Shown here: positions 1 through 64,000 of the stretch, piece by piece | How the letters are laid out: each line of letters begins with the position of its first letter | How positions within the stretch are numbered: position 1 is the first letter of the stretch | From: Dendrobates tinctorius | Taxonomy: Eukaryota | Assembly (NCBI RefSeq): GCF_039654945.1 | Contig: NW_027361697.1 | Span: forward strand, 2,604,001 to 2,668,000 | DNA length: 64,000 bases | Direction of reading: 5' to 3' | Notes under the pieces: generated by a model | What the model saw: only the letters and a program-made list of their open reading frames with translations | Database searches by the model: none | Told to the model about the DNA's origin: nothing | Program-made: the position numbers and the translations under genes

Positions 1-951
1 GGCCGATAGCTGCTACTGCATAGGCGCCGGCGGTGCCATCTAGGATGAGGAAATTTTTTCTTCTCTAACAAGATGACACTGCTAGATCCACCGATAACTG
101 TTACTGGGCAGGCACAGCTATGGCCATTTTCAAACTGATTCTTTTATGAATATCAGGATTACATAAAAAAACTTAATTGTATGCTCATTACATATGCGAT
201 CAGGCTGCAGAGCAGGCACCACCACTGGCGCGTACCTGCAGAAGGGTGTTTTTTTTTTCCAAACTATACAAAGGATATTCTTTATGTAAACTAGGGGGCC
301 GGTCAGTGAGGCATCAGTGACCTGTCAGAATCCATACACATGAATACCTAATCAGAGCACCACATGAAGACCCCCCCACAAGCCGCCCCGAAGCACGGGC
401 ATATCATTAAGGGTACCGTCACATTTAGCGAAGCACCAGCGATCCCGACAACAATACGACCCGGTCAGGATTGCTGGTGCATCGCTAAATGGTCGCTGTG
501 AGCTGCCAAACAGGCAGATCTCATCAGCGATGCAGCAGCAGTCGGCGGTCGTTACTTACCTGTCAGACGCGGCGATGAAGACATCCTCCCGCCCGCGTCC
601 ACGCGTCGCTCGTCGGTGCCAGCAGGAAGCCCAGCAGGAAGCGGCCGATGAGAAACAGCCCAGAACGTTCTCGCGCGATAAGCGATAGACAGCGGGGGAG
701 CCGGTCGGAGGAAAGTATCACACATAGCGATATCGCTAGCAATATCGCTGCTGCGTCACAAAATCGGTGACGCTTAAGCGATATCGCTAGCGATCTCGCT
801 TAGTGTGACCGGGCCTTAACTCAAAACTGATAATAAAAATGAAACAACCACAAGACGGATTCCATCACCAGGTATCATTGTAATCAGTATAACGGCACTG
901 ACCTGACGCTGTCTGTAGGTTACTGAGCACAATCCTGCTGACAGGTTCCCT
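1..951. mobile_element. TTAA-targeting non-autonomous DNA element (T2/Kolobok-like MITE), right end only; left end not identified (probably before the window)
   Basis: Ends in ...CTGACAGGTTCCCT|TTAA (952-955), a terminus type seen repeatedly in this window; interrupted by the MITE at 411-816. Confidence 0.55.
411..816. mobile_element. PIF/Harbinger-type MITE
   Basis: TIRs GGGTACCGTCACA / (rc) AGGCCCGGTCACA; TAA on both sides (408-410, 817-819); many ATCGCT/AGCGAT subterminal motifs; second copy in opposite orientation at 25689-26084. Confidence 0.85.
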
Positions 952-1059
952 TTAAGCAAAATATGTTACTTGCATTTTTTCAAAGACACGCAGCATTTTT
1001 TAAACTCACCAAAAACTCAATGTGGGAATGCAGCCTAATGGGAAACTAAGAAACTGTAA

Positions 1060-1494
1060 GGCCATGTTCATATGTTGCATTTTTGTTGCATTTTTTCTGT
1101 AGCCAAAACCTGCTCGCTGGCCAGTAAGAAAAAGCTGTTTACAAAAAGCAGGTTTCACTTTGTTTTGGCTGCATTTATGCTGCATTTTTTTGGGCGCAGC
1201 TTATATGCGTCAGTTGTCTACAGTACATGTTTAATAAAGGTAGTTTCATTCACCAAAAAGCAGCAAAAACGCTTTCGCATTTCTTTCTATGGTGAAAAAG
1301 AATGCTGCAAAAACGCTGAAAGAATTGACATGCTGCAGTTTTCAAAAAAGCAGCAGATTTCCAATTCAGACAGGAAAAAAAACAAGCTGTGTGCATGAGA
1401 TTTCTGAAATATCATAGCTATTGCTGGTACTGTAAAAAGCAGCTTTGAATTTGCTTAAAAAAGCTCTGCAAAAACGCAATGTGTGTACATACCC
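1060..1494. mobile_element. PIF/Harbinger-type MITE
   Basis: Imperfect TIRs GGCCATGTTCATA / (rc) GGGTATGTACACA; TAA/TTA flanks; related internal segment recurs at ~3280-3580. Confidence 0.7.
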
Positions 1495-1498
1495 TTAA

Positions 1499-2105
1499 CC
1501 CCTTTCTGACATCAGACGTACTATTCCATCCATGTGCCCTGAGCCAATTTGACCATGAACGGAATAGTACGTCTCAGTAATCGGCCGCGCACACAGGCTC
1601 TACTTCTCTTCTTTTATTTTCTGTCATATTTACCCCCCAAAGTGACTTCAAATGTGATGTTGTCCCTAATAAAAAATGGTTTTGTAAATTTTGTTGTAAA
1701 AATGAGAAATCTCTGTTTAACTTTTAACCCTTATAACTTCCTAACAAAAAAAAAATTTTGGTTCCCAAATTGTGCTGATGTAAAGTAGACACGTAGGAAA
1801 TGTTACTTATTAACTATTTTATGTCACATATCTCTGTGATTTAAGGGCATAAAAATTCAAATATGGAAAATTGTGAAATTTTCAAAATTTCCGCCAAATT
1901 TCTGTGTTTTTTCACAAATAAACGCAAGTTATATCAAAGAAATTCTACCACTAACATGAAGTACAATATGTCACGAGAAAAGCAATGTCAGAATCACCGG
2001 GATCATGGAAGCGTTGGAGAGTTATTATCTCATAAAGGGACAGTGGTCAGAATTGTAAAAATTGACCTGGTCATTAACATGCAAACCACCCTTGGGGTAA
2101 AGGGG
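1499..2105. mobile_element. piggyBac-like non-autonomous element
   Basis: TTAA|CCCCTT ... AAGGGG|TTAA (TSD 1495-1498 and 2106-2109); 3' part homologous to ~36520-36690. Confidence 0.8.
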
Positions 2106-2129
2106 TTAACGTACAGGTACATTGACTAA

Positions 2130-2541
2130 AGCACCACTCCAATGTTTTGGGTTTTTTTTAGCACTGGAGTGGAGTGGTGCCATAAGTTACATACACCTAG
2201 TATTATACTAGCAACCCTCAGCTTTTCCTGATGCTGCTCCGGTCCTGCATCACCATCTTGTGAAAGGAACTTCTGACTGACCAGAAGTCAGAAGTAACGG
2301 TAACAAGCTCTCAAAGCAAGTGTATGAGAGCTCGTTCTAGCCTCGTTCTGGCTCCCATAGACTTACATTAAGAAGTGACTTCGGGATTGCCCAGCAAACC
2401 CTGCAGTGATTCAACAGGTCACAAACTGCAGAAAACTGACCGTAGAGGTGCCGATAACAGAAGAAGATTTTCTCTGAAAAGTATGAGACCAAGTTCTGGG
2501 AACATAGATTGGTGGCACCGCACCAGCGCTGGAGTGGTGCT
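2130..2541. mobile_element. T2/Kolobok-like MITE
   Basis: Terminal inverted repeat TAAAGCACCACTCCA ... TGGAGTGGTGCTTTA. Confidence 0.7.
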
Positions 2542-3082
2542 TTATTATGTGTGATCTGTTTACATAAAGTAAAGCTAAAGTTCTTTACATGGCTATAAAT
2601 TGTACAACCAAACTTTTTTTTTTTTTATACTTTTTTTCCTAGTTTTTGAATTAGTAAATGCTGTTGGATTTCAACTACTTTACAATTCCATGTACAGCAG
2701 ATGGTAATGGAAATGCAGATAAATCTGTAAAAACAGAAGAGGTCGATGAGTGGATTCTATTGAGAGAATATGATAATAGACACATTTACATAAATAGTGA
2801 TGACCATTATTTGTAAGCATCATTATCTATAATAAGAGTAATAAATAAAATGAGGTTTTCTGGTGAACTGAAGAACGCAGTAATGAATTCTTCAATTTAC
2901 GTGATGCTCAATATTTGAATAACTTCAACTATGACTTGACCTGGGTTAATTGTGTAGAACTCAATGCAAATTGTAGTTCTACCGATGACATAATGGTAGA
3001 AATGTCCATGGCAGATAGATATATTGCTGCTTTATTGTGCCAACAGATTAGATAAAGGAGAACACTCTAAAGATAACAACTC

Positions 3083-3168
3083 GGACATATCTCCCAGTAC
3101 GGGTTTGTCCACTTTGCCCCCTTCTGTGGACATATCTCCTAGTACAGGTTTGTCCACTTTGCCCCTCT
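3083..3168. repeat. Two-copy direct repeat (~46 bp period)
   Basis: GGACATATCTCC(C/T)AGTAC(G/A)GGTTTGTCCACTTTGCCCC occurs twice in tandem. Confidence 0.8.
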
Positions 3169-4796
3169 TCTTCTGAACTGTAATTGATGCAATGTGAGAG
3201 CCCTGCTAATATTGCACAGGACTTCAAATCTTGGGTCAGATATAAGAGGAGGGCGAAAACCCAAAAGCTGATAGTCACATACAGCATTTTTGTTGTTTTT
3301 TTTTTTCCTGCAGCCAAATTCTTCTTTTTTGGTATTAAAAATCCAAAATGCCTGTTTTGAGCCGTTTTGGTGCATTTTGACTCATTTTTTTGCAGGTTTT
3401 TTTGAGTGCAGATTACATGTGTGCTGTGTTTACAGTACATGTTTAATAAAGTTTTTTTATTCACCCCAAATTCTTCAAAAATACTGCAAAAATGCAGCAA
3501 AAATATTGGTTTCACTTTTTTCAGTGTTTTTTTCTCTTTCTCATCGCTACAAAAGAAAGCTGGAAGAATTGACATACTGTTGGTTTAAAATATGTGTGTA
3601 TATAAGATTTCGGAAATATATATTTTATATTATTAATATTTATTAATAATAAGAAGAAGACATCGGATTGCAGATATCAAGGTATTATTTTATTCAACTT
3701 TCTATAACTTACATATCTATAAGAAGATTGATTTTAGTGATAGATTCCCTTTAAGTCATATTAGGTTGGTTCACGGGAAGAGCAGATGTAGAGAGAAAAT
3801 TAGGTGCAGGAAGCAGGTACAGTTACTTTTCACTACATTGATAGCAGCTGTAATCACTCTCCCCTGCATCTTGACTTACAGCCAGCTCTATGCACGCACA
3901 CAGTGGAACAGGCTGTCAATCAAAGTGCAGGGGGAGTGATTACGGCACATGTGTAGTGAGCGGTGACTGTAACTGCTTCATCCACCGCCCCGATGACTGG
4001 AAGTGAGTGGCTGCAGGGAAAATATACCTTCATTTTGTTCCTGTAATTGCTCTTCCAGTAAGCTCGCCAGACATTTCTTAAATGATATTTACCTGCACAT
4101 CACCATTACAGGAAGGGAAACAGGATTTTGGAGGTGACAGGTTCTCTTTAATTTGAATCTCCAATATGTTCGAGTCCCCGCGCTTGTATGTCTCGTGGCT
4201 GTTCAATAGCCCCAACACATGCAGGATTTGCCTAACAAACAGACAATTTGTGCATGTGCTATGGCTGTTGAACATGCAGCCATGGGGACTCAAACAAATT
4301 TTTCGAGCACGCCGAAGACACTCGGTTAGGACCCGAGCATGCTCCAATAACACCTTATATGAGCACGTTCGCTGATCACTTCTCATAACTTCAATAACCC
4401 TTAATACCAAGCGAACAGCTACAGTGTCTCCATTTTATCACCTGCTGTGTGAAGATTGTACAATGTTGTATCATTTGTATTTAGATACACATATATAATT
4501 TCTGCTATATTAGATAAGCAGCACGTTACCCTGTGTAATTCACATGTAATTAAAGACAGCATTTTGTATATAATTTGCGCTAATATTCCTGATAACTTAT
4601 AATTGAAAAAAGTACATTTAACTTATCACTTTCACAGCAGTCCTAATGGATGAAAGAATTGAGAAGATTGCAAATGCTTTTGTAAAGCTTGCCTACTGTG
4701 CTGGTAGCAAAAGAGAGAAAGTGGTGAGGAACCCCAGAAAGCTTTATTCTGTTGGAAAATAAGCAGATTACTATATATAAATATTCTGTGTGTATA

Positions 4797-4834
<38 letters not shown>

Positions 4835-4837
<3 letters not shown>

Positions 4838-6401
4838 TTGTGTGAAAAAGAGTTTGACCCCTTCCTGATTTCCTATTACACACATAATCACAAAATGCAG
4901 TTTTTTTAATGAAGGTCTTTATTAAGGGAAAAAGAAATCCCAACCCACAGGGCTCCATGCAAAAAAGTGATTGCCCCTAAACCTAATAACTGGTTGGGCC
5001 ATCCTTAATGGCAACAACTGCTGTCAAGTGTTTGCGATAACTGACAATAAGTCTTTTTCAGCGCTCTGGAGGAATTTTGGCCCACTCATCTTTGCAGAAT
5101 TGTTGTAATTCAGCCACATTGGAGGATTTCCAAGCATGAGCCATCTTTTTAAGGTCATGCCACAGCATCTCAATCATATTAAGGTCAGGACTTTGACTAG
5201 GCCACTCCAAAGTCTTAATTATGTTTTTCTGAAACCATTCAGAAGAGGACTTACTGGAGTGTGTTTTGGATCATTGTCCTGCTGTATAACCTACGTGTGC
5301 TTCAGCTTGAAGTCACAAACAGATGGCAGGACATTTTTCTTCAGGATTTTTTGGTAAACAGCAGAATTCACGGTTCCATTTGCCACAGCAAGTCTTCCAG
5401 GTCCTGAAGCAGCAAAATAGCCCCAGTCCATTACACTACCACCAACACCTTATTTTACTGTTGGTATGATGTTCCTGAAATGCTGTGTTACTTCTACGCC
5501 AGATGTAATGGGACATAAACCTTCCAAAAACTTTTTACAGACTTTTGTCTCGTCAGACCACATAGTATTCTCCCAAAAGGCTTTGGGATCATCAAATGTT
5601 TTCTGGCAAAACTGAGATGAGCCTTTATGTACTTTTTGCTTAGCAGTGGTTTTTGTCTTGGAACACTGCCAAGCAGGCCATTTTTGCCCAGTCTCTTTCA
5701 TATGGTGAATTCATGAACACTGACCTTAACTGAGGCAAGAGAGGCCTGCAGTTCTTTGGATGTTGTTGTGGGGTCTTTTGTGACCTCTTGGATGAGTTGT
5801 TGCTGCGTTCTTGGGGTAATTTTGGTCAGCCGGCCACTCCAGGTAAGGTTCAAAACTGTTACATGTTTTCGCCATTTGTGGATAATTCCTCTCACTGTGG
5901 TTCACTGGAGTCCTAAAGCTTTTGAAATGGCTTTATAACCTTTTCCAGACCAATAGATCTCAATTACTTTGTTTCTCATTTGATCCAGAATTTCTTTGGA
6001 TCACGGGCAAGGCATGATGTCTAGCATTTCAGCATCTCGTGGTCTACTTCACTTTTTCAGGCAGGTCCTATTTAAATGATTTCTTGATTGAGAATAGGTG
6101 TGGCAGTAATCAGGACTAGGTGTGACTAGGGAATTTGAACTCAACTTCCCAAAGATGTGATAAACTACAGTTAATTTTTAAGGAGGGGAGGGGCAATCAC
6201 TTTTTCACACAGGGCCCTGTAGGTTTGGATTTATTTTTCCCTTAATAATAAAGACCTTTATTTAAAACTGCATTTTGTGTTTACTTGTCTTGTGTTATCT
6301 TTGTCTAATATTTAAATTTGATTGGTGATCTAAAACATTTAAGTGTGAAAAACATGCAAAAGAATAGGAAATCGGGAAGGGAGATATACTTTTTCACATA
6401 A

Positions 6402-6404
<3 letters not shown>
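4835..6404 (-). mobile_element. Tc1-family DNA transposon (long IR/DR-type TIRs), decayed transposase
   Basis: TIR CAGTTGTGTGAAAAAG ... TTTTTCACATAACTG with inner repeats; minus-strand fragments GIIHKWRKH..SGRLTKITPRT..KELQASLA (5698-5895) and FWENTMWSDETKV..IIPTVK (5450-5701); (TA)n on both sides. Confidence 0.92.
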
Positions 6405-6440
<36 letters not shown>

Positions 6441-6463
6441 ATATATATATGTGTGTGTTTATA

Positions 6464-7235
6464 CGGTGCCTTGAAAAATTATTCATACTTGATGAACTTT
6501 TCTTCATGTTTTTCAAGTTACACCCGTAAACTTACCGTAAATTTATTTTATTGGGATTTTATGTGCTAAACCAACCCAAAGTTTCAAATATCTGTGAAGT
6601 GTAATGAGAATGATACATGGTTTTCTAAATATCTTAAAAATATAAATCTGAAAATTGTGATGTGCATTTCCCCAGTGTCAATACTTTGTAGGACCACCTT
6701 TCCTTGCAATTACTGCTGCACGTCTTTGGGCTGAAATTTTTGACCATTATCCTTTGTACACTCACTCTAGGTCAGTGAGAGAGGCTGGAGACATCTGTGA
6801 AAAGCTTTTTACTTGTATTGCCATAGATTTTCAATGGATTTAGATCTGGGCTGTGTCTGGGCCATTCACACACATGAATAAACTTTGAACGTAACCATTA
6901 CATTGTAGTTCTGGCAGTATGTTTAGGGAGAGATTATCCTGGTCTAAGGGGAACCTTTGTCCCAGTCTCAAATCAATTGCGGCCTCAAACAGGTTTTCTT
7001 CCAGGATTGCCCTGTATTTAGCTCCATCCTGCTTCCCATCTAATCTGGCCAGCTTGCCTGTCCCTGCTAAAGAAAAGTCTCCCCACAGCATGATGCTGCC
7101 ACCACCATGTTTGACGGTGGGATGATTTTTTTAGGGTGACATGCAGATTTCCGCCTCACATAGAGTTTTGTATTTAATCCTTAGTCCCAAAAGTTCTACT
7201 TTTGCCTCATCTGACCTTAGCACCTTCTTCCACAT
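6464..7235 (-). mobile_element. Truncated Tc1-family transposon (one TIR plus transposase C-terminal half)
   Basis: TA|CGGTGCCTTGAAAA terminus; ORF 6840-7091 MLWGDFSLAGTGKLARLDGKQDGAKYRAILEENL..QDN. Confidence 0.85.
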
Positions 7236-8271
7236 GCCATGTAGGGAATAAAGCTAGCATGTGGAAGAAGTTGCTTTTCCACATGTTGCAAAAAATTGCA
7301 TCAGCAAGAGAAGGCTCCCATGGCCTCAGGAAGGCTTTGTCATAATGCCTTGCAGCTATCATATCACATGCTATAGCACAGCCATTTACTAGGTAATATT
7401 ACCTGTACAAAATCAGAGTCAGAGAATGCAGCAGCAATTATGGTGTGAATCTGGACAGTGAAAGGATATCACATCTCACATCCTAGTCATAGGCATAGGG
7501 AGGGAAAGCTGTAAAATACTTTTTTATGGTTTTTATTTTCATTTTTATTATTTTTCATTTATCTTTTTGCATTTGTCACTGCACTTATTTTTTTATTTTA
7601 TTTTTTGAATATATTAGTGAATATTAATTGTAATACTGCAGTTAATTCTAAATTCGATTTATTTATAGATATGACATTTTTCACATAAAATTGCTACAAA
7701 ATTATTTATATTGCATTGTCACTTTATTAATATATATTTTTATATACTATATATTGGTGGTCTTTTCACTAAATAAATTAATTATACCGCTATTTTATCA
7801 CTTTATGCACTTCAGTTTGTTTATTGCTGGTATTTAACAAGAATTTTGTTAAGTCTATATTTGGGTCACTAGATATTGATGTTTTTTTATGAACTATATA
7901 TATGTCCTTATTCTATAGGGACACATCACTATTGTGGTTTTGTGTCACGTTCAGACTTGCGGTCACAAATGAGCAAAGTACTTTTCTATACAAGGATCCT
8001 TCTCATTATTCCTTTTGTGCATTCTTGGATGTGCAGCTGCAGGTGCACATGCATGATTATCCTGGCCTCTGTCTGCTTCCGGGGACGCTCTTACACTGAT
8101 ATGCAGACGCCAGTGTTTGCGTGTCATTGAGCGTTACCCAGAGGAAGTATGTCATCAGGAGGCGGGCTGACACGTCATGCGCCGTGGATTGCTGGTGCCG
8201 TCCTTCTTCCCGTTTCTTCTTACTCACTGGCTGTAGGCCATATAAATATTCATGTACCCCTCACCCTGGCA

Positions 8272-8310
8272 CACCCCTGGAAGAAGCAGGTGGCGAAATG
8301 CGTTTGGGTG
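8272..8310 (+). ncRNA. Degenerate minimal hammerhead-like motif, probably in a Penelope-like remnant (~7900-8800)
   Basis: ACCC-CTG(G)AAGA-AGCAGGTGGC-GAAA-TGCG-TT-TGGGT resembles CUGAnGA..GAAACGCGUH but has core changes. Confidence 0.35.
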
Positions 8311-9121
8311 AGGGGACGCTGAGCGGACACATCTCTCTTCACTGGTAATTATATATCTTCATTTTCTAAGCACCATTCACTTTACCATGGTCCATAAATT
8401 GCTGTAGGGACTTTGATTGGGGATATCGCTGTTAGTACTTGTGCTCTATTCATATATATATACAGTATGGTTATCTTACCACATCACAACAATAGGTTAT
8501 ATGTAATGTGATGTTTTGGGCTACATTATTAACAGTGTTTTATGTTTATGAGAGACATTGTTCATTCTATTGGCATAGTATATTTCCCTATTATACCCGT
8601 TATAAGCATCTATATCGAATCCATTTGGTAATTTGTGCATTGATGTTTCTGTATTTAATACAAAAATTTTTGATTGATTTTCCGCAGCTTGGTGTCCCCT
8701 AGACAGTATTTTGCTTTTTATTATCCATTTTTTATAGTCTATTTTTATCTTGATTGTTTAATAAAATATTGACTTTTAATGTTTGGGATCTCTTCCTTTT
8801 TCTCCCATGAGACTTATGCATATGGGATTTATGTATTTATTCTTTTTAAAGTGCCCGATATGATTTTGGACATTTATTGTTGAATTAGCCATAAACTATT
8901 GTAGAATCTGTTCAGAAACTGTGTGACAGCATAGCAGTAAAAAAAATTAGGACATGAGGGAAAGAGAATAGGAATCATACACGATATTGAGTATAATTGG
9001 AGGCTGTCGAGTACTTTTAATTCACTGCATATTGATTTGGCTAAAACTAAATTTCCTCAAAAAAACTAGAGGAATCTGCTGACTTTGAATTTCAAAAAAT
9101 TTGCTTATCTTTAGCCATAAT

Positions 9122-9530
9122 TAGAGATAGGTGGATCCCTGGATGTTCGGATCAGGCATTTTTGGTCTAACAGTTAAAACAAGTTCTGGTTCGGGTACCA
9201 GAACAGTACCCGAAGCCAATCCCGGACTCCATTCACTTGAATGGGGGATCCGAACATTCAGTGTTTGCCACGCTGTCATGTGCATGACAGCACAGCAAAC
9301 ACTGCTTCTGATTGGTGGTAAAATAATTACCACTGGTCAGACAGCCGCGGTTCCCATGATTACCTCCTGTCACTGGCGTATGCTGATGGGGCAACTATTC
9401 CCATCAGTCCAAGCCTGCAGATGCTAATAACAGTGAGAGCAGGTGGTGGCTGATGCAGGCTTTACTACATGGCTCAGGAGGGACCGTTCTTTTACCCCCA
9501 CTAACCTTACAAAAAAGAAATATTGAATAT
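9122..9530. mobile_element. Truncated non-autonomous hAT-like element
   Basis: Starts TAGAGATAGGTGGA (degenerate family TIR) with GTTCGG/CCGAAC subterminal motifs. Confidence 0.5.
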
Positions 9531-9570
9531 TGTGATTTCCAGCTTGCAGTCAGTTTTAGTGGTAACAATA

Positions 9571-9994
9571 GTTGTCCACTGCTCAGACTTCTTCTCAATC
9601 CCTGTGTTTCTCACTGTAAAATAATAACACTTATACTAACCTTCATTGCGGGCACCATTCCAGCAGTGTCAGCACTGTCTCTCACGGGGATTGCGTGACA
9701 TTGTGTCACGCAATCCCTGAGACCAATCAGTGCTGTCACTCTCCCCATCTTTGGCTAAATCACATTTATCTGGAGAAAACGATAGCCGCTGCTCTCCCAC
9801 TTCCTCTGGATGTATGTGATTCATCCACAGGAAAAGACAGTGAAGCTGGCTATAATTGGCACATGATCCCCTAGAGAGCCAGTGTTGAAATCGTTGGAAT
9901 GGTGTCTACACCGGTTGTGAGTATAAGTGTTATTATTTTACAAGGGAAAAACATAGGGATCGAGAAGGAGTTGTCTGAGTAGTGAACAACCCCT
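9571..9994. mobile_element. T2/Kolobok-like MITE enclosed by an extra perfect 30-bp inverted repeat
   Basis: Inner TIR GTTGTCCACTGCTCAGAC / GTCTGAGTAGTGAACAAC-CCCT|TTAA; outer IR 9534-9563 / 9999-10028. Confidence 0.65.
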
Positions 9995-10028
9995 TTAAAC
10001 CACTAAAACTGACTGCAAGCTGGAAATC

Positions 10029-11181
10029 CGTGGGTAAAATTTCCAAATACCTGAAGGTGCCTTGTTCATCTGTACAAACAATTATATGCAAGTATAAACA
10101 AGATGGGAATGTCCAGCTATCATACCACTCAGGAAGGAAACAGGTTCTGTGTCCCAAAGATGAACGTGCTTTGGTCCGACATGTGCATATCCACCCAAGA
10201 ACAAAAGCAAAAGACCTTGTGAAGATGATGGCAGAAGCTGGTAAGATTGTGTCAATATACACAGTGAAACGAGTACTGTATCAGCATGGGCTGAAAGACC
10301 ACTCTGCCACGAAGAAGCCATCACTACAAAAGAAACATAAAAAATCCAGATTAATGTTTGTAAATGCACACAGAAACAAAGACCTTAATTTTTGGAGACA
10401 TGTCCTGTGGTCTGATGAAACTAAAATTGAACTTTTGGGGGGCATATTGACCACTGTTACATTTGGAGATAAAAGGGAGAAGCTTGGAAGCCTAAGAACA
10501 CCATCCCAACTGTGAAACATGGGAGTGACAGCATCATGTTGTGGGGTTGTTTTGCTTCAGGAGGGACTGGTGCACTTCACAAAATAGATGACATCATGAG
10601 AAAAGAAGATTATGTGGCAATACTGAAGCAACATTTCAAGACATCAGCCAGGGAATTAAAGCTTGGGTGGAAATGGGTCTTCCAAATGGACCCAAAGCAT
10701 ACTGCCAAAATGGTAACAAAGTGGTTTAAGGATAACAAAGTCAATGTTTTGGACTGGCCATCACAAAGCCCTGATCTCATTCCTATTGAAAATTTATGGG
10801 CAAAGCTGAAAACGCCGGTGTGTGCAAGGCAGCCTACAAACCTGGATCAGTTACACCAGTTTTGTCAGGAGGAATGGGCCCAAATTCTGGCCAACTTTTG
10901 TGGAGGGATATCACAAATGTTTGACCCAAGTCATTCAGTTTAAGGGCAATGGTACAAAATACTAATGAAAAGTATGTAAACTTTTGACTTTTCAGTAAGT
11001 AATAAAAATGCCTTAACACATTTTCTTTCTCATTATTCTGGCATTTTGGAAATATTCATAATTATGGTAATCCTAATTGACCTAAAACAGGAAAGGCTTA
11101 TTATGATTTCACGTCAGATATTAAGAAAAACATGGAGATGTGTCTTTTTATATAGTGTATGGAAATTTCTGGTTTCAACTG
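10029..11181 (+). mobile_element. 5'-truncated Sleeping Beauty-like Tc1 transposon (frameshifted transposase ~10029-10965)
   Basis: ORFs 9982-10515 and 10512-10943 follow the SB-type transposase (ISKYLKVPCSSVQTI, FWRHVLWSDETKIEL, KHGSDSIMLWGCF, WPSQSPDLIPIENLW); right TIR ...ATTTCTGGTTTCAACTG|TA. Confidence 0.93.
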
Positions 11182-12759
11182 TATAAAGAGAGATCCCAAC
11201 AACAATAAGATTCTCTTTCTCCGCATGTAAGGATAAAGATATAGTGATTAGTGACATCATAAATTATATATTTTTTCTTGAAAATGTCAGTAAATTGGTG
11301 AATTCATTTTATTGTATATGTCCCGTGAGTTGGACTACTTTGGGTTGGACTACTTTAGGTTTGTCTACTCTATGCACACCAGACCAGTGGTGTGATGAGA
11401 AATGTAAGAAACGCACATTTACCCTGTTGCAGTAGTCTAATAACTGCTCAACGTGCACCTTTATTTTTCGACCTTAAAGTCGTAGAATGGGGAAAAAAAA
11501 TAAATTCCAGTGGAATTCTTTTCTTTTTTCTAACTTGAATTTAGACTGAAATAGCATTGGAAATAAATAACCTCCATATAATTTATTGAGTCTATTCTTT
11601 TGCAAGTAAGCACCTGGCCCGCCATTTAATATCCCTGATTACATTTAATCCCTGACCTGTTTTTCTAATAAGGATTGCGCACCTTCTAGAAAATGTTGAA
11701 GGTTCTCTTTTATTATTATTTGTTCCCTAATCCGTTATCATATGAGCTTTTATTTTTTTTTAAACCACCTCTTCTTGGGATTCTTCTTGATAATTCCTTC
11801 ACCCTTTCTTTAGACTTTCAGCTTCTTTTACAATTCGCCGAGCCTTTCTGCCACCTCGGGAACATAATATCTCGTTCTTATGTTTTCTTTCTCCCAGATC
11901 TGCTTTTGTGTGTGTGCTATGTGTGTATGTGTTTAATCCCTTCATGTATTTGAAAAGTTTCAATCACAGTTTTATGCTATAAATACAGAGGTGCCATCGA
12001 AAGTAGAACCTTGTGGGATAGGAGGGGAATTTTCGCAGCTTATGCAGAGATTAATAGGAATCCAGCAGAGAGAGTTTAGGAGGTCAGAAATACACACTAG
12101 TCAAGAAAGGCAAGAGATTTAATACAGCTATAATTTATTTATAATAAGACACCAACATATTCCCTGGCTTGGTACAGCCCGGGTATAACAAGTACAAACA
12201 TAGGTTATACAAAATACAACAATGACTGTTTTTTTCTATACAACTTGGCTAGTAGAAATTGATGGCACAAGAAAAGGAATACTTAACAAAATGTCTATAT
12301 GCAAACCCCCTCTATCTGTCGTAGACTGTGCAATGAATTCTAAGTTGCCTATTTTCTACCACCACAGAATCCATTTCACACAGAGTGTGGTGCTAAAAGT
12401 CAACACAAGTTCACACTCTGCATACGCCTGAAGCTTTCAGCAACACAGCAATCGGAAAATCAGACTCACTGAGAAATACGCAAACAGGACTATTTATTCC
12501 TCGAACACTCAAGACTAGATTTATAGGGTAATCGGCCGAATCAGCCGCACTCATTACGGGGGCCTAAGAGTAAATAAAGGGGGATTCTAGGCTCGCTACA
12601 AGAATAAGAAGACAGGATGTTTCATACAAGATGTGGAACATTTATCCTTGTATTTGAGCCCAAATTTCAGGTCATATTGCAACATTTTATTGTCATAACT
12701 GACTAATCCAAATATATCAAAGTTTTACTCCATTTATTCCCCCATTTTTTATTGCTTAT

Positions 12760-13279
12760 TGTGACATGCAGAAGTAGTGCTGTTGCTTCAAAAGCATCCA
12801 GCAACTACTGGGGTTAACACAGTTACAGGAGACAGGGAGTGGTTAGTAAAGCCCCTAGGGGATTGTGGGGAACTTGTTTACTACAGTATTCTGGCAGCAG
12901 CCGATGGGATGAGTGGTGTGTGATCTGTCTCACAAAAGTTCATGCAGGAGAGCCATAGGGACACAGAGGATTCCTTTACAGAATGGAGCTGGGCTAACCC
13001 CTGTACTGCTAGTTGACAAAGTGTATCAGGAGCAGTTACTGTTTATGAAGCCTGTACCTAAGAGGTTTGAATTGTCCTGAATGTGCTGTGATATTAAACT
13101 ACACTGTTCATCTGTTCAAGAGGACTATATCAATTGCATTTGTGTGAGCAAGTGGATCCATCTAGTGCCTGAGGAAGCTGCAGTGCATGGTCACCCTGAG
13201 TAACGGTTCCCCCCAGAGTTCCAAAGAATTCATGAGAACTGTCGTGCCCCTATCTGAACCTAGCGGTGTACACGTAACA
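12760..13279 (+). mobile_element. Solo LTR (Gypsy-like)
   Basis: TGTGACA...CGTAACA termini; perfect 4-bp TSD TTAT (12756-12759, 13280-13283); ATTAAA at ~13092. Confidence 0.8.
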
Positions 13280-14138
13280 TTATGCTGCTCCAAAACTTAA
13301 AAATGCATTAAAAAAGGAGCGTGGTTTGTCTTAAAAGAAAAAAATATATATATTTATATTGTAGCCATTTTTATCGATGATTTTTCAAGTATGTGGATCC
13401 TTGATATGCGTTGCGAGCTTGCATATTTTTTCCAAAATATCAGGTAATACCTCATGTGTTTTATACATTGTTTTTCATCATTTTATTACACAATTATCTA
13501 TTTTATGCAGGATGTTGCCTGGCCCTTTAGTGTTGGTTGGGTGAATTGGGGTGTCTGTCCTTGTGGGGGTGCACTTATATGGTGCTTGGTACCTCACCTG
13601 AAGTAAAAGTTAAAGGGTCATCAATAAATTGTAAACCAGACACTGATCATCACATGTACCTGTGTGACTTGCATCCTATGCAAGTCTCATCTTTGCATTT
13701 ATAAGACTAGGCAACTGCTGGCTCCATGAATTGGTAATTTTGTGTGTAGTTGTTTCATCAACCTTTATCATGGTGGTCTTTGGCATCCTATAGCACATTG
13801 GTAATCTGACTGGGTGTTTGTAAGGCTGTTTCTTTTTCTGTGAGGTTTTTTGAATTCATGCCCTTCTTCTGTGAGTTGCCAAAACTTAAAAATGCAGAGA
13901 AAAGGGGTCATGATTAGTGTTGAGCTTTCCGATACCGCAAGTATCGGGTATCGGCCCATATTTGCCGTATCGGAATTCCGATACCGAGTACCGATACTTT
14001 TTTCGTATCGGATACCGGAATCGGAAGTCCAAAATGCAATGAGCCACTTTTGTGGCTCTGATTGGCTGCCGAAATGACGTCATCATGATGCGCTGTCTGT
14101 GCGCATCATGATGCGCCGTCAGTTCGGGCCTTCGGGGG

Positions 14139-14492
14139 GGCTGTGCCGACTGTCCGGGGGTCTGTGCCGGCCTGCCGGTGGTCTGTGCAGGCTCCAGGGG
14201 TCTGTGCCGGCCTGCCGGGGGGCTGTGCCGGCCTGCCGGTGGTCTGTGCAGGCTCCGGGGGTCTGTGCCGGCCTGCCGGGGGGGCTGTGCCGGCCTGCCG
14301 GTGGTCTGTGCAGGCTCCGGGGGGCTGTGCCGGCCTGCCGGGGGGCTGTGCCAGCCTGCCGGTGGTCTGTGCAGGCTCCGGTGGTCTGTGCCGGCCTGCC
14401 GGGGGGCTGTGCCAGCCTGCCGGTGGTCTGTGCAGGCTCCGGGGGGCTGTGCCGGCCTGCCGGTGGTCTGTGCAGGCTCCGGGGGTCTGTGC
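14139..14492. repeat. GC-rich minisatellite (left arm); inverted counterpart at ~16274-16552
   Basis: Repeated CTGTGCCGGCCTGCCGG(T/G)GG and CTGTGCAGGCTCCGG units. Confidence 0.9.
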
Positions 14493-14634
14493 AGGCATCG
14501 TCCGATGGGACTACAAGTCCCATCGGGCGATGCCTGCTACCATGACAGTGATTGACACATTAGCCAATGATGGGACAGTAGTAGTCCCATCATCCGGCTA
14601 ATGTGTTGAATGTAAAAAAAAAATAAAAAAAATT

Positions 14635-16130
14635 TACATGCTACATACATGCTACATACATGCTACATACATACAACATGCATACTACATATATAATACA
14701 TGTAACATACATACTACATGCAACATGCATACTACATACATGCTACATACTACATGGATGCTACATACATGCTACATACTACATACATGCTACATACTAC
14801 ATATATACTACATGCTACATACATGTTACATACTACATACATGCTACATACTACATACATAATACATATATACTACATGCATGCAACATACATACAACAT
14901 ATATACTACATGCATACTACATATATACTATATATACTACATGAATTTCCCACGCAGCAATGGCATAAAGTGAGACTAGGGACTTTTTTTTTTTTTAAAG
15001 TGGTGGAGGAATACAGTGCGGAAAGATACCTACCTTCCGTCATTGTATTCCTGGAGCTGGTAGAGAACGGTAGCATCAGCTGATGCTGCTGTTCTCCACG
15101 CAAGATGGACGTGGGACCCTCGTGGACTTCTGCGGATCGGGGTAAGTATATTGGTGTTTTTTTATTTTGATATTTATTCCTCAAGGGGACAATGGCTTCG
15201 GGGATCAAAGTGACAAGTGACGGTGCGTATGTACTCTATGTTATATGTACTGTATGTCTATATGTATGTATTGTATGTAGTATATATGTATGTTGCATGC
15301 ATGTAGTATATATGCAGTATATATGTAGTATGCATGTTGCATGCATGTGGTATGTAGCATGTATGTAGTATGTAGCATATATGTAGCATGTATGTTGCAT
15401 GTATGTAGCATGTAGTGTGTATGTATGTAGCATGTATGTAGTATGTATGTTGCATGTATGTAGCATGTAGTGTGTATGTTGCATGTATGTAGCATGTAGT
15501 ATATATGTAGTATGTATGTTACATGTAGTATATATAGTATATATGTAGTATGCATGTTGCATGCATGTAGTATATATGTTGTATGTATGTTGCATGCATG
15601 TAGTATATATGTATTATGTATGTAGTATGTATGTAGCATGTATGTAGTATGTATGTTGCATGTATGTAGCATGTAGTACAGTATATATGTAGTATGTATG
15701 TTACATGTAGTATATATAGTATATATGTAGTATGCATGTAGTATATATGTTGTATGTATGTTGCATGCATGTACTATATATGTATTATGTATGTAGTATG
15801 TAGCATGTATGTAGTATGTAGCATGTATGTAGCATGTAGTATATATGTAGTATGTATGTTACATGTAGTATATATAGTATATATGTAGTATGCATGTTGC
15901 ATGCATGTAGTATATATGTTGTATGTATGTTGCATGCATGTAGTATATATGTATTATGTATGTAGTATGTATGTAGCATGTATGTAGTATGTAGCATGTA
16001 TGTAGCATGCATGTAGTATGTAGCATGTATGTAGTATGCATGTTGCATGTAGTATGTATGTTACATGTAGTATATATGTAGTATGCATGTTGTATGTATG
16101 TAGCATGTATGTAGCATGTATGTAGCATGT
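14635..16130. repeat. Inverted pair of compound TACA/TGCA microsatellites (14635-14942 and 15241-16130) around a unique spacer
   Basis: (TACA/TGCA/TA) mosaic on the left, its reverse complement on the right. Confidence 0.9.
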
Positions 16131-17035
16131 AAATTTTTTTTTTTTTTTTTTTACATTCAACACATTAGCCGGATGATGGGACTACTACTGTCCCATCATT
16201 GGCTAATGTGTCAATCACTGTCATGGTAGCAGGCATCGCCCGATGGGACTTGTAGTCCCATCGGACGATGCCTGCACAGACCCCCGGAGCCTGCACAGAC
16301 CACCGGCAGGCCGGCACAGCCCCCCGAAGCCTGCACAGACCACCGGCAGGCCGGCACAGCCCCCCGGCAGGCCGGCACAGACCACCGGAGCCTGCACAGA
16401 CCACCGGCAAGCCGGCACAGCCCCCCGGCAGGCCAGCACAGACCCCCGGAGCCTGCACAGACCACCGGCAGGCCGGCACAGCCCCCCCGGCAGGCCGGCA
16501 CAGACCACCGGAGCCTGCACAGACCCCCCGGCAGGCCAGCACAGCCCCCCGAAAGGCCCGTACAGACCCCAGAGAGGCTGTACAAGGCAAAAATAGGGTT
16601 TTTCTTATTCCGATACCGGAAGTCCCATAGACTTGAATGGGACTTCCGGTATCGGAATTGGCGATACCCGATATTTTTTTAGATCGGCCGATACCATCCG
16701 ATACGATACTTTTATGTATCGGACGGTATCGCTCAACACTAGTCATGATTGGTCTTAGAAAAAACAATAATAATTCATACTGTAATCATTTTTCCCATGA
16801 ATATAAAGTCACATTTTGCTCAAAATCTGACATTAACGTGTGACAATTAACACTTTGGTCTCCTGTTGTTTTCTATCATCCATAAAAAGTTGCAATTGCA
16901 CAAAAAGTTTCCATTGATTTGTGACATTTCACAAATTGATCTCAAGTGCTTAAAGAAGCATTGGCATTGTGTACTTACAATTGTTCATTTTGCCTTTCTA
17001 CCCAGTTAATTCTTCTCTTTTTCATTATGTCTATG

Positions 17036-20000
17036 ACATAGTTACATAGTTTTGAAGGCTGAAGGAAGACCTTATGTCCATCTAGTTCAGCCTATTTTTA
17101 GTGCAGCTGTTCTGCATTGTTGATCCTGGGGAAGGCAAAAAACCCACAGAGTAGCAGCCAATTTTCTCCATAGGGAAAAAATGTCCTTCCCCTAAGCTGG
17201 GTCAACCATCTGCCTATAATATTATGTTATTTGTAACCTTCTATACTGTTACTCACAAGAAAAGCATCCATTCCTTTCTTAAATTCATTCAGTGAGTTGG
17301 CCATCACCACTTCCTCAGGAAGAGAATTCCAGAGCCTCACTGCTCTTACCATGAAGAACCCTCTTCTATGCTGGTGCAGAAATTGTCTTTCCTCCAAATG
17401 AAGAGAATGCCCCCTTGTTCTTGTCACAGTCCTTGGTACAAACAGTTCATTGGAGAGATCTCTGTATTGCCTTCTGATATACTTGTACATATATATTAGG
17501 TCTCCCCTAAGTCTTCTCTTTTATAGAGTAAATAGACCTAATTTTGATAACCTTTCTGGGTATTATAGTGAACCAACTCCATTTATCATTTTAGCAGCCC
17601 GCCTTTGAACCCTTTCAAGTTCAGTAATGTCTTTCTTGAGCACCGGCGTCCAAAATTGCTCACAATACTCCAAGTGTGGTCTGACGAGTGATTTGTACAG
17701 AGGGAGAATTATGTTTTCATCTTGTGTCCCCAGACCTCTTCTAATGTATCCCATGACCCTATTTGCTTTGGTGGCAGCTGCCTGACACTGGGCACTCCAA
17801 TTTAGCTTCTTATTGACTAAGATGCCTAAGTCTTTCTCCATGTCTGATTTCCCCAGCAGTTTCCCATTTAGTAAGTAATTGTAGCATCTGTTTCTCCTTC
17901 CCATGTGCATAACCTTACACTTATCTGTTTTAAACCTCATTTGCCATTTTTCAGCCCAATTCTCCAATTTACTCAAATCTGTCTGTAGTTGCAAACTGTC
18001 CTCCTTTGTGTTAACTACCTTACATAGTTTTGTATCATCTGCAAATACTGATATTTTACTGTGTAAGCCATCCACTAGATCATTCATAAATATATTAAAC
18101 AGTAGGGGGCCCAATACAGAACCCTGTGGTACCCCACTAGTAACCCTGGCCCAATCTGAGTATGCGCCATTAATAACCACTCTTTGTTTTCTATCACTAA
18201 GCCAGCTCCCTACCCATCTACACACATTTTCCCCTAGCCCAAGCTTTCTCATCTTACTTAACAATCTTTTATGTGGGACAGTGTCAAATGCTTTAGAGAA
18301 GTCGAGATAAATGACATCCAATGATTCTCCTTGGTCCATTTGAGAGCTTAAATCCTCATGGAAGCTGATCAGGTTAGTTTGACAGGAGCGATCCTTCATA
18401 AATCCATGGAGTTAAACATTTTTTAACATTGAGATATTCCATAATGGTATCCCTTAGAAACCCTTCAAAAATTTTACCCACAACAGATGTTAAGCTTACC
18501 GGCCTATAGTTTCCAGGTTCCCTTTTACACCCCTTTTTGAATATTGGTACCACATTTGCTTGCCGCCAATCAAAAGGAACAGACCCTATTTCTATAGAGT
18601 CTTTAAATATAAGGAATAGAGGCCTGTCTATCACATTACTTCACTACCTTAATACCAGAGGGTGAATGCCATCAGGGCCTGGTGATTTGTCAAGTTTAAT
18701 CTTACTAAGGCGGTTCTGCACTTCTTCCTGGGTTAGGCAGGTAATACTTAATGGGGAGTTTACATTATCACTCTGCGTTTCCCCTGGCAAATCCTTTTCC
18801 TGTGTGAAAACTGTTGAGAAAAAAGTATTTAAAACATTTGCTTTTCCCACATCGCTCTCTATGATTTCACCCTCATTGTTCTTTAAAGGGCCGACACCAT
18901 CAATTTTAATCATTTTACTGTTTAAATAATTAAAGAATAGTTTGGGGTTTGTTTTACTTTCCTTAGCAATGAGTCTCTCAGTTTCCACTTTTGCTAAATG
19001 TATTTGTTTTTTACACATTTTATTTTTTTCCCTATAACTTTTTAATGCTTCTTCATTGCCTTCTTGTTTTAGCTTCCTAAATGCCTTGTTCTTGTTATTT
19101 ATTGCCCTTTTTACATCCTTATTTAGCCACATTGGTGTTCTCCTGTTCCTAGCCCTTTTATTTCTGTACGGTATGGCTAGCTCGCAGTGGGTGTGTAAAA
19201 CTGATTTAAATATTTCCCATTTATTTTCTGTGCTCCTATTTTTGAGGACATTGTCCCAATCAATTCGGCGAAGGTCCTCTCTAAGCTGATCAAACTTTGC
19301 TTTCCTGAAATTCAGCGTTTTCGTAACCCCCTTCCAGGGCACCTTACTGAAGGACAAGTGGAATTGTATTACATTGTGGTCACTGTTCCCTAGGTGCCCA
19401 TCGACTCGTACTTCTGTTATTCTATCTGGCCTGTTGCTTAAAATTAAGTCCAGAAGGGCTGTCCCTCTAGTTGGATCCTGCACAAGTTGTGACAGATAAT
19501 TATCCTTGGTCACTGACAGAAATTGGTTTCCTTTCTGAGATACGCAGGTTTCAGTTTCCCAGTCTATGTCGGGGTAGTTGAACTCCCCCATAATAATCAC
19601 CTCATTGGGATTTGCTGCTTTGTCTTTTTGTTTCAATAATACATTTTCAGTGGTTTCTGTTATATTTGGTGGCTTATAACAAACCGCTATGAGGATTTTA
19701 TTACTTTTCCCTCCTTGTATCTCCACCCAAAGAGACTCCACCTCTTCATTTCCCTCTTGTATATCTTCTCTTAGTGTGGGCTTTAAAGTGGACTTTATAT
19801 AGAGACAGACTCCACCCCCTTTCCTTTTTTTACGATCCCTCCTAAACAAATCATATCCTTGCAAGTTAGCCGGCCAGTCATAGCTGTCGTCTAACCATGT
19901 CTCAGTTATTCCTACTATGTCGTATTTTTCTTCATACATTACCAACTACAGATCTTCACTCTTATTGGTCAGGCTTCTTGCGTTGGTCAGCATGCAGGAA

Positions 20001-20560
20001 AGAAGTTTTGCTTCCTTTTTCTTAGCTTCCTTCTGAGTACCCTGTCTTGGGTCCTCTGTAGCACATCTAGTATCCTTGATTAGTCTGTCCTTCTGCTGCA
20101 TGTTCTTGTCTGCTGTTTTTCCTCCCATCCCCTCTTCTTCTAGTTTAAAGCCCTCCTGATGAGTGTGGCAAATCTTCTGGCGAATGTGTGTTTCCCAGGT
20201 TTTGTGAGGTCTATCCCATCTCTTGCGAGAAGTCCATCATAGAGGTAATTCATGCCATGGTCCAAGAATCCAAATCCTGAGCTGTGCCATTTTCATTCTC
20301 CAGCATGAGGGCTTCATATTGGTTGCTAAGCTGTGTGGGTGGTGATGACCACTTGATCCGTTTGCTTCTTTTCGTCACATGGCTCCAGTTTTCAGCCTCT
20401 GCATGTGCTCTGAAGCTTTTCTCACTTTCCGTTTCCTGAATGGTTGCTTCTGCTTCATCCAAGAAGTTCTCATGTTCTTTAATTACCTTCAATGTTGCTA
20501 TTCTTTTTTCCAGTCCCTGCACCTTTTCCTCTAAGAGGGCAACAAGTTTGCACTTCATCA
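17036..20560 (-). mobile_element. CR1-clade LINE, near full length, inactivated
   Basis: 3' tail (AACTATGT)2 at 17036-17051; ORF2 with APE endonuclease and RT; ORF1 remnant upstream. Confidence 0.96.
17227..20010 (-). pseudogene. CR1 ORF2 (APE endonuclease + reverse transcriptase) with several stops and a frameshift
   Basis: NARSLTNK, IVGITETW, LGNSDHN (APE); NYRPVSLTS, YLDFSKAFD, GVPQGSVLGP, FADD (RT); C-terminal TRGH..VRLWNSLP; stops at ~19946, ~18644, ~17563; frameshift ~18410. Confidence 0.95.
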
Positions 20561-20561
20561 C
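20140..20561 (-). pseudogene. CR1 ORF1 remnant (zinc-finger/leucine-zipper region plus esterase C-terminus, internally deleted)
   Basis: KCKLVALLEEKVQGLEKRIATL coiled coil, followed after a short gap by YDGLLARDGIDLTKPGKHTFARRFATLIRRALN*. Confidence 0.7.
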
Positions 20562-20785
20562 GTGATTAATTCTTCTAAGCTCTATTTAGAAACAGGAAGT
20601 CTCTTTGCCCTGCATGAGTTATCATTAGAACTACAATTCTACATCACTGCAAAATCCCTGACTCCTGTGCTATCTACTGTATACAAAAGTGTCAACTTTC
20701 ATTGTAGCCCTATCTGTAATGATAATGAGGCCGCTGAAAAGTTTTCTGTATAGAGCAGAAAATTTGTGCTTAGTATAAATGCTAA

Positions 20786-21864
20786 TGTGGCACCCCAGAG
20801 TCCGGTTGCCATGGTGACATTGCTTCCAACTAAGGGGTGATGTCATGCCTGGAGGCAGGGGGTCCCCATGCCAAGTGACACAGTGTACATGTCAATTCCT
20901 GCTCCAGGCCAGAAAGGGGAGCTTCCTTATAAATTCTGGCCAGCAGGTGGGGTTAGTGAGTCAGAAATAAGTCAGCTGAGAGAGTAAACAGGAGAGTTGT
21001 CATGGAAATGGGAGCGAGCTGTAGCTGGTGACAGGACAGGTGGAGAGGAGAGTTGGCAGTTGGTCTGTGCAGGGGGAAGGGACAGGAGCAGAGACAAGAG
21101 CTCAGATGAATAAAAACTGCGCATAGCTGACCCCAAACCAGAGCGCTGACAAAAATGGATTCCAGAGTCCTTGGCTGGGTGGTTGGTATATGCCTTGACA
21201 GCCGAATCTGGAGGGCAGGGGTCTGCAAGCTCCCTGGCCACACCAAACATCTGAAGGCATGGCAGCAGACCAAGAGCCCAGGGCTTACAGTGAAAAGGAC
21301 AGAGCCTGTGATATAGGCTCATGTTGTCTGCCATACAGGTTAGAAACCATCACGCAGGAGAGGGCCGCAGCTTAGTCACAAGCAGCAGGGACCTGAAAAG
21401 AGAGCGCAGAAGGAAGGTTCCCAACAACACCTGGTAGGGTGGATCCCATGAATGCCTCCAGGCGAGCCGGACTCAATCCATCATCTGTAAATGGTACCCC
21501 AGACTGCATCTACTTTCAAGTAAAAGGTAAAGAAAACTGCATCTCTCTGTGTCCTTCTCTTATTCTCTGCACCCCAACATTCACCACCATCTGAACAATA
21601 AAATATATTTGCCCTGGGGCCCTGCTCTACCCGGGGGAGCTGAACCATCTTTGCTGAGTCACCATCAGTCCCAGTGGACCAAAACTGCAGCGTCGGCTAC
21701 CCTTTGCCAAACACCACAGGTGACATCACGATTAAACACCACATAACTATCCTCTATTTTATGATACGGCCAGGGCCACGGAAATGGATCATGGCCCCGT
21801 GACCTCCCCCCATAGAACTTTCCGGTCCGATTCAGGTTGCCCCACGGCCCTGGTGGGCGTGTCA
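20786..21864 (+). mobile_element. Solo LTR (~1.08 kb, Gypsy-like)
   Basis: TGTGGCACCCC ... GGGCGTGTCA termini; flanks CTAA/CTAT (4-bp TSD, one mismatch); TATAAA at ~20928 and AATAAA at ~21597. Confidence 0.7.
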
Positions 21865-22553
21865 CTATCAGCAGAGACATTGAGATGGTTTACAGGAAGT
21901 GGGAACAGGTACAGTATTTGTCTTCTAGTCTCTGGTCAATCATACAGCATTTAGGCATAACAGAAAAGCTTTTGACTTTGGCCAAACAATTCAATGGGTA
22001 ATTGTAGGTGCAATGCTTGCTGTAAGGGAAGGAAAAGGAATTTCTGCTCTTATAGTGTTGATCGAATGCCAATTAAGTACAACCATCCATTTAAAAAATA
22101 TTAGATGGCAAAATACAAAGCATGAGAATCGGGAAAGTTCCTGGACATATTTTACTGGTATGTGCACCAAATACATTGATTTCTTGTTGTGATAGATGAG
22201 GGAAGCAATACCATGCTTTTGAATTTGAATGTGTTTGTGTGAAAAGACAGCTAATGTATGGTTGCTGGTATGCATTAAATAAAAAGTGAATTGTGCACAT
22301 TATTAAGATTTAAAATCGACAAGTGATACCAGAGTAATCTCGACTGTTAGCCAAGGTCTGTTCGAGAGAGTAGAGAACTTATTTCTGCAACTACTATATT
22401 TTCATGGGGCATTCACACTTGTCAGCTGAATTCTCCAGGGCACTAGCAGACTGTTTAGGAAATATTCAATGTGTGCTTATATTAATATTAGAGAAATTCA
22501 AAAACTTACCTTTTTTATTGGAGGATATAAAAAAAAAATTCAGGTATTCTTCA

Positions 22554-23287
22554 AAAGGAATTTGTCAACCCGATCCACAGCCCAAATTGTTTGTATGGTC
22601 GTGTTGCTTTCAGAAAGCTAATGCCGTCAGAGATGTAACTAGGTGGGGGTGGACAGCCGAGGACTGTGCCCAGGGTGCAGCCGCCAGTGGGGCCCAGTCT
22701 GGTCGCCTAATGCGGCTGTCTGAAGTGTCTCCCCCAGCGGCTGCATTCTGCCACCCCCAGGACTGGGAGTCGGCAGTTCTCTGAGCCGGCTGTCAAGCTG
22801 ACAGCCGGCACAAAGAAAGTGCAGCATGCCAGCACCCAGTGTTCAATAGTACTCGCGTCTGCAATTGAAACTCTGACTGCCGGGTCAGAGCGACGCCAGC
22901 AGTGTGATCATATCATGTGATCACAATGCTGATGTCATTTGCCGGCGCTGCAAAGTTATTGATGGGTGGTAAGTGCTCCACGTTAATGAAACTGAAGACA
23001 CCGAAGAATGTAGTACACACCTTTATTGATGAAATATGTTCCTCCCTGATTGAAAAATTAATGTAATTTATATGCAAATGAGCCTTAATTGCTTGAGGTG
23101 TGTCAAAGTCTCTGCCTCTCTGACTTTATTATCGACACAGCCCCAACCTTCATCTGCTTGACCGACAGCTCAATAGCTTGACTCTACAGTCAGTGAGCAT
23201 CAGTAAAGCTGTGGATAACATTATCGTTCAGAAAGCAATATAACCATATAAACAGTTTGGGAGATGAATCAAGCTTACGGATTCCCT
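22554..23287. mobile_element. T2/Kolobok-like MITE with long degenerate TIRs
   Basis: Inverted match between ~22555-22625 and ~23215-23290; ends GATTCCCT|TTAA. Confidence 0.55.
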
Positions 23288-23317
23288 TTAAGGAATTTTG
23301 ATATTTGAAAAAATGAG

Positions 23318-24419
23318 TGTCGTGTACATGGTCGATGAGAAGACGCGGATTGTGCTGCGCTGCTGGTGGAAGTATGGGATCCAGAATCTGCGGTATAAAG
23401 TAGTACACGGTTTAATCTCAATGTGTTTCGAGATTGAACTGATCTCTTCCTCAGGAGAACCACAAGGTTCATCAAGCCCATCATATGGCCAATATTCTCC
23501 TTGGATGCAGCCCAAAGCTTGTGTAAAGGCGGAGAAGATGTCTGAACACCTTCTCTGAAGATCTTTGATGACAAAGTTAACGCGACCTGTGGTTTTATGT
23601 ATTTTATCCTTTTGTAGGCTGCAGTTTTCCTGTGTACAGTGGTGGACAGGGTTAACTGTAGGGCAAGTCCATAGTTTGGAGAGGAGTAAATGGGGGCTAG
23701 GAGTTAGCTCCTTTTTTTATGGTTAGCGTAAATAGAACTACAGAGAAGAACTGAAATCCTCAGTCGGTTCTAGCCATAACTGAGTGTATGTGAAAAGCAG
23801 ACCTGCAAGGTAACATGTTTTAACACCCAAGTAAGAGTGGTGGTAGTTCTCCTTATCACAGGCTATTTGGGGCACCTACTAAAAAAAATCTTAAGCTAGT
23901 CTCAGTGTTAGCTAGACCTGAAGGTCATTGCTAAGAAATACGGGAGCAGCCAGACGGGGGCACGTTGGTATCATTTGGCAGCTGGGAGAGCTCTCTAATA
24001 CAGTTCACAGAGTGTAGTCTGGACACAGTGGTCACACCTCAAGACTTCAATGTTGTGGCCCTGTTTTGGGAACATGGAGGCCCTCAATGTAGCTGTTGTT
24101 CGTTTGCAATGTTCTACACAAGTAATGTGCCGCCGTACAAAACAGTCAATTGTGAACCTCTGCCATGCTGTGCGGATGAAAATTTTAAACATTATTCCTG
24201 CTACTCATTGTAAATATCTTCCTGATCCAGTAAATGAGAGTTTACTTTTGTAAACCTGTCTGTCTTCTCCATTGGGGACTTAAAGGGCCTCAGTGTCGCC
24301 CAAAATGTGGTAGAACATAATCTGAAGATGCCATCAACTGACTCAGTAATACGCGCACACACCCTATATAGGCTGTTTTGGGACGCAGAAGTGAAAGTCA
24401 GCCAGTGCTGTCCGTTACA
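23318..24419. mobile_element. Possible degenerate solo LTR
   Basis: TGT...CGTTACA ends and LTR-like size; no TSD found. Confidence 0.3.
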
Positions 24420-25340
24420 CTTGCTCCATCATGAAAGTCAAAGTGACTTTTAAAGTAATAATTAAAAATGGAGAAAATGGACAATAAAGTTATGATGGAT
24501 TCAAAGACCATTACATGAGATCCTACCCTCACTGAAGGTTTTTTTTATCTGTCAGACTTCTACCTTCTATTGCCTTGACATTGCTAGTACATCTGGCTGT
24601 CTAAATAACTATCTCATGAAATAGCTGAAGACATATGATATCACAAATTTTGTATACTAGCTGATAAAAATACTTGCTCTGTGGTAAGTCATTTTAGACT
24701 CAAAAATGCTTACGGCTCGGAGTTTGAATTGATTTAAAGATTGTAAGTTTGCTGTGAACTAGAATCATCCTCTCCAGGATGTAAACTTTACCTAGGATCC
24801 AAGCCACAAGCATATGCTCGCAGGTTGGGTAAAATAATCTGTCATACAACACTCCATGAAAGTTGTTAACTTGGTGGCAGACACAAAAATATCAGACTTT
24901 TAGAAAGTCACAAGTAGCCCATTGAACTCAGTAATAAGTTTCTGTAGCAGATTTTTTTTTCTATTTATTTTTTATTCCACAAGATTGGTTATATTTTCTG
25001 TGGCCAAACAAAATATCTTAGCAAAGACACATCACCCAAAGAATAAAAAACAGTACTTGAAAATATCATTACCAGAAAATATTTCTAAATTATTGACGTT
25101 ACTAATTCACAATTTAAACTGGTTTTATTACTTCTTAGATAACATATTAGAGTTGTGACTGATCAGTTATTGTCCTTCCAAGAGTCTGGAGAGGCCTTGG
25201 TGAAAGATATGCTGCCTTCAACATCATCCAGCAAGGCTGGATTGGTGGTGTGCCAGTGATGGTCTGGGTTGGTATATCATTGAAGGCAGAAACTTCCACA
25301 TGAGGGCCAACGGTATCCTGGTTGCTTTATTGCAACCTTA

Positions 25341-25685
25341 GGCTGGTTTCACACTTGCGTTTTTTGCGCAAAAAAACGCATGCGTTTTTTTTCCTATTCT
25401 TTACATGGGTGCGCATACACATGCGTTTGTACGCGTATGTATGCGCATGCGTTTAATTGTAGTGTGTGCTCGGGCGCACAAAATGCACTCTGTTGCATTT
25501 TTTGTGCGTCCGACTTGACCCAAAAAAAACGCATGCGCACGCAATGCGTTTTCTTTCACCCAACCACCCATTACAGTCTATGGGTGCGCGTCTAAAAAAC
25601 GCACAAAAACGCATGATGCGTTTTTTATGTGCGTTTGCACTGTGCACGGTGTGCTGCGCAAAAAAACGCAAGTGTGAAAGTAGCC
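25341..25685. mobile_element. PIF/Harbinger-type MITE (palindromic, AAAACGCA-rich)
   Basis: TIR GGCTGGTTTCACACTTGCG / (rc) GGCTACTTTCACACTTGCG; flanks TTA/TAA. Confidence 0.88.
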
Positions 25686-25688
25686 TAA

Positions 25689-26084
25689 AGGGCATGTCAC
25701 ACTAAGAGATATCGCTAGCAATATCGCTATAACTTGTGACGTTATAGTGATATTACTAGCGATATCGCTGTGTCTGATACTTACCTATGACCCGCTCCCC
25801 CGCTGGTTATTGCTGATCGCACGAGAACGCCCTGGACTGTTTCTCGTCGTCAGCTTCCTGCGGCTCTTCCTGCTGTGACGACGAGCAACGCGTGGAGCCG
25901 GGCGGGAGGACGCAGGATCGCCTGGTGTGACAGGTAAGTAGCGACCCCCGACCCCTGCGATGTCGCTGGTGAGATCTGCCTGTGTGGCAGCTCACTAGCG
26001 ACCACTTAGCGATGTAGCAGCAATCCTGACCGCGTCATATCGCTGGTCGGGATCGCTGGTACATCGCTAAGTGTGACAGTACCT
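25689..26084. mobile_element. PIF/Harbinger-type MITE, same family as 411-816, opposite orientation
   Basis: TIR AGGGCATGTCACAC / (rc) AGGTACTGTCACAC; reverse-complement homology to 411-816. Confidence 0.85.
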
Positions 26085-26689
26085 TTAGAGCCAATATCCG
26101 ACTTTATGCCAGTGCAGTGAGCTTTAGATCTATCCTAGTGTAGGACATTGCTTAGCTTCATGTTGCCAAAGTGTGTAAGAAGTTGCTACTGAATGGTCTT
26201 CATAATCCCCAAATAAGAATGTAACTGAGAGCCTTTGGGACATTATTTATCAGTGAAATTGATGTAAATAAGCAGGAACATAGAATTTCTACAAGTTCAT
26301 AGATGCCCTGATCCAGGACGCCACCGTCCATCTCATCAGGAGCATGCCAAGATATTGGCGAGAGGATATATAGGCATGTGGGTGCAATACACATTAGTGT
26401 GTCACATTGAGTTACCGTGATGAAATTAATGTAAACTGGATCCACCTGTGATTTCAGTTTTTTACTTTGATTTTCTGGGTGATTTGGAATACAGCCCTCA
26501 AATGGTTGAAAACTTTGGTTTACATTGACCATTGATACAACATTTTTTTTGTTCTCATTGAATGACATTCTTATGATCAGTAAAGATTTCATTTATCCAA
26601 TGTGTGATTTATGTGTCCCCTTAATTTTTTTAATCAGTGTGTTTTGACACTTTATATTTCAGAACTTGTGCAGAAATATAATTCTACTA

Positions 26690-26974
26690 CAGTGGGGAAA
26701 ATAAACATTTGAGACACTGTCAATTTTGCAAGTTTTCCCACTTAGAAATAATTGAGAGTAGGGATGAGCGAACCTGCTTGCTGATGCTTGGAGATCACTT
26801 GAGTATCTGGGTGTCTGCATGTGATCGTAACTCGGCGAGCATTGGGTGGTGCTCAGTTTAAAACTCAAAGTCCCACATGTTTGGTACCTGTTGCACATCC
26901 ACAAAGCATGTGGAGATTGCCTGCGCATCACTGTAATACCATAACTGTAAAGCCTCTGTCGTCGGGTGTCCCGA
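26690..26974. mobile_element. Tc1 TIR fragment (from 26690) interrupted by a hAT-like MITE end (from 26759)
   Basis: TA|CAGTGGGGAAAATAAACATTTG; then TAGGGATGAGCGAAC at 26759. Confidence 0.6.
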
Positions 26975-29190
26975 TGTAACAGGCCAGAATATACCCCATG
27001 CCAGACTATGCCCAGGGCTGAAGTGACCTAAGCCAGAGTATACTCCGGCCAAAGTATACCCTGGGTTATACTCTGACCTAGGCCACATTATACCCCCTCC
27101 AGAATATACCCCTCGGGGGGTGTAAAATAGCCTGGGCCAGACTATGCCCGGGGTTAAAGTGGCGTAGTATACTCCTGGTATATTCTGGCCTAGGCCAAAG
27201 TATACCCTGGGTATATACTAGCTTAGGCTAAACTATGCCCCTCCAAGCCCAAATATTGCTGTTTTTCCTGCCGTAGTTGTTCTACAGAATGACTACAAAG
27301 ACAGAAAGTAAGGCTACACTTGCAGTATATGTTGGAGGAGTTGCATTGCACTGACAATAGATGGCTCTGTTCCATCAGTGCATAGTTAATGTTATGTTGA
27401 ATTGTAACTTACCATGTATGTTTCTCTCTGCTCTCTATGATATGCACTCTTTTCTCCAGTGTGAGTTCCTCTTCTATCCTGATAAGATACGAGTTTGCAA
27501 CACCCCCAACACCAAAATAAGTTTTCCAATTTTGACAACCATGGAAGACCAACTGTATAACCAGCTATTGAGATTCTACACTGCAACAGAACAAAAGTAC
27601 CCCCAGTGGATCTGCGATCTTCCTCCAGAGAAACGTGTAAGTGCCAAGTCCCAGTTTAGATAAACATCTAAGCCATATCGAGCAGACGGAGGGATTCTTT
27701 ACCATGGGGAATAGGAGGTTCTCACTAAAAGTCGACTGCCAAATATCCTAAAGGCCTGTCATGACAATCTAATTTCTGGTGGCCATTTTGGCAGAGATAA
27801 AACATTACACAAAATCTCTGACTGTTATTACTGGAAGGAAATGAAGAACAACATTCTTAAACACGTCAAAGCCTGTCAAAAATGTTTTGTCATAAATCCC
27901 AAAACCAGCAAGGAGGCTCCACCACTCAACAGTATGCCAGTGACCGGAAAAGTAAGGAGCTTAGTCGGTATTGGTATGATCGGTCCTCTTCAGGAAACAT
28001 CAAATGGCAACAAATATATAGTCGCTGCCAATGATCATTTCTCCAAGTGAACAGAAGCAACAGCTGTTCCAGACAAGAGTAACAAGTCAGTAGAAAATTT
28101 TTTGTACACCGCTCCTTGCTGCCTTGGCTGTATGGATTCTCTGATTAGCGACCTAGGAACAGAGTTTGTGAGCTCGTTCATTGACAACCTGATGGAACAT
28201 TTTCAAACAGACCACCTTATTTCATCTGCCTACCACCCACAAACAAATGGCCAGCGGGAACGTGACAGTCGAACACTCAAAGAATCTCTTTGTAAGCTTG
28301 TCAAAGACCAAGGAAATAACTGGGACCAGATCATCCCTGGTGTTTTGCTTGCCTATCACACATCAGTGCTTGCCTTATCCAAATGCACTCCATTTGAGGT
28401 CAACCTCGATTCCTCAGAAAATGACACCATGAACCTCATGTCCCTTCCAGATGATGCTAATCATGATGTGCTAAATACACTGACAATCATTCGTAAAAAG
28501 CTCCACTCAACCATCAGTACCAACATCCAGTCTTCTCAGGAACACCAGAAATGTGCATTTGATCACCGACACAATAGCAACAATGAAATGACTGCTGGCA
28601 CCATCATTTATATGAAGAATCAACGTCATATTCATTGCCTGGGTTCAAAGATGGAACCACACTGGGTTGGACCCTACTTAGTTGTGGAATCCTTGACCAA
28701 GGGATGAGTAAAACTTAAGAACAATAAGACTGGCAAGAGATACTGAGCAACACCTATCATGCCATCATCCTTAAGATTTACCAAGATGATGAAACTTCTG
28801 TATCACCCCAGTCCCCTAATGATTGTTCAATTGTCCAAGTGACTCTGTCACACAGAAACGCAAGCAAATCAAGACTTTGAACCCACTACCAAGTTCAGGA
28901 AGGAAGTATCTTTCCACCACACTCTGCCTTAAGCTTGGTAGTGTTGTGTACTATGGAGCCAAAAGAGACATTGGACAACCATGGTGTACATATAAAACCA
29001 AAGGTGATGGGAACTGCTACTTCCCGGCTATCAGCTACACCTTGACAGGAACAGAGGACAATCACTCTCTTCTCAGAGATAATGTCATATGCCACATGAA
29101 AACTGCCTGGACAAAAAAACTACAGGACTATTTGAATAAAAAATAGTGTGAGCCCACCTGCCAATACAAGGCGACCTCATACAGATGGTG
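26975..29190 (+). mobile_element. Ginger1-type DNA transposon (3' end not found)
   Basis: Begins TGTAACAGGCC with repeated GCCA(G/A)A(A/G/C)TAT(A/G)CCC subterminal motifs (26980-27240); integrase without gag/RT/RNase H; C-terminal OTU. Confidence 0.8.
27541..29146 (+). pseudogene. Ginger1/GIN-like integrase-transposase with GPY motif and OTU cysteine-protease domain (multiple stops, frameshift)
   Basis: MEDQLY..KYP..KPY..LY N-terminus; HHCC zinc finger CHDNLISGGHFG..CQKC; core VGI(D>G)MIGP, ISDLG, SAYHPQTNGQRER; WVGPY; KGDGNCYFPAISYTLTG..H..LR (OTU). Confidence 0.88.
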
Positions 29191-29409
29191 CCTAAAACTG
29201 AAGAGACATTCCTCTTTCTTTGAGACTTAGGATAGGTAGGTTCCAGCTTTGTAAGATATTTGCAGGGATTTCTGGTAAGGTGACATATGTACATTTACTA
29301 TTTACAGGCATTAATGTTAGTGATATACTATAGGGAATAAATTGCAATGCTCAGTAGTTCCAAGTCTGTATAATTTCAGTAGGCTGCCTGTTGAGTTCTT
29401 TCATACAGT

Positions 29410-30055
29410 AAAATATTCAGGATTGAGAGTCCTCAGTAGTTGATACCTTTTAATGGCTAACTGAAAAGATGGTAATACATTGCAAGCTTTCGAGACTACT
29501 CAGGTCTCTTCATCAGGCTAGACTAATACAAAATCTGAAGTCACATATTTATGCACAATACAGCCTAGAAAAAATGCAATAGATAAGACAAGTGACGTGA
29601 AGCAGAACTATCAATATGGGAGAGGGAGAAACATAAATATAAACATTGGACCAGTTCATAGATAAGGAGTCTGGATGTTTTATGGTCCTCTGATTGGGGT
29701 CTAGTTCTGTGTTGCCCCGCAAGGTTTTAAAAGGAAATTCCTTAATTGATGTAAAAAGACATAAATCCATGCGACACATTCATTCCAGCACTGAGAGTGT
29801 CAAAGTTCGTCATAAATTTGTACTCCCAAACTCGTCTCTCTCTCTGAGATGTGAAGTTACCTTTCAATACCAGTAATTTCATATCCATGCTGCTGTGATC
29901 AGGGATACAGAAATGTTTTGCCACAGGTAGATCCATTCTTTTTTCTCTTATTGTGTGACGATGAGAATTCATCCTTGTTCTAAGCTTTTGCCCTGTCTCC
30001 CCCACATACAGACCCCCAGTTGGACATTTAGTACAAATAATTAAATAATGTACCG
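29410..30055 (-). mobile_element. Penelope-like retroelement 3' fragment (GIY-YIG endonuclease end plus pLTR)
   Basis: YLIICTKCPTGGLYVGETGQKLRTRMNSH..VAKHF..R..E..F.TL..GMN (ORF 29742-30005 and codons upstream), followed by a hammerhead motif. Confidence 0.9.
29481..29520 (-). ncRNA. Minimal type I hammerhead ribozyme (Penelope-associated)
   Basis: Minus strand UAGC-CUGAUGA-A-GAGAC[CUGAGUA]GUCUC-GAAA-GC-UU-GCA: intact core, 5-bp stem II, palindromic AAGCUU stem III. Confidence 0.8.
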
Positions 30056-30759
30056 TTCATACAGTAAGGCACTTTAACGTGATCTCTCTTATCCTTATTA
30101 TCTTCCCTAGGGAATGCGATACTCTGTATAATGCACAAGCTGTAACACTGATCTTAATACTGAATTAATCCTTTTATTGAAGAGGAAAGATTATAAGTGA
30201 TTATTCGAGAAGAAATGTTCTGCACATTGTATTGCTAATGCTAATTACTATAATAACATGTGCTATGTTTATATCTGCATTTATATGCATGGCAGGTCGG
30301 CTTGCTGGCTCATTTAATATACAGTACATATTGCTGCAGTGGTTAAGTGACTTACCATATGTCCCAAATGTGACATGCTATAGAATGGAAGTAAAATAAT
30401 TTTTCTGTGTGATGCCTTATTCTGTCCTATGTTCTTGTTTGTAACTCTTCATCAAATTTATAATTTCCTGTTACAGTGACCACCAAGAGTCATGTCAAAA
30501 ATATGCTAAATTAATAATGGGCTAGCTTTTTTGAAGAAATTTGACTTTAAAGGGAATGCAAAACCAAAGAAATGAGCCGGAGCATATGTTGGTATTAAGT
30601 GCAATGTGCAAGATCTCGTTCACACTGTGGCCATTTCACAGACAAATTCCAAGATAAAAACAAAATGAGCATATACCCTGTAGTAAGTAAATAAATGAAT
30701 AGTAATAACACATGTAAATAACAAAGGTGTGGCACTGAATCATTTCTCACTTACAAGCC

Positions 30760-31264
30760 ATGAGTCGGGCTAGTCGAGGCGTCCAATGTCAATAGTCAGG
30801 TGGGTGCAGCATAAACAGAGGGAAGAAACAGTATTGAGTAAGGTAATGGTCCAAGATCAAAATACCAGGAGGATAGCAGATCATAGTAAAGGGGTTAAAC
30901 AGACAGATGGTCAGAACAAGGTCCAATATTCAGGCAATGAAAGATCATCAACCAAATTACTAGGCACAGAGAAAACCAATCACAATTAGCTGAAGCTATG
31001 TCTGGCAAAGGTCTTGGACTAACAGCCCAGCTAAGAAACTGGGCAATCACCTGGGACAATGAACACCTGGAGACAGCCAGCACCTCCCAGTCTCAGATTG
31101 GACTGCTGAGCTGTCAATCAAGACACTGACAGCTCAGCATGCCCCTGCGCCAGACTGGACACTGAACTGTAAAACAAAGTACTAACAACTTCAGTACGCC
31201 CCTTTATCAGATTGGATGGCTGACCCATCAGTAACTGCATTCCAGACACAGTGGAATTGTGACA
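30760..31264 (-). mobile_element. Partial LTR (Gypsy-like)
   Basis: Ends ...ATTGTGACA (TGTCAC start on the minus strand); internal repeats (GATTGGA, CTGTCA/TGACAG); other end uncertain. Confidence 0.4.
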
Positions 31265-31437
31265 ATAGGGTACTAACTTAATACTATTTTAATCAAAAAG
31301 CATAAAAGCCAGACGACTGCGTCAAGGTATACCCAGTCTGGATGGTCCTATCCTGTCTTTAGTATTAAAACCTTACCTTATGTCAGCCGCACTCAATGTG
31401 AATACGGGGAGACCAGGACAGGGGACCAACTTTTTAA

Positions 31438-31890
31438 AAGGAATGTCCAGGCAAAAAATAAAGTTCTCCAGGAGCTTGGATCTGTAAAAAAAATAAACTA
31501 TTTGATACTCCCCTACCAGCATACATCTGGATCCAGCACCTACCACTACACGGTCCGCTCTGTCGCAGGAAGAAGACACAACACCCTTCCACCAGCCACA
31601 GGATTGCCATGGCCTATGATTGGCTGCAGCAGTCATCACTTTTTGTTATTACAGTAGGTACTGTTTAATGTCCCCAGAGCACTACAGCCATAATCCTGCC
31701 CTATTTATAGTCAAAGACAACAGCAGTTCTGCAGCTGGTGGGACATTGACGTCTCCCCTTCCTGTGTAAGAAAAACCGCAAAGTGGTCTGTACTGCATCT
31801 AGGTGGGTACCAGTAGATGAGTATCATTTAATTCGTAATTGTTTACAGCACCAAGCATCAGGAGAACTTTCCTTTTTGCTGGGACAAAAT
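31438..31890. mobile_element. Degenerate T2/Kolobok-like MITE
   Basis: TTAA|AAGGAATGTCCAGGCAAAAAA..AAAGTTCTCC inverted against GGAGAACTTT..TTTTTGCTGGGACA. Confidence 0.5.
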
Positions 31891-32342
31891 CTAACAAACC
31901 AGTAGCAACTTCACAATTTTGGATACTGTTTGAGTTTAATCTATTACTCAGGGGCTCAATAAGTTCACACAATATAGCATAGTTATTTTGTAACCCACAC
32001 AGTCCAATCTACCCAGAACTAAAAATGCATACCATCCCTAAACTATGCCTGCTCCTCCAGAAAAATTTATACCAATGAGCCCATTCTAACCTTTTCCTTT
32101 TACATATTCTTATAAAAGTGAGGTGACTAGCTTTTGAAAAAAACACAGTTTTTTATATTGTGTCAGGAGATGTTTATGGTAAATGTATTCATCTTTGACA
32201 CACAGTGGTTCTTATGTGTGGTTGCATCATGTTGAGGGTTTTAATTACATGTCACAAGAAGTACTGAAATTGTATCAGGAGAATGCATCATTAATGTAAA
32301 TTAAATAAAGGTAAGAGTGGACGCAATTGATGAGCGAACATA

Positions 32343-33504
32343 CCGTATATACTCGAGTATAAGAAGACCCGAGTATAAGCCGAGGCACCTAATTTTTCCT
32401 CGAAAAACTGGGAAAACTTATTGACTAGAGTATAAGCCAGGTATGCATTGTCCCCTCATCTCCATCCTGGTATGCACAGCCTTCTCATCCCCATCTTGGT
32501 ATGCACAGCCTTCTCATCCCCATCTTGGTATGCATGGTTCCTCATCCCCATCATGGTGTGCATAGTTCCTCATCCCCATCTTGGTGTGCATGGTTCCTCA
32601 TCCCTATCCTGGTATGCATGGTCTCCTCATCCCTATACTGGTATGCATGGCTCCTCATCCCTATCCTTGTATGCATGTCCCTTTATCCCTATCCTTGTAT
32701 GCATGGTCCCTTCATCCCTATCCTTGTATGCATAGCCCCCTCATCCCTATCCTGGTATGCATGGTCCTCTCATCCCTATCCTTGCATGCATGGTCCCCTC
32801 ATCCCCATTCTGGTATGCATGGTTCCTCATCCCTATCCTGGTATGCATGGCTCCCATCAAAAAAGAATAATAACATTATAAACCATCCTACTTACCTTTC
32901 CTGCTCTGCCTCACAGCATCTGCGTCTTTTTACGGTGCCAGCAGTTGCTTTTTGCTTGTAATTAGCACATAGCAGGGACATCATGCGCTGCTTACAAGCA
33001 TAGCACAACAGCCGGAATACTCACTTCTCTCCACGCAGGGACTACAGTATGTTCGTGGAGGGCAGTGAGTATTCATTGCTATTAAGTAGCGCGCACAGTG
33101 TCACCTGCAGCCACTGTGCGGTCTTTTGTCCCTGCTACTTACGGGAATGAATATTCACCTCTCTCCACACCTATGAGAGTGGAAAGAGGTGAATATTCAT
33201 TTCTCTTAAGTAGCGGGCACCCATGACGGCCCGGCCACTGCTGGAAGTCGGCCACTGCGGCTGACACTGTGCATGCTATTACAGAGAAATTAATATTTAC
33301 TGCCAGCACAGTGAATATTGATTTCTCTTTAGCAGCGGGCACAGGGATTAGCCGCACAGCCGTCTCCTGCCTCTGTGACCCGCTGCTCCACTGCTGTCAC
33401 TTCCCCTCCATCCTCTGGGACAATGACTTGAATGTGAGCCCAGGGGGGCATTTTCAGCTCAAAAAAAGTGCTGAATAACTCGGCTTATACTCGAGTATAT
33501 ACGG
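32343..33504. mobile_element. Non-autonomous Tc1/mariner-pogo (Tigger-like) element
   Basis: Perfect TIR CCGTATATACTCGAGTATAAG with TA TSD on both sides. Confidence 0.9.
32440..32858. repeat. ~29-30 bp minisatellite inside the Tigger-like element
   Basis: Unit CCTCATCCC(C/T)ATCCTGGTATGCATGG(T/C), ~14 copies. Confidence 0.9.
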
Positions 33505-34827
33505 TACCTAAATTGAGAGTTTGTAACTTATATTTCAGGTCATCTCTTTAGGTTTTTATTTCAGGTTTTGGGTGTCCATTAGTCAGGGTTTGGGTCCTGC
33601 TCGGCCCTTATTCACATTTACGTCTTTGGACATATTGTAAGGATTTAATACTACAGTAGAGATTAGGACTGTCCTGAATAGGGTCACCAGGACACGGTGG
33701 GGTGGCTTTTACGTTTTTTTTTAATCAAAATTATGTTAACTAAGTATCTTGGCTTTTTTTCATGCACTGTTGCTATTTATTTAGTTACTGCAGGGTATTT
33801 GCTCACTTTGTTCTTTCCTTAAGTTTTTTGGCCCGTTTTGCTAAACTCATACGAAGCAAATCTCGAAAGATTGCTTTATCGTAAGAAAAATGTAAGCCAC
33901 ACTTAACAGAGACCATAATCTGGTGATATATTGGTAATGATTCTGATTATAGATATGATAGGAATTCACTTTAAATGAATTTTGAATAATACAAACTGTG
34001 GTTCATCTCGTTTAAGCTTGAAAAACAGTAAGCATAAAAATGAAATCTAACCAGAATAATTAGTACAAAGAAATCCTTATTGTGTTATAGAGGCTAAATG
34101 TTTTGTTCATTTCTTCATTTTTTGCCATCCCCCATTGAAACTGACAGCTCAGGTTTCCAAGGCAATACATTTCTGTGTAATTTCCGCATAATGCAGACGC
34201 GGTAAACAAATTGATTGATTGACTGTTAATTAGATAAATCCTACAGCACTACGAGGCCACCGACCCTTAATGACCATTCACCGTTGTTGGTTTCTAGGTT
34301 GCCATGGTCATACAAAATAATAGCTTCCGTTAGAGAATTTCCAATATGACTTCTCGCTACTGTCTACATTTCGCTTCCAAGTCCCCAGTGTGAAATATTT
34401 GATTTTTTTTTTGTTTGATTTTTTGTGCATGTTCGTGTCTTTTTTGATTGCTGCTTTGTATTTTCCTGGCAAGCCTCAGCGCTGTGCTTAATTTCTTACA
34501 ATAATTTAACAACCATACTTTAATTTCTATTTCAGTTAATCTTTTTCTCTGCAGTCTCACTTTTTGTATCTTGTCTGAACTTTACATTTTTCCCTTTGGC
34601 TTTCTTTTTATTAATCTGTTCATTTCCGCTGCTCTGAGTCTAATCTTTTAGGGGTTTTTGTGAAAAGGAGGAAAAAAGAGTGTATTTTTTACTGTACTTT
34701 TGCAATGTATAATTTTCTTTTAGAATGTTTAGATATTTAGATTTCAGCTAGACAAGTTACATGGTACGCTGCTTAAAGGCTACGGTATGTGCACCTTACA
34801 CATTTTTTTTATTGTTCATTTACTTAT

Positions 34828-36690
34828 CCCCTTCCCGACATTATACGGTGCCGTGGGAGCTGCATTACCACAAATCACTGTATATATACGGCACTATGAT
34901 ATAAAATTTGTGGCCAAAAGAACATTTTCGTGGGAAAAAAATGTGATTTTTTTTTATTTTCATTTCTCAACGTTATAAACTTTTGTGAAGCACCCAGGGT
35001 TCAAGGTGCTCACCGCACATCTAGATAAATTTGGTGAGTATTCAAGTTTCCAAAACGGGGTCACTTGTGGGGTTTTCCACTCTTTAGGCACATCAGGGGC
35101 TCTTCAAAAGTGACATAACACCCACAGAACATTCCAACAAAATCTGCATTTCAAAAGGTCACTCCATCCTTTCTGAGCTCTGTTGTGCCCCCAAACAGTA
35201 GTTTCCCCCAACATATGGGGTATATGCGCACTCATAAGAAATTACCCAACAAATTTTGGGGTCCATTTTCTCCTGTCACTCGTGAAAATTAAAAGTTTGT
35301 GGCTAAAAAAAACATTTTATTGGAAAATGGGATTTTTTTTATTTTCACCACTCAACATTATAAACTTCAATGAAGCACTTGGGGGTTCAAGGTACTTATG
35401 ACACATCTGGATAAGTTCCTTGAGGGATCTAGTTTCTAAAATGGGGTCCCTTGTGCACGGTTTTTGCTTTTTAGGCACATCATGGGCTTTCCAAATGCGA
35501 CATGGTGTCTGCTAATGATTTCAGCAAATTTTGCATTTAAAATGTCAAATGGTGCTTCATTCATTTTGAGCCCTGCCATGCTCCCAAACAGTAGTTTTCC
35601 TTCATATATTGGGTATTGTCGTACTCAGGAGAAATTGCACAAAAAATTGTATGGTGCATTTTCTCCTGTTAACCTTGTTAAAACAAAAAATTGGGGCTAA
35701 AAGAACATTTTTGGGTGAAAAATGTGATTTTTTTTATTTTTACAGCTCAACATAAGGTGCTCACCACACATCTAGATAAGTTCCCTGAGGGGTCTAGTTC
35801 CAAAAATAGAGTCAATTGTGGGCAGGTTCCACTCTTTAGTCACATCAGGAGCTCTCCAAATGCGACATGGCGTCCGCTAATGATTCCAGCAAATTTTGCA
35901 TTCAAAAAGTCAAATGGAGGTCCTTCCCTTCTCAGCCCTGCCATGTGCAAAAACAGTATTTTTCCCCCACATACAAGGTATCTGCGTACTCAGGAGAAAT
36001 TGCACAACAAATTGTATAGTGCAATTTCACCTGTTATCCTTGTGAAAATATAAAATGTGGGGCTAAAAAACATTTTTGTGTGAAAAATCTGTTAAACTTC
36101 CGTGAAGCACCTGGAGGTTCATGGTACTCACCACACATCTAGGTAAGTTCCCTGAGGGGTCTAGTTTCCAAACTGGTGTCACTTCTGAGTGGTTTCCACT
36201 GTTTAAGCACATCAGGTGCTCTCCAAACGGGACATGGCTTCCGCTAATTAAAACAGCAAATTTGACATTTTAAAAGTAATTTGGCAATCCTTCCCTTCCG
36301 AGCCTTGCTGTATGCCAAAACAGTAGTTTTCCCCCACATATTGGGTATCAGCATGCTCACGAAAAATTGCACAACAAATTTTGGGGTCCATTTTCTCCTG
36401 TTACCCTCATAAAAGTGAAAAATTTCTGTCTAAAGTAATTTTTTGTGAAAAAAAGATAAATGTTCATTTTTTTCTTCCACATTCCATTAATTCTTGTTAA
36501 GCACCTTAAGGGTCAATTCAAATGTAAGGTGATCCCTAAAAAAAAAGCTTTTCAAATTTTGTTGGAAAAAAACAGAAATCGCTGGTCAACTTTTTAACCC
36601 TTATAACTTCTAATTTAAGGTCATAAAAAATTAAAACTTTGAAAATGGCAAAATTTTCCAAATTTCCAATATTTTCACAAATAAAAGCAA
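34828..36690. mobile_element. piggyBac-like non-autonomous element with internal ~365-390 bp tandem repeats (right end lost)
   Basis: Starts TTAT|CCCCTTCCCGAC (degenerate TTAA|CCCCTT); CATCT(A/G)G(A/G)TAA anchors at ~35018, 35404, 35769, 36136; 3' part matches ~1650-1930. Confidence 0.75.
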
Positions 36691-36697
36691 GTCATAG

Positions 36698-36960
36698 ACA
36701 TTAGCCCCCAAACTGTATAATTCCCCTCACATTAGCCCCTAAATTGTATAATGCCCCCTGCATTATCTTCCATGCTATATAATGACCTCAGCATTAGCTC
36801 CCAAACTGTATAATTGCCCCACATTAGCTCCTACACTGTATATTGGGCTCCACATTAGCTCCTATACTGTATAATGGGCCCCACACTTTATAAGGACCCC
36901 CAGTAGTCCCTATAATGTTTGAGGGCCCAGTGTTTACGGGTCCTCCATAGTTTATGATGC
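36698..36960. repeat. ~30 bp minisatellite
   Basis: Unit ~CATTAGC(C/T)CC(C/T)AAACTGTATAATGCCCC. Confidence 0.75.
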
Positions 36961-37089
36961 CCCTCACAGGTTTGAATTATAATAAAAAAAATCACATACT
37001 CACTTAATCCAGGATCCTGACGACTCCAAAGGGAAGGCTCGGGCAAATCAATGCACTGTCATATCGCCGACACACGCTGTGTATTGTGC

Positions 37090-37510
37090 AATGTCAGTGT
37101 CTGACTGTGCTGGAACATGGTCTGATCATACCACAGCTCCTGGGCAGGGGGGAAGCAAAAGAAAGAATACAGACATTACAACACTGGATCACAGCTGATT
37201 CTTTTTGTGATATAAAGCATTTCCTTGCCTGTTTTTAAAACCTGTTTTACTTCAACGAAATAATTATTTGTGATCCTGTGCCGTAAATTCTGTATACTTT
37301 CTTTTCTGTCCTCCCCTGCCCAGGAGCTGTGGTATGATAAGACCATGTCCCTGTATGGTCGGACACGACCATTACACAGTACACAGCAGCAACACATTTC
37401 TAAGATTATCTCAGCACAGGAACATTTAATTTAAACACATCCAATTGTTGAAATTATTATTATTCCAAGATCTATTGATTAAAATGAACTTTGTTCAATG
37501 GGACAAACCT
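37090..37510. mobile_element. T2/Kolobok-like MITE fragment with internal hairpin
   Basis: CATGGTCTGATCATACCACAGCTCCTGGGCAGGGG inverted at ~37312-37347; ends TGGGACAAACCT|TTAA. Confidence 0.55.
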
Positions 37511-38353
37511 TTAAGTGCCACATCATCATTTGCCCAGGATTTGTGTGTTTTTCAGTCCTTTCCCGAGAGGAGAATTAAGTGAGCTAGTTCTACTAAATAC
37601 AATAGAGTTGGGATTATGTGTTAAATTTTTCTCTTAAAAAAAAATACGGTGCTATAAATGTGACTTTTTTCAGATTTAGTGAAATTTTTTTGCTGGCTTT
37701 GCAATGAGAAATTATGTAATAAAAAAAATCACTCCTAATGTGTTTATATATAGAAGTATTGGGCGCATGAAAAAGTTGGGTGTTATAGGTATGTTAATGT
37801 ACTTAAATTGCTTTAGCAATATTATGTATCAATAGCAATATACATAATAAAAGAAATCGCTGAATATAGAAGGCAGACTTGTTCCCATGGCAATATAATC
37901 TTGAAGCTGGTTCTCTTAGCATGCTCTATAATATTGGCATACAATAAAGCTTGGGGTTAGACATTTTTTTAATCAGAAGCTTAAGCATTACATTCCTGGC
38001 ATTATAGCTATTGTAGAAAAAAAAGGTCCCAACAAAATAGTTGGAAAATATGTTGAATATTTACAGTATATAATTAATTGTGATTGACTGACAATTTGGC
38101 TTAGTCATGCAATAAGCATCATGAAACAGGAACCAAGAGTCAGTATATTTAAGGATTACTAATTACTACTCTGGAGTAAAACTGGAATTATGATTGCAAT
38201 GTGCCAATAAATGGTGGGTCTCTCCCTCCATGCTTGCATAGAGGGAGACCTATCAGTCATTGTAGCAGGTGGGAAGAAGCAGGCAGGGACCCTTTCTCTC
38301 GACTAGTTAACCATGCGGCTGGATCCTAGGTAGTTTTTAAAGAGTCAAACATA

Positions 38354-38791
38354 GGCCGGTTTCACATTTGTGCATGGAGGAGCAGCGGAAGGCTGCGGAC
38401 TTCCTCCATTAAGCTCCGCCCACGGCCACACCGCCTCCGGTCAGCTCTGCCTCCGGCGGCATGCGGCCTGTGTACCCTATCTTTAGCATTAGGTATGCAG
38501 GCCATGCCGATGTATGTGGATACCTCCGCATGTGTCGTTTTGATGGTGCGGCGACCGCAACAAAATGCAACACGCTGTGTTCGGCGCAGGTCACCGCACC
38601 GTCAAAACGACACATGCGGAGGCATCCGCATACATCTGCATGGCCTGCATACCTAATGCTAAAGATAGGGTACACAGGCCGCATGCCAATGGAGGCGGAG
38701 CTGACTGGAGGAGGGGCAGACATGGGCGGAGCTTCATGGAGGAAGTCCGCAGCCCTCTGCAGCTCCTCTATATGCAAATGTGAAACCGGCC
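38354..38791. mobile_element. PIF/Harbinger-type MITE, near-perfect 438-bp palindrome
   Basis: TIR GGCCGGTTTCACATTTG perfect; 3-bp TSD ATA/ATA; whole element self-complementary (mirror ORFs on both strands). Confidence 0.9.
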
Positions 38792-39200
38792 ATACATGGC
38801 TTAAATCATACAGCCAGTGTATGATACATGCTGATAAATCCAGTTAGCTGTCAAGTTTTCTTTAAGGTGTATCTCAAAGGGATTTTCTAGTTTCAGGATA
38901 CCCCTATCCCCAGGAACGGGTTTAAAAAAAAAAAATAAAAAAAAAACTGCCTTACTCACAAAAAACCATGCTTAGATCTAGCAGAGAGTCTTCACTATTT
39001 CTCCCTGTTTGTTATTGTCTGTAGGACTGATATCAGGTCGACAGTAATGCAGCCAACCTGTGAGCTCAGTAGGTCGGAATGTCTTGTGCCTTCAAATTTG
39101 CAGATTTTACCTGGAAATTCGATTTGCAGCAAATATATTCACTGAGAGTTCTGTATTATGCTCTGTGGTCTGGAGAGACCCTAGAGAATAATAAATGTTA

Positions 39201-39632
39201 GGCTGGTTTCACACTTGCATTGGGCAGAGCTGCGGAGAGCTGCGTACTTCCTCCGTTAAGCCCTGCCCACTGCCGCACCTCTTCCATTCAGCTCTGCCTA
39301 CGTCTGCCTGTGTCCTGCGTACCTATCTTTAATATTGGGTACACAGGCCATGCTAATGTATGTGGATGCCTCCACTTGCGTCGCTTTGACGCTGCGCCGA
39401 ACTGCGTCGAACGCAACATGTTGCATTTTGTTGTGGTTGGCGCGTCAAAATGACGCAAGCGGAGGCATCCACTTACATCCACATGGCCTGCGTACCCAGT
39501 GTTAAAGATAGGTACGCAGGACGCAGGCAGACGTAGGCGAACTGAATGGAAGAGGTGCAGCAGTGGGTGGGGCATAACGGAGGAAGTACGCAGCCCTCTG
39601 CAGCTCCGCCCAACGCAAGTGTGTAATCAGCC
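39201..39632. mobile_element. PIF/Harbinger-type palindromic MITE, related to 38354-38791
   Basis: TIR GGCTGGTTTCACACTTGC / (rc) GGCTGATTACACACTTGC; flanks TTA/TAA; shared CCTATCTTTA..GGCCATG core. Confidence 0.88.
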
Positions 39633-42425
39633 TAAGATGTGGAAACAAAAAATCAGCTAATACCCAACTGTTCACCTCTCTGGCCACCTCTGGTGCTCGC
39701 TATCCCCCCTACGGTCCTTGTCTCCTATTTTTACCATCACTGCATACTAAAACCCAGGGCCTTTTCCCTTTTCCCTAGGCTGGGACTTCTAGTGATGTTG
39801 TGACCGTACAACCTGCATGCACAGAGACGTTCTGGTCCTTGTCACAGTCGAAATGCTCGCCCAAATGTGCGCATTGTAAAGTCATGGCTCACGATGTTAC
39901 AGTCTTATAGTACCTCAGTGCATTTATTGAACGCACAAGATTTAAATGAATAAAAATAAAAAAAAAGTAAAGCTATCTAAGGCTCTGTTCAAAATATGTG
40001 TGTATTACACACTTGCCGAACTCAAGTTTCGCCTACTTGGCTTCATCTGAGACATACCTTGCTGGAATTACAAGGCTTAACTACTGTATTGCAGTCTCGA
40101 TTGGCTTTTCCTTCATCCTTAGAATAGTGGAAGGTGAGACACAACTATTACCAAAGATCTGATGTTTGTGTCTACAAGCATCGTCTTAAGAGAGATATTG
40201 GTGTCACTGTACAATCTGTGGACATCTTCACATAAGTTTCTTCATCTGGGAAAAGTGTATGAAGAAACAAAATGAAAAATTTAAAAATTGCCTGGTCATG
40301 AAGCAATTAAAAACCCATTGAAAAAAGAATGCTTATTATTCCAAAATATTATTGGTCAAATTATTTTTTAAAAATCCTGGAGGTGTCTGTATCCTTTAAG
40401 TAAAAAAAAAAAAAAAAGGCCTAATTTTAACCATAAAACTGCTGAAAATCTGTATTTCTTTAAACAAGTCTCCAGTTTGTCTTATGCTTGCTTGATTGGT
40501 AAGCTAAATTATTAAGAAATTGTTATACTGTGCCCTGCTTTTACAAGTATTCCTCCAGCGAAGATAGCACTGTATCCCATTCTACAGTATCTATATATGT
40601 CTAATTGCATAATCAATATGCGTTACATTCCACCAATTAGCAGTTCGATGAATATTTTGCTGCTCTTTCCTTCTAAAAACAATTGATGTGCAATTTTATG
40701 TGATTAAATTTGACATGGATTTGTAAATGGATAGACTGATGAATCTGCTTTTCGGAATTATTGGAGTTATTTGCATATGTGTTAATTAATAAAAAAGTAT
40801 CAGACATAATTGCATATAGTGAAACGGATTGTAATATTCTAAGTCATTAAGATATTCACTATGATGTATTTTGTTGAGGGGGTATCACTGGAGGTTGTAC
40901 AAAGAGAATGACTATAAACTTTGCATAAAATGTGCAAGTACATTGCATAGTCACTAGATTTTAAACTTTTATCAAGTTAAATTGATTTTTTGCATAGTTA
41001 ATATAGATGAGTGAATGTGCTTGGTGATACTCGGATAGCACTTAAGTATCTGGGTGCGCTCGGATGTGCTTGGCACTGCTCAAGCATTAGCCAGTGCTTG
41101 AATTTCAAACTCGAATCCCCGCCCTGCATATTTGGCGCCTGTTACACAGCCAATAAGCATGAGGGGAATGCCTGTGAGTCATTGGATTCAATGACTCACC
41201 CATAGAGTATTACGTTCTTTGCGGTACATTTCGATGTTAAAAAACAATCCAAAAAAGCATTAAAGAAATTTTCTGGATTCAATTACTCACCAATATAGTA
41301 TTACGTGCTTTGCGGTACATTTTGGTGTTATATAACATTCCAACAAAGCATTGAAAAAAATTTCTGGTTTCAATTGCTCACCCTTACAGTATTACATGCT
41401 TTCTGTTAGTGTTCAGTGGTATATAACCCTCCAAAAAAGAGTTGAAATGTATTTCTGGATTCAGTTATTCATCTATAGAGTATTAGGAGTTCTCTGTTAC
41501 ATTTTGGTGGTATACACCACTCCAAAAAAGTGTTGAAAACTATTTCTGGATTAAATTAGTCATCCATAGAGTTTTACAAGCTTCCTTTAACTTTTGATGG
41601 TATATACAGTAACACTCCAAGAAAACATTGAAAAGTAAAATATTTCTGGTTTCAATTATTCACCCATAGAGTATTATGTGCTTTCTGGTACATTTCGGTG
41701 ATTTATAACACTCCAAAAAAGAGTTTAAAATTCTTTCTGTATTCAATTAATCATCCATAGAGTATTAAGTGCTTTCTGATAAATTTTGGTAGTATATAAC
41801 ACTACAAAAAAGCGCTGAAAAATATTTCTGTGTGCAATTAGTCATCCATAGAGTATTATGTACTTTGTGTTTGAATTTCAGTGGTATATAACACTACAAA
41901 AAAGCGTTGAAAAATATTTCTGGATTCAATTACATTAGTCATCCATAGAGTATTATGCGCTTTGTGTTAAATTTCGGTGGTATATAACACTACAAAAAAG
42001 CATTCAGATTTTTTTCTGGTTCAATTAGTCATCCATAAAGTATTACATGCTTTCTGTTAAATTTCAGGGGTATATAACAGTCCAAAGAAGCATTCAAAAA
42101 TATTTATAAATTCAATTAGTCATCCATAGATTATTTCATACTTTCTGTTAAATTTTGGTGGTATATAACACTACAAAAAAGCTATCAATTTTTTTTCTGG
42201 ATTGAATTTGTCATCCATACAGTATTATATGCTTTGTGTTATATTACAATATTATCTAAAACTTCGAAAAAAAAATTTCCTGGATTAATTAGTCATCTAT
42301 AAAGTTTAACACAGTTGTTTTAACATCATGGTAGTATATAAAACAAAAAAAAAAGTTCCAACATTTTTCCTCAATTTAATTAGTCTTCCATGCAGGATAA
42401 TGCTGTTTTTGTAACATTACGGTGG

Positions 42426-43072
42426 TTTCACAAATCATTAAGGGATTTGTGGCAACTCTGCATTTGTTGGAATTTAAATGTAGTTTTTTTCTTTGGTGCA
42501 GCAAGGATTAATGTCAGTCTCTTGCTGGCAGCTTCTTTAGTCAGCTAATATTGTTTGGTGACCACTCCTACCTTCCTTTAACTAAAGTTGTCACATGACT
42601 AATCAGCTGTTCGTCAGTCATTCAGTTATTTCTATGCAGACCAGCTTGGTGTGTGGAGTTCTCTTTTGGCTGTGGTATTGCCGCTGTTGAAGACCTGTTC
42701 ACCTGGTACCAATTACTTTGCTGCTGTGGAGCTTAGCAGCAGATTCTGAGCTTAGTGGCAATCTTTCTGTCAGTCCCTTGTTTGTCTCTTTCCCTGTGTA
42801 ATATCATCTGCAGTGGCAAGGCTAGTGACATTACCGGCCAGTACACTAGCTAAGGTTAAAAGAGATGACAGCCATGGACTAGGCACATGACAGTGACAGG
42901 GGGAAGGACCAGTATAGGGCATTAGGGGAGCTTAAGGATGGGCACAAGTTGGTGTCAGGAGGTGTCGCATCCCCTTCTCCATACCGATAGGGCCTTTCTC
43001 TCCCTTTATCATCCAGTGTACACATACATATGTTGGGTGGTCCATGGGACATACCAGTGTCCATTCATGACA
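42426..43072. mobile_element. Solo LTR inserted in the 91-bp array
   Basis: Ends T(T)TCACAAAT...ATTCATGACA (degenerate IR); perfect 5-bp TSD GGTGG (42421-42425, 43073-43077). Confidence 0.8.
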
Positions 43073-43087
43073 GGTGGTGTATAAAAC

Positions 43088-43338
43088 CATGGTGGCTCAG
43101 TGGTTAGCACTGCAGCCTTGCAGTACTGGAGTTCTGGGTTCAAATCCCACCAAAGACATCTGCAAGGAGTTTGTATGTTCTCCCCGTGTTTGTGTGGGGT
43201 TCCTCCCACATTCCAAAGACATACTGATAGGGAATTTAGATTGTGATCACCATTGGGGACAGCAATGATAATGTGTGCCAACTGTAAAGCACTGCGGAAT
43301 ATGTTAGCGCTATAAAAATAAACATTATTATAATTATT
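43088..43338 (+). mobile_element. tRNA-derived SINE (V-SINE type)
   Basis: A box TGGCTCAGTGG, B box GGTTCAAATCC, central GGAGTTTGTATGTTCTCCCCGTG..TCCTCC block, (ATT)n-like tail. Confidence 0.85.
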
Positions 43339-45396
43339 CTGGATTCAATTAGTCATCTATACAGTTTACCATGGTTATTGTTACATTACAGTGGTATATA
43401 AAGCTAAAATAAAGATATAATGTTTTTCTGGATTCAGTTAGTCATCCATACAATTTAACGCAGTTACTGTAACGTAACAGTGGCACATAAAAAAAGTTGT
43501 ATACCTGTAGCAGGCCAATTTTTGTTTTTAATTCAAACAAATGACATTTCACACAAACCAAGTTTTACTGTATGTATGACAATAGTTAATTTTTGGAACA
43601 AAAATATTCTTGTACCAGGTCAAGCAGTTTTTAAAAATTTTAAATCACCATAATTTTACACAAAGCAATTTTACACAAAGCATCCCCTCCTTGCACCAGC
43701 ACGTGCCCAGAAACATCATCCGTGCCTTTACTGACGTGGTTATTAGGATTATCCACTTAATGACCGACACATGGACAAGTGCTTGTGGCACATGTGCTAC
43801 TGACTTCATGGATTGCTGGCCCTACTTCTATCAGGGTTTCCTCTACTTCCTACACTAGTTCCTGCTCCCCTCCTGCTCCTTCTCCGAATCCTCCATCTCT
43901 GCTATATCAGAGCACGTCGTCCACATCAGTCGAAAGCTGGAAGCTCTGCAGCATTGCCTCAGCAAAGCGGCAACAGGCTCTGCTGAAGCTAATTTGTCTA
44001 GGAGACAAATCGCACAGCAGAGTTATTGAAAGGAATAACAGACAGGACAGATCTGTGGCTCTCCCTACTGAACCTCCATCCAGGCATGGTCGTGTATGAT
44101 AATGGCTGTAACCTGGTGGTAGCTGTCAGCTTGGCAAGCTCACACATGTACCTCCTTTATCTCTAATACAGGGTATATCTAAGTTCCTCTTCAATCGTAT
44201 TTTTGGCATTTATTGTTTCCTTCATAAATTAAACTGAAATTTCCAATGTTTTCATAAAAATTTAAATTTTGGTTTACTTAAATATTTTTTTAAATCCTTT
44301 TTAAATTTTGCCTTATATACAAGTCTTCATACAGGAAGGAATGTTACTTAACATTTTTTCCTGTAAACCATAATTTCTTCTCGATTTTCAATGGTTTATT
44401 GTCAGTCCTTAAGTGGTGTAAAAGTGTGACACCGTTGTTCTCGGCAGCGATCTGGGAGTCAGAGATGTTTTCCAGGAGTCTTACCCAGGTTGTGCTCCTT
44501 CCTTCCAGCACTTTTTCCATCCATTTCATCATTTTCATTGCCCCCCAGACCTCCCTGTAGGGTCTGCTTGAAAACTTCACGAGTTACCCATTGACTACCG
44601 TTATGTTCATTACTCAAAATGAGCATCCGAGCATTAGGAATTGCTCGGTTCGAGTAACGAGCATTTGAGCATTTTAGTGCTTGCTCATCTCTAAAAGTTT
44701 AGAAACATACCAAATAACGTTCAGTAAAAAAAATCTACCATTTTGCTGTTGCAGAGCAACTTTAAGTCCTTTATCTAGCCGAGATATTTTTGTAAAAGGC
44801 ACAAATCTTTCAGAGTTCCAGATCCTGGTTCAGTCTGCTCTCTCCCTCACTTCTTTTAGTGTTAGAGATATCAGCAGAAAGGGAAAGAAGGGTGTACAAA
44901 GATCTGCAGTGGCTTGAAGGAAATGTTGTTAAAGTTTTATGGGGAGCAGAGAATATAAATTCTAGACAACGTGGAACTCACATGAAGAGGAGATAGTTGC
45001 ACTATTAAACCAAGTGAAGACAGCAGTATCCTGGCTATACACAGCACTCACTACCAGCCTATATTACAGAGAGGGACACTGGCACAAAAAAAATTTGCAG
45101 CTTGAATCGGGATGCAAATTGAATATCAAGGAACTGGAAAACAAATCAAGGAATTAAGATTATAGACTGAAATGTAGTGCAATTATATTAATTGATGTTA
45201 TCCACTAACATATGTGAAGGTAATTATTTTTTCATGTCAAGTGTTTCCATAGCCTTTATATGCATAAAATATAAGTTATCCTGAATCTCTTTCCACAAAC
45301 TTGTATATCGATCTGTTCTGTCCTTCTGCTCTATGACACTTTGCTGAAAGAACAGACTGAATGTACAGTGCATTGCTTGCAAGGGGTTTCCTTTAC

Positions 45397-46124
45397 AGGG
45401 GCTATCCAGAACTATTTTTTAACAGTGTCCCTAAAAGCTAATATGCAGCAGCTTACTACCTGCCTACTATCGATTTCTGCCTGCACAGATCGGTCACACA
45501 ACTCTCCTGCCAGCAATTCAGTGGCTTCTCTTTCGCTTTCCTCTGTTGATGGGGAATGACTGAAGACGTCATGATGATTACCAGATGGTTCCCCACTGCC
45601 TAGCTGCGGGAAGCCAATGGTCAATCAGCATGAAGTAGGAAGTCATGCCCTGTAAACAGAACAGCCAAGAAGAGGAAGAGCTGCTCGGCTGACGTGGAGC
45701 AGCTGAATTGCCAGCAGGAGTAGTTGGTGACCCATCTGTGCCAGCGGGTTGAACAGGTAGGAGCTGCTTCTCTTAGCAACTATGTGCCCTTTCTTATTTT
45801 TTTTTTTACTATGGGACTAAAAACTAAGTCCTGGATAAACCTCTAAAGGGTTATTTCCAAACCCATAAATTCACCCCAATCAATAGACTTGCTGATCACT
45901 AGGGATCCCACGGCTGGGAAGTCCACTGATCTTGAGATCAAGGCTCTGGAACTTGGTAAAAGCTGTTGTACTCTGCAGGCCCATAAACAACGAATGAAGC
46001 TAAGGCTGAGCATGCGCACCTCTGCTTCATTCATTGCTGGTCTCCTGACCTCGGGTTTGCTGGGGGTACCAATGATTGAACCTTTTGCAGATAGGAAATA
46101 ACTTAAACCTTGGGGAATAAACTG
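45397..46124. mobile_element. Two abutting T2/Kolobok-like MITEs (45397-45842 and 45847-46124)
   Basis: AGGGGCTATCCAG..CTGGATAAACCT, a shared CTAA, then AGGGTTATTTCCAA..TTGGGGAATAAACTG|TTAA. Confidence 0.55.
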
Positions 46125-47717
46125 TTAAGGAGTCACACATCAGAGAATTATATTGGTGGGATCTTGGTCACTGTACTGCTGCTCTTAACACTATAGTTCT
46201 GGAGGCCCTTACCCCTTATGATACTTAGCACAGAAATAAATTAGCTTTATATACTATTCTACTACTGTTTGATCGTCCAGAATAATTGATAATCCACATG
46301 TCAGGTCCGATAGGGATAAAGAGAGGTTATTTCTGTATGACAACTGTGTGCAAAAACATAGGAATTCATAACAACCTTTTCCCTTCTGTGCATCAGCTTA
46401 GGCCACGGTATCATACCCACGTGGACCTTCTAGCATGTTACTATGAGTGCAGCATCATATAAATCTGTAAATGCTGTTTAACGGCTGTGAAATTTATGGA
46501 AATCTAGAAGCGCATATTATAGTGGAAAGATAGATGGAAAACATGTTTCTAGTTTGACCCTTCCACGGGTAGAGGGGTTTATTAAATTTCTAGACACACA
46601 TCGTTTATTCATCAATGCAATATAAAATGGACTAACACTATGTAAATGTTAGAAATAAATCACATATTTATTACAGAAAATAGCAGTTTTAGAAAGGAGA
46701 TGAAGGGGGATGGGGTGCAAAAAAACACAATCAGCGCATCGTCTATTCATCCTTCAACTAGAACACATTCAATTATTTCCATCTGCATGTATAGAAATAG
46801 ATTATAATGCACAGGAATACATTATAATAATCTGTGCATTTAGTAATTATATAAATGTTTCAAGCCAGTGGTTATATACTGCATACGGTTCTATCCGGAC
46901 AAACTGTCTATTAACTCTTGTGAAGGGACAAGGTGGTGATGACGAGTGCTGTGTTTAAAAGGTAGCAGGGTCGTTTCCATGAAGATGCAAAATAATGAGT
47001 ATTAGCGTGGTATTTTTAGTGCTTTTGTGATCATGTATACAAGTGAGATTTACTGTAGATGAATGATTGAAATGTAAATTCACATCAAGACCCTACATTT
47101 TTATGGATATGGACATAGGCATGTGATTGTGTTCAAAGATGGTCAGCATGAAGTGCGTTAAATATGTTAGCATATATTCATATAAATGTATACTTCTATA
47201 TATAACTCCAAATTAAATACATATTTAAGTATTTGCATATCCATATTCTGCATACAATGCACAGTGTATGGTCTTGACACAAATTTATATTTAAATCACT
47301 CATCTAAAAATATATTAGAGATGAGCAAATATATTTGCGGGACTGCAGTCCATCATCCAGGTCAGTGATACCTGGCAGTTAGACAGGAGCACAGCACAGC
47401 TCAGTTACAGCAGGATAATGTTACCTCTGACAGCAACACTGTCAGTTTGGGTCATTATTTTGTACAGAACCATCTGATTGATCATAAATGACTAATAAGG
47501 ATAATTTTTTGACATTTTGTTTATTTATAAAACATGAAAAGTCTGTCAGTGTGCTTTGTTATAAAATAGTGTGTTGGTATATTCTGGGTTACTATCTGTT
47601 TCTATGGTGAGGTCACTTTGACATTACTAGTGCTCTGTTTGTGATTGAAGAGATTGAAAAGGGTTTTCCCTGTCTGGAAAATTATTTGAATTTCAAAAGA
47701 TTTGATGTTATGTCTTA

Positions 47718-47912
47718 GGCCGGGGTCACACTTGCGAGAAACTCGCACCAGTCTTGCGTCTCAATACCCGGCACTGCCACAGGTTCTCGGGACCGGAGTG
47801 TGGGTCTGCATGTATTTCAATGCAGCTGAGCGCCCCTTTCCAAGTGCCGGTGGCAGTGTCAGGTATTGAGATGCGAGACTTGTGTGAGTTTCTTGCAAGT
47901 ATTACCCCTGCC
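47718..47912. mobile_element. Small PIF/Harbinger MITE
   Basis: TTA|GGCCGGGGTCACACTTGC ... GCAAGTATTACCCCTGCC|TTA; palindromic body. Confidence 0.8.
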
Positions 47913-48805
47913 TTAGTTGTAGGTAGGTAAGCACACATGCATAAAAAAATGTGGCAGCAGGCCTCAGTGTTGATGCTCCCTAGGAGCTATTTATCAATGC
48001 AATACTGCATGTTTCTTGGCTACTGTGAGCAGCCTGCATGGCCTAAACATGCTACCAGGCCAGCAGCATATCTCCCATTGCACATTTTTGAGATGTTGAT
48101 TGTCAGCAATTGCAAAGGTAGCTGTCAGCAGCTGATCTTGATTTGAATACTCAGGTGCATGCAGTATGGTAGAATATTGCACATTCAACCATTAATCACA
48201 TCATTGATAGCAGCCAAGGCTGTAAGTGCACAATTTCTGCACGTTGTGCTCATATTTGATAGTGAATAAATTAAGATGTTTTGAAAATGGGGTTTCCATT
48301 TTTTTTATCATTTGCATATCATTAACATACCTATCCATCCTATGATTATATATACTGTATATTATTCCTGAATATGAGTGGCTCCTCTTTATGTAGAGAA
48401 AAGACTGATCAGTTTAGTTTTGAGAGTAAGGTGACCTTACAGCAAGTGACATAGCTACAGATTTTGTTGATTTTATTAGTTGGAAATCAATGTGTATAAA
48501 TGCAATTTTCCATAGAAAGTGTATCCTCAGGGTACATATTCCGTTGCCTTGCAAGTGTAGACTGACAACTGATTTGTATCATACCCAAGATGTAAAAATT
48601 CAACTGATTTTACGTGGAGAAAAAAATGCTTATTGTAGACTCCCGTTTATTCCTGAAACAACAGAGCCCGAGAGTACATAACAATCTTGTGGTGTGATTG
48701 GATATTTTTTTTTTTATAGAAGAGATTATTTTTATAGTGGGTTGTTTTCACATCAAACTTGGGAATACATTACTTTTTTTCATCTCTGCAACATATATTC
48801 AAACA

Positions 48806-50119
48806 CAGTGGTGTAACTACAGAGTCTGATGGGCACCCATGCAAAATTCTGACCTTGCCCCCTCCCTTGCATGTTGTTGATTAGATGTATGGGCCATTGT
48901 AACATTCTCAATCCTATAAGGACAAACGTGTTGCCTTTCCTCCTCCATTATGTAGTAATGTTCCCCATTATGGTCCCTTTCCTGGTATATATGTCCCCCA
49001 TCTTGTTATACTGTAAATGTTCTCCATCATGGTCTCCTTCCTGGTATATATGTCCCCCATCCTCGTATATATGTTCTCCATCCTGGGCCTCTTCCTGGTA
49101 TTTGCCGTATGTGCAGGTAACGTAGAGGCGAATGGGTTAAATCTGCGCTGCCATGTTGAAAGGATGAAGGATGCCAATCCGAGTGTAGGTGGTATACGTG
49201 GTTGTCCTGAAGAAGTATGTGTACTTCGAAACGCGTTGACAAACCACCTACACTAGGATTGGCATCCCTCATCCTTTCAACATGGCAGCGCAGATTTAAT
49301 CCAGTCACTTCTCCATTACCTACACTTTCATCCTGTCATGGATCTGCAGCAGCCTAAGCATTACCAGTGGTTGTGTGCACGCAACCTGACCAGATGAGCA
49401 TCATTATCAATTCCTTTGTCATTTTACCCATAAAACACCCTATTTGCTCTCTGTGTCTTTCCAGTCTGCTTTTATTTGGATCCTAGTATTTATGACACCC
49501 ATCCTGGCATATATGTCTCCCACCTTAGTATATATGTCACCCATCCTTCTATATATGTCTTCCATCCTGGAATATATATACCCCATCCTGGGCCCATCCA
49601 GGTATATATGGCCCTCATCTTGGTATAAATCTCCTCCATAATGGGCTCATCCTGATAAAAATGTCTTCTATCCCTGAATATTCCCCATCCTGGTATATAT
49701 GTCCCCCATTCTGGTATATATGTCTCCAATCCCGGACCCATTCAGATATATATCCATCATTCTTCCACTGTTTTTTAACACACATAAAAAACAATTTTAC
49801 TCACCTTACCCCACTCCGACGCAGCGTGGTGTCCTCTTTTCTACCCGGCAGCTGAATTCAGTGTGCAAGCAATGAACAGTCCATTACTTTCAATGCCTTG
49901 TGCCCCCAAGCATGGGCACGCCGATGTCAGCTTCAGGTCTATGATTGGCCAGCGGCTTGCATGGCAGTGCAGGAACCTGGTGGATTTTGCGCCGAATGCA
50001 TTTTAACTGAATCTGCATCCTCAGACACACCTCCAGTTGAAATATGCACAGGCGGGTCCCCCTCCCGCACGGGTCCTTTCATGGTCGCACCCTCTGTGAC
50101 CGTGATCATTATGTCTTTG
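48806..50119. mobile_element. Non-autonomous hAT-like element with a ~24-bp minisatellite (48960-49750)
   Basis: CAGTGGTGTAAC ... ATTATGTCTTTG ends; flanks TTCAAACA/TTTAAACA (7/8 match, 8-bp TSD); CCATCCTGGTATATATGTCC units. Confidence 0.7.
49202..49242 (+). ncRNA. Minimal type I hammerhead-like ribozyme in a Penelope-type inverted-repeat insert (~49111-49490)
   Basis: UUGUC-CUGAAGA-[AGUAUGUGUACUUC]-GAAA-CGCG-UU-GACAA; stem I UUGUC/GACAA; palindromic stem III; flanked by 83-bp inverted arms. Confidence 0.65.
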
Positions 50120-50195
50120 TTTAAACATATCTTACATGTCTTGTTTTGAAAAAAGACCAATCCCCTAAAGTTTCTTGTTTGGCTCCTTATCTTAA

Positions 50196-51376
50196 TGTGA
50201 GGCAGTGACCCCTGTTACAGCTAGGGGGCACTGTATGTGCTCCTCAGTATACACACGGAGGTGTATTGAGACCATAGGACTACATAGCAGTCTCAGGCGT
50301 ATCCGTGGTCATGATGGTGAAACAGTGGCTGGCAAGATTGTAAATGGCCGGTATGTGTCACAGAGGGCCTCTGTGCTGTAAGCCCGAAATAATATTGTTA
50401 TGCTGGGACTTGTAGTTCCAGAAGTTTTTGCTTAGTTATAATAGGGAGGCTTATACTGGTAGATCCAAAGTTGTGATAGTCCGGTTATATCTTTTTTTTT
50501 TGTATATGTACCTACCTACTGTCAATGTAATGCCTTTATGCACTTGTATCTGTACTTGTTCCTGCCTTGCTGCTGTAATGCTCTGAATTTCCCCATGGTG
50601 GGACGATTAAAGGATTATCTTATCTTATCGGGTTAATTAGAGAGCTGGGCGGGAATGAATAACCACACATACACCGCCACCTGTGGGGGTGGTTACAGGT
50701 ACATTATGTGACCAGGGTTTGGGTCACATGGTGGAGAGTGTATGGACCTGAATGGTCAGAGTGTAAGGTCCTGGATGGCCTGTGTTGGAAGATCCTGGGA
50801 GTAGGATTGGATTCCTGGAGAACAAGGTGAGGCCATGGACCTGAAGGCCTGTGTTGGAAGGTCCAAGGAGTGGGCTTCCTGAATAGCACATGGAGAGGCC
50901 ATATGTGTAGAGTCTGTAACGAAATTGCATTGTGGAAGCTATCGTTACTTCTGCGAGTATGGACTGTCAGGAGTGCCCTGGTCACAAGGACGGTGATTCC
51001 GGTAAGGCAGCTTCCCCCAGGAGAGGGGACTGACAGGAGTCAGCGTGTGGAGCAGGAACTCCAGTAAGGTAACTCCACAGACTGTTGGTGCTTCTGATTT
51101 TTTGTGGATGTTATTGAACTGTTCGGCGAGCAGTCACCCAAGTTAACTGAATGAAGTGAGAAGTCCGGCGTGTTTAGAGTCTGCAATATAATGTCGTGTA
51201 TTATGAAGTGCTATGGACTATGAGTAAGGTGTGTGATGTGCAACATGGCCTAGGGTGCGGTTTATGATGTTTAAATAAACCAAATAGACTGTTTAATGGA
51301 GAAAATCGTTCCTGTGTGACTGAGTCCCGCGGCCACGCAAGTGTCCCCCAACAGACTCAGTAAGCGCTGTCTTACA
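50196..51376 (+). mobile_element. Solo LTR (~1.18 kb including an insert)
   Basis: Inverted ends TGTGAGGCAG / CTGTCTTACA; AATAAA at ~51274; TSD not evident. Confidence 0.65.
50490..50629 (+). mobile_element. 3' tail of a non-LTR retrotransposon (Rex1/L2-like) inserted in the LTR
   Basis: AATTTCCCCATGGTGGGAC stem-loop, ATTAAA, then (TTATC)3 tail. Confidence 0.6.
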
Positions 51377-51609
51377 CAAAGTATTGTGAAAATGCCTTTT
51401 AAAGGATGGATATTGACTGTTCAGTTTGCTCCTTTAATAAGTGGTATTAAATAGAGTTGAGCGAAACGGGTCGAAAAATTTCAAAAGTCGCCGACTTTTG
51501 GCAAAGTCGGGTTTCATGAAACGAAACCCGACCCTAGGATGAGGTCAGCCACGAGGTCGGCGACTTACGTGCCAAAGTCGCTTTTCAAAAGTTTGTTTTG
51601 TGCTCTTTT

Positions 51610-51765
51610 TCAGCCAATCAGGATCCACGGACCCTGTGGGCAACATGATGACATAGGCACGGGTCACCACCATCTTTCAGAAGGGCATGCAAGTGATTGG
51701 CTTGCTTTGGTGGGCGTCACAGGGGGTATAAAAGGGCGTGCACGCCGACCGCCATCTTACTTCTG
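51610..51765 (+). promoter_or_regulatory. Putative Pol II promoter of the hAT element
   Basis: AGCCAATCAG (~51612), inverted CCAAT (~51696), TATAAAAG (51727), CGCCATCTT (YY1-like, ~51750). Confidence 0.45.
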
Positions 51766-52299
51766 CCGATCTCAGTATAGGGAGAGGTTGCTGCTGATTC
51801 TGTAGGGAGAGCGTTAGGCAGGGAAGAAGACAAAAAAACTGCTTCTGCTGCTAGCGATTTGGCCTGCACAACACACCAGTCACTGTGTGTGCAGTGCAAG
51901 GGGAGGCTATATAGTGGTGTATCAGTGGTGTTGGTTGTTGGGCTGCCTTCTAAGGCTACTTTCACACATCAGGTTTTCGGCGTCAGGCGCGATCCGGCGT
52001 CGTGCCGGAATGCCAGATCCGGCAAATGTTTTGTAAAACCTGATGTGCCGGATCCGGTTTTCTGCCGGATCCGTCTTGTTCTTGACAGACAAAACCGGAT
52101 CCGTCTCATCCGGTTCATCCATTTTTCTATCCGTTTTTCGACGGATTACGCCGGATCTGGTTTTTAAAATTGACCCTTGTGGCCTTCCGAACGGGATTGG
52201 CTACTGGAAAACTATATATAGCATGTTCCTACAGCCCTTCTTTGACAGGTTGTAGAGGAGAAAGTGCAGGTTGGAGAGAAGAGCAAGTTACTGGCGAAG

Positions 52300-52425
52300 A
52301 TGGATGTTGTCATTGGAAATATTACCACTAGAAGTTCTGTGACGGTTTCAGTAATGAGGGACAATTTTGCACTATACTTTATGTCACCTCAAGGCAGAGT
52401 ACACTGGCAGGATGACAGAGTGTGA
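52300..52425 (+). pseudogene. Harbinger transposase remnant (41-aa in-frame N/C-terminal fusion)
   Basis: MDVVIGNITTRSSVTVSVMRDNFALYFMSPQGRVHWQDDRV*; RD.FA.YF.S..G.V.WQ resembles the typical Harbinger transposase C-terminus; AATAAA at ~52617. Confidence 0.75.
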
Positions 52426-52929
52426 AAGATTTGTGCCCTAACCAAACTTGTGTACCTTCTGGACCAACAGTATATACCTTTGCCAACCAAAGTTGGCTAT
52501 CTTGTCATGGTCTTACTATTTTTAGCTTTAGGCCACAGGTGTGTACCTGGTTGTGTTTTATGCAAAGTATTTCACCTTTTAACAAAAGTTGTGTACATTG
52601 TTAGGAAATCACCAACAATAAACACAACTTTTCAGGTGAAATACTTTGCTTCAAACACAACCAGGAACACAACTGTGGCAAAAAGCTAAAATTTACCCAC
52701 AGTTATATACCTGGTTTTGAATACCTTTTTACCTTTTAAATACCCTGTATTTAACCTTTTTTTTAAACATATTTCGCCGCAGAAAGAAATGACAGACAAC
52801 CAGTGTAAACAATAATTTAACTTTTATTTAAAATATTTTTTTTTGTGTAAACTGTTTTTAAAGTTAAAAAAACTTTTTTAATAAAGGTTTGAAACCAACC
52901 AAATGGGCATTTTTATTACAAAAAAAACA

Positions 52930-55496
52930 TTATAACCCGGTGTAGTGTGGGGTGGAAATACTGCTGGAGGGGCTGCGGGACACTTCGACAATGGGAGTGT
53001 GGAGAGAGGACTGGGATCGTGGTGGGGAAGGAACAGTTAGAGGTGATGGTGTGGAAAAAGCTACAGAATGGGTGGACATGTGGGAGGCAGAAGAGGTGGT
53101 GGGCGGTGGAGTGGAGGGTTGGGCAGGGACTGTAGGAGCAGATGATGTTGATGGAAAGTTGTATGGGGAAGGAGTTTGGTACGGGGAAGGAGTTTGGTAC
53201 GGGGCAGGTTGCTGGAAGTGGGGAGATGTCTGGTACTGGGGAGGTTGCTGGTACTGGGAAGGTTGCTGGTACTGGTGAGGTTGCTGGTATGTAATAGGAG
53301 GGGGAGGATGGAAAGTGGCTGGAGGGGGTGCAGATGTAATAGGAGGGGAGGATGGAAAGTGGCTGGAGGGGGTGCAGATGTAATAGGAGGAGGAGGAAGG
53401 AAAGTGGCTGGAGGGGGTGCAGGTGGAGGAACTACAGTGGTGGGAGGTGGAGGTTGGGAGGTAACCTGCTGTAGAGCACCGTGGCACGAATGCATTACAT
53501 GCATCTGCTGGGTAGGAGATAGTGTTGCCATGCGCTCCACAACAGACCTGAAAAAGGTGTGGTTTGGCGAAGATCTTGCTTCTGAATGCATGGTTTGCAG
53601 AAGTGTCTTCACCTCCAGAATGCTGGAGTTGATCTGCTGAAAGCCTGCGGAGATTTGCTCTGACAAGACTTTTAGACAGTTCTGGAAAGATGCATTCAGA
53701 TGCAAGAACTCTGGCGCATAACTCTTTTCCTGACCCCTCTGCCGCCCAGTACCCGCAGGTGTACTAGAGGTGGCAGGGGCAGAAGGGTGGGGTAAAGGGA
53801 AAGCGATCTCCTCACCAGCAGCTTCATGTAATGTAGGCGGCCACGATGCTCCTGTGCTGGTGGATGGGACAGATGGGTCGAATGTGTGGGAAGGCTGGGA
53901 AGGTGCAGATGTACTGGGGCGGTCGAAGTGTCCCTCGGTGCCGGTCTCCTCAGGGATCGCCTCAGAAGGGTCCAATCGTGCAGGCTCCCGAGTGCTGCTC
54001 ACCGTGCTGTGGAATAAAGAGAAAAAAAAACAATTAAAATACTGACATGGTATGGCCCTGGCTGAAAAAAAAAAGTTACATCTAACATTTTTTTTCACAT
54101 GTGGTGTGTAATTTTTACCTTCTAGTGACCATTGTTTCCCGGAGGAACGACAGGGCTTGTGCGTACTTGTACTTGCTCCTGCGTCCTCCAGATCCACTCG
54201 GGGCCCGCATCTCTTTATTGAACTCCTTCTTGAAACGATCCCTCACAGACCGCCACCGATTCACAATTCTGTTCCCTGAAACGAGAAAGGAGTGGTTAGT
54301 ATACAACATCAGTGTTTCACAAACTCCAGTCCTCATGGTCCCCAGGGGTCATGTTTTCAGGATTTCCATAGTAAATAGAAATCCTGAACACATGATCCGT
54401 GGGGACCACGAGGACTGGAGTTCGGGAAACACTGGTTTACATCAAGCAACCGGTACTGTATATACTTACGCTCTTTAATCTGGGCCCGAACATCGAGGTC
54501 CTCCAAGCGGCCCACAAGGAGCGAACAGATTTCCTCCCAGAGTCGTCGGGTAACGATAAGGTCAGCGTGGCGGCGGTCAGCCATATTCCAGAGCGGCTCC
54601 CTTTCTCTGACGAGATCGATGAGGTGGTCCACATCGAGTCCTCCATCCTCACCGTCAGAGTCGGGAGCACGCTGTGAAGGCTGTTAAAGAAAAAGACAAA
54701 AATAACATAATTAGCCTCCACAAAAGAAATGAAATAAAAAGTGCAAAAAAACAAAGCAAAAATATTTATACTTACACGCTGGTGACCGCCGCGTTGCTGT
54801 CGCCGACGACCCTGGGAGGCACTGCGAGGACCTCTTGGCCGAGCACCAGATTGGGAAGACTAGAGAAGAAAACAAAAAATGTTATGTCTTTGGATGTAGG
54901 CATTTGTTTGCTGTGTGTGGTCTGCAGAACATTGTTTTCTATGTGTTGTGTGTAGTGTGATGTTGTGTTTCTGCGTTTGATGCAAAAAACTTACCAATTG
55001 TGAGCCCACTCCAAGTGTCTGTCCACCCCTTCCTTCTTCTTCTGGGAGCTCCTCTTCATCTTGTGAATCCTGTTTTGAAATAAAAGGCAATGAATAGACA
55101 TATATTACAGAGATGATGGATTTTGGAAATAAAAACTTACCGTCAAACGCTGACGATGCGAGGGAGGGCTCCCAGAAGATGATGTGCTGTCTTCCTGGTG
55201 GCCACACTCCATGCCTGTGGGTGGTGTTCCAGCTGCTGCCATTGCTGCTGCTGCTGCTGCATCTATTGGGCGGCTGTTGAATAAAGAGAAACAAAGGGCC
55301 AATGAATATCTTGATATTCAATAGCCCTAGTTTGGAGGAATGGGGGATTTGATAATTACCGTCTCTCATCTGCTGCTGGCCTCCCCTCCTCAGCATGTTC
55401 CATTTGCTGCTCCATTTGGGGTGGTGGTGGTGCTGATGGTGCTGCAGTGGTCTCCTGCCTTCTCCTGCTGCGCTTGGTTGCTTTCTTGGGTGGCAT
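52930..55496 (-). CDS. Harbinger MADF/Myb-SANT DNA-binding protein, 7 exons (55496-55360, 55273-55141, 55069-54995, 54859-54776, 54680-54470, 54275-54119, 54006-52930)
   Basis: All six introns GT..AG with pyrimidine tracts and matching phases; MPPKK start downstream of TATATAAAA (~55535); MADF LIDLVREREPLW..LWEEI..RWRSVRDRFKKE..YKYAQALSFL; 1-bp frameshift in a G run at ~53345 (580 aa as read, 624 aa if corrected). Confidence 0.88.
54310..54434. mobile_element. 125-bp palindromic hAT-like MITE in intron 5 of the MADF gene
   Basis: CAGTGTTTCACAAACTCCAGTCCTC ... GAGGACTGGAGTTCGGGAAACACTG; TSD not evident. Confidence 0.75.
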
Positions 55497-56211
55497 GTTG
55501 GGTGTGGCTGTGGGTCCCACTGTCTTGCTTTTATATATGTCTTGTGGGCAGAGCTACTGAGCATGCTCAGACCAAAAAAACCGGATCCGGCCACCGGATC
55601 CGGCTTTCGCCGGATCAGGCGCATTGCGGCGCTCATAGGCTTTCATTGTGTGAAAAAGCCGGACGCTCCGGATGCGGCGTGTCCGGCTTTTTCGCCGGAG
55701 ACAAAAAACGTTACAGTAGCCGTTTTTTCCAGACGCCGGATCGCGACACATTGCCGGATCCGGCGAAAACTGGATGAAACGCATGGCCATCCGGCGCGAT
55801 CCGGCGCAAATGCAAGTCAATGGGGGGAAACCGGATCCGGCATTGCATTTCGCCGGATCCGGTTTCTGTCAAAAGCGCCGGATCGCGCCTGAAGGCGAAA
55901 ACCTGATGTGTGAAAGAGGCCTAAAGCTTCCTGACATTCCTGCATTGCTGTTTACCCACTGCTCTGCAAACTGCTTTTTTAAAAGCAATCCCAATTTTTT
56001 TTTTTTCTCCTGCTGAGAAGAAAAAAAAACTGCTTCTGCTGCTAGCAATTTGGCCTGCACAACACACCAGTCACTGTGTGTGCAGTGCAAGGGGAGGCTA
56101 TATTGTGGTGTATTAGTGGTGTTGGTTGTTGGGCTGCCTTTTAAGGCTTCCTGACAGGCTGGCATTGCTGTTTACCCACTGCTCTGCAAACTGCTTTTTT
56201 AAAAGCAATCC

Positions 56212-57778
56212 AATCTCCCTTATCCTCTAGTCACTTTTGTCACAGCTGTGCCATCGAGCCTGTGACATAGCGCTCAGATATCAGTGGGCCTCACACAATC
56301 CAAAAGTGTCCAGCGTCCACAAGTGTCTGCAGAAATTCAAAATCTCCCTTATCCTCTAGTCACTTTGGTCACAGCTGTGCCATCGAGCCTGTCACATAGC
56401 GCTCAGATATTCATTGGGCCTCACACAATCCAAAAGTGTCCAGTGTCCAAAAGTGTGTGCAGAGATTCAAAATCTCCCTTATCCTCTAGTCACTTTGGTC
56501 ACAGCTGTGCCATCGAGCCTGTCACATAGCGCTCAGATATTCATTGGGCCTCACACAATCCAAAAGTGTCCAGTGTCCAAAAGTGTGTGCAGAGATTCAA
56601 AATCTCCCTTATCCTCTAGTCACTTTGGTCACAGCTGTGCCATCGAGCCTGTCACATAGCGCTCAGATATTCATTGGGCCTCACACAATCCAAAAGTGTC
56701 CAGTGTCCAAAAGTGTGTGCAGAGATTCAAAATCTCCCTTATCCTCTAGTCACTTTGGTCACAGCTCTGCCATCGAGCCTGTCACATAGCGCTCAGATAT
56801 TCATTGGGCCTCACACAATCCAAAAGTGTCCAGTGTCCAAAAGTGTGTGCAGAGATTCAAAATCTCCCTTATCCTCTAGTCACTTTGGTCACAGCTGTGC
56901 CATCGAGCCTGTCACATTGCGCTCAGATATTCATTGGGCCTCACACAATCCAAAAGTGTCCAGTGTCCAAAAGTGTGTGCAGAGATTCAAAATCTCCCTT
57001 ATCCTCTAGTCACTTTGGTCACAGCTCTGCCATCGAGCCTGTCACATAGCGCTCAGATATTCATTGGGCCTCACACAATCCAAAAGTGTCCAGTGTCCAA
57101 AAGTGTGTGCAGAGATTCAAAATCTCCCTTATCCTCTAGTCACTTTGGTCACAGCTGTGCCATCGAGCTTGTCACATAGCGCTCAGATATTCATTGGGCC
57201 TCACACAATCCAAAAGTGTCCAGTGTCCAAAACTGTGTGCAGAGATTCAAAATCTCCCTTATCCTCTAGTCACTTTGGTCACAGCTGTGCCATCGAGCCT
57301 GTCACATTGCGCTCAGATATTCATTGGGCCTCACACAATCCAAAAGTGTCCAGTGTCCAAAAGTGTGTGCAGAGATTCAAAATCTCCCTTATCCTCTAGT
57401 CACTTTGGTCACAGCTCTGCCATCGAGCCTGTCACATAGCGCTCAGATATTCATTGGGCCTCACACAATCCAAAAGTGTCCAGTGTCCAAAAGTGTGTGC
57501 AGAGATTCAAAATCTCCCTTATCCTCTAGTCACTTTGGTCACAGCTGTGCCATCGAGCCTGTCACATAGCGCTCAGATATTCATTGGGCCTCACACAATC
57601 CAAAAGTGTCCAGTGTCCAAAAGTGTGTGCAGAGATTCAAAATCTCCCTTATCCTCTAGTCACTTTGGTCACAGCTGTGCCATCGAGCCTGTGACATAGC
57701 GCTCAGATATCAGTGGGCCTCACACAATCCAAAAGTGTCCAGTGTCCACAAGTGTCTGCAGAAATTCAAAATCTCCCC
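56212..57778. repeat. 130-bp tandem array, 12 units
   Basis: AATCTCCCTTATCCTCTAGTCACTT at 56212, 56341, then every 130 bp to 57641; nearly identical units. Confidence 0.98.
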
Positions 57779-57853
57779 TGTCCTATAGACACCTTGTACC
57801 TTGTTTTACATTACTATATAGTTTGTTGGATTTTGTCTACATTTCTACCAAAA

Positions 57854-60800
57854 ATGAGGAAGGCTGGTGGAAGAGGCCGTGGAATTGGGCGGGGGTTGGC
57901 AGCTGGTAATGATGGTGTTGGTGGTGGATCTGATGGTAGTGGCAAGAGCAAAATAGGACCGAATGCAGGAGGTGCTGACCCTGCGTCATCGTCTGGCTAC
58001 ATAAGGCCTCGAACGCTTAGTTTTCTAGGAGTTGGCAAACCGCTTTTAAAGCCAGAGCATCAGGAAAAAGTTTTGTCTTACATTGCTGACTCAGCCTCCA
58101 GCTCTATCGCCTCCTCTTCTTCAGTTGTAAAAAGTAAAAGCACTGAGTCGTCATTGGAGGCTCATGTTCATGAACCACACCTTTCCTTGTGTCCTTCACC
58201 CCAACCAAGATTGAAGGATGACGCAGGCCATACTACTGATTACTCCATGGAGCTGTTTTCACATACCATGCCTGGATTATCAAGTGAAATGGTGAATTAC
58301 CCAGGCCAAGATGAATCTGACATGGAGTGCACTGATGCACAGCCGCTGATGGATGATTCTGCTGGTACATTCACTCAGAGCACTACATTGTCCTCGCAGT
58401 GTACAGAGCCAGATTCTGACCCTGATGAGACTCAGGTGCCCCTTCCCGCACACTATACCACCATACACGGTGACACAGAGGAAGGTGCACATGACATAGA
58501 AGAGGAGGTGATGGATGACCCAGTTGTTGACCCAGATTGGCATCCATTGGGGGAAGAGGGTGCTGCTTCCAATAGCTCAGATGAGGAGCATCCACAGCAG
58601 ACATCGACATCGCAACAGCTGTTATCTGGCAGGCCCGGAGCACTCCAAAGACAGGTTCCAAACATCAAAAGAGTTGCTGGACAGCTTGTCCAGAGGGTCA
58701 AAAGATCACAGCGTGCTAGGCCGCAAAATGTCTGCCAAAGTAGGAAGAGTGCAGTGTGGCACTTTTTTGAACAAAATCCTCATGATCAGGCCAAGGTTAT
58801 CTGTAAGAAGTGCGCAAAGACCTTTAGCCGAGGGAAAAATCTGAAAAATTTGAATACCAGTTGCATGCTTAGACATTTAACCAGCATGCACTTGCAAGCG
58901 TGGACACAACACCAAACCTCAAGTGCCACATGTGCAACTGATCACAACGAAGGTAGTCAGCAACGCTACATTGTTTCCCCCACTGTAAGCCCACCGGTTA
59001 GCACAGCAGCAAATGTTGAGGTGTCGTTGCAAGGTCACAGCAGTCAGGGAATCCCACTGTTATATCAACGAAAGACTGATTCTAGGCCATCAGAAAGAAC
59101 ACCAACTCCATCACCATCATCAACCCTCTCTCAGTCCGCCCTGTCCACCGCTACTTCCACCATATGCAGCTCTCAAGTCCAGCTCACCCTCCCAGACACT
59201 ATGAGTAGGTCAAGAAAGTACTCAGTCTCTCATCCGCGTACACTGGGTTTGAACGCCCACATTGCCAAACTAATCTCGTTTGAGATGATTCCCTTTCGGT
59301 TGGTGGAAAGCACAGCTTTCCGCGAACTCATGGCCTATGCAGTACCACGCTATGACCTACCCAGTCGCCACTTCTTCTCTCGCAAAGCCATCCCAGCCCT
59401 CCACCATCATGTGAAAGACTGCATTGTCCATGCACTCAAGCAGTCAGTGAGCGGAAAGGTGCACCTCACAACTGATGCATGGTCCAGTCGGCATGGCCAG
59501 GGCCGTTACGTGTCCATCACTGCGCACTGGGTTAATGTGGTGGATGCAGGGTCCACAGGGGACAGCGGTGGTGGGACAGTGCTGCCTAGCCCACGGTATA
59601 GGAAACAGTTGGCTGTAGGCGTTCGACCCTCCTCCTCCTCCTCCAGAAGCGAAAGCTCGTCCACAGAGCGCAGTCGTACGAGCACTCCATCTGCAGCTGC
59701 CACTGTTGCACACGATGTGTCCCCCTATCGAGCAGCTAGTGGAAAGCGTCAGCAGGCTGTGTTGCAGATTATGTGTTTGGGCAACAGACACACCGCCGAG
59801 GTGCTGGCCGAGTACTTGAAGCGACAAACTGAGTCATGGCTGGGCAGTGTACATCTTGAGGCAGGCAAGGTAGTTAGTGATAACGGCCGTAATTTTGTGG
59901 CAGCCATAGCCCTTTCAAAACTCAGCCATATACCTTGCTTGGCTCACACCTTGAACCTGGTGGTGCAGTGCTTCCTCAAAAATTATCCGGAGTTAACAGC
60001 CCTGCTCCAGAAGGTGCGAAGACTGTGCGCGCACATCCGCCGGTCGCCTGTACACTCCGTTCGTATGCAGAAGCTGTAGCGATTGCTCCACCTTCCCAAC
60101 CACCGCCTCATTATCGATATTGCAACAAGGTGGAACTCCACCCTGCACATGGTGGAGCGGCTGTGCGAGCAGAGGCAGGCCATAATGCATTTGTGGGAGG
60201 ATACACGGCCAGGCACTTTGAGAGCAGACATGGAGTTGACAGGTGTGCAGTGGTCGAAGCTGAAAGACCTCTGTAAAGTCCTTCAGTGTTTTGAGGAATG
60301 CAAACGGCTGGTAAGCGCAGACGACGCCATCATAAGCATGAGCATCCCACTTATGCATCTGTTCATGCAAACTTTGACGCACCTTAAGGAGCAGGCGTCT
60401 GCAGCCAATGTTGATGAGGAGGAAGAGGAGGAGGGAATCCTTGATGACATTCAGCCATTGTCTGCTCAAGGACCTCTCCTGGACGAGGTGGAGGAAGAAG
60501 AGGAGGAGGAGGAGGATGATGGGGATGATTACTTAGGGGAGGAGGATGCATTTTGTGGGGCAAGTGAAAATGTTGGCGTGGCAAGGTCTGGTACAGGGTT
60601 TGTGCGTGACTGGAGGGATGTGGATTTGCCAGAAAGTGCTCCTCCAACCAGCACTCGCAGTGCATCATTGACACCGGGAACATTGGCCCACATGTCAGAT
60701 TATGCCTTGCAGATCCTAAAAAGGGACCCACGCATTGCCAAAATGATGAACGATGACGACTACTGGTTGGCCAGCATACTGGATCCACGCTATAAAGGCA

Positions 60801-61390
60801 AATTACAAAACATCATGCCACAGGAGAACCTTGACCTAATATTGGCTAATAAACAAGCAACTCTGGTAAATCGGTTGCTTGAGGCATTCCCAGCACACAG
60901 CAGCGGTGATGGTTCTCACACGAGCCGTACAGGCTGGGGGCAGCTTGGCAGAGGTGTTCGTGGTGCACACAGCAGAAGTGGCGTTGGAGACAGGGGTTTC
61001 ATGACAATGTTGTGGACTGATTTTTCAAGTACCGCTCACACAACTGGTAATACTGCATCGATGGAAAGTGATAGGAGACAGCAGTTGTCAACTATGGTTA
61101 CAAACTACTTTTCCTCCCATATCGATGTTCTCCCACACAGGTCATTCCCCTTTGACTATTGGGCCGCTAAACTGGACACCTGGCCTGAATTGGCACAATA
61201 TGCCTTACAGGAGCTCGCTTGCCCAGCTGCAAGTGTGCTATCGGAAAGAGTCTTCAGTGCAGCTGGATCAATCCTGACAGAAAAAAGGACCCGTCTGTCA
61301 ACCCAAAATGTGGATGATCTAACCTTCATTAAAATGAACCACGCATGGGTTTCCAAGGATTTTGTCCCACCTTCCTCTGATGACACATAG
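57854..61390 (+). pseudogene. hAT transposase with BED zinc finger (ZBED-like), ~1178 codons, single in-frame TAG at 60077-60079
   Basis: BED SAVWHFF..CKKC..LRHLTSMH; catalytic TTDAW, VSDNGRN, CLAH, ATRWNST, SVLSERVFS; C-terminal dimerisation region; ORFs 57713-60079 and 60083-61390 share one frame. Confidence 0.95.
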
Positions 61391-61809
61391 GGTGACAGAA
61401 AAATGGCTTGCTTTGGTCCACCTCTTCCTGGGACTTGACCTATTTCACCTTTTGCATCAGCTGAATGTCCAACATCAACATATGCCACTTTCTAAAACTC
61501 CCTAACTGTGCTGCCTCCCCCCCCCATGGCCGGGGTCACCACCTAGCGCACGACACCGTGCGAGTGCCGTTGCCCTGGACAGGTGGGTAGGCCGACTCTT
61601 GGGCGCGGGCACTGGTACAGGGTCCTTCATAGTGCAATCAAGTGTCTCTGACGGTGGTGGTGCACACCCGCCGTCAGACACACCGCCGTACTATGAGGGG
61701 CCCAGTGCCAGTACCGACGCCCACGAGTGGGCCCCCCTTGCTTGGGCAGGGCCCAAGCTTTTGCAATATTTACCTCTCCCTGCTCCTCCGCTGTGTAGTC
61801 TGGGCCGTC

Positions 61810-64000
61810 AAATCCATACTGTGCCTGACACCATCTGAGCCTGCCTCCTGATGTATAGACATATATTTTGAATGTGTACGCTATCCATACATGTTATCCG
61901 GGGAAACGGTACCCTTTCTAACCCTTGTGCAATCACGTGCAATCCATACTGGGCCTAACACCGTCTGAGCCTGCCTCCTGAGACATATATTTTGAATGTG
62001 TACGCTATCCATACATGTTATCCGGGGATACGGTACCCTTTCTAACCTTTGTGCAATCACGTGCAATCCATACTGGGCCTAACACCGTCTGAGCCTGCCT
62101 CCTGAGACATATATTTTGAATGTGTACGCTATCCATACATGTTATCTGGGGATACGGTACCCTTTCTAACCTTTGTGCAATCACGTGCAATCCATACTGG
62201 GCCTAACACCGTCTGAGCCTGCCTCCTGAGACATATATTTTGAATGTGTACACTATCCATACATGTTATCCGGGGATACGGTACCCTTTCTAACCTTTGT
62301 GCAATCACGTGCAATCCATACTGGGCCTAACACCGTCTGAGCCTGCCTCCTGAGACATATATTTTGAATGTGTACGCTATCCATACATGTTATCTGGGGA
62401 TACGGTACCCTTTCTAACCTTTGTGCAATCACGTGCAATCCATACTGGGCCTAACACCATCTGAGCCTGCCTCTTGAGACATATATTTTGAATGTGTACG
62501 CTATCCATACATGTTATCCGGGGATACGGTACCCTTTCTAACCTTTGTGCAATCACGTGCAATCCATACTGGGCCTAACACCGTCTGAGCCTGCCTCCTG
62601 AGACATATATTTTGAATGTGTAGGTTATCCATACATGTTATCCGGGGATACGGTACCCTTTCTAACCTTTGTGCAATCACGTGCAATCCATACTGGGCCT
62701 AACACCGTCTGAGCCTGCCTCCTGAGACATATATTTTGAATGTGTAGGTTATCCATACATGTTATCCGGGGATACGGTACCCTTTCTAACCTTTGTGCAA
62801 TCACGTGCAATCCATACTGGGCCTAACACCGTCTGAGCCTGCCTCCTGAGACATATATTTTAAATGTGTACGCTATCCATACATGTTATCCGGGGAAACG
62901 GTACCCTTTCTAACCTTTGTGCAATCACGTACAATCCATACTGGGCCTAACACCGTCTGAGCCTGCCTCCTGAGACATATATTTTGAATGTGTACGCTAT
63001 CCATACATGTTATCCGGGGATACGGTACCCTTTCTAACCTTTGTGCAATCACGTGCAATCCATACTGGGCCTAACACCGTCTGAGCCTGCCTCCTGAGAC
63101 ATATATTTTGAATGTGTACGCTATCCATACTTCTTATCCGGGGATACGGTACCCTTTCTAACCTTTGTGCAATCACGTGCAATCCATACTGGGCCTAACA
63201 CCGTCTGAGCCTGCCTCCTGAGACATATATTTTGAATGTGTACGGTATCCATACATGTTATCCAGGGATACGGTACCCTTTCTAACCTTTGTGCAATCAC
63301 GTGCAATCCATACTGGGCCTAACACCGTCTGAGCCTGCCTCCTGAGACATATATTTTGAATGTGTACGCTATCCATACATGTTATCCGGGGAAACGGTAC
63401 CCTTTCTAACCTTTGTGCAATCACGTGCAATCCATACTGGGCCTAACACCGTCTGAGCCTGCCTCCTGAGACATATATTTTGAATGTGTACGCTATCCAT
63501 ACATGTTATCCGGGGATACGGTACCCTTTCTAACCTTTGTGCAATCACGTGCAATCCATACTGGGCCTAACACCGTCTGAGCCTGCCTCTTGAGACATAT
63601 ATTTTGAATGTGTACGCTATCCATACATGTTATCCGGGGAAACGGTACCCTTTCTAACCTTTGTGCAATCACGTGCAATCCATACTGGGCCTAACACCGT
63701 CTGAGCCTGCCTCCTGAGACATATATTTTGAATGTGTACGCTATCCATACATGTTATCCGGGGAAACGGTACCCTTTCTAACCTTTGTGCAATCACGTGC
63801 AATCCATACTGGGCCTAACACCGTCTGAGCCTGCCTCCTGAGACATATATTTTGAATGTGTACGCTATCCATACATGTTATCCGGGGATACGGTACCCTT
63901 TCTAACCTTTGTGCAATCACGTGCAATCCATACTGGGCCTAACACCGTCTGAGCCTGCCTCCTGAGACATATATTTTGAATGTGTACGCTATCCATACTT
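61810..64000. repeat. 124-bp tandem array, >=17 units, continues past the window end
   Basis: Exact 124-bp period (repeated ORFs at 61881, 62005, 62129 ...); KpnI site GGTACC in each unit. Confidence 0.98.

Follow-up and report, generated by a model that had tools for sequence, protein, structure and literature searches.

The stretch of DNA analysed here (64,000 nucleotides of Dendrobates tinctorius contig NW_027361697.1, hereafter the window) carries a single copy of a Ginger1 family at 26975 to about 29150 on the forward strand, comprising its left terminus and the greater part of the transposase gene. We conclude with high confidence that it is a decayed, 3'-truncated copy of an autonomous and intronless Ginger1 DNA transposon, belonging to an OTU-bearing subfamily similar to Ginger1-1_BF and residing in a frog genome. 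The features are as follows.

26758..26974 (+): unrelated host repeat, the insertion site of the element and not element sequence; second copy at 41006-41174, 72% identical
26971..26974 (+): CCGA at the left flank, probably the target site; it differs by one base from each of the Ginger1 targets CCGG and CCGT
26975..27245 (+): left terminus and an array of direct and inverted repeats of ~15 bp, probably the left terminal inverted repeat with putative transposase-binding sites
27246..27540 (+): 5' non-coding leader, without RT/RNase H match
27541..27714 (+): N-terminal region of YPYY type with the transposase start codon, interrupted by stops at 27661 and 27712
27715..27900 (+): HHCC zinc-binding domain (Pfam PF17921), ligands intact
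27955..28401 (+): DDE catalytic core, with Gly in place of the first Asp at 27973; second Asp (28150) and Glu (28258) kept, stop at 28048
28402..28823 (+): helical linker and GPY/SH3-like C-terminal domain; GPY at 28669-28677, stop at 28705, frameshift near 28735
28856..29149 (+): OTU-like cysteine protease domain, N-terminal part without the His half, read in a different frame; GDGNC at 29003-29017

At the left end, CCGA is directly followed by TGTAACAGG (26971-26983), the first base of the element being 26975. The terminus TGTAACAG follows the TGTNR pattern (TGTAA at 26975), and its first 8 bases are identical to those of a complete element found elsewhere (L011, see below). A 15-mer unit is matched 13 times in 26975-27260 (up to 4 mismatches, both strands), against an expectation of 0.1 per 286 nt derived from the rest of the window. 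The TGT start with structured subterminal repeats, noticed in a first-pass annotation made from the letters alone, is thereby confirmed.

The integrase frame (27541-28737) matches the Pfam families Integrase_H2C2 (E about 2e-16 to 2.7e-17) and rve (E 1.4e-5, under the Pfam curated cut-off). The copy is colinear with intact 640-aa relatives from Met1 and shares their start Met, as expected for the stand-alone, Gypsy-like integrase that had been proposed. Other parts of that description need correction. HHCC and GPY are indeed intact, and the second Asp and the Glu are retained (the latter in an NGQRERD motif), but the first catalytic Asp is a Gly, which had been missed. Similarly, the YP of the reported YP..Y..Y N-terminus is present, but the Tyr five residues after the start of the motif (Y25) is a Cys. 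In all seven intact relatives Y20-P21 and Y25 are invariant (YPYY being compared with Ginger1 by motif description) and the DDE triad is intact.

Four in-frame stops occur within 399 codons (codons 41, 58, 170 and 389), and further damage consists of a 10-codon deletion near 28400 and two frameshifts. These lesions are read from the alignment with the intact relative P0002, which falls into three pieces (residues 1-409 at 27541-28737, 408-437 at 28734-28823 and 468-562 at 28856-29140) and shows in addition that there is no intron and that the final 78 of 640 residues are gone, among them the catalytic His of the OTU domain. Pfam alone detects this domain weakly (E 0.04); a profile built from the relatives finds its N-terminal half at E 1e-19, and the OTU region of P0002 has 62/95 identical residues with the copy (tblastn). 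The OTU motif reported in the first-pass annotation is thus real, though only half of the domain is left. Today the copy is dead and without coding function.

Using the read-through protein as query, 79 proteins were found at E <=1e-20 among 2415 candidates. The best two, P0002 and P0003 (68% and 67% identical over 96% of the query), are intact, 640 aa long and contain H2C2, rve and OTU domains. Named relatives come from Oopsacas, Nucella, Haliotis, lobster, Neogobius, Lerista and Sphaeramia (besides the lobster, we take these to be a sponge, two molluscs, a goby, a skink and a cardinalfish). An Atlas search with P0005 gave a top cluster of 71 members with rve and OTU, and tblastn against a plasmid collection returned distant integrases only.

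A FastTree phylogeny of 221 integrase cores (rows below 150 aligned columns excluded, or below 100 for loci; midpoint root) places the copy within a 119-member clade (support 0.949), apart from the RT-bearing sequences. The clade comprises none of the 59 RT-bearing sequences, against 31/31 with OTU, 8/8 with Ulp1 and 6/6 elements with verified ends. An earlier tree of 191 rows agreed; its nearest RT-bearing neighbours include three Tanacetum proteins. Both trees were made without named Repbase Ginger1 entries, named Hydra elements and GIN1/GIN2, so that the phylogeny proposed for the integrase yields an RT-free clade and the link to Ginger1-1_BF is made by motif and a count by eye. The motif GQRE[RK]D occurs in 77 proteins, 27 of them with OTU and none with RT/RNase H; many of those without OTU are fragments or chimeric gene models.

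These observations make it very improbable that the copy derives from a Gypsy LTR retrotransposon that lost its gag/RT part by deletion and kept the integrase end. Its integrase does resemble those of Gypsy, with Ty3 and foamy virus as best solved matches, a TGT start is common to LTRs, and the right end is missing. Nonetheless, full-length relatives share its own start Met, none of the 77 proteins with its core motif contains RT or RNase H while 27 contain OTU, and its clade includes none of the 59 RT-bearing sequences. Gypsy/Ty3 elements have gag, protease, RT and RNase H upstream as well as LTRs; in the window we found no match to LTR-type RT/RNase H profiles and no LTR-like direct repeats flanking the gene, in keeping with what had been noted before. 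The RT at 17566-18411 was rejected as a part of the Ginger1 element, being a LINE-type ORF on the other strand and 9 kb off.

That the copy represents a GIN-like gene domesticated by the host, or a pseudogene of one, is equally improbable. GIN2-type genes are present in frogs (PMC2836005), and GIN1 clusters appear among the Atlas look-alikes (score 0.84; a lead only). However, the copy bears a transposon terminus with repeats, is intronless, is disabled at many sites and has decayed almost neutrally, whereas GIN genes carry 6-8 introns according to the accessible text of PMC2836005. More generally, GIN1/GIN2 and Imagin share the superfamily origin (PMC2836005, PMC12863088, as far as accessible) but are single-copy, multi-exon host genes without transposon ends.

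A scan of the GTDB genome collection gave 19 loci. Six of these have TGT...ACA inverted ends and target duplications, of CCGG in L006, L008, L011 and L016 and of CCGT in L013 and L017; terminal inverted repeats (40-270 bp in Ginger1) are thus seen in 6/19 related loci, all from other branches. All six verified elements contain introns and five have a Ulp1 match, while none has OTU, so they validate the clade and not the window's own subfamily. That the verified ends belong to these intron-containing branches weighs somewhat against the Ginger1 assignment, as do the left flank CCGA, which is not a canonical target, and the right inverted repeat and target duplication, neither of which was seen for this family.

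The six intron-bearing elements (L006, L008, L011, L013, L016 and L017) are located in GTDB bacterial bins, some on contigs of more than 1 Mb, and other loci among L002-L018 are probably of the same kind. Probably the Ginger1 loci in GTDB bins are animal host DNA misbinned as bacterial. A separate observation concerns a set of gene models (P0081-P0084, P0086, P0087, P0098, P0099, P0101, P0104 and P0115) in which one near-identical GQRE-type integrase is joined to many host domains that have nothing to do with each other (ion channels, Ig, Patched, transporters and LRR). Either a young family has inserted in many introns and was mis-annotated, or these are real cases of exon capture.

The first-pass annotation had proposed to look for a right terminal inverted repeat, but within the window none exists: no right end inverse to the left-terminal TGTAACAGGCC was found, hence no inverted-repeat pair is seen for this copy. 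Similarity to relatives stops at 29140-29180, repeat-array units are absent from 29100-33000, and the six frames downstream of 29130 hold no remnant of the second half of OTU. The right end would have been lost through deletion or rearrangement.

Several candidates were discarded. The best inverted match (14/20, final 9 bases exact) is at 30475, with flank GTGA and no repeat array, and it also lies beyond a Penelope-like fragment. A 10-base match at 41136-41146 falls inside the second copy of the host repeat and is attributed to chance. Scanning with an 11-mer was uninformative (30 matches against 18.6 expected), and the single match of an Rfam scan of 26500-31000 (E 0.2) is a hairpin of the repeat array and was rejected.

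Ginger1 was defined by this very architecture, with a transposase of 500-800 aa, TGTNR ends, inverted repeats of 40-270 bp and CCGG/CCGT duplications, and a C-terminal OTU or Ulp1 domain was part of the original 2010 definition (both in the accessible text of PMC2836005). None of the Ginger1 features that were tested in the copy and its relatives failed. An amphibian Ginger1 with an OTU domain, as first suggested, is supported by the intact relatives with 67–68% identity, the RT-free clade with its six verified elements, the link to Ginger1-1_BF and a neighbouring hAT (see below).

Of the 21 cores of Repbase Ginger1 families that the supplement of PMC10045372 aligns, just that of the lancelet family Ginger1-1_BF contains GQRE (75/110 identities with the window core, counted by eye). 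Like the window copy it is intronless (PMC2836005, accessible text). It was reported without a C-terminal domain, possibly because of an internal deletion (same source and extent), whereas the window subfamily carries OTU; further differences are that its host is a lancelet and that the copy in the frog is dead. The families Ginger1-1/2/3/11_HM, Ginger1-1_AC and Ginger1-1/2_AP have the same order of YPYY, H2C2, DDE, GPY and OTU and the same TGTNR ends, but differ in the core motif around the catalytic Glu and in having 1-4 introns against none in the window, as far as their published descriptions are accessible. Ginger2/TDD is described in the accessible literature as being without GPY/F and YPYY and as having an AT-rich target (RTATAY), in contrast to the GPY, YP and GC-rich flank of the copy.

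Within vertebrates, two Repbase families (Ginger1-1_DR and Ginger1-2_DR) are without GQRE and look divergent in the stretches that are visible. Their suffix DR presumably denotes zebrafish; apart from these two, and as we take the suffixes to read, none of the 21 cores is amphibian. Repbase held 23 autonomous Ginger1 entries in 2022. Protein fossils of Ginger1 are reported from Xenopus tropicalis, coelacanth, turtle and alligator, with 'many in frog' (PMC9004415, accessible text, which gives them no subfamily, age, OTU domain or termini). Ginger, without division into subgroups, is tabulated for zebrafish in the available part of PMC4746887 and found among salamander transcripts in that of PMC9998948. 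An anuran repeat survey (PMC12822217) does not mention Ginger, nor does the accessible text on the strawberry poison frog (PMC6278860). In the literature searched (mainly non-subscription, Repbase and Dfam lying outside the search) we found no dedicated description of an amphibian Ginger1 family.

Given the vertebrate relics and the two DR families, the earlier remark that Ginger1 is mainly known from invertebrates overstated the novelty. Both the OTU fusion and the presence of Ginger1 in vertebrates are already known, and since element type, OTU domain and frog occurrence are in print, the copy itself is an ordinary transposon fossil. The subfamily, in turn, is probably uncatalogued apart from its lancelet relative among the 21 Repbase cores.

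At 76/395 positions the copy departs from the residue most common among its 23 closest relatives, and a simulation of neutral decay reproduces these changes together with the stops at 8-10% nucleotide change. After insertion into the older repeat it would have decayed without selection, by about this amount. With amphibian rates of 1-3 per billion sites per year, a decay of 8-10% corresponds to some 30-100 million years. Of the mobile family first proposed, the Ginger1 family stands, while the copy seen is a dead and truncated relic.

Changes at otherwise invariant columns give an impression of the constraint on each branch, since pure decay would strike conserved and variable columns equally often. 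For the window copy 20/136 invariant against 77/337 variable columns are changed (p=0.06, a weak trend of constraint), for Lerista 7/41 against 32/139 (p=0.5, at low power) and for the goby 5/88 against 24/142 (p=0.014, i.e. some constraint). The intact-looking proteins P0002, P0003, P0009 and P0015 show changes in 2-5% of the invariant against 20-33% of the variable columns (p below 2e-5).

How the element came into the frog lineage can be approached with an IQ-TREE tree of 20 sequences (the other 59 of the 79 rows being left out). Nine of these form one star-like clade with 100/100 support: the window, Lerista edwardsae P0049, Neogobius melanostomus P0023 and six further records. The branch points of frog, skink and goby are 0.01-0.04 substitutions per site apart, on terminal branches of 0.15-0.21. 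At the protein level 108/155 residues are identical between window and Lerista and 172/228 between window and goby, with decay on both sides, against 323/478 between the intact subfamily members P0002 and P0015. There is little constraint on the terminal branches leading to the window copy and to Lerista, where 15% and 17% of the invariant columns differ, against 23% of the variable ones. This implies that the active ancestors were close, and, with intact members of the subfamily differing by a third, it favours horizontal transfer.

Judging from these protein comparisons, we consider it somewhat probable that the frog lineage acquired the family horizontally, the frog, skink and goby lineages each being invaded separately by near-identical active elements. 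At the rates used above, a decay of 8-10% also dates the copy long after amphibians and amniotes had split. Ginger is reported to transfer at a high rate per copy among animals (PMC12400950, accessible text). Against transfer it can be argued that the protein fragments span 129-256 columns and the internal nodes lack resolution, that gene models are chimeric or prone to frameshifts, that the goby branch is constrained and the window shows its weak trend, and that the goby record may be a contaminant. As to the skink, the Lerista model is located on a 22-Mb contig with its integrase pieces joined to an unrelated N-terminus, which suggests a real insertion in a lizard gene. The first-pass suggestion of horizontal acquisition is thus favoured at the protein level, short of proof.

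Less probable, though a serious competitor, is vertical inheritance of the subfamily in vertebrates (or chordates) with late activity in frogs. The nearest catalogued family comes from lancelet, and further relatives occur in a second fish, Sphaeramia. This reading would have to span about 350-430 million years, and it requires near-zero protein change in the active lineages while intact relatives diverge by 30-50%; moreover, the Sphaeramia sequence falls outside the nine-member clade. In its favour, Ginger1 relics are known from coelacanth, frog, turtle and alligator, one of them predating amniotes (PMC9004415, accessible text). Returning to horizontal transfer, we estimate that the full scenario is slightly favoured: an uncatalogued OTU lineage similar to Ginger1-1_BF would have jumped into at least three vertebrate classes (frog, skink and bony fish) over about the past 100 million years, and would have been mobile in the ancestors of poison frogs.

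The relatives allow some proposals about the mechanism of the ancestor. It would have encoded a single 640-aa protein with integrase and OTU. The integrase part may have bound to the repeat arrays of the TGT...ACA ends, cleaved the DNA at the terminal CA (by comparison with the relatives and with integrase chemistry) and inserted these ends, with a stagger of 4 bases, into a target similar to CCGG/CCGT, in the way of Ty3 and foamy-virus integrases. Its substrate would be DNA excised from the chromosome and not reverse-transcribed DNA.

The C-terminal OTU domain of the ancestor was quite probably an active cysteine isopeptidase, judging by sequence conservation: Asp, Cys and His are kept in all 27 domains of relatives that span them (33 domain hits). 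Such a deubiquitinase would most likely act at the transposition site by removing ubiquitin, either from the transposase itself or from factors of chromatin or repair, and would thereby protect the transposase or tune repair. A repair role for the protease was also proposed by Bao et al., who called the excision mechanism unknown (PMC2836005, accessible text). The best solved structure matches are Ty3 and foamy-virus integrases and, for OTU, OTUD1/OTUD3. A fold model of P0002 (mean pLDDT 74, pTM 0.39) has two folded parts with a disordered linker at 426-473; it best matches foamy-virus and Ty3 intasomes, all listed matches are integrases, and as a prediction it adds nothing beyond domain identity.

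The interest of the locus lies mainly in the subfamily, which is present in frogs, a skink and a goby. There are signs that it spread horizontally and that it was active much later than the Paleozoic relics on record. For the lancelet family, the missing C-terminal domain that was left open in 2010 is suggested to be OTU. Finally, the intact proteins P0002, P0003 and P0015, with their conserved catalytic residues, make both Ginger1 excision and the role of OTU testable; in the available text of PMC2836005 these are unknown or hypothetical.

The surroundings of the copy are rich in transposons (Tc1, LINE, hAT and Penelope-like), and among the 15 long ORFs scanned (71 listed) in the window no host gene was identified. 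Downstream of the broken Ginger1 element a Penelope-like fragment lies on the minus strand (29417-30060), with a GIY-YIG ORF at 29742-30056 (Pfam E 4e-4). At 29488-29516 it contains what we take to be a hammerhead-like core motif, a lead only; this segment has no Rfam match and its predicted fold is not a hammerhead. In 30440-30520, a pyrimidine-rich run that ends in ACAG at 30476 resembles a splice acceptor.

Remnants of a Tc1/Sleeping Beauty-type transposase (9534-10940, + strand) and of an endonuclease-RT LINE (17566-20585, - strand) are found further upstream. A nearly intact hAT transposase with one stop (57695-61387) lies within 56212-64000, flanked by two young tandem arrays, one with 12.2 copies of a 130-bp unit and one with 17.6 copies of a 124-bp unit, each 97% matched. 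Over 60080-61387 it shares 90% identity with a protein of Dendrobates tinctorius, followed by Ranitomeya imitator proteins, and all named ones among the 24 matches are frogs except Protopolystoma xenopodis (a frog parasite, 36%), which agrees with the amphibian genome initially presumed. By itself the hAT points to a frog and probably a dendrobatid host, though indirectly, as transposons may themselves move between species. At 14130-16680, two inverted repeat arms of ~760 bp (93% identical) with 61-bp units surround a low-complexity TATG tract, and probably represent a non-autonomous element.

What the first reader, a model, noticed from the sequence alone, without database searches (positions are those of the whole stretch)
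51452..64000. Giant hAT transposon with its transposase between two homogeneous satellite arrays
Seen: left TIR and promoter-like motifs at 51452-51765; a 12 x 130-bp array ending ~75 bp before the ATG; a ~1178-codon transposase; then a >=17 x 124-bp array. An older relative at 41002-44693 has the same layout (TIR, ~91-bp array, homologous transposase remnant) with a different monomer. Known: typical autonomous hAT elements are a few kb. Inference: this lineage repeatedly builds internal satellite arrays next to its transposase and may generate and disperse satellite DNA, or use the arrays as binding or chromatin platforms.
Basis: partly seen in the sequence, partly recalled or inferred. Interest (0 to 1): 0.8.

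Follow-up and report, generated by a model that had tools for sequence, protein, structure and literature searches.

The report
Frog hAT transposon flanked by repeat arrays
This is a young but disabled copy of a frog-specific hAT "jumping gene" whose transposase gene sits between two very uniform tandem-repeat arrays. Related frog elements show the same layout, so it illustrates the known way transposons carry satellite-like DNA rather than a new kind of element.

Summary
The features are real, but the description needs four corrections.

- **Arrays.** There are 12.2 x 130 bp at 56212-57796 and at least 17.6 x 124 bp from 61811 to the window end. Inner monomers are 98.4-100% identical.
- **Transposase gene.** The 1,178-codon ORF (57854-61390) encodes zf-BED and hAT dimerisation domains. 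It carries one in-frame TAG at 60077-60079, so this copy cannot make full-length transposase.
- **Size.** About 4 kb of the "giant" size is a nested Harbinger-like element (51954-55921, TAA duplicated on both sides). The native element is at least 8.6 kb, 44% of it arrays.
- **"Older relative" (41002-44693).** It is an internally deleted hAT of a different subfamily. It is about 32% identical in protein, shares no DNA similarity, and has an upstream array only.
- **Right end.** The right TIR and TSD lie outside the window and could not be tested.

Three Ranitomeya imitator gene models read this left-end sequence directly upstream of the orthologous transposase. This ties the TIR at 51452 to the gene.

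Three of four frog-derived relatives with enough flank also carry tandem repeats 35-70 bp before the ATG. Two also carry them 100-120 bp after the stop. Their upstream monomers are unrelated to one another.

The arrays share no motif with the subterminal AAGTCG repeats.

Another note of this scan (s1-362309, same genome, unchecked) describes a similar full-length copy.

The most likely reading is passenger minisatellites expanding in the element's two non-coding spacers. Interest is modest.

The parts
51444..51451 (.). 8-bp left flank GTATTAAA, the presumed target-site duplication half
   Evidence: Read directly. T at position 2 and A at position 7 fit the Ac-type hAT target pattern (general knowledge). 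The right copy lies outside the window.
51452..51465 (+). Left terminal inverted repeat TAGAGTTGAGCGAA
   Evidence: The R. imitator model P0003 translates the same terminal sequence: 'RVERNGS.NIFKSRRLLAKSGF' against this window's 'RVERNGSKNFKSRRLLAKSGF'.
51466..51600 (+). Subterminal region with five copies of AAGTCG/CGACTT (51485-51580)
   Evidence: 5 of the 11 occurrences in the whole 64-kb window lie here, and none lies in the arrays.
51600..51770 (+). Promoter-like module: CCAAT at 51614, ATTGG at 51696, TATAAAA at 51727. The left end 51452-51830 has CpG o/e 0.9.
   Evidence: Motif matches only; no transcript data.
51825..51953 (+). First copy of a ~195-bp twofold tandem duplication, 5' part, cut by the nested insertion
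   Evidence: 51825-51952 matches 56016-56143 at 96%.
51954..55921 (.). Nested Harbinger-like element, not part of the hAT, flanked by TAA at 51951-51953 and 55922-55924
   Evidence: (I8: 47-nt arms, 91%). The sequences on either side rejoin co-linearly with the uninterrupted copy.
55925..56211 (+). 3' part of the first ~195-bp unit (55925-56015) and the complete second unit (56016-56211)
   Evidence: 55925-55991 matches 56146-56211 at 94%.
56212..57796 (+). Upstream array, 12.2 x 130 bp. Ten inner 130-bp copies lie between two older 129-bp variant copies.
   Evidence: The first and last monomers are 127/129 identical to each other and share six differences from the inner consensus.
57854..61390 (+). 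Intronless hAT transposase gene of 1,178 codons, broken by TAG at 60077-60079 into pieces of 741 and 436 codons
   Evidence: It has zf-BED, the RNase-H-like core motifs (TTDAW, SDNG, PCLAH, RWNST, SERVFS) and the hAT dimerisation domain. It is 66-78% identical to Ranitomeya proteins.
61590..61733 (.). Imperfect ~145-nt palindrome in the 3' spacer
   Evidence: DNA fold -68.7 kcal/mol, z = -6.25.
61811..64000 (+). Downstream array, at least 17.6 x 124 bp, running off the window. The first copy is a 130-bp variant, 91% identical.
   Evidence: There is no AATAAA or ATTAAA between the stop codon and the window end.
41002..44693 (+). Separate, old, internally deleted hAT of another subfamily. It has an 11.5 x 91-bp array (41183-42245) and a ~175-residue transposase remnant (43601-44261).
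   Evidence: The flanks ATAGTTAA and AAAGTTTA match at 6 of 8 positions.

Best explanation
Positions 51452 to the window end are the left ~12.5 kb of one recently inserted copy of an anuran-specific, Ac-like (ZBED4/6-like) hAT DNA transposon. The copy is now disabled.

Its native order is:
1. 8-bp target site.
2. TIR.
3. Subterminal AAGTCG repeats.
4. CCAAT/TATA promoter-like module.
5. A twofold ~195-bp duplication.
6. The 130-bp array.
7. A 58-84-bp A-rich leader.
8. An intronless 1,178-codon transposase gene.
9. A 420-bp spacer holding a palindrome.
10. The 124-bp array.
11. A right end that is not in the window.

The copy is dead for two reasons: a nonsense codon in the gene, and a 4-kb Harbinger-like element that landed in the 5' spacer.

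The arrays are most likely passenger minisatellites. The two non-coding spacers between the essential ends and the ORF tolerate change. Short duplications there probably expand by replication slippage, unequal exchange, or misaligned synthesis during gap repair after excision. If so, they would travel with the element when it moves.

**Shown:** the anatomy, the family assignment, in-place expansion from older edge monomers, and recurrence of the layout in relatives with unrelated monomers.

**Inferred:** the expansion mechanism, that the arrays are carried through transposition, and that they have no required function.
For: - **Domains and motifs:**
- **Closest proteins are all from frogs,** with dendrobatids nearest.
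- **The N-terminal Arg-Gly start is conserved** in L001, L003, L004 and L005.
- **Left end linked to the transposase** in three R. imitator gene models on three contigs.
- **The nested insertion is cleanly delimited:**
- **The array grew in place.** The first and last 130-array monomers share six differences from ten near-identical inner copies. Variants are shared among non-adjacent inner monomers.
- **The layout recurs in relatives:**
  - L001 has at least 2 x 307 bp ending ~70 bp before the ATG.
  - L004 has 56-bp repeats ~45 bp before the ATG and 36-bp repeats 100 bp after the stop.
  - L005 has a 122-bp repeat ending ~35 bp before the ATG and 36-bp repeats ~120 bp after the stop.
  - All these contigs begin or end inside the arrays.
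- **Upstream monomers turn over quickly.** L004 and L005 are 90% identical in protein but have unrelated upstream monomers and homologous downstream ones.
- **The 130-, 124- and 91-bp monomers are unrelated** to one another.
- **Other hAT-type elements in the window also hold internal arrays:** 13915-16741 (perfect 8-bp TSD) and 41002-44693.
Against: - The right TIR and TSD were not seen.
- Only one copy of this family is in the window, so it is not shown that the arrays were present before insertion or that they vary between copies.
- L003 has no array in the 750 bp upstream of its ORF.
- The recurring position 35-85 bp upstream of the ATG could reflect a function rather than mere tolerance.
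- The sample of relatives is small: four contigs with usable flanks, all short.
Confidence: 0.7

Rival explanations
1. The arrays are functional cis-regulatory parts of the element. The upstream array would act as a multimerised promoter or enhancer just ahead of the ATG. The downstream array would act as a 3' UTR, terminator or insulator module. Selection would keep 'an array' at these positions while the monomer sequence turns over.
For: - An array ends 35-85 bp before the ATG in the window, L001, L004 and L005, even though the monomers are unrelated.
- The expanded inner 130-bp variant carries an ATTGG (inverted CCAAT) that the older edge variant lacks.
- Every L004 monomer carries ATATAAAAG.
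- There is no poly(A) signal between the stop codon and the window end, so a transcript would run into the 124-bp array.
Against: - No motif is common to the upstream arrays of the different relatives.
- L003 lacks an upstream array.
- The 130-bp array has CpG o/e 0.3, as expected for methylated, silenced DNA.
- A stronger canonical CCAAT/TATA module lies near the TIR instead.
- There are no transcript data.
Confidence: 0.2
2. The arrays are extended transposase-binding platforms, that is, expanded subterminal repeats. The precedent is the tandem repeats bound by the THAP domain in Galileo's long TIRs.
For: - hAT transposases bind short subterminal repeats (general knowledge).
- There is a precedent in the P superfamily (PMC3688188).
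- The arrays lie between the ends and the ORF.
Against: - The subterminal motif AAGTCG (five copies in 51485-51580) is absent from both arrays.
- Shared 7-9-mers between the left end and either monomer are no more than in shuffles.
- The two arrays are unrelated to each other, whereas binding sites at the two ends would be expected to match.
- The arrays begin 0.8 kb (native distance) or more inside the end.
Confidence: 0.05
3. The arrays expanded only at this locus after insertion, or are partly an assembly artefact of a repeat-rich region. On this reading they are not a property of the mobile family.
For: - Only one copy could be examined.
- The expansion clearly happened in place, from edge variants.
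- Near-identical monomers are hard to assemble.
Against: - Relatives in other frogs have arrays at the same positions.
- An unchecked note of this scan (s1-362309) reports another full-length copy in the same genome bracketed by two ~130-bp arrays.
Confidence: 0.15
4. The TIR at 51452 belongs to a different, unrelated element, and the transposase gene with its arrays is not bounded by it.
For: - About 6.4 kb separates the TIR from the ATG.
- A foreign element lies between them.
- The right end was not seen.
Against: - Once the cleanly delimited insertion is removed, the sequence is continuous.
- Three R. imitator gene models on three contigs place the homologous left-end sequence directly upstream of the orthologous transposase in the same orientation.
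Confidence: 0.04

Closest known systems
Ac-like hAT transposons and their ZBED4/ZBED6-like relatives annotated in frog genomes (Ranitomeya, Dendrobates, Phyllobates, Anomaloglossus, Leptodactylus, Engystomops)
   Same: zf-BED, an RNase-H-like core, the hAT dimerisation domain, and a TAGAG-type TIR. The left flank fits the 8-bp nTnnnnAn target pattern. It is 66-78% identical in protein to Ranitomeya entries.
   Different: The transposase is long (~1,100-1,180 aa) with an Arg-Gly-rich N-terminus, and the ORF is bracketed by tandem arrays. This copy has a premature stop and a nested insertion.
MITE-borne satellites of Xenopus: miDNA4-Xt (Scalvenzi and Pollet 2014) and Xstir/Xmix (Hikosaka and Kawahara 2004), as summarised in PMC12628747 and PMC9659126
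   Same: A TIR-bounded DNA transposon in a frog carrying an internal satellite-like array that could be spread by transposition.
   Different: Those elements are short and non-autonomous, with one array. miDNA4 is Tc1/mariner-type. Here a transposase-encoding hAT carries two unrelated arrays, one on each side of the gene.
Helentron / DINE-1 / CgHINE central tandem repeats (PMC7492417)
   Same: Conserved element ends, with variable satellite-like arrays inside that differ between subfamilies.
   Different: Those are rolling-circle elements, mostly non-autonomous, with a single central array.
Galileo (P superfamily) long TIRs with tandem repeats bound by the THAP domain (PMC3688188, PMC4168063)
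   Same: An autonomous cut-and-paste element with tandem repeats between its tips and the transposase gene.
   Different: Galileo's repeats are part of symmetric long TIRs and contain transposase-binding sites. Here the two arrays are unrelated and lack the subterminal motif.
FEDoR dispersed element of Rana temporaria (PMC12054243)
   Same: A dispersed frog element rich in tandem-repeat motifs, with TSDs and inverted repeats and a short hAT-like similarity in its flank.
   Different: FEDoR has no ORF and no assigned superfamily.

Membership tests
hAT superfamily | N-terminal BED zinc finger | tested here: met
   PF02892, E 9.5e-12, 45 bits against a cut-off of 20.6.
hAT superfamily | RNase-H-like catalytic core with the conserved D, D, CxxH, RW and E motifs | tested here: met
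   TTDAW, SDNG, PCLAH, RWNST and SERVFS are present and fall in invariant or nearly invariant columns of alignment A1. RWNST and SER.FS align to the Hermes transposase. The core is interrupted by a TAG between the second D and RW.
hAT superfamily | C-terminal hAT dimerisation domain | tested here: met
   PF05699, E 7.4e-12. It matches the Hermes C-terminus at E 1.9e-11.
hAT superfamily | Short terminal inverted repeats at both ends | tested here: inconclusive
   The left TIR is present at 51452 and is consistent with R. imitator P0003, which translates to nearly the same peptide (21 of 22 residues) across it. The right end lies beyond position 64000.
hAT superfamily | 8-bp target-site duplication | not testable with these tools
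   Only the left flank GTATTAAA is in the window. A neighbouring element with a near-identical TIR (13915-16741) has a perfect 8-bp TSD, GTCATGAT.
Autonomous (transposase-competent) element | Uninterrupted transposase reading frame | tested here: not met
   In-frame TAG at 60077-60079.
Satellite DNA in the strict sense | Abundant long arrays at many loci, independent of the element | not testable with these tools
   Within the window the monomers occur only in the two arrays. No other DNA of this genome, or of related frog genomes, could be fetched. Look-ups by sequence were blank, which is uninformative.
Transposon-borne satellite-like arrays (miDNA4, Xstir, Helentron type) | The array lies inside a TIR-bounded mobile unit, and its copy number varies between copies | tested here: inconclusive
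   The arrays lie inside the left boundary, but the right boundary was not seen. Relatives carry arrays at the same positions. Variation between copies of this family was not measurable.

The most novel reading that the evidence does not exclude
In an anuran-wide clade of long-transposase hAT elements, an 'array - transposase - array' layout is a selected, heritable architecture. Fast-evolving tandem arrays would serve as replaceable promoter or UTR modules, or as silencing decoys. By transposition they would seed new satellite families across these multi-gigabase frog genomes.
Probability: 0.15. Interest if true: 0.6.

Novelty: new variant of a known kind. Interest (0 to 1): 0.35.

Why it matters
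Transposons are a recognised source and vehicle of satellite DNA. The review PMC9659126 states that non-autonomous elements prevail among the documented sources. A transposase-encoding hAT clade that repeatedly carries young arrays on both sides of its gene, with monomers replaced even between close relatives, would give a tractable vertebrate system. It could be used to watch arrays being born, expanded and dispersed in very large frog genomes.

There is also a practical point. Pieces of these elements are being annotated as exons of host genes: P0003, P0006 and P0012 fuse hAT ends to fibronectin, cadherin and reverse-transcriptase models. This copy on its own is an ordinary dead transposon.

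Tried and rejected
Array content of Ranitomeya copies is therefore unknown.
- **Viral-contig scan** with the transposase alignment: no relatives.
- **Second protein search to find more relatives on readable contigs:** it returned only chromosome-scale frog entries and contigs already held.
- **Look-ups of earlier findings by sequence** (130-bp dimer, left end): blank, which is uninformative.
- **Common origin of the 130-, 124- and 91-bp monomers:** rejected. Alignment scores were within the range of shuffles.
- **Arrays as carriers of the subterminal motif:** rejected.
- **Arrays as RNA gene clusters** (5S-size monomer): rejected. No Rfam match near gathering score and no tRNA.
- **Pfam on long ORFs inside the nested element:** nothing. 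Its MADF gene claim was not pursued.
- **PDB sequence search with the N-terminal core piece:** no hit.
- **Bacterial-type promoter scan:** irrelevant and empty.
Full report
**What is in the sequence**

Tandem Repeats Finder reports two strong arrays. One is 56212-57796 (period 130, 12.2 copies, 97% matches, score 2988). The other is 61811-63998 (period 124, 17.6 copies, 97% matches, score 4147) and runs off the window.

BLAST of single monomers shows that inner copies are 98.4-100% identical. The copies at the array edges are 91-95% identical. Inside the 64-kb window the monomers occur nowhere else.

Between the arrays lies one reading frame from the ATG at 57854 to the stop at 61388-61390.
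- The 5' piece has a BED zinc finger (PF02892, E 9.5e-12).
- The 3' piece has the hAT dimerisation domain (PF05699, E 7.4e-12).
- The 3' piece also aligns to the C-terminus of the Hermes transposase, including RWNST and SER.FS.
- The motifs TTDAW, SDNG and PCLAH fall in invariant or nearly invariant columns of an alignment with 12 relatives (A1).
- In that alignment the stop falls where the consensus reads Gln.

The gene is therefore a hAT transposase gene with a single nonsense codon.

**The left end and what lies between it and the gene**

TAGAGTTGAGCGAA starts at 51452 and is preceded by GTATTAAA. The next ~130 bp hold five copies of AAGTCG/CGACTT. After that come CCAAT (51614), ATTGG (51696) and TATAAAA (51727). 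The left end 51452-51830 keeps CpG o/e 0.9.

The 6.4 kb between TIR and ATG is not all hAT. A 47-nt inverted repeat (91%) bounds 51953-55922, and TAA is duplicated on both sides. The flanks 51825-51952 and 55925-55991 match 56016-56143 and 56146-56211 co-linearly.

So a Harbinger-like element inserted into the first copy of a twofold ~195-bp duplication. I confirm its boundaries but did not test its gene content.

Without the insertion, the part of the hAT inside the window is 8,578 bp, of which 3,775 bp is array.

**Does the TIR belong to this transposase?**

The closest proteins are from dendrobatid poison frogs: R. variabilis at 66-73% and R. imitator fragments at 73-80%.

Three R. imitator gene models on three different contigs (P0003, P0006, P0012) begin their hAT-derived part with the same peptide. 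That peptide is a translation of the homologue of 51461-51673. They then continue into the homologue of 58412 onward.

P0003 reads across the TIR itself as 'RVERNGS.NIFKSRRLLAKSGF'. The same frame here gives 'RVERNGSKNFKSRRLLAKSGF'.

These models are annotation chimeras, not evidence of splicing. They do show that this left end sits upstream of this transposase, in the same orientation, in another species. I take the link as established. The right TIR and TSD remain unseen.

**How the arrays grew**

The first and last monomers of the 130-bp array are 129 bp long and 127/129 identical to each other. They share six differences from the consensus of the ten inner copies. A derived variant therefore expanded between two older copies.

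Inner copies share single variants in non-adjacent monomers, for example position 36 in copies 4, 6 and 9. This fits repeated unequal exchange or slippage.

The 124-bp array starts with a 130-bp, 91% variant. Many of its variants sit at CpG sites.

The 130-, 124- and 91-bp monomers are unrelated to one another. None shares k-mers with the subterminal region beyond chance, and none contains AAGTCG. No RNA family or tRNA is present in them.

A ~145-nt imperfect palindrome lies in the 3' spacer (61590-61733; z = -6.25). No canonical poly(A) signal lies between the stop codon and the window end.

**Relatives**

Frog genome DNA could not be fetched. However, one ENA contig (L001), one Logan contig (L002) and three metagenome contigs (L003-L005) encode intact transposases of 1,080-1,144 aa (1,080 aa counted from the first ATG of L005, 1,089's TTG start). 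They are 60-69% identical to proteins of other frogs, except L002, whose best frog match is 39% identical. All but L002 share the Arg-Gly-rich start. The contigs at 60-69% are evidently frog host DNA in those samples.

| Contig | Upstream of the ATG | Downstream of the stop |
|---|---|---|
| L001 | At least 2 x 307 bp (97%), from the contig start to ~70 bp before the ATG | No array in 280 bp |
| L004 | 56-bp repeats from the contig start to ~45 bp before the ATG | 36-bp repeats from 100 bp after the stop to the contig end |
| L005 | 122-bp repeat ending ~35 bp before the ATG | The same 36-bp array ~120 bp after the stop |
| L003 | No array in 750 bp | Only ~100 bp available |
| L002 | Too little flank (92 bp) | No array in 247 bp |

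L004 and L005 are 90% identical in protein. Their downstream arrays are homologous, but their upstream monomers are unrelated.

So three of four relatives with usable upstream flank share the layout, and the upstream monomers turn over quickly.

Inside the window, two other hAT-type elements also hold internal arrays:
- 41002-44693.
- The foldback element 13915-16741, which has a perfect 8-bp TSD.

**The "older relative"**

Positions 41002-44693 have TIR-like ends (TATAGATGAGTGAA and TAGAGATGAGCAAG) and flanks matching at 6 of 8 positions. The element also has a CCAAT motif and then an 11.5 x 91-bp array at 77% matches.

Its transposase remnant covers only ~175 residues. It is ~32% identical to the young gene (E 3e-5 and 6e-4) but 60-69% identical to P0009 and L003. 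There is no DNA similarity to the young element and no downstream array.

It is a deleted member of another subfamily of the same frog clade, not an older copy of this family. As an independent case of an array just inside the promoter-like end it supports the general pattern, but not a direct lineage.

**Interpretation**

The best-supported reading is a dead copy of a frog Ac-like hAT whose two non-coding spacers carry passenger minisatellites.
- The in-place expansion is shown.
- The mechanism (slippage, unequal exchange, or misaligned gap repair after excision) and carriage through transposition are inferred.
- The recurring position just upstream of the ATG leaves room for a regulatory role, which I rate at about 0.2.
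- The binding-platform idea is not supported by motif content.
- Whether the monomers also exist as free satellites could not be tested.

**Relation to what is known**

Transposon-borne satellite-like arrays are well documented.
- In Xenopus, miDNA4 and Xstir/Xmix are MITE-borne satellites.
- Helentrons carry central tandem repeats.
- Tetris and Galileo carry tandem repeats in their ends.
- These cases are reviewed in PMC9659126 and PMC12628747. Galileo's bound repeats are described in PMC3688188.
- A repeat-rich dispersed element, FEDoR, is described in Rana temporaria (PMC12054243).

The review PMC9659126 states that non-autonomous elements prevail as sources. In six literature searches I found no description of a transposase-encoding hAT clade with arrays on both sides of the gene.

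I therefore file it as a variant of a known kind, of modest interest. Another note of this scan reports a full-length copy in the same genome bracketed by two ~130-bp arrays (s1-362309). It is unchecked and counts only as a lead.

Noticed in passing
window 13915-16741: A hAT-bounded foldback element. Its TIR is TAGTGTTGAGC, with a perfect 8-bp TSD (GTCATGAT) and subterminal TATCGG/ATACCG motifs. It has 571-nt inverted arms at 97%, with 61-bp arrays in inverted orientation near both ends and TACATAC-type microsatellites in the middle.
   Followed up: partly
window 51954-55921: A Harbinger-like element with 47-nt inverted ends and a TAA TSD, nested in the hAT 5' spacer. Its long ORFs have no Pfam match. 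It also holds a 60-nt-arm hairpin at 54310-54434 and G-rich 18-44-bp repeats at 53161-53422.
   Followed up: partly
window 32440-32858 and 49039-49732: A 29-bp x 14.7 array whose monomer contains CTCATCCCTA, the reverse complement of the hAT TIR core TAGGGATGAG. TIR-like matches lie at 32325 and 32778. Looser 21-bp repeats that look similar by eye lie at 49039-49732.
   Followed up: no
window 61590-61733: A ~145-nt imperfect palindrome between the transposase stop codon and the 124-bp array (DNA fold z = -6.25). Another note of this scan (s1-366862) lists a hairpin at the same relative position in a hAT of this genome.
   Followed up: partly
P0003, P0006, P0012 (Ranitomeya imitator gene models): Public gene models fuse host or retroelement exons (fibronectin type III, cadherin, reverse transcriptase) to translated hAT left-end sequence and transposase fragments. 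These are annotation chimeras caused by this transposon family.
   Followed up: partly
L001, L003, L004, L005: Contigs filed under metagenome assemblies encode intact ~1,100-aa hAT transposases 60-69% identical to frog proteins. They are evidently frog host DNA in those samples.
   Followed up: partly
window 38354-39638: A cluster of long inverted repeats, with arms of 97-203 nt at 81-89% complementarity, just upstream of the old hAT.
   Followed up: no
window 35361-36452: A 365-bp x 3 tandem repeat at 75% matches.
   Followed up: no
window 47316: A solo TAGAGATGAGCAAA, matching 13 of the 14 bases of the right TIR of the old hAT at 44693. It is possibly the left end of another copy of that family.
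   Followed up: no
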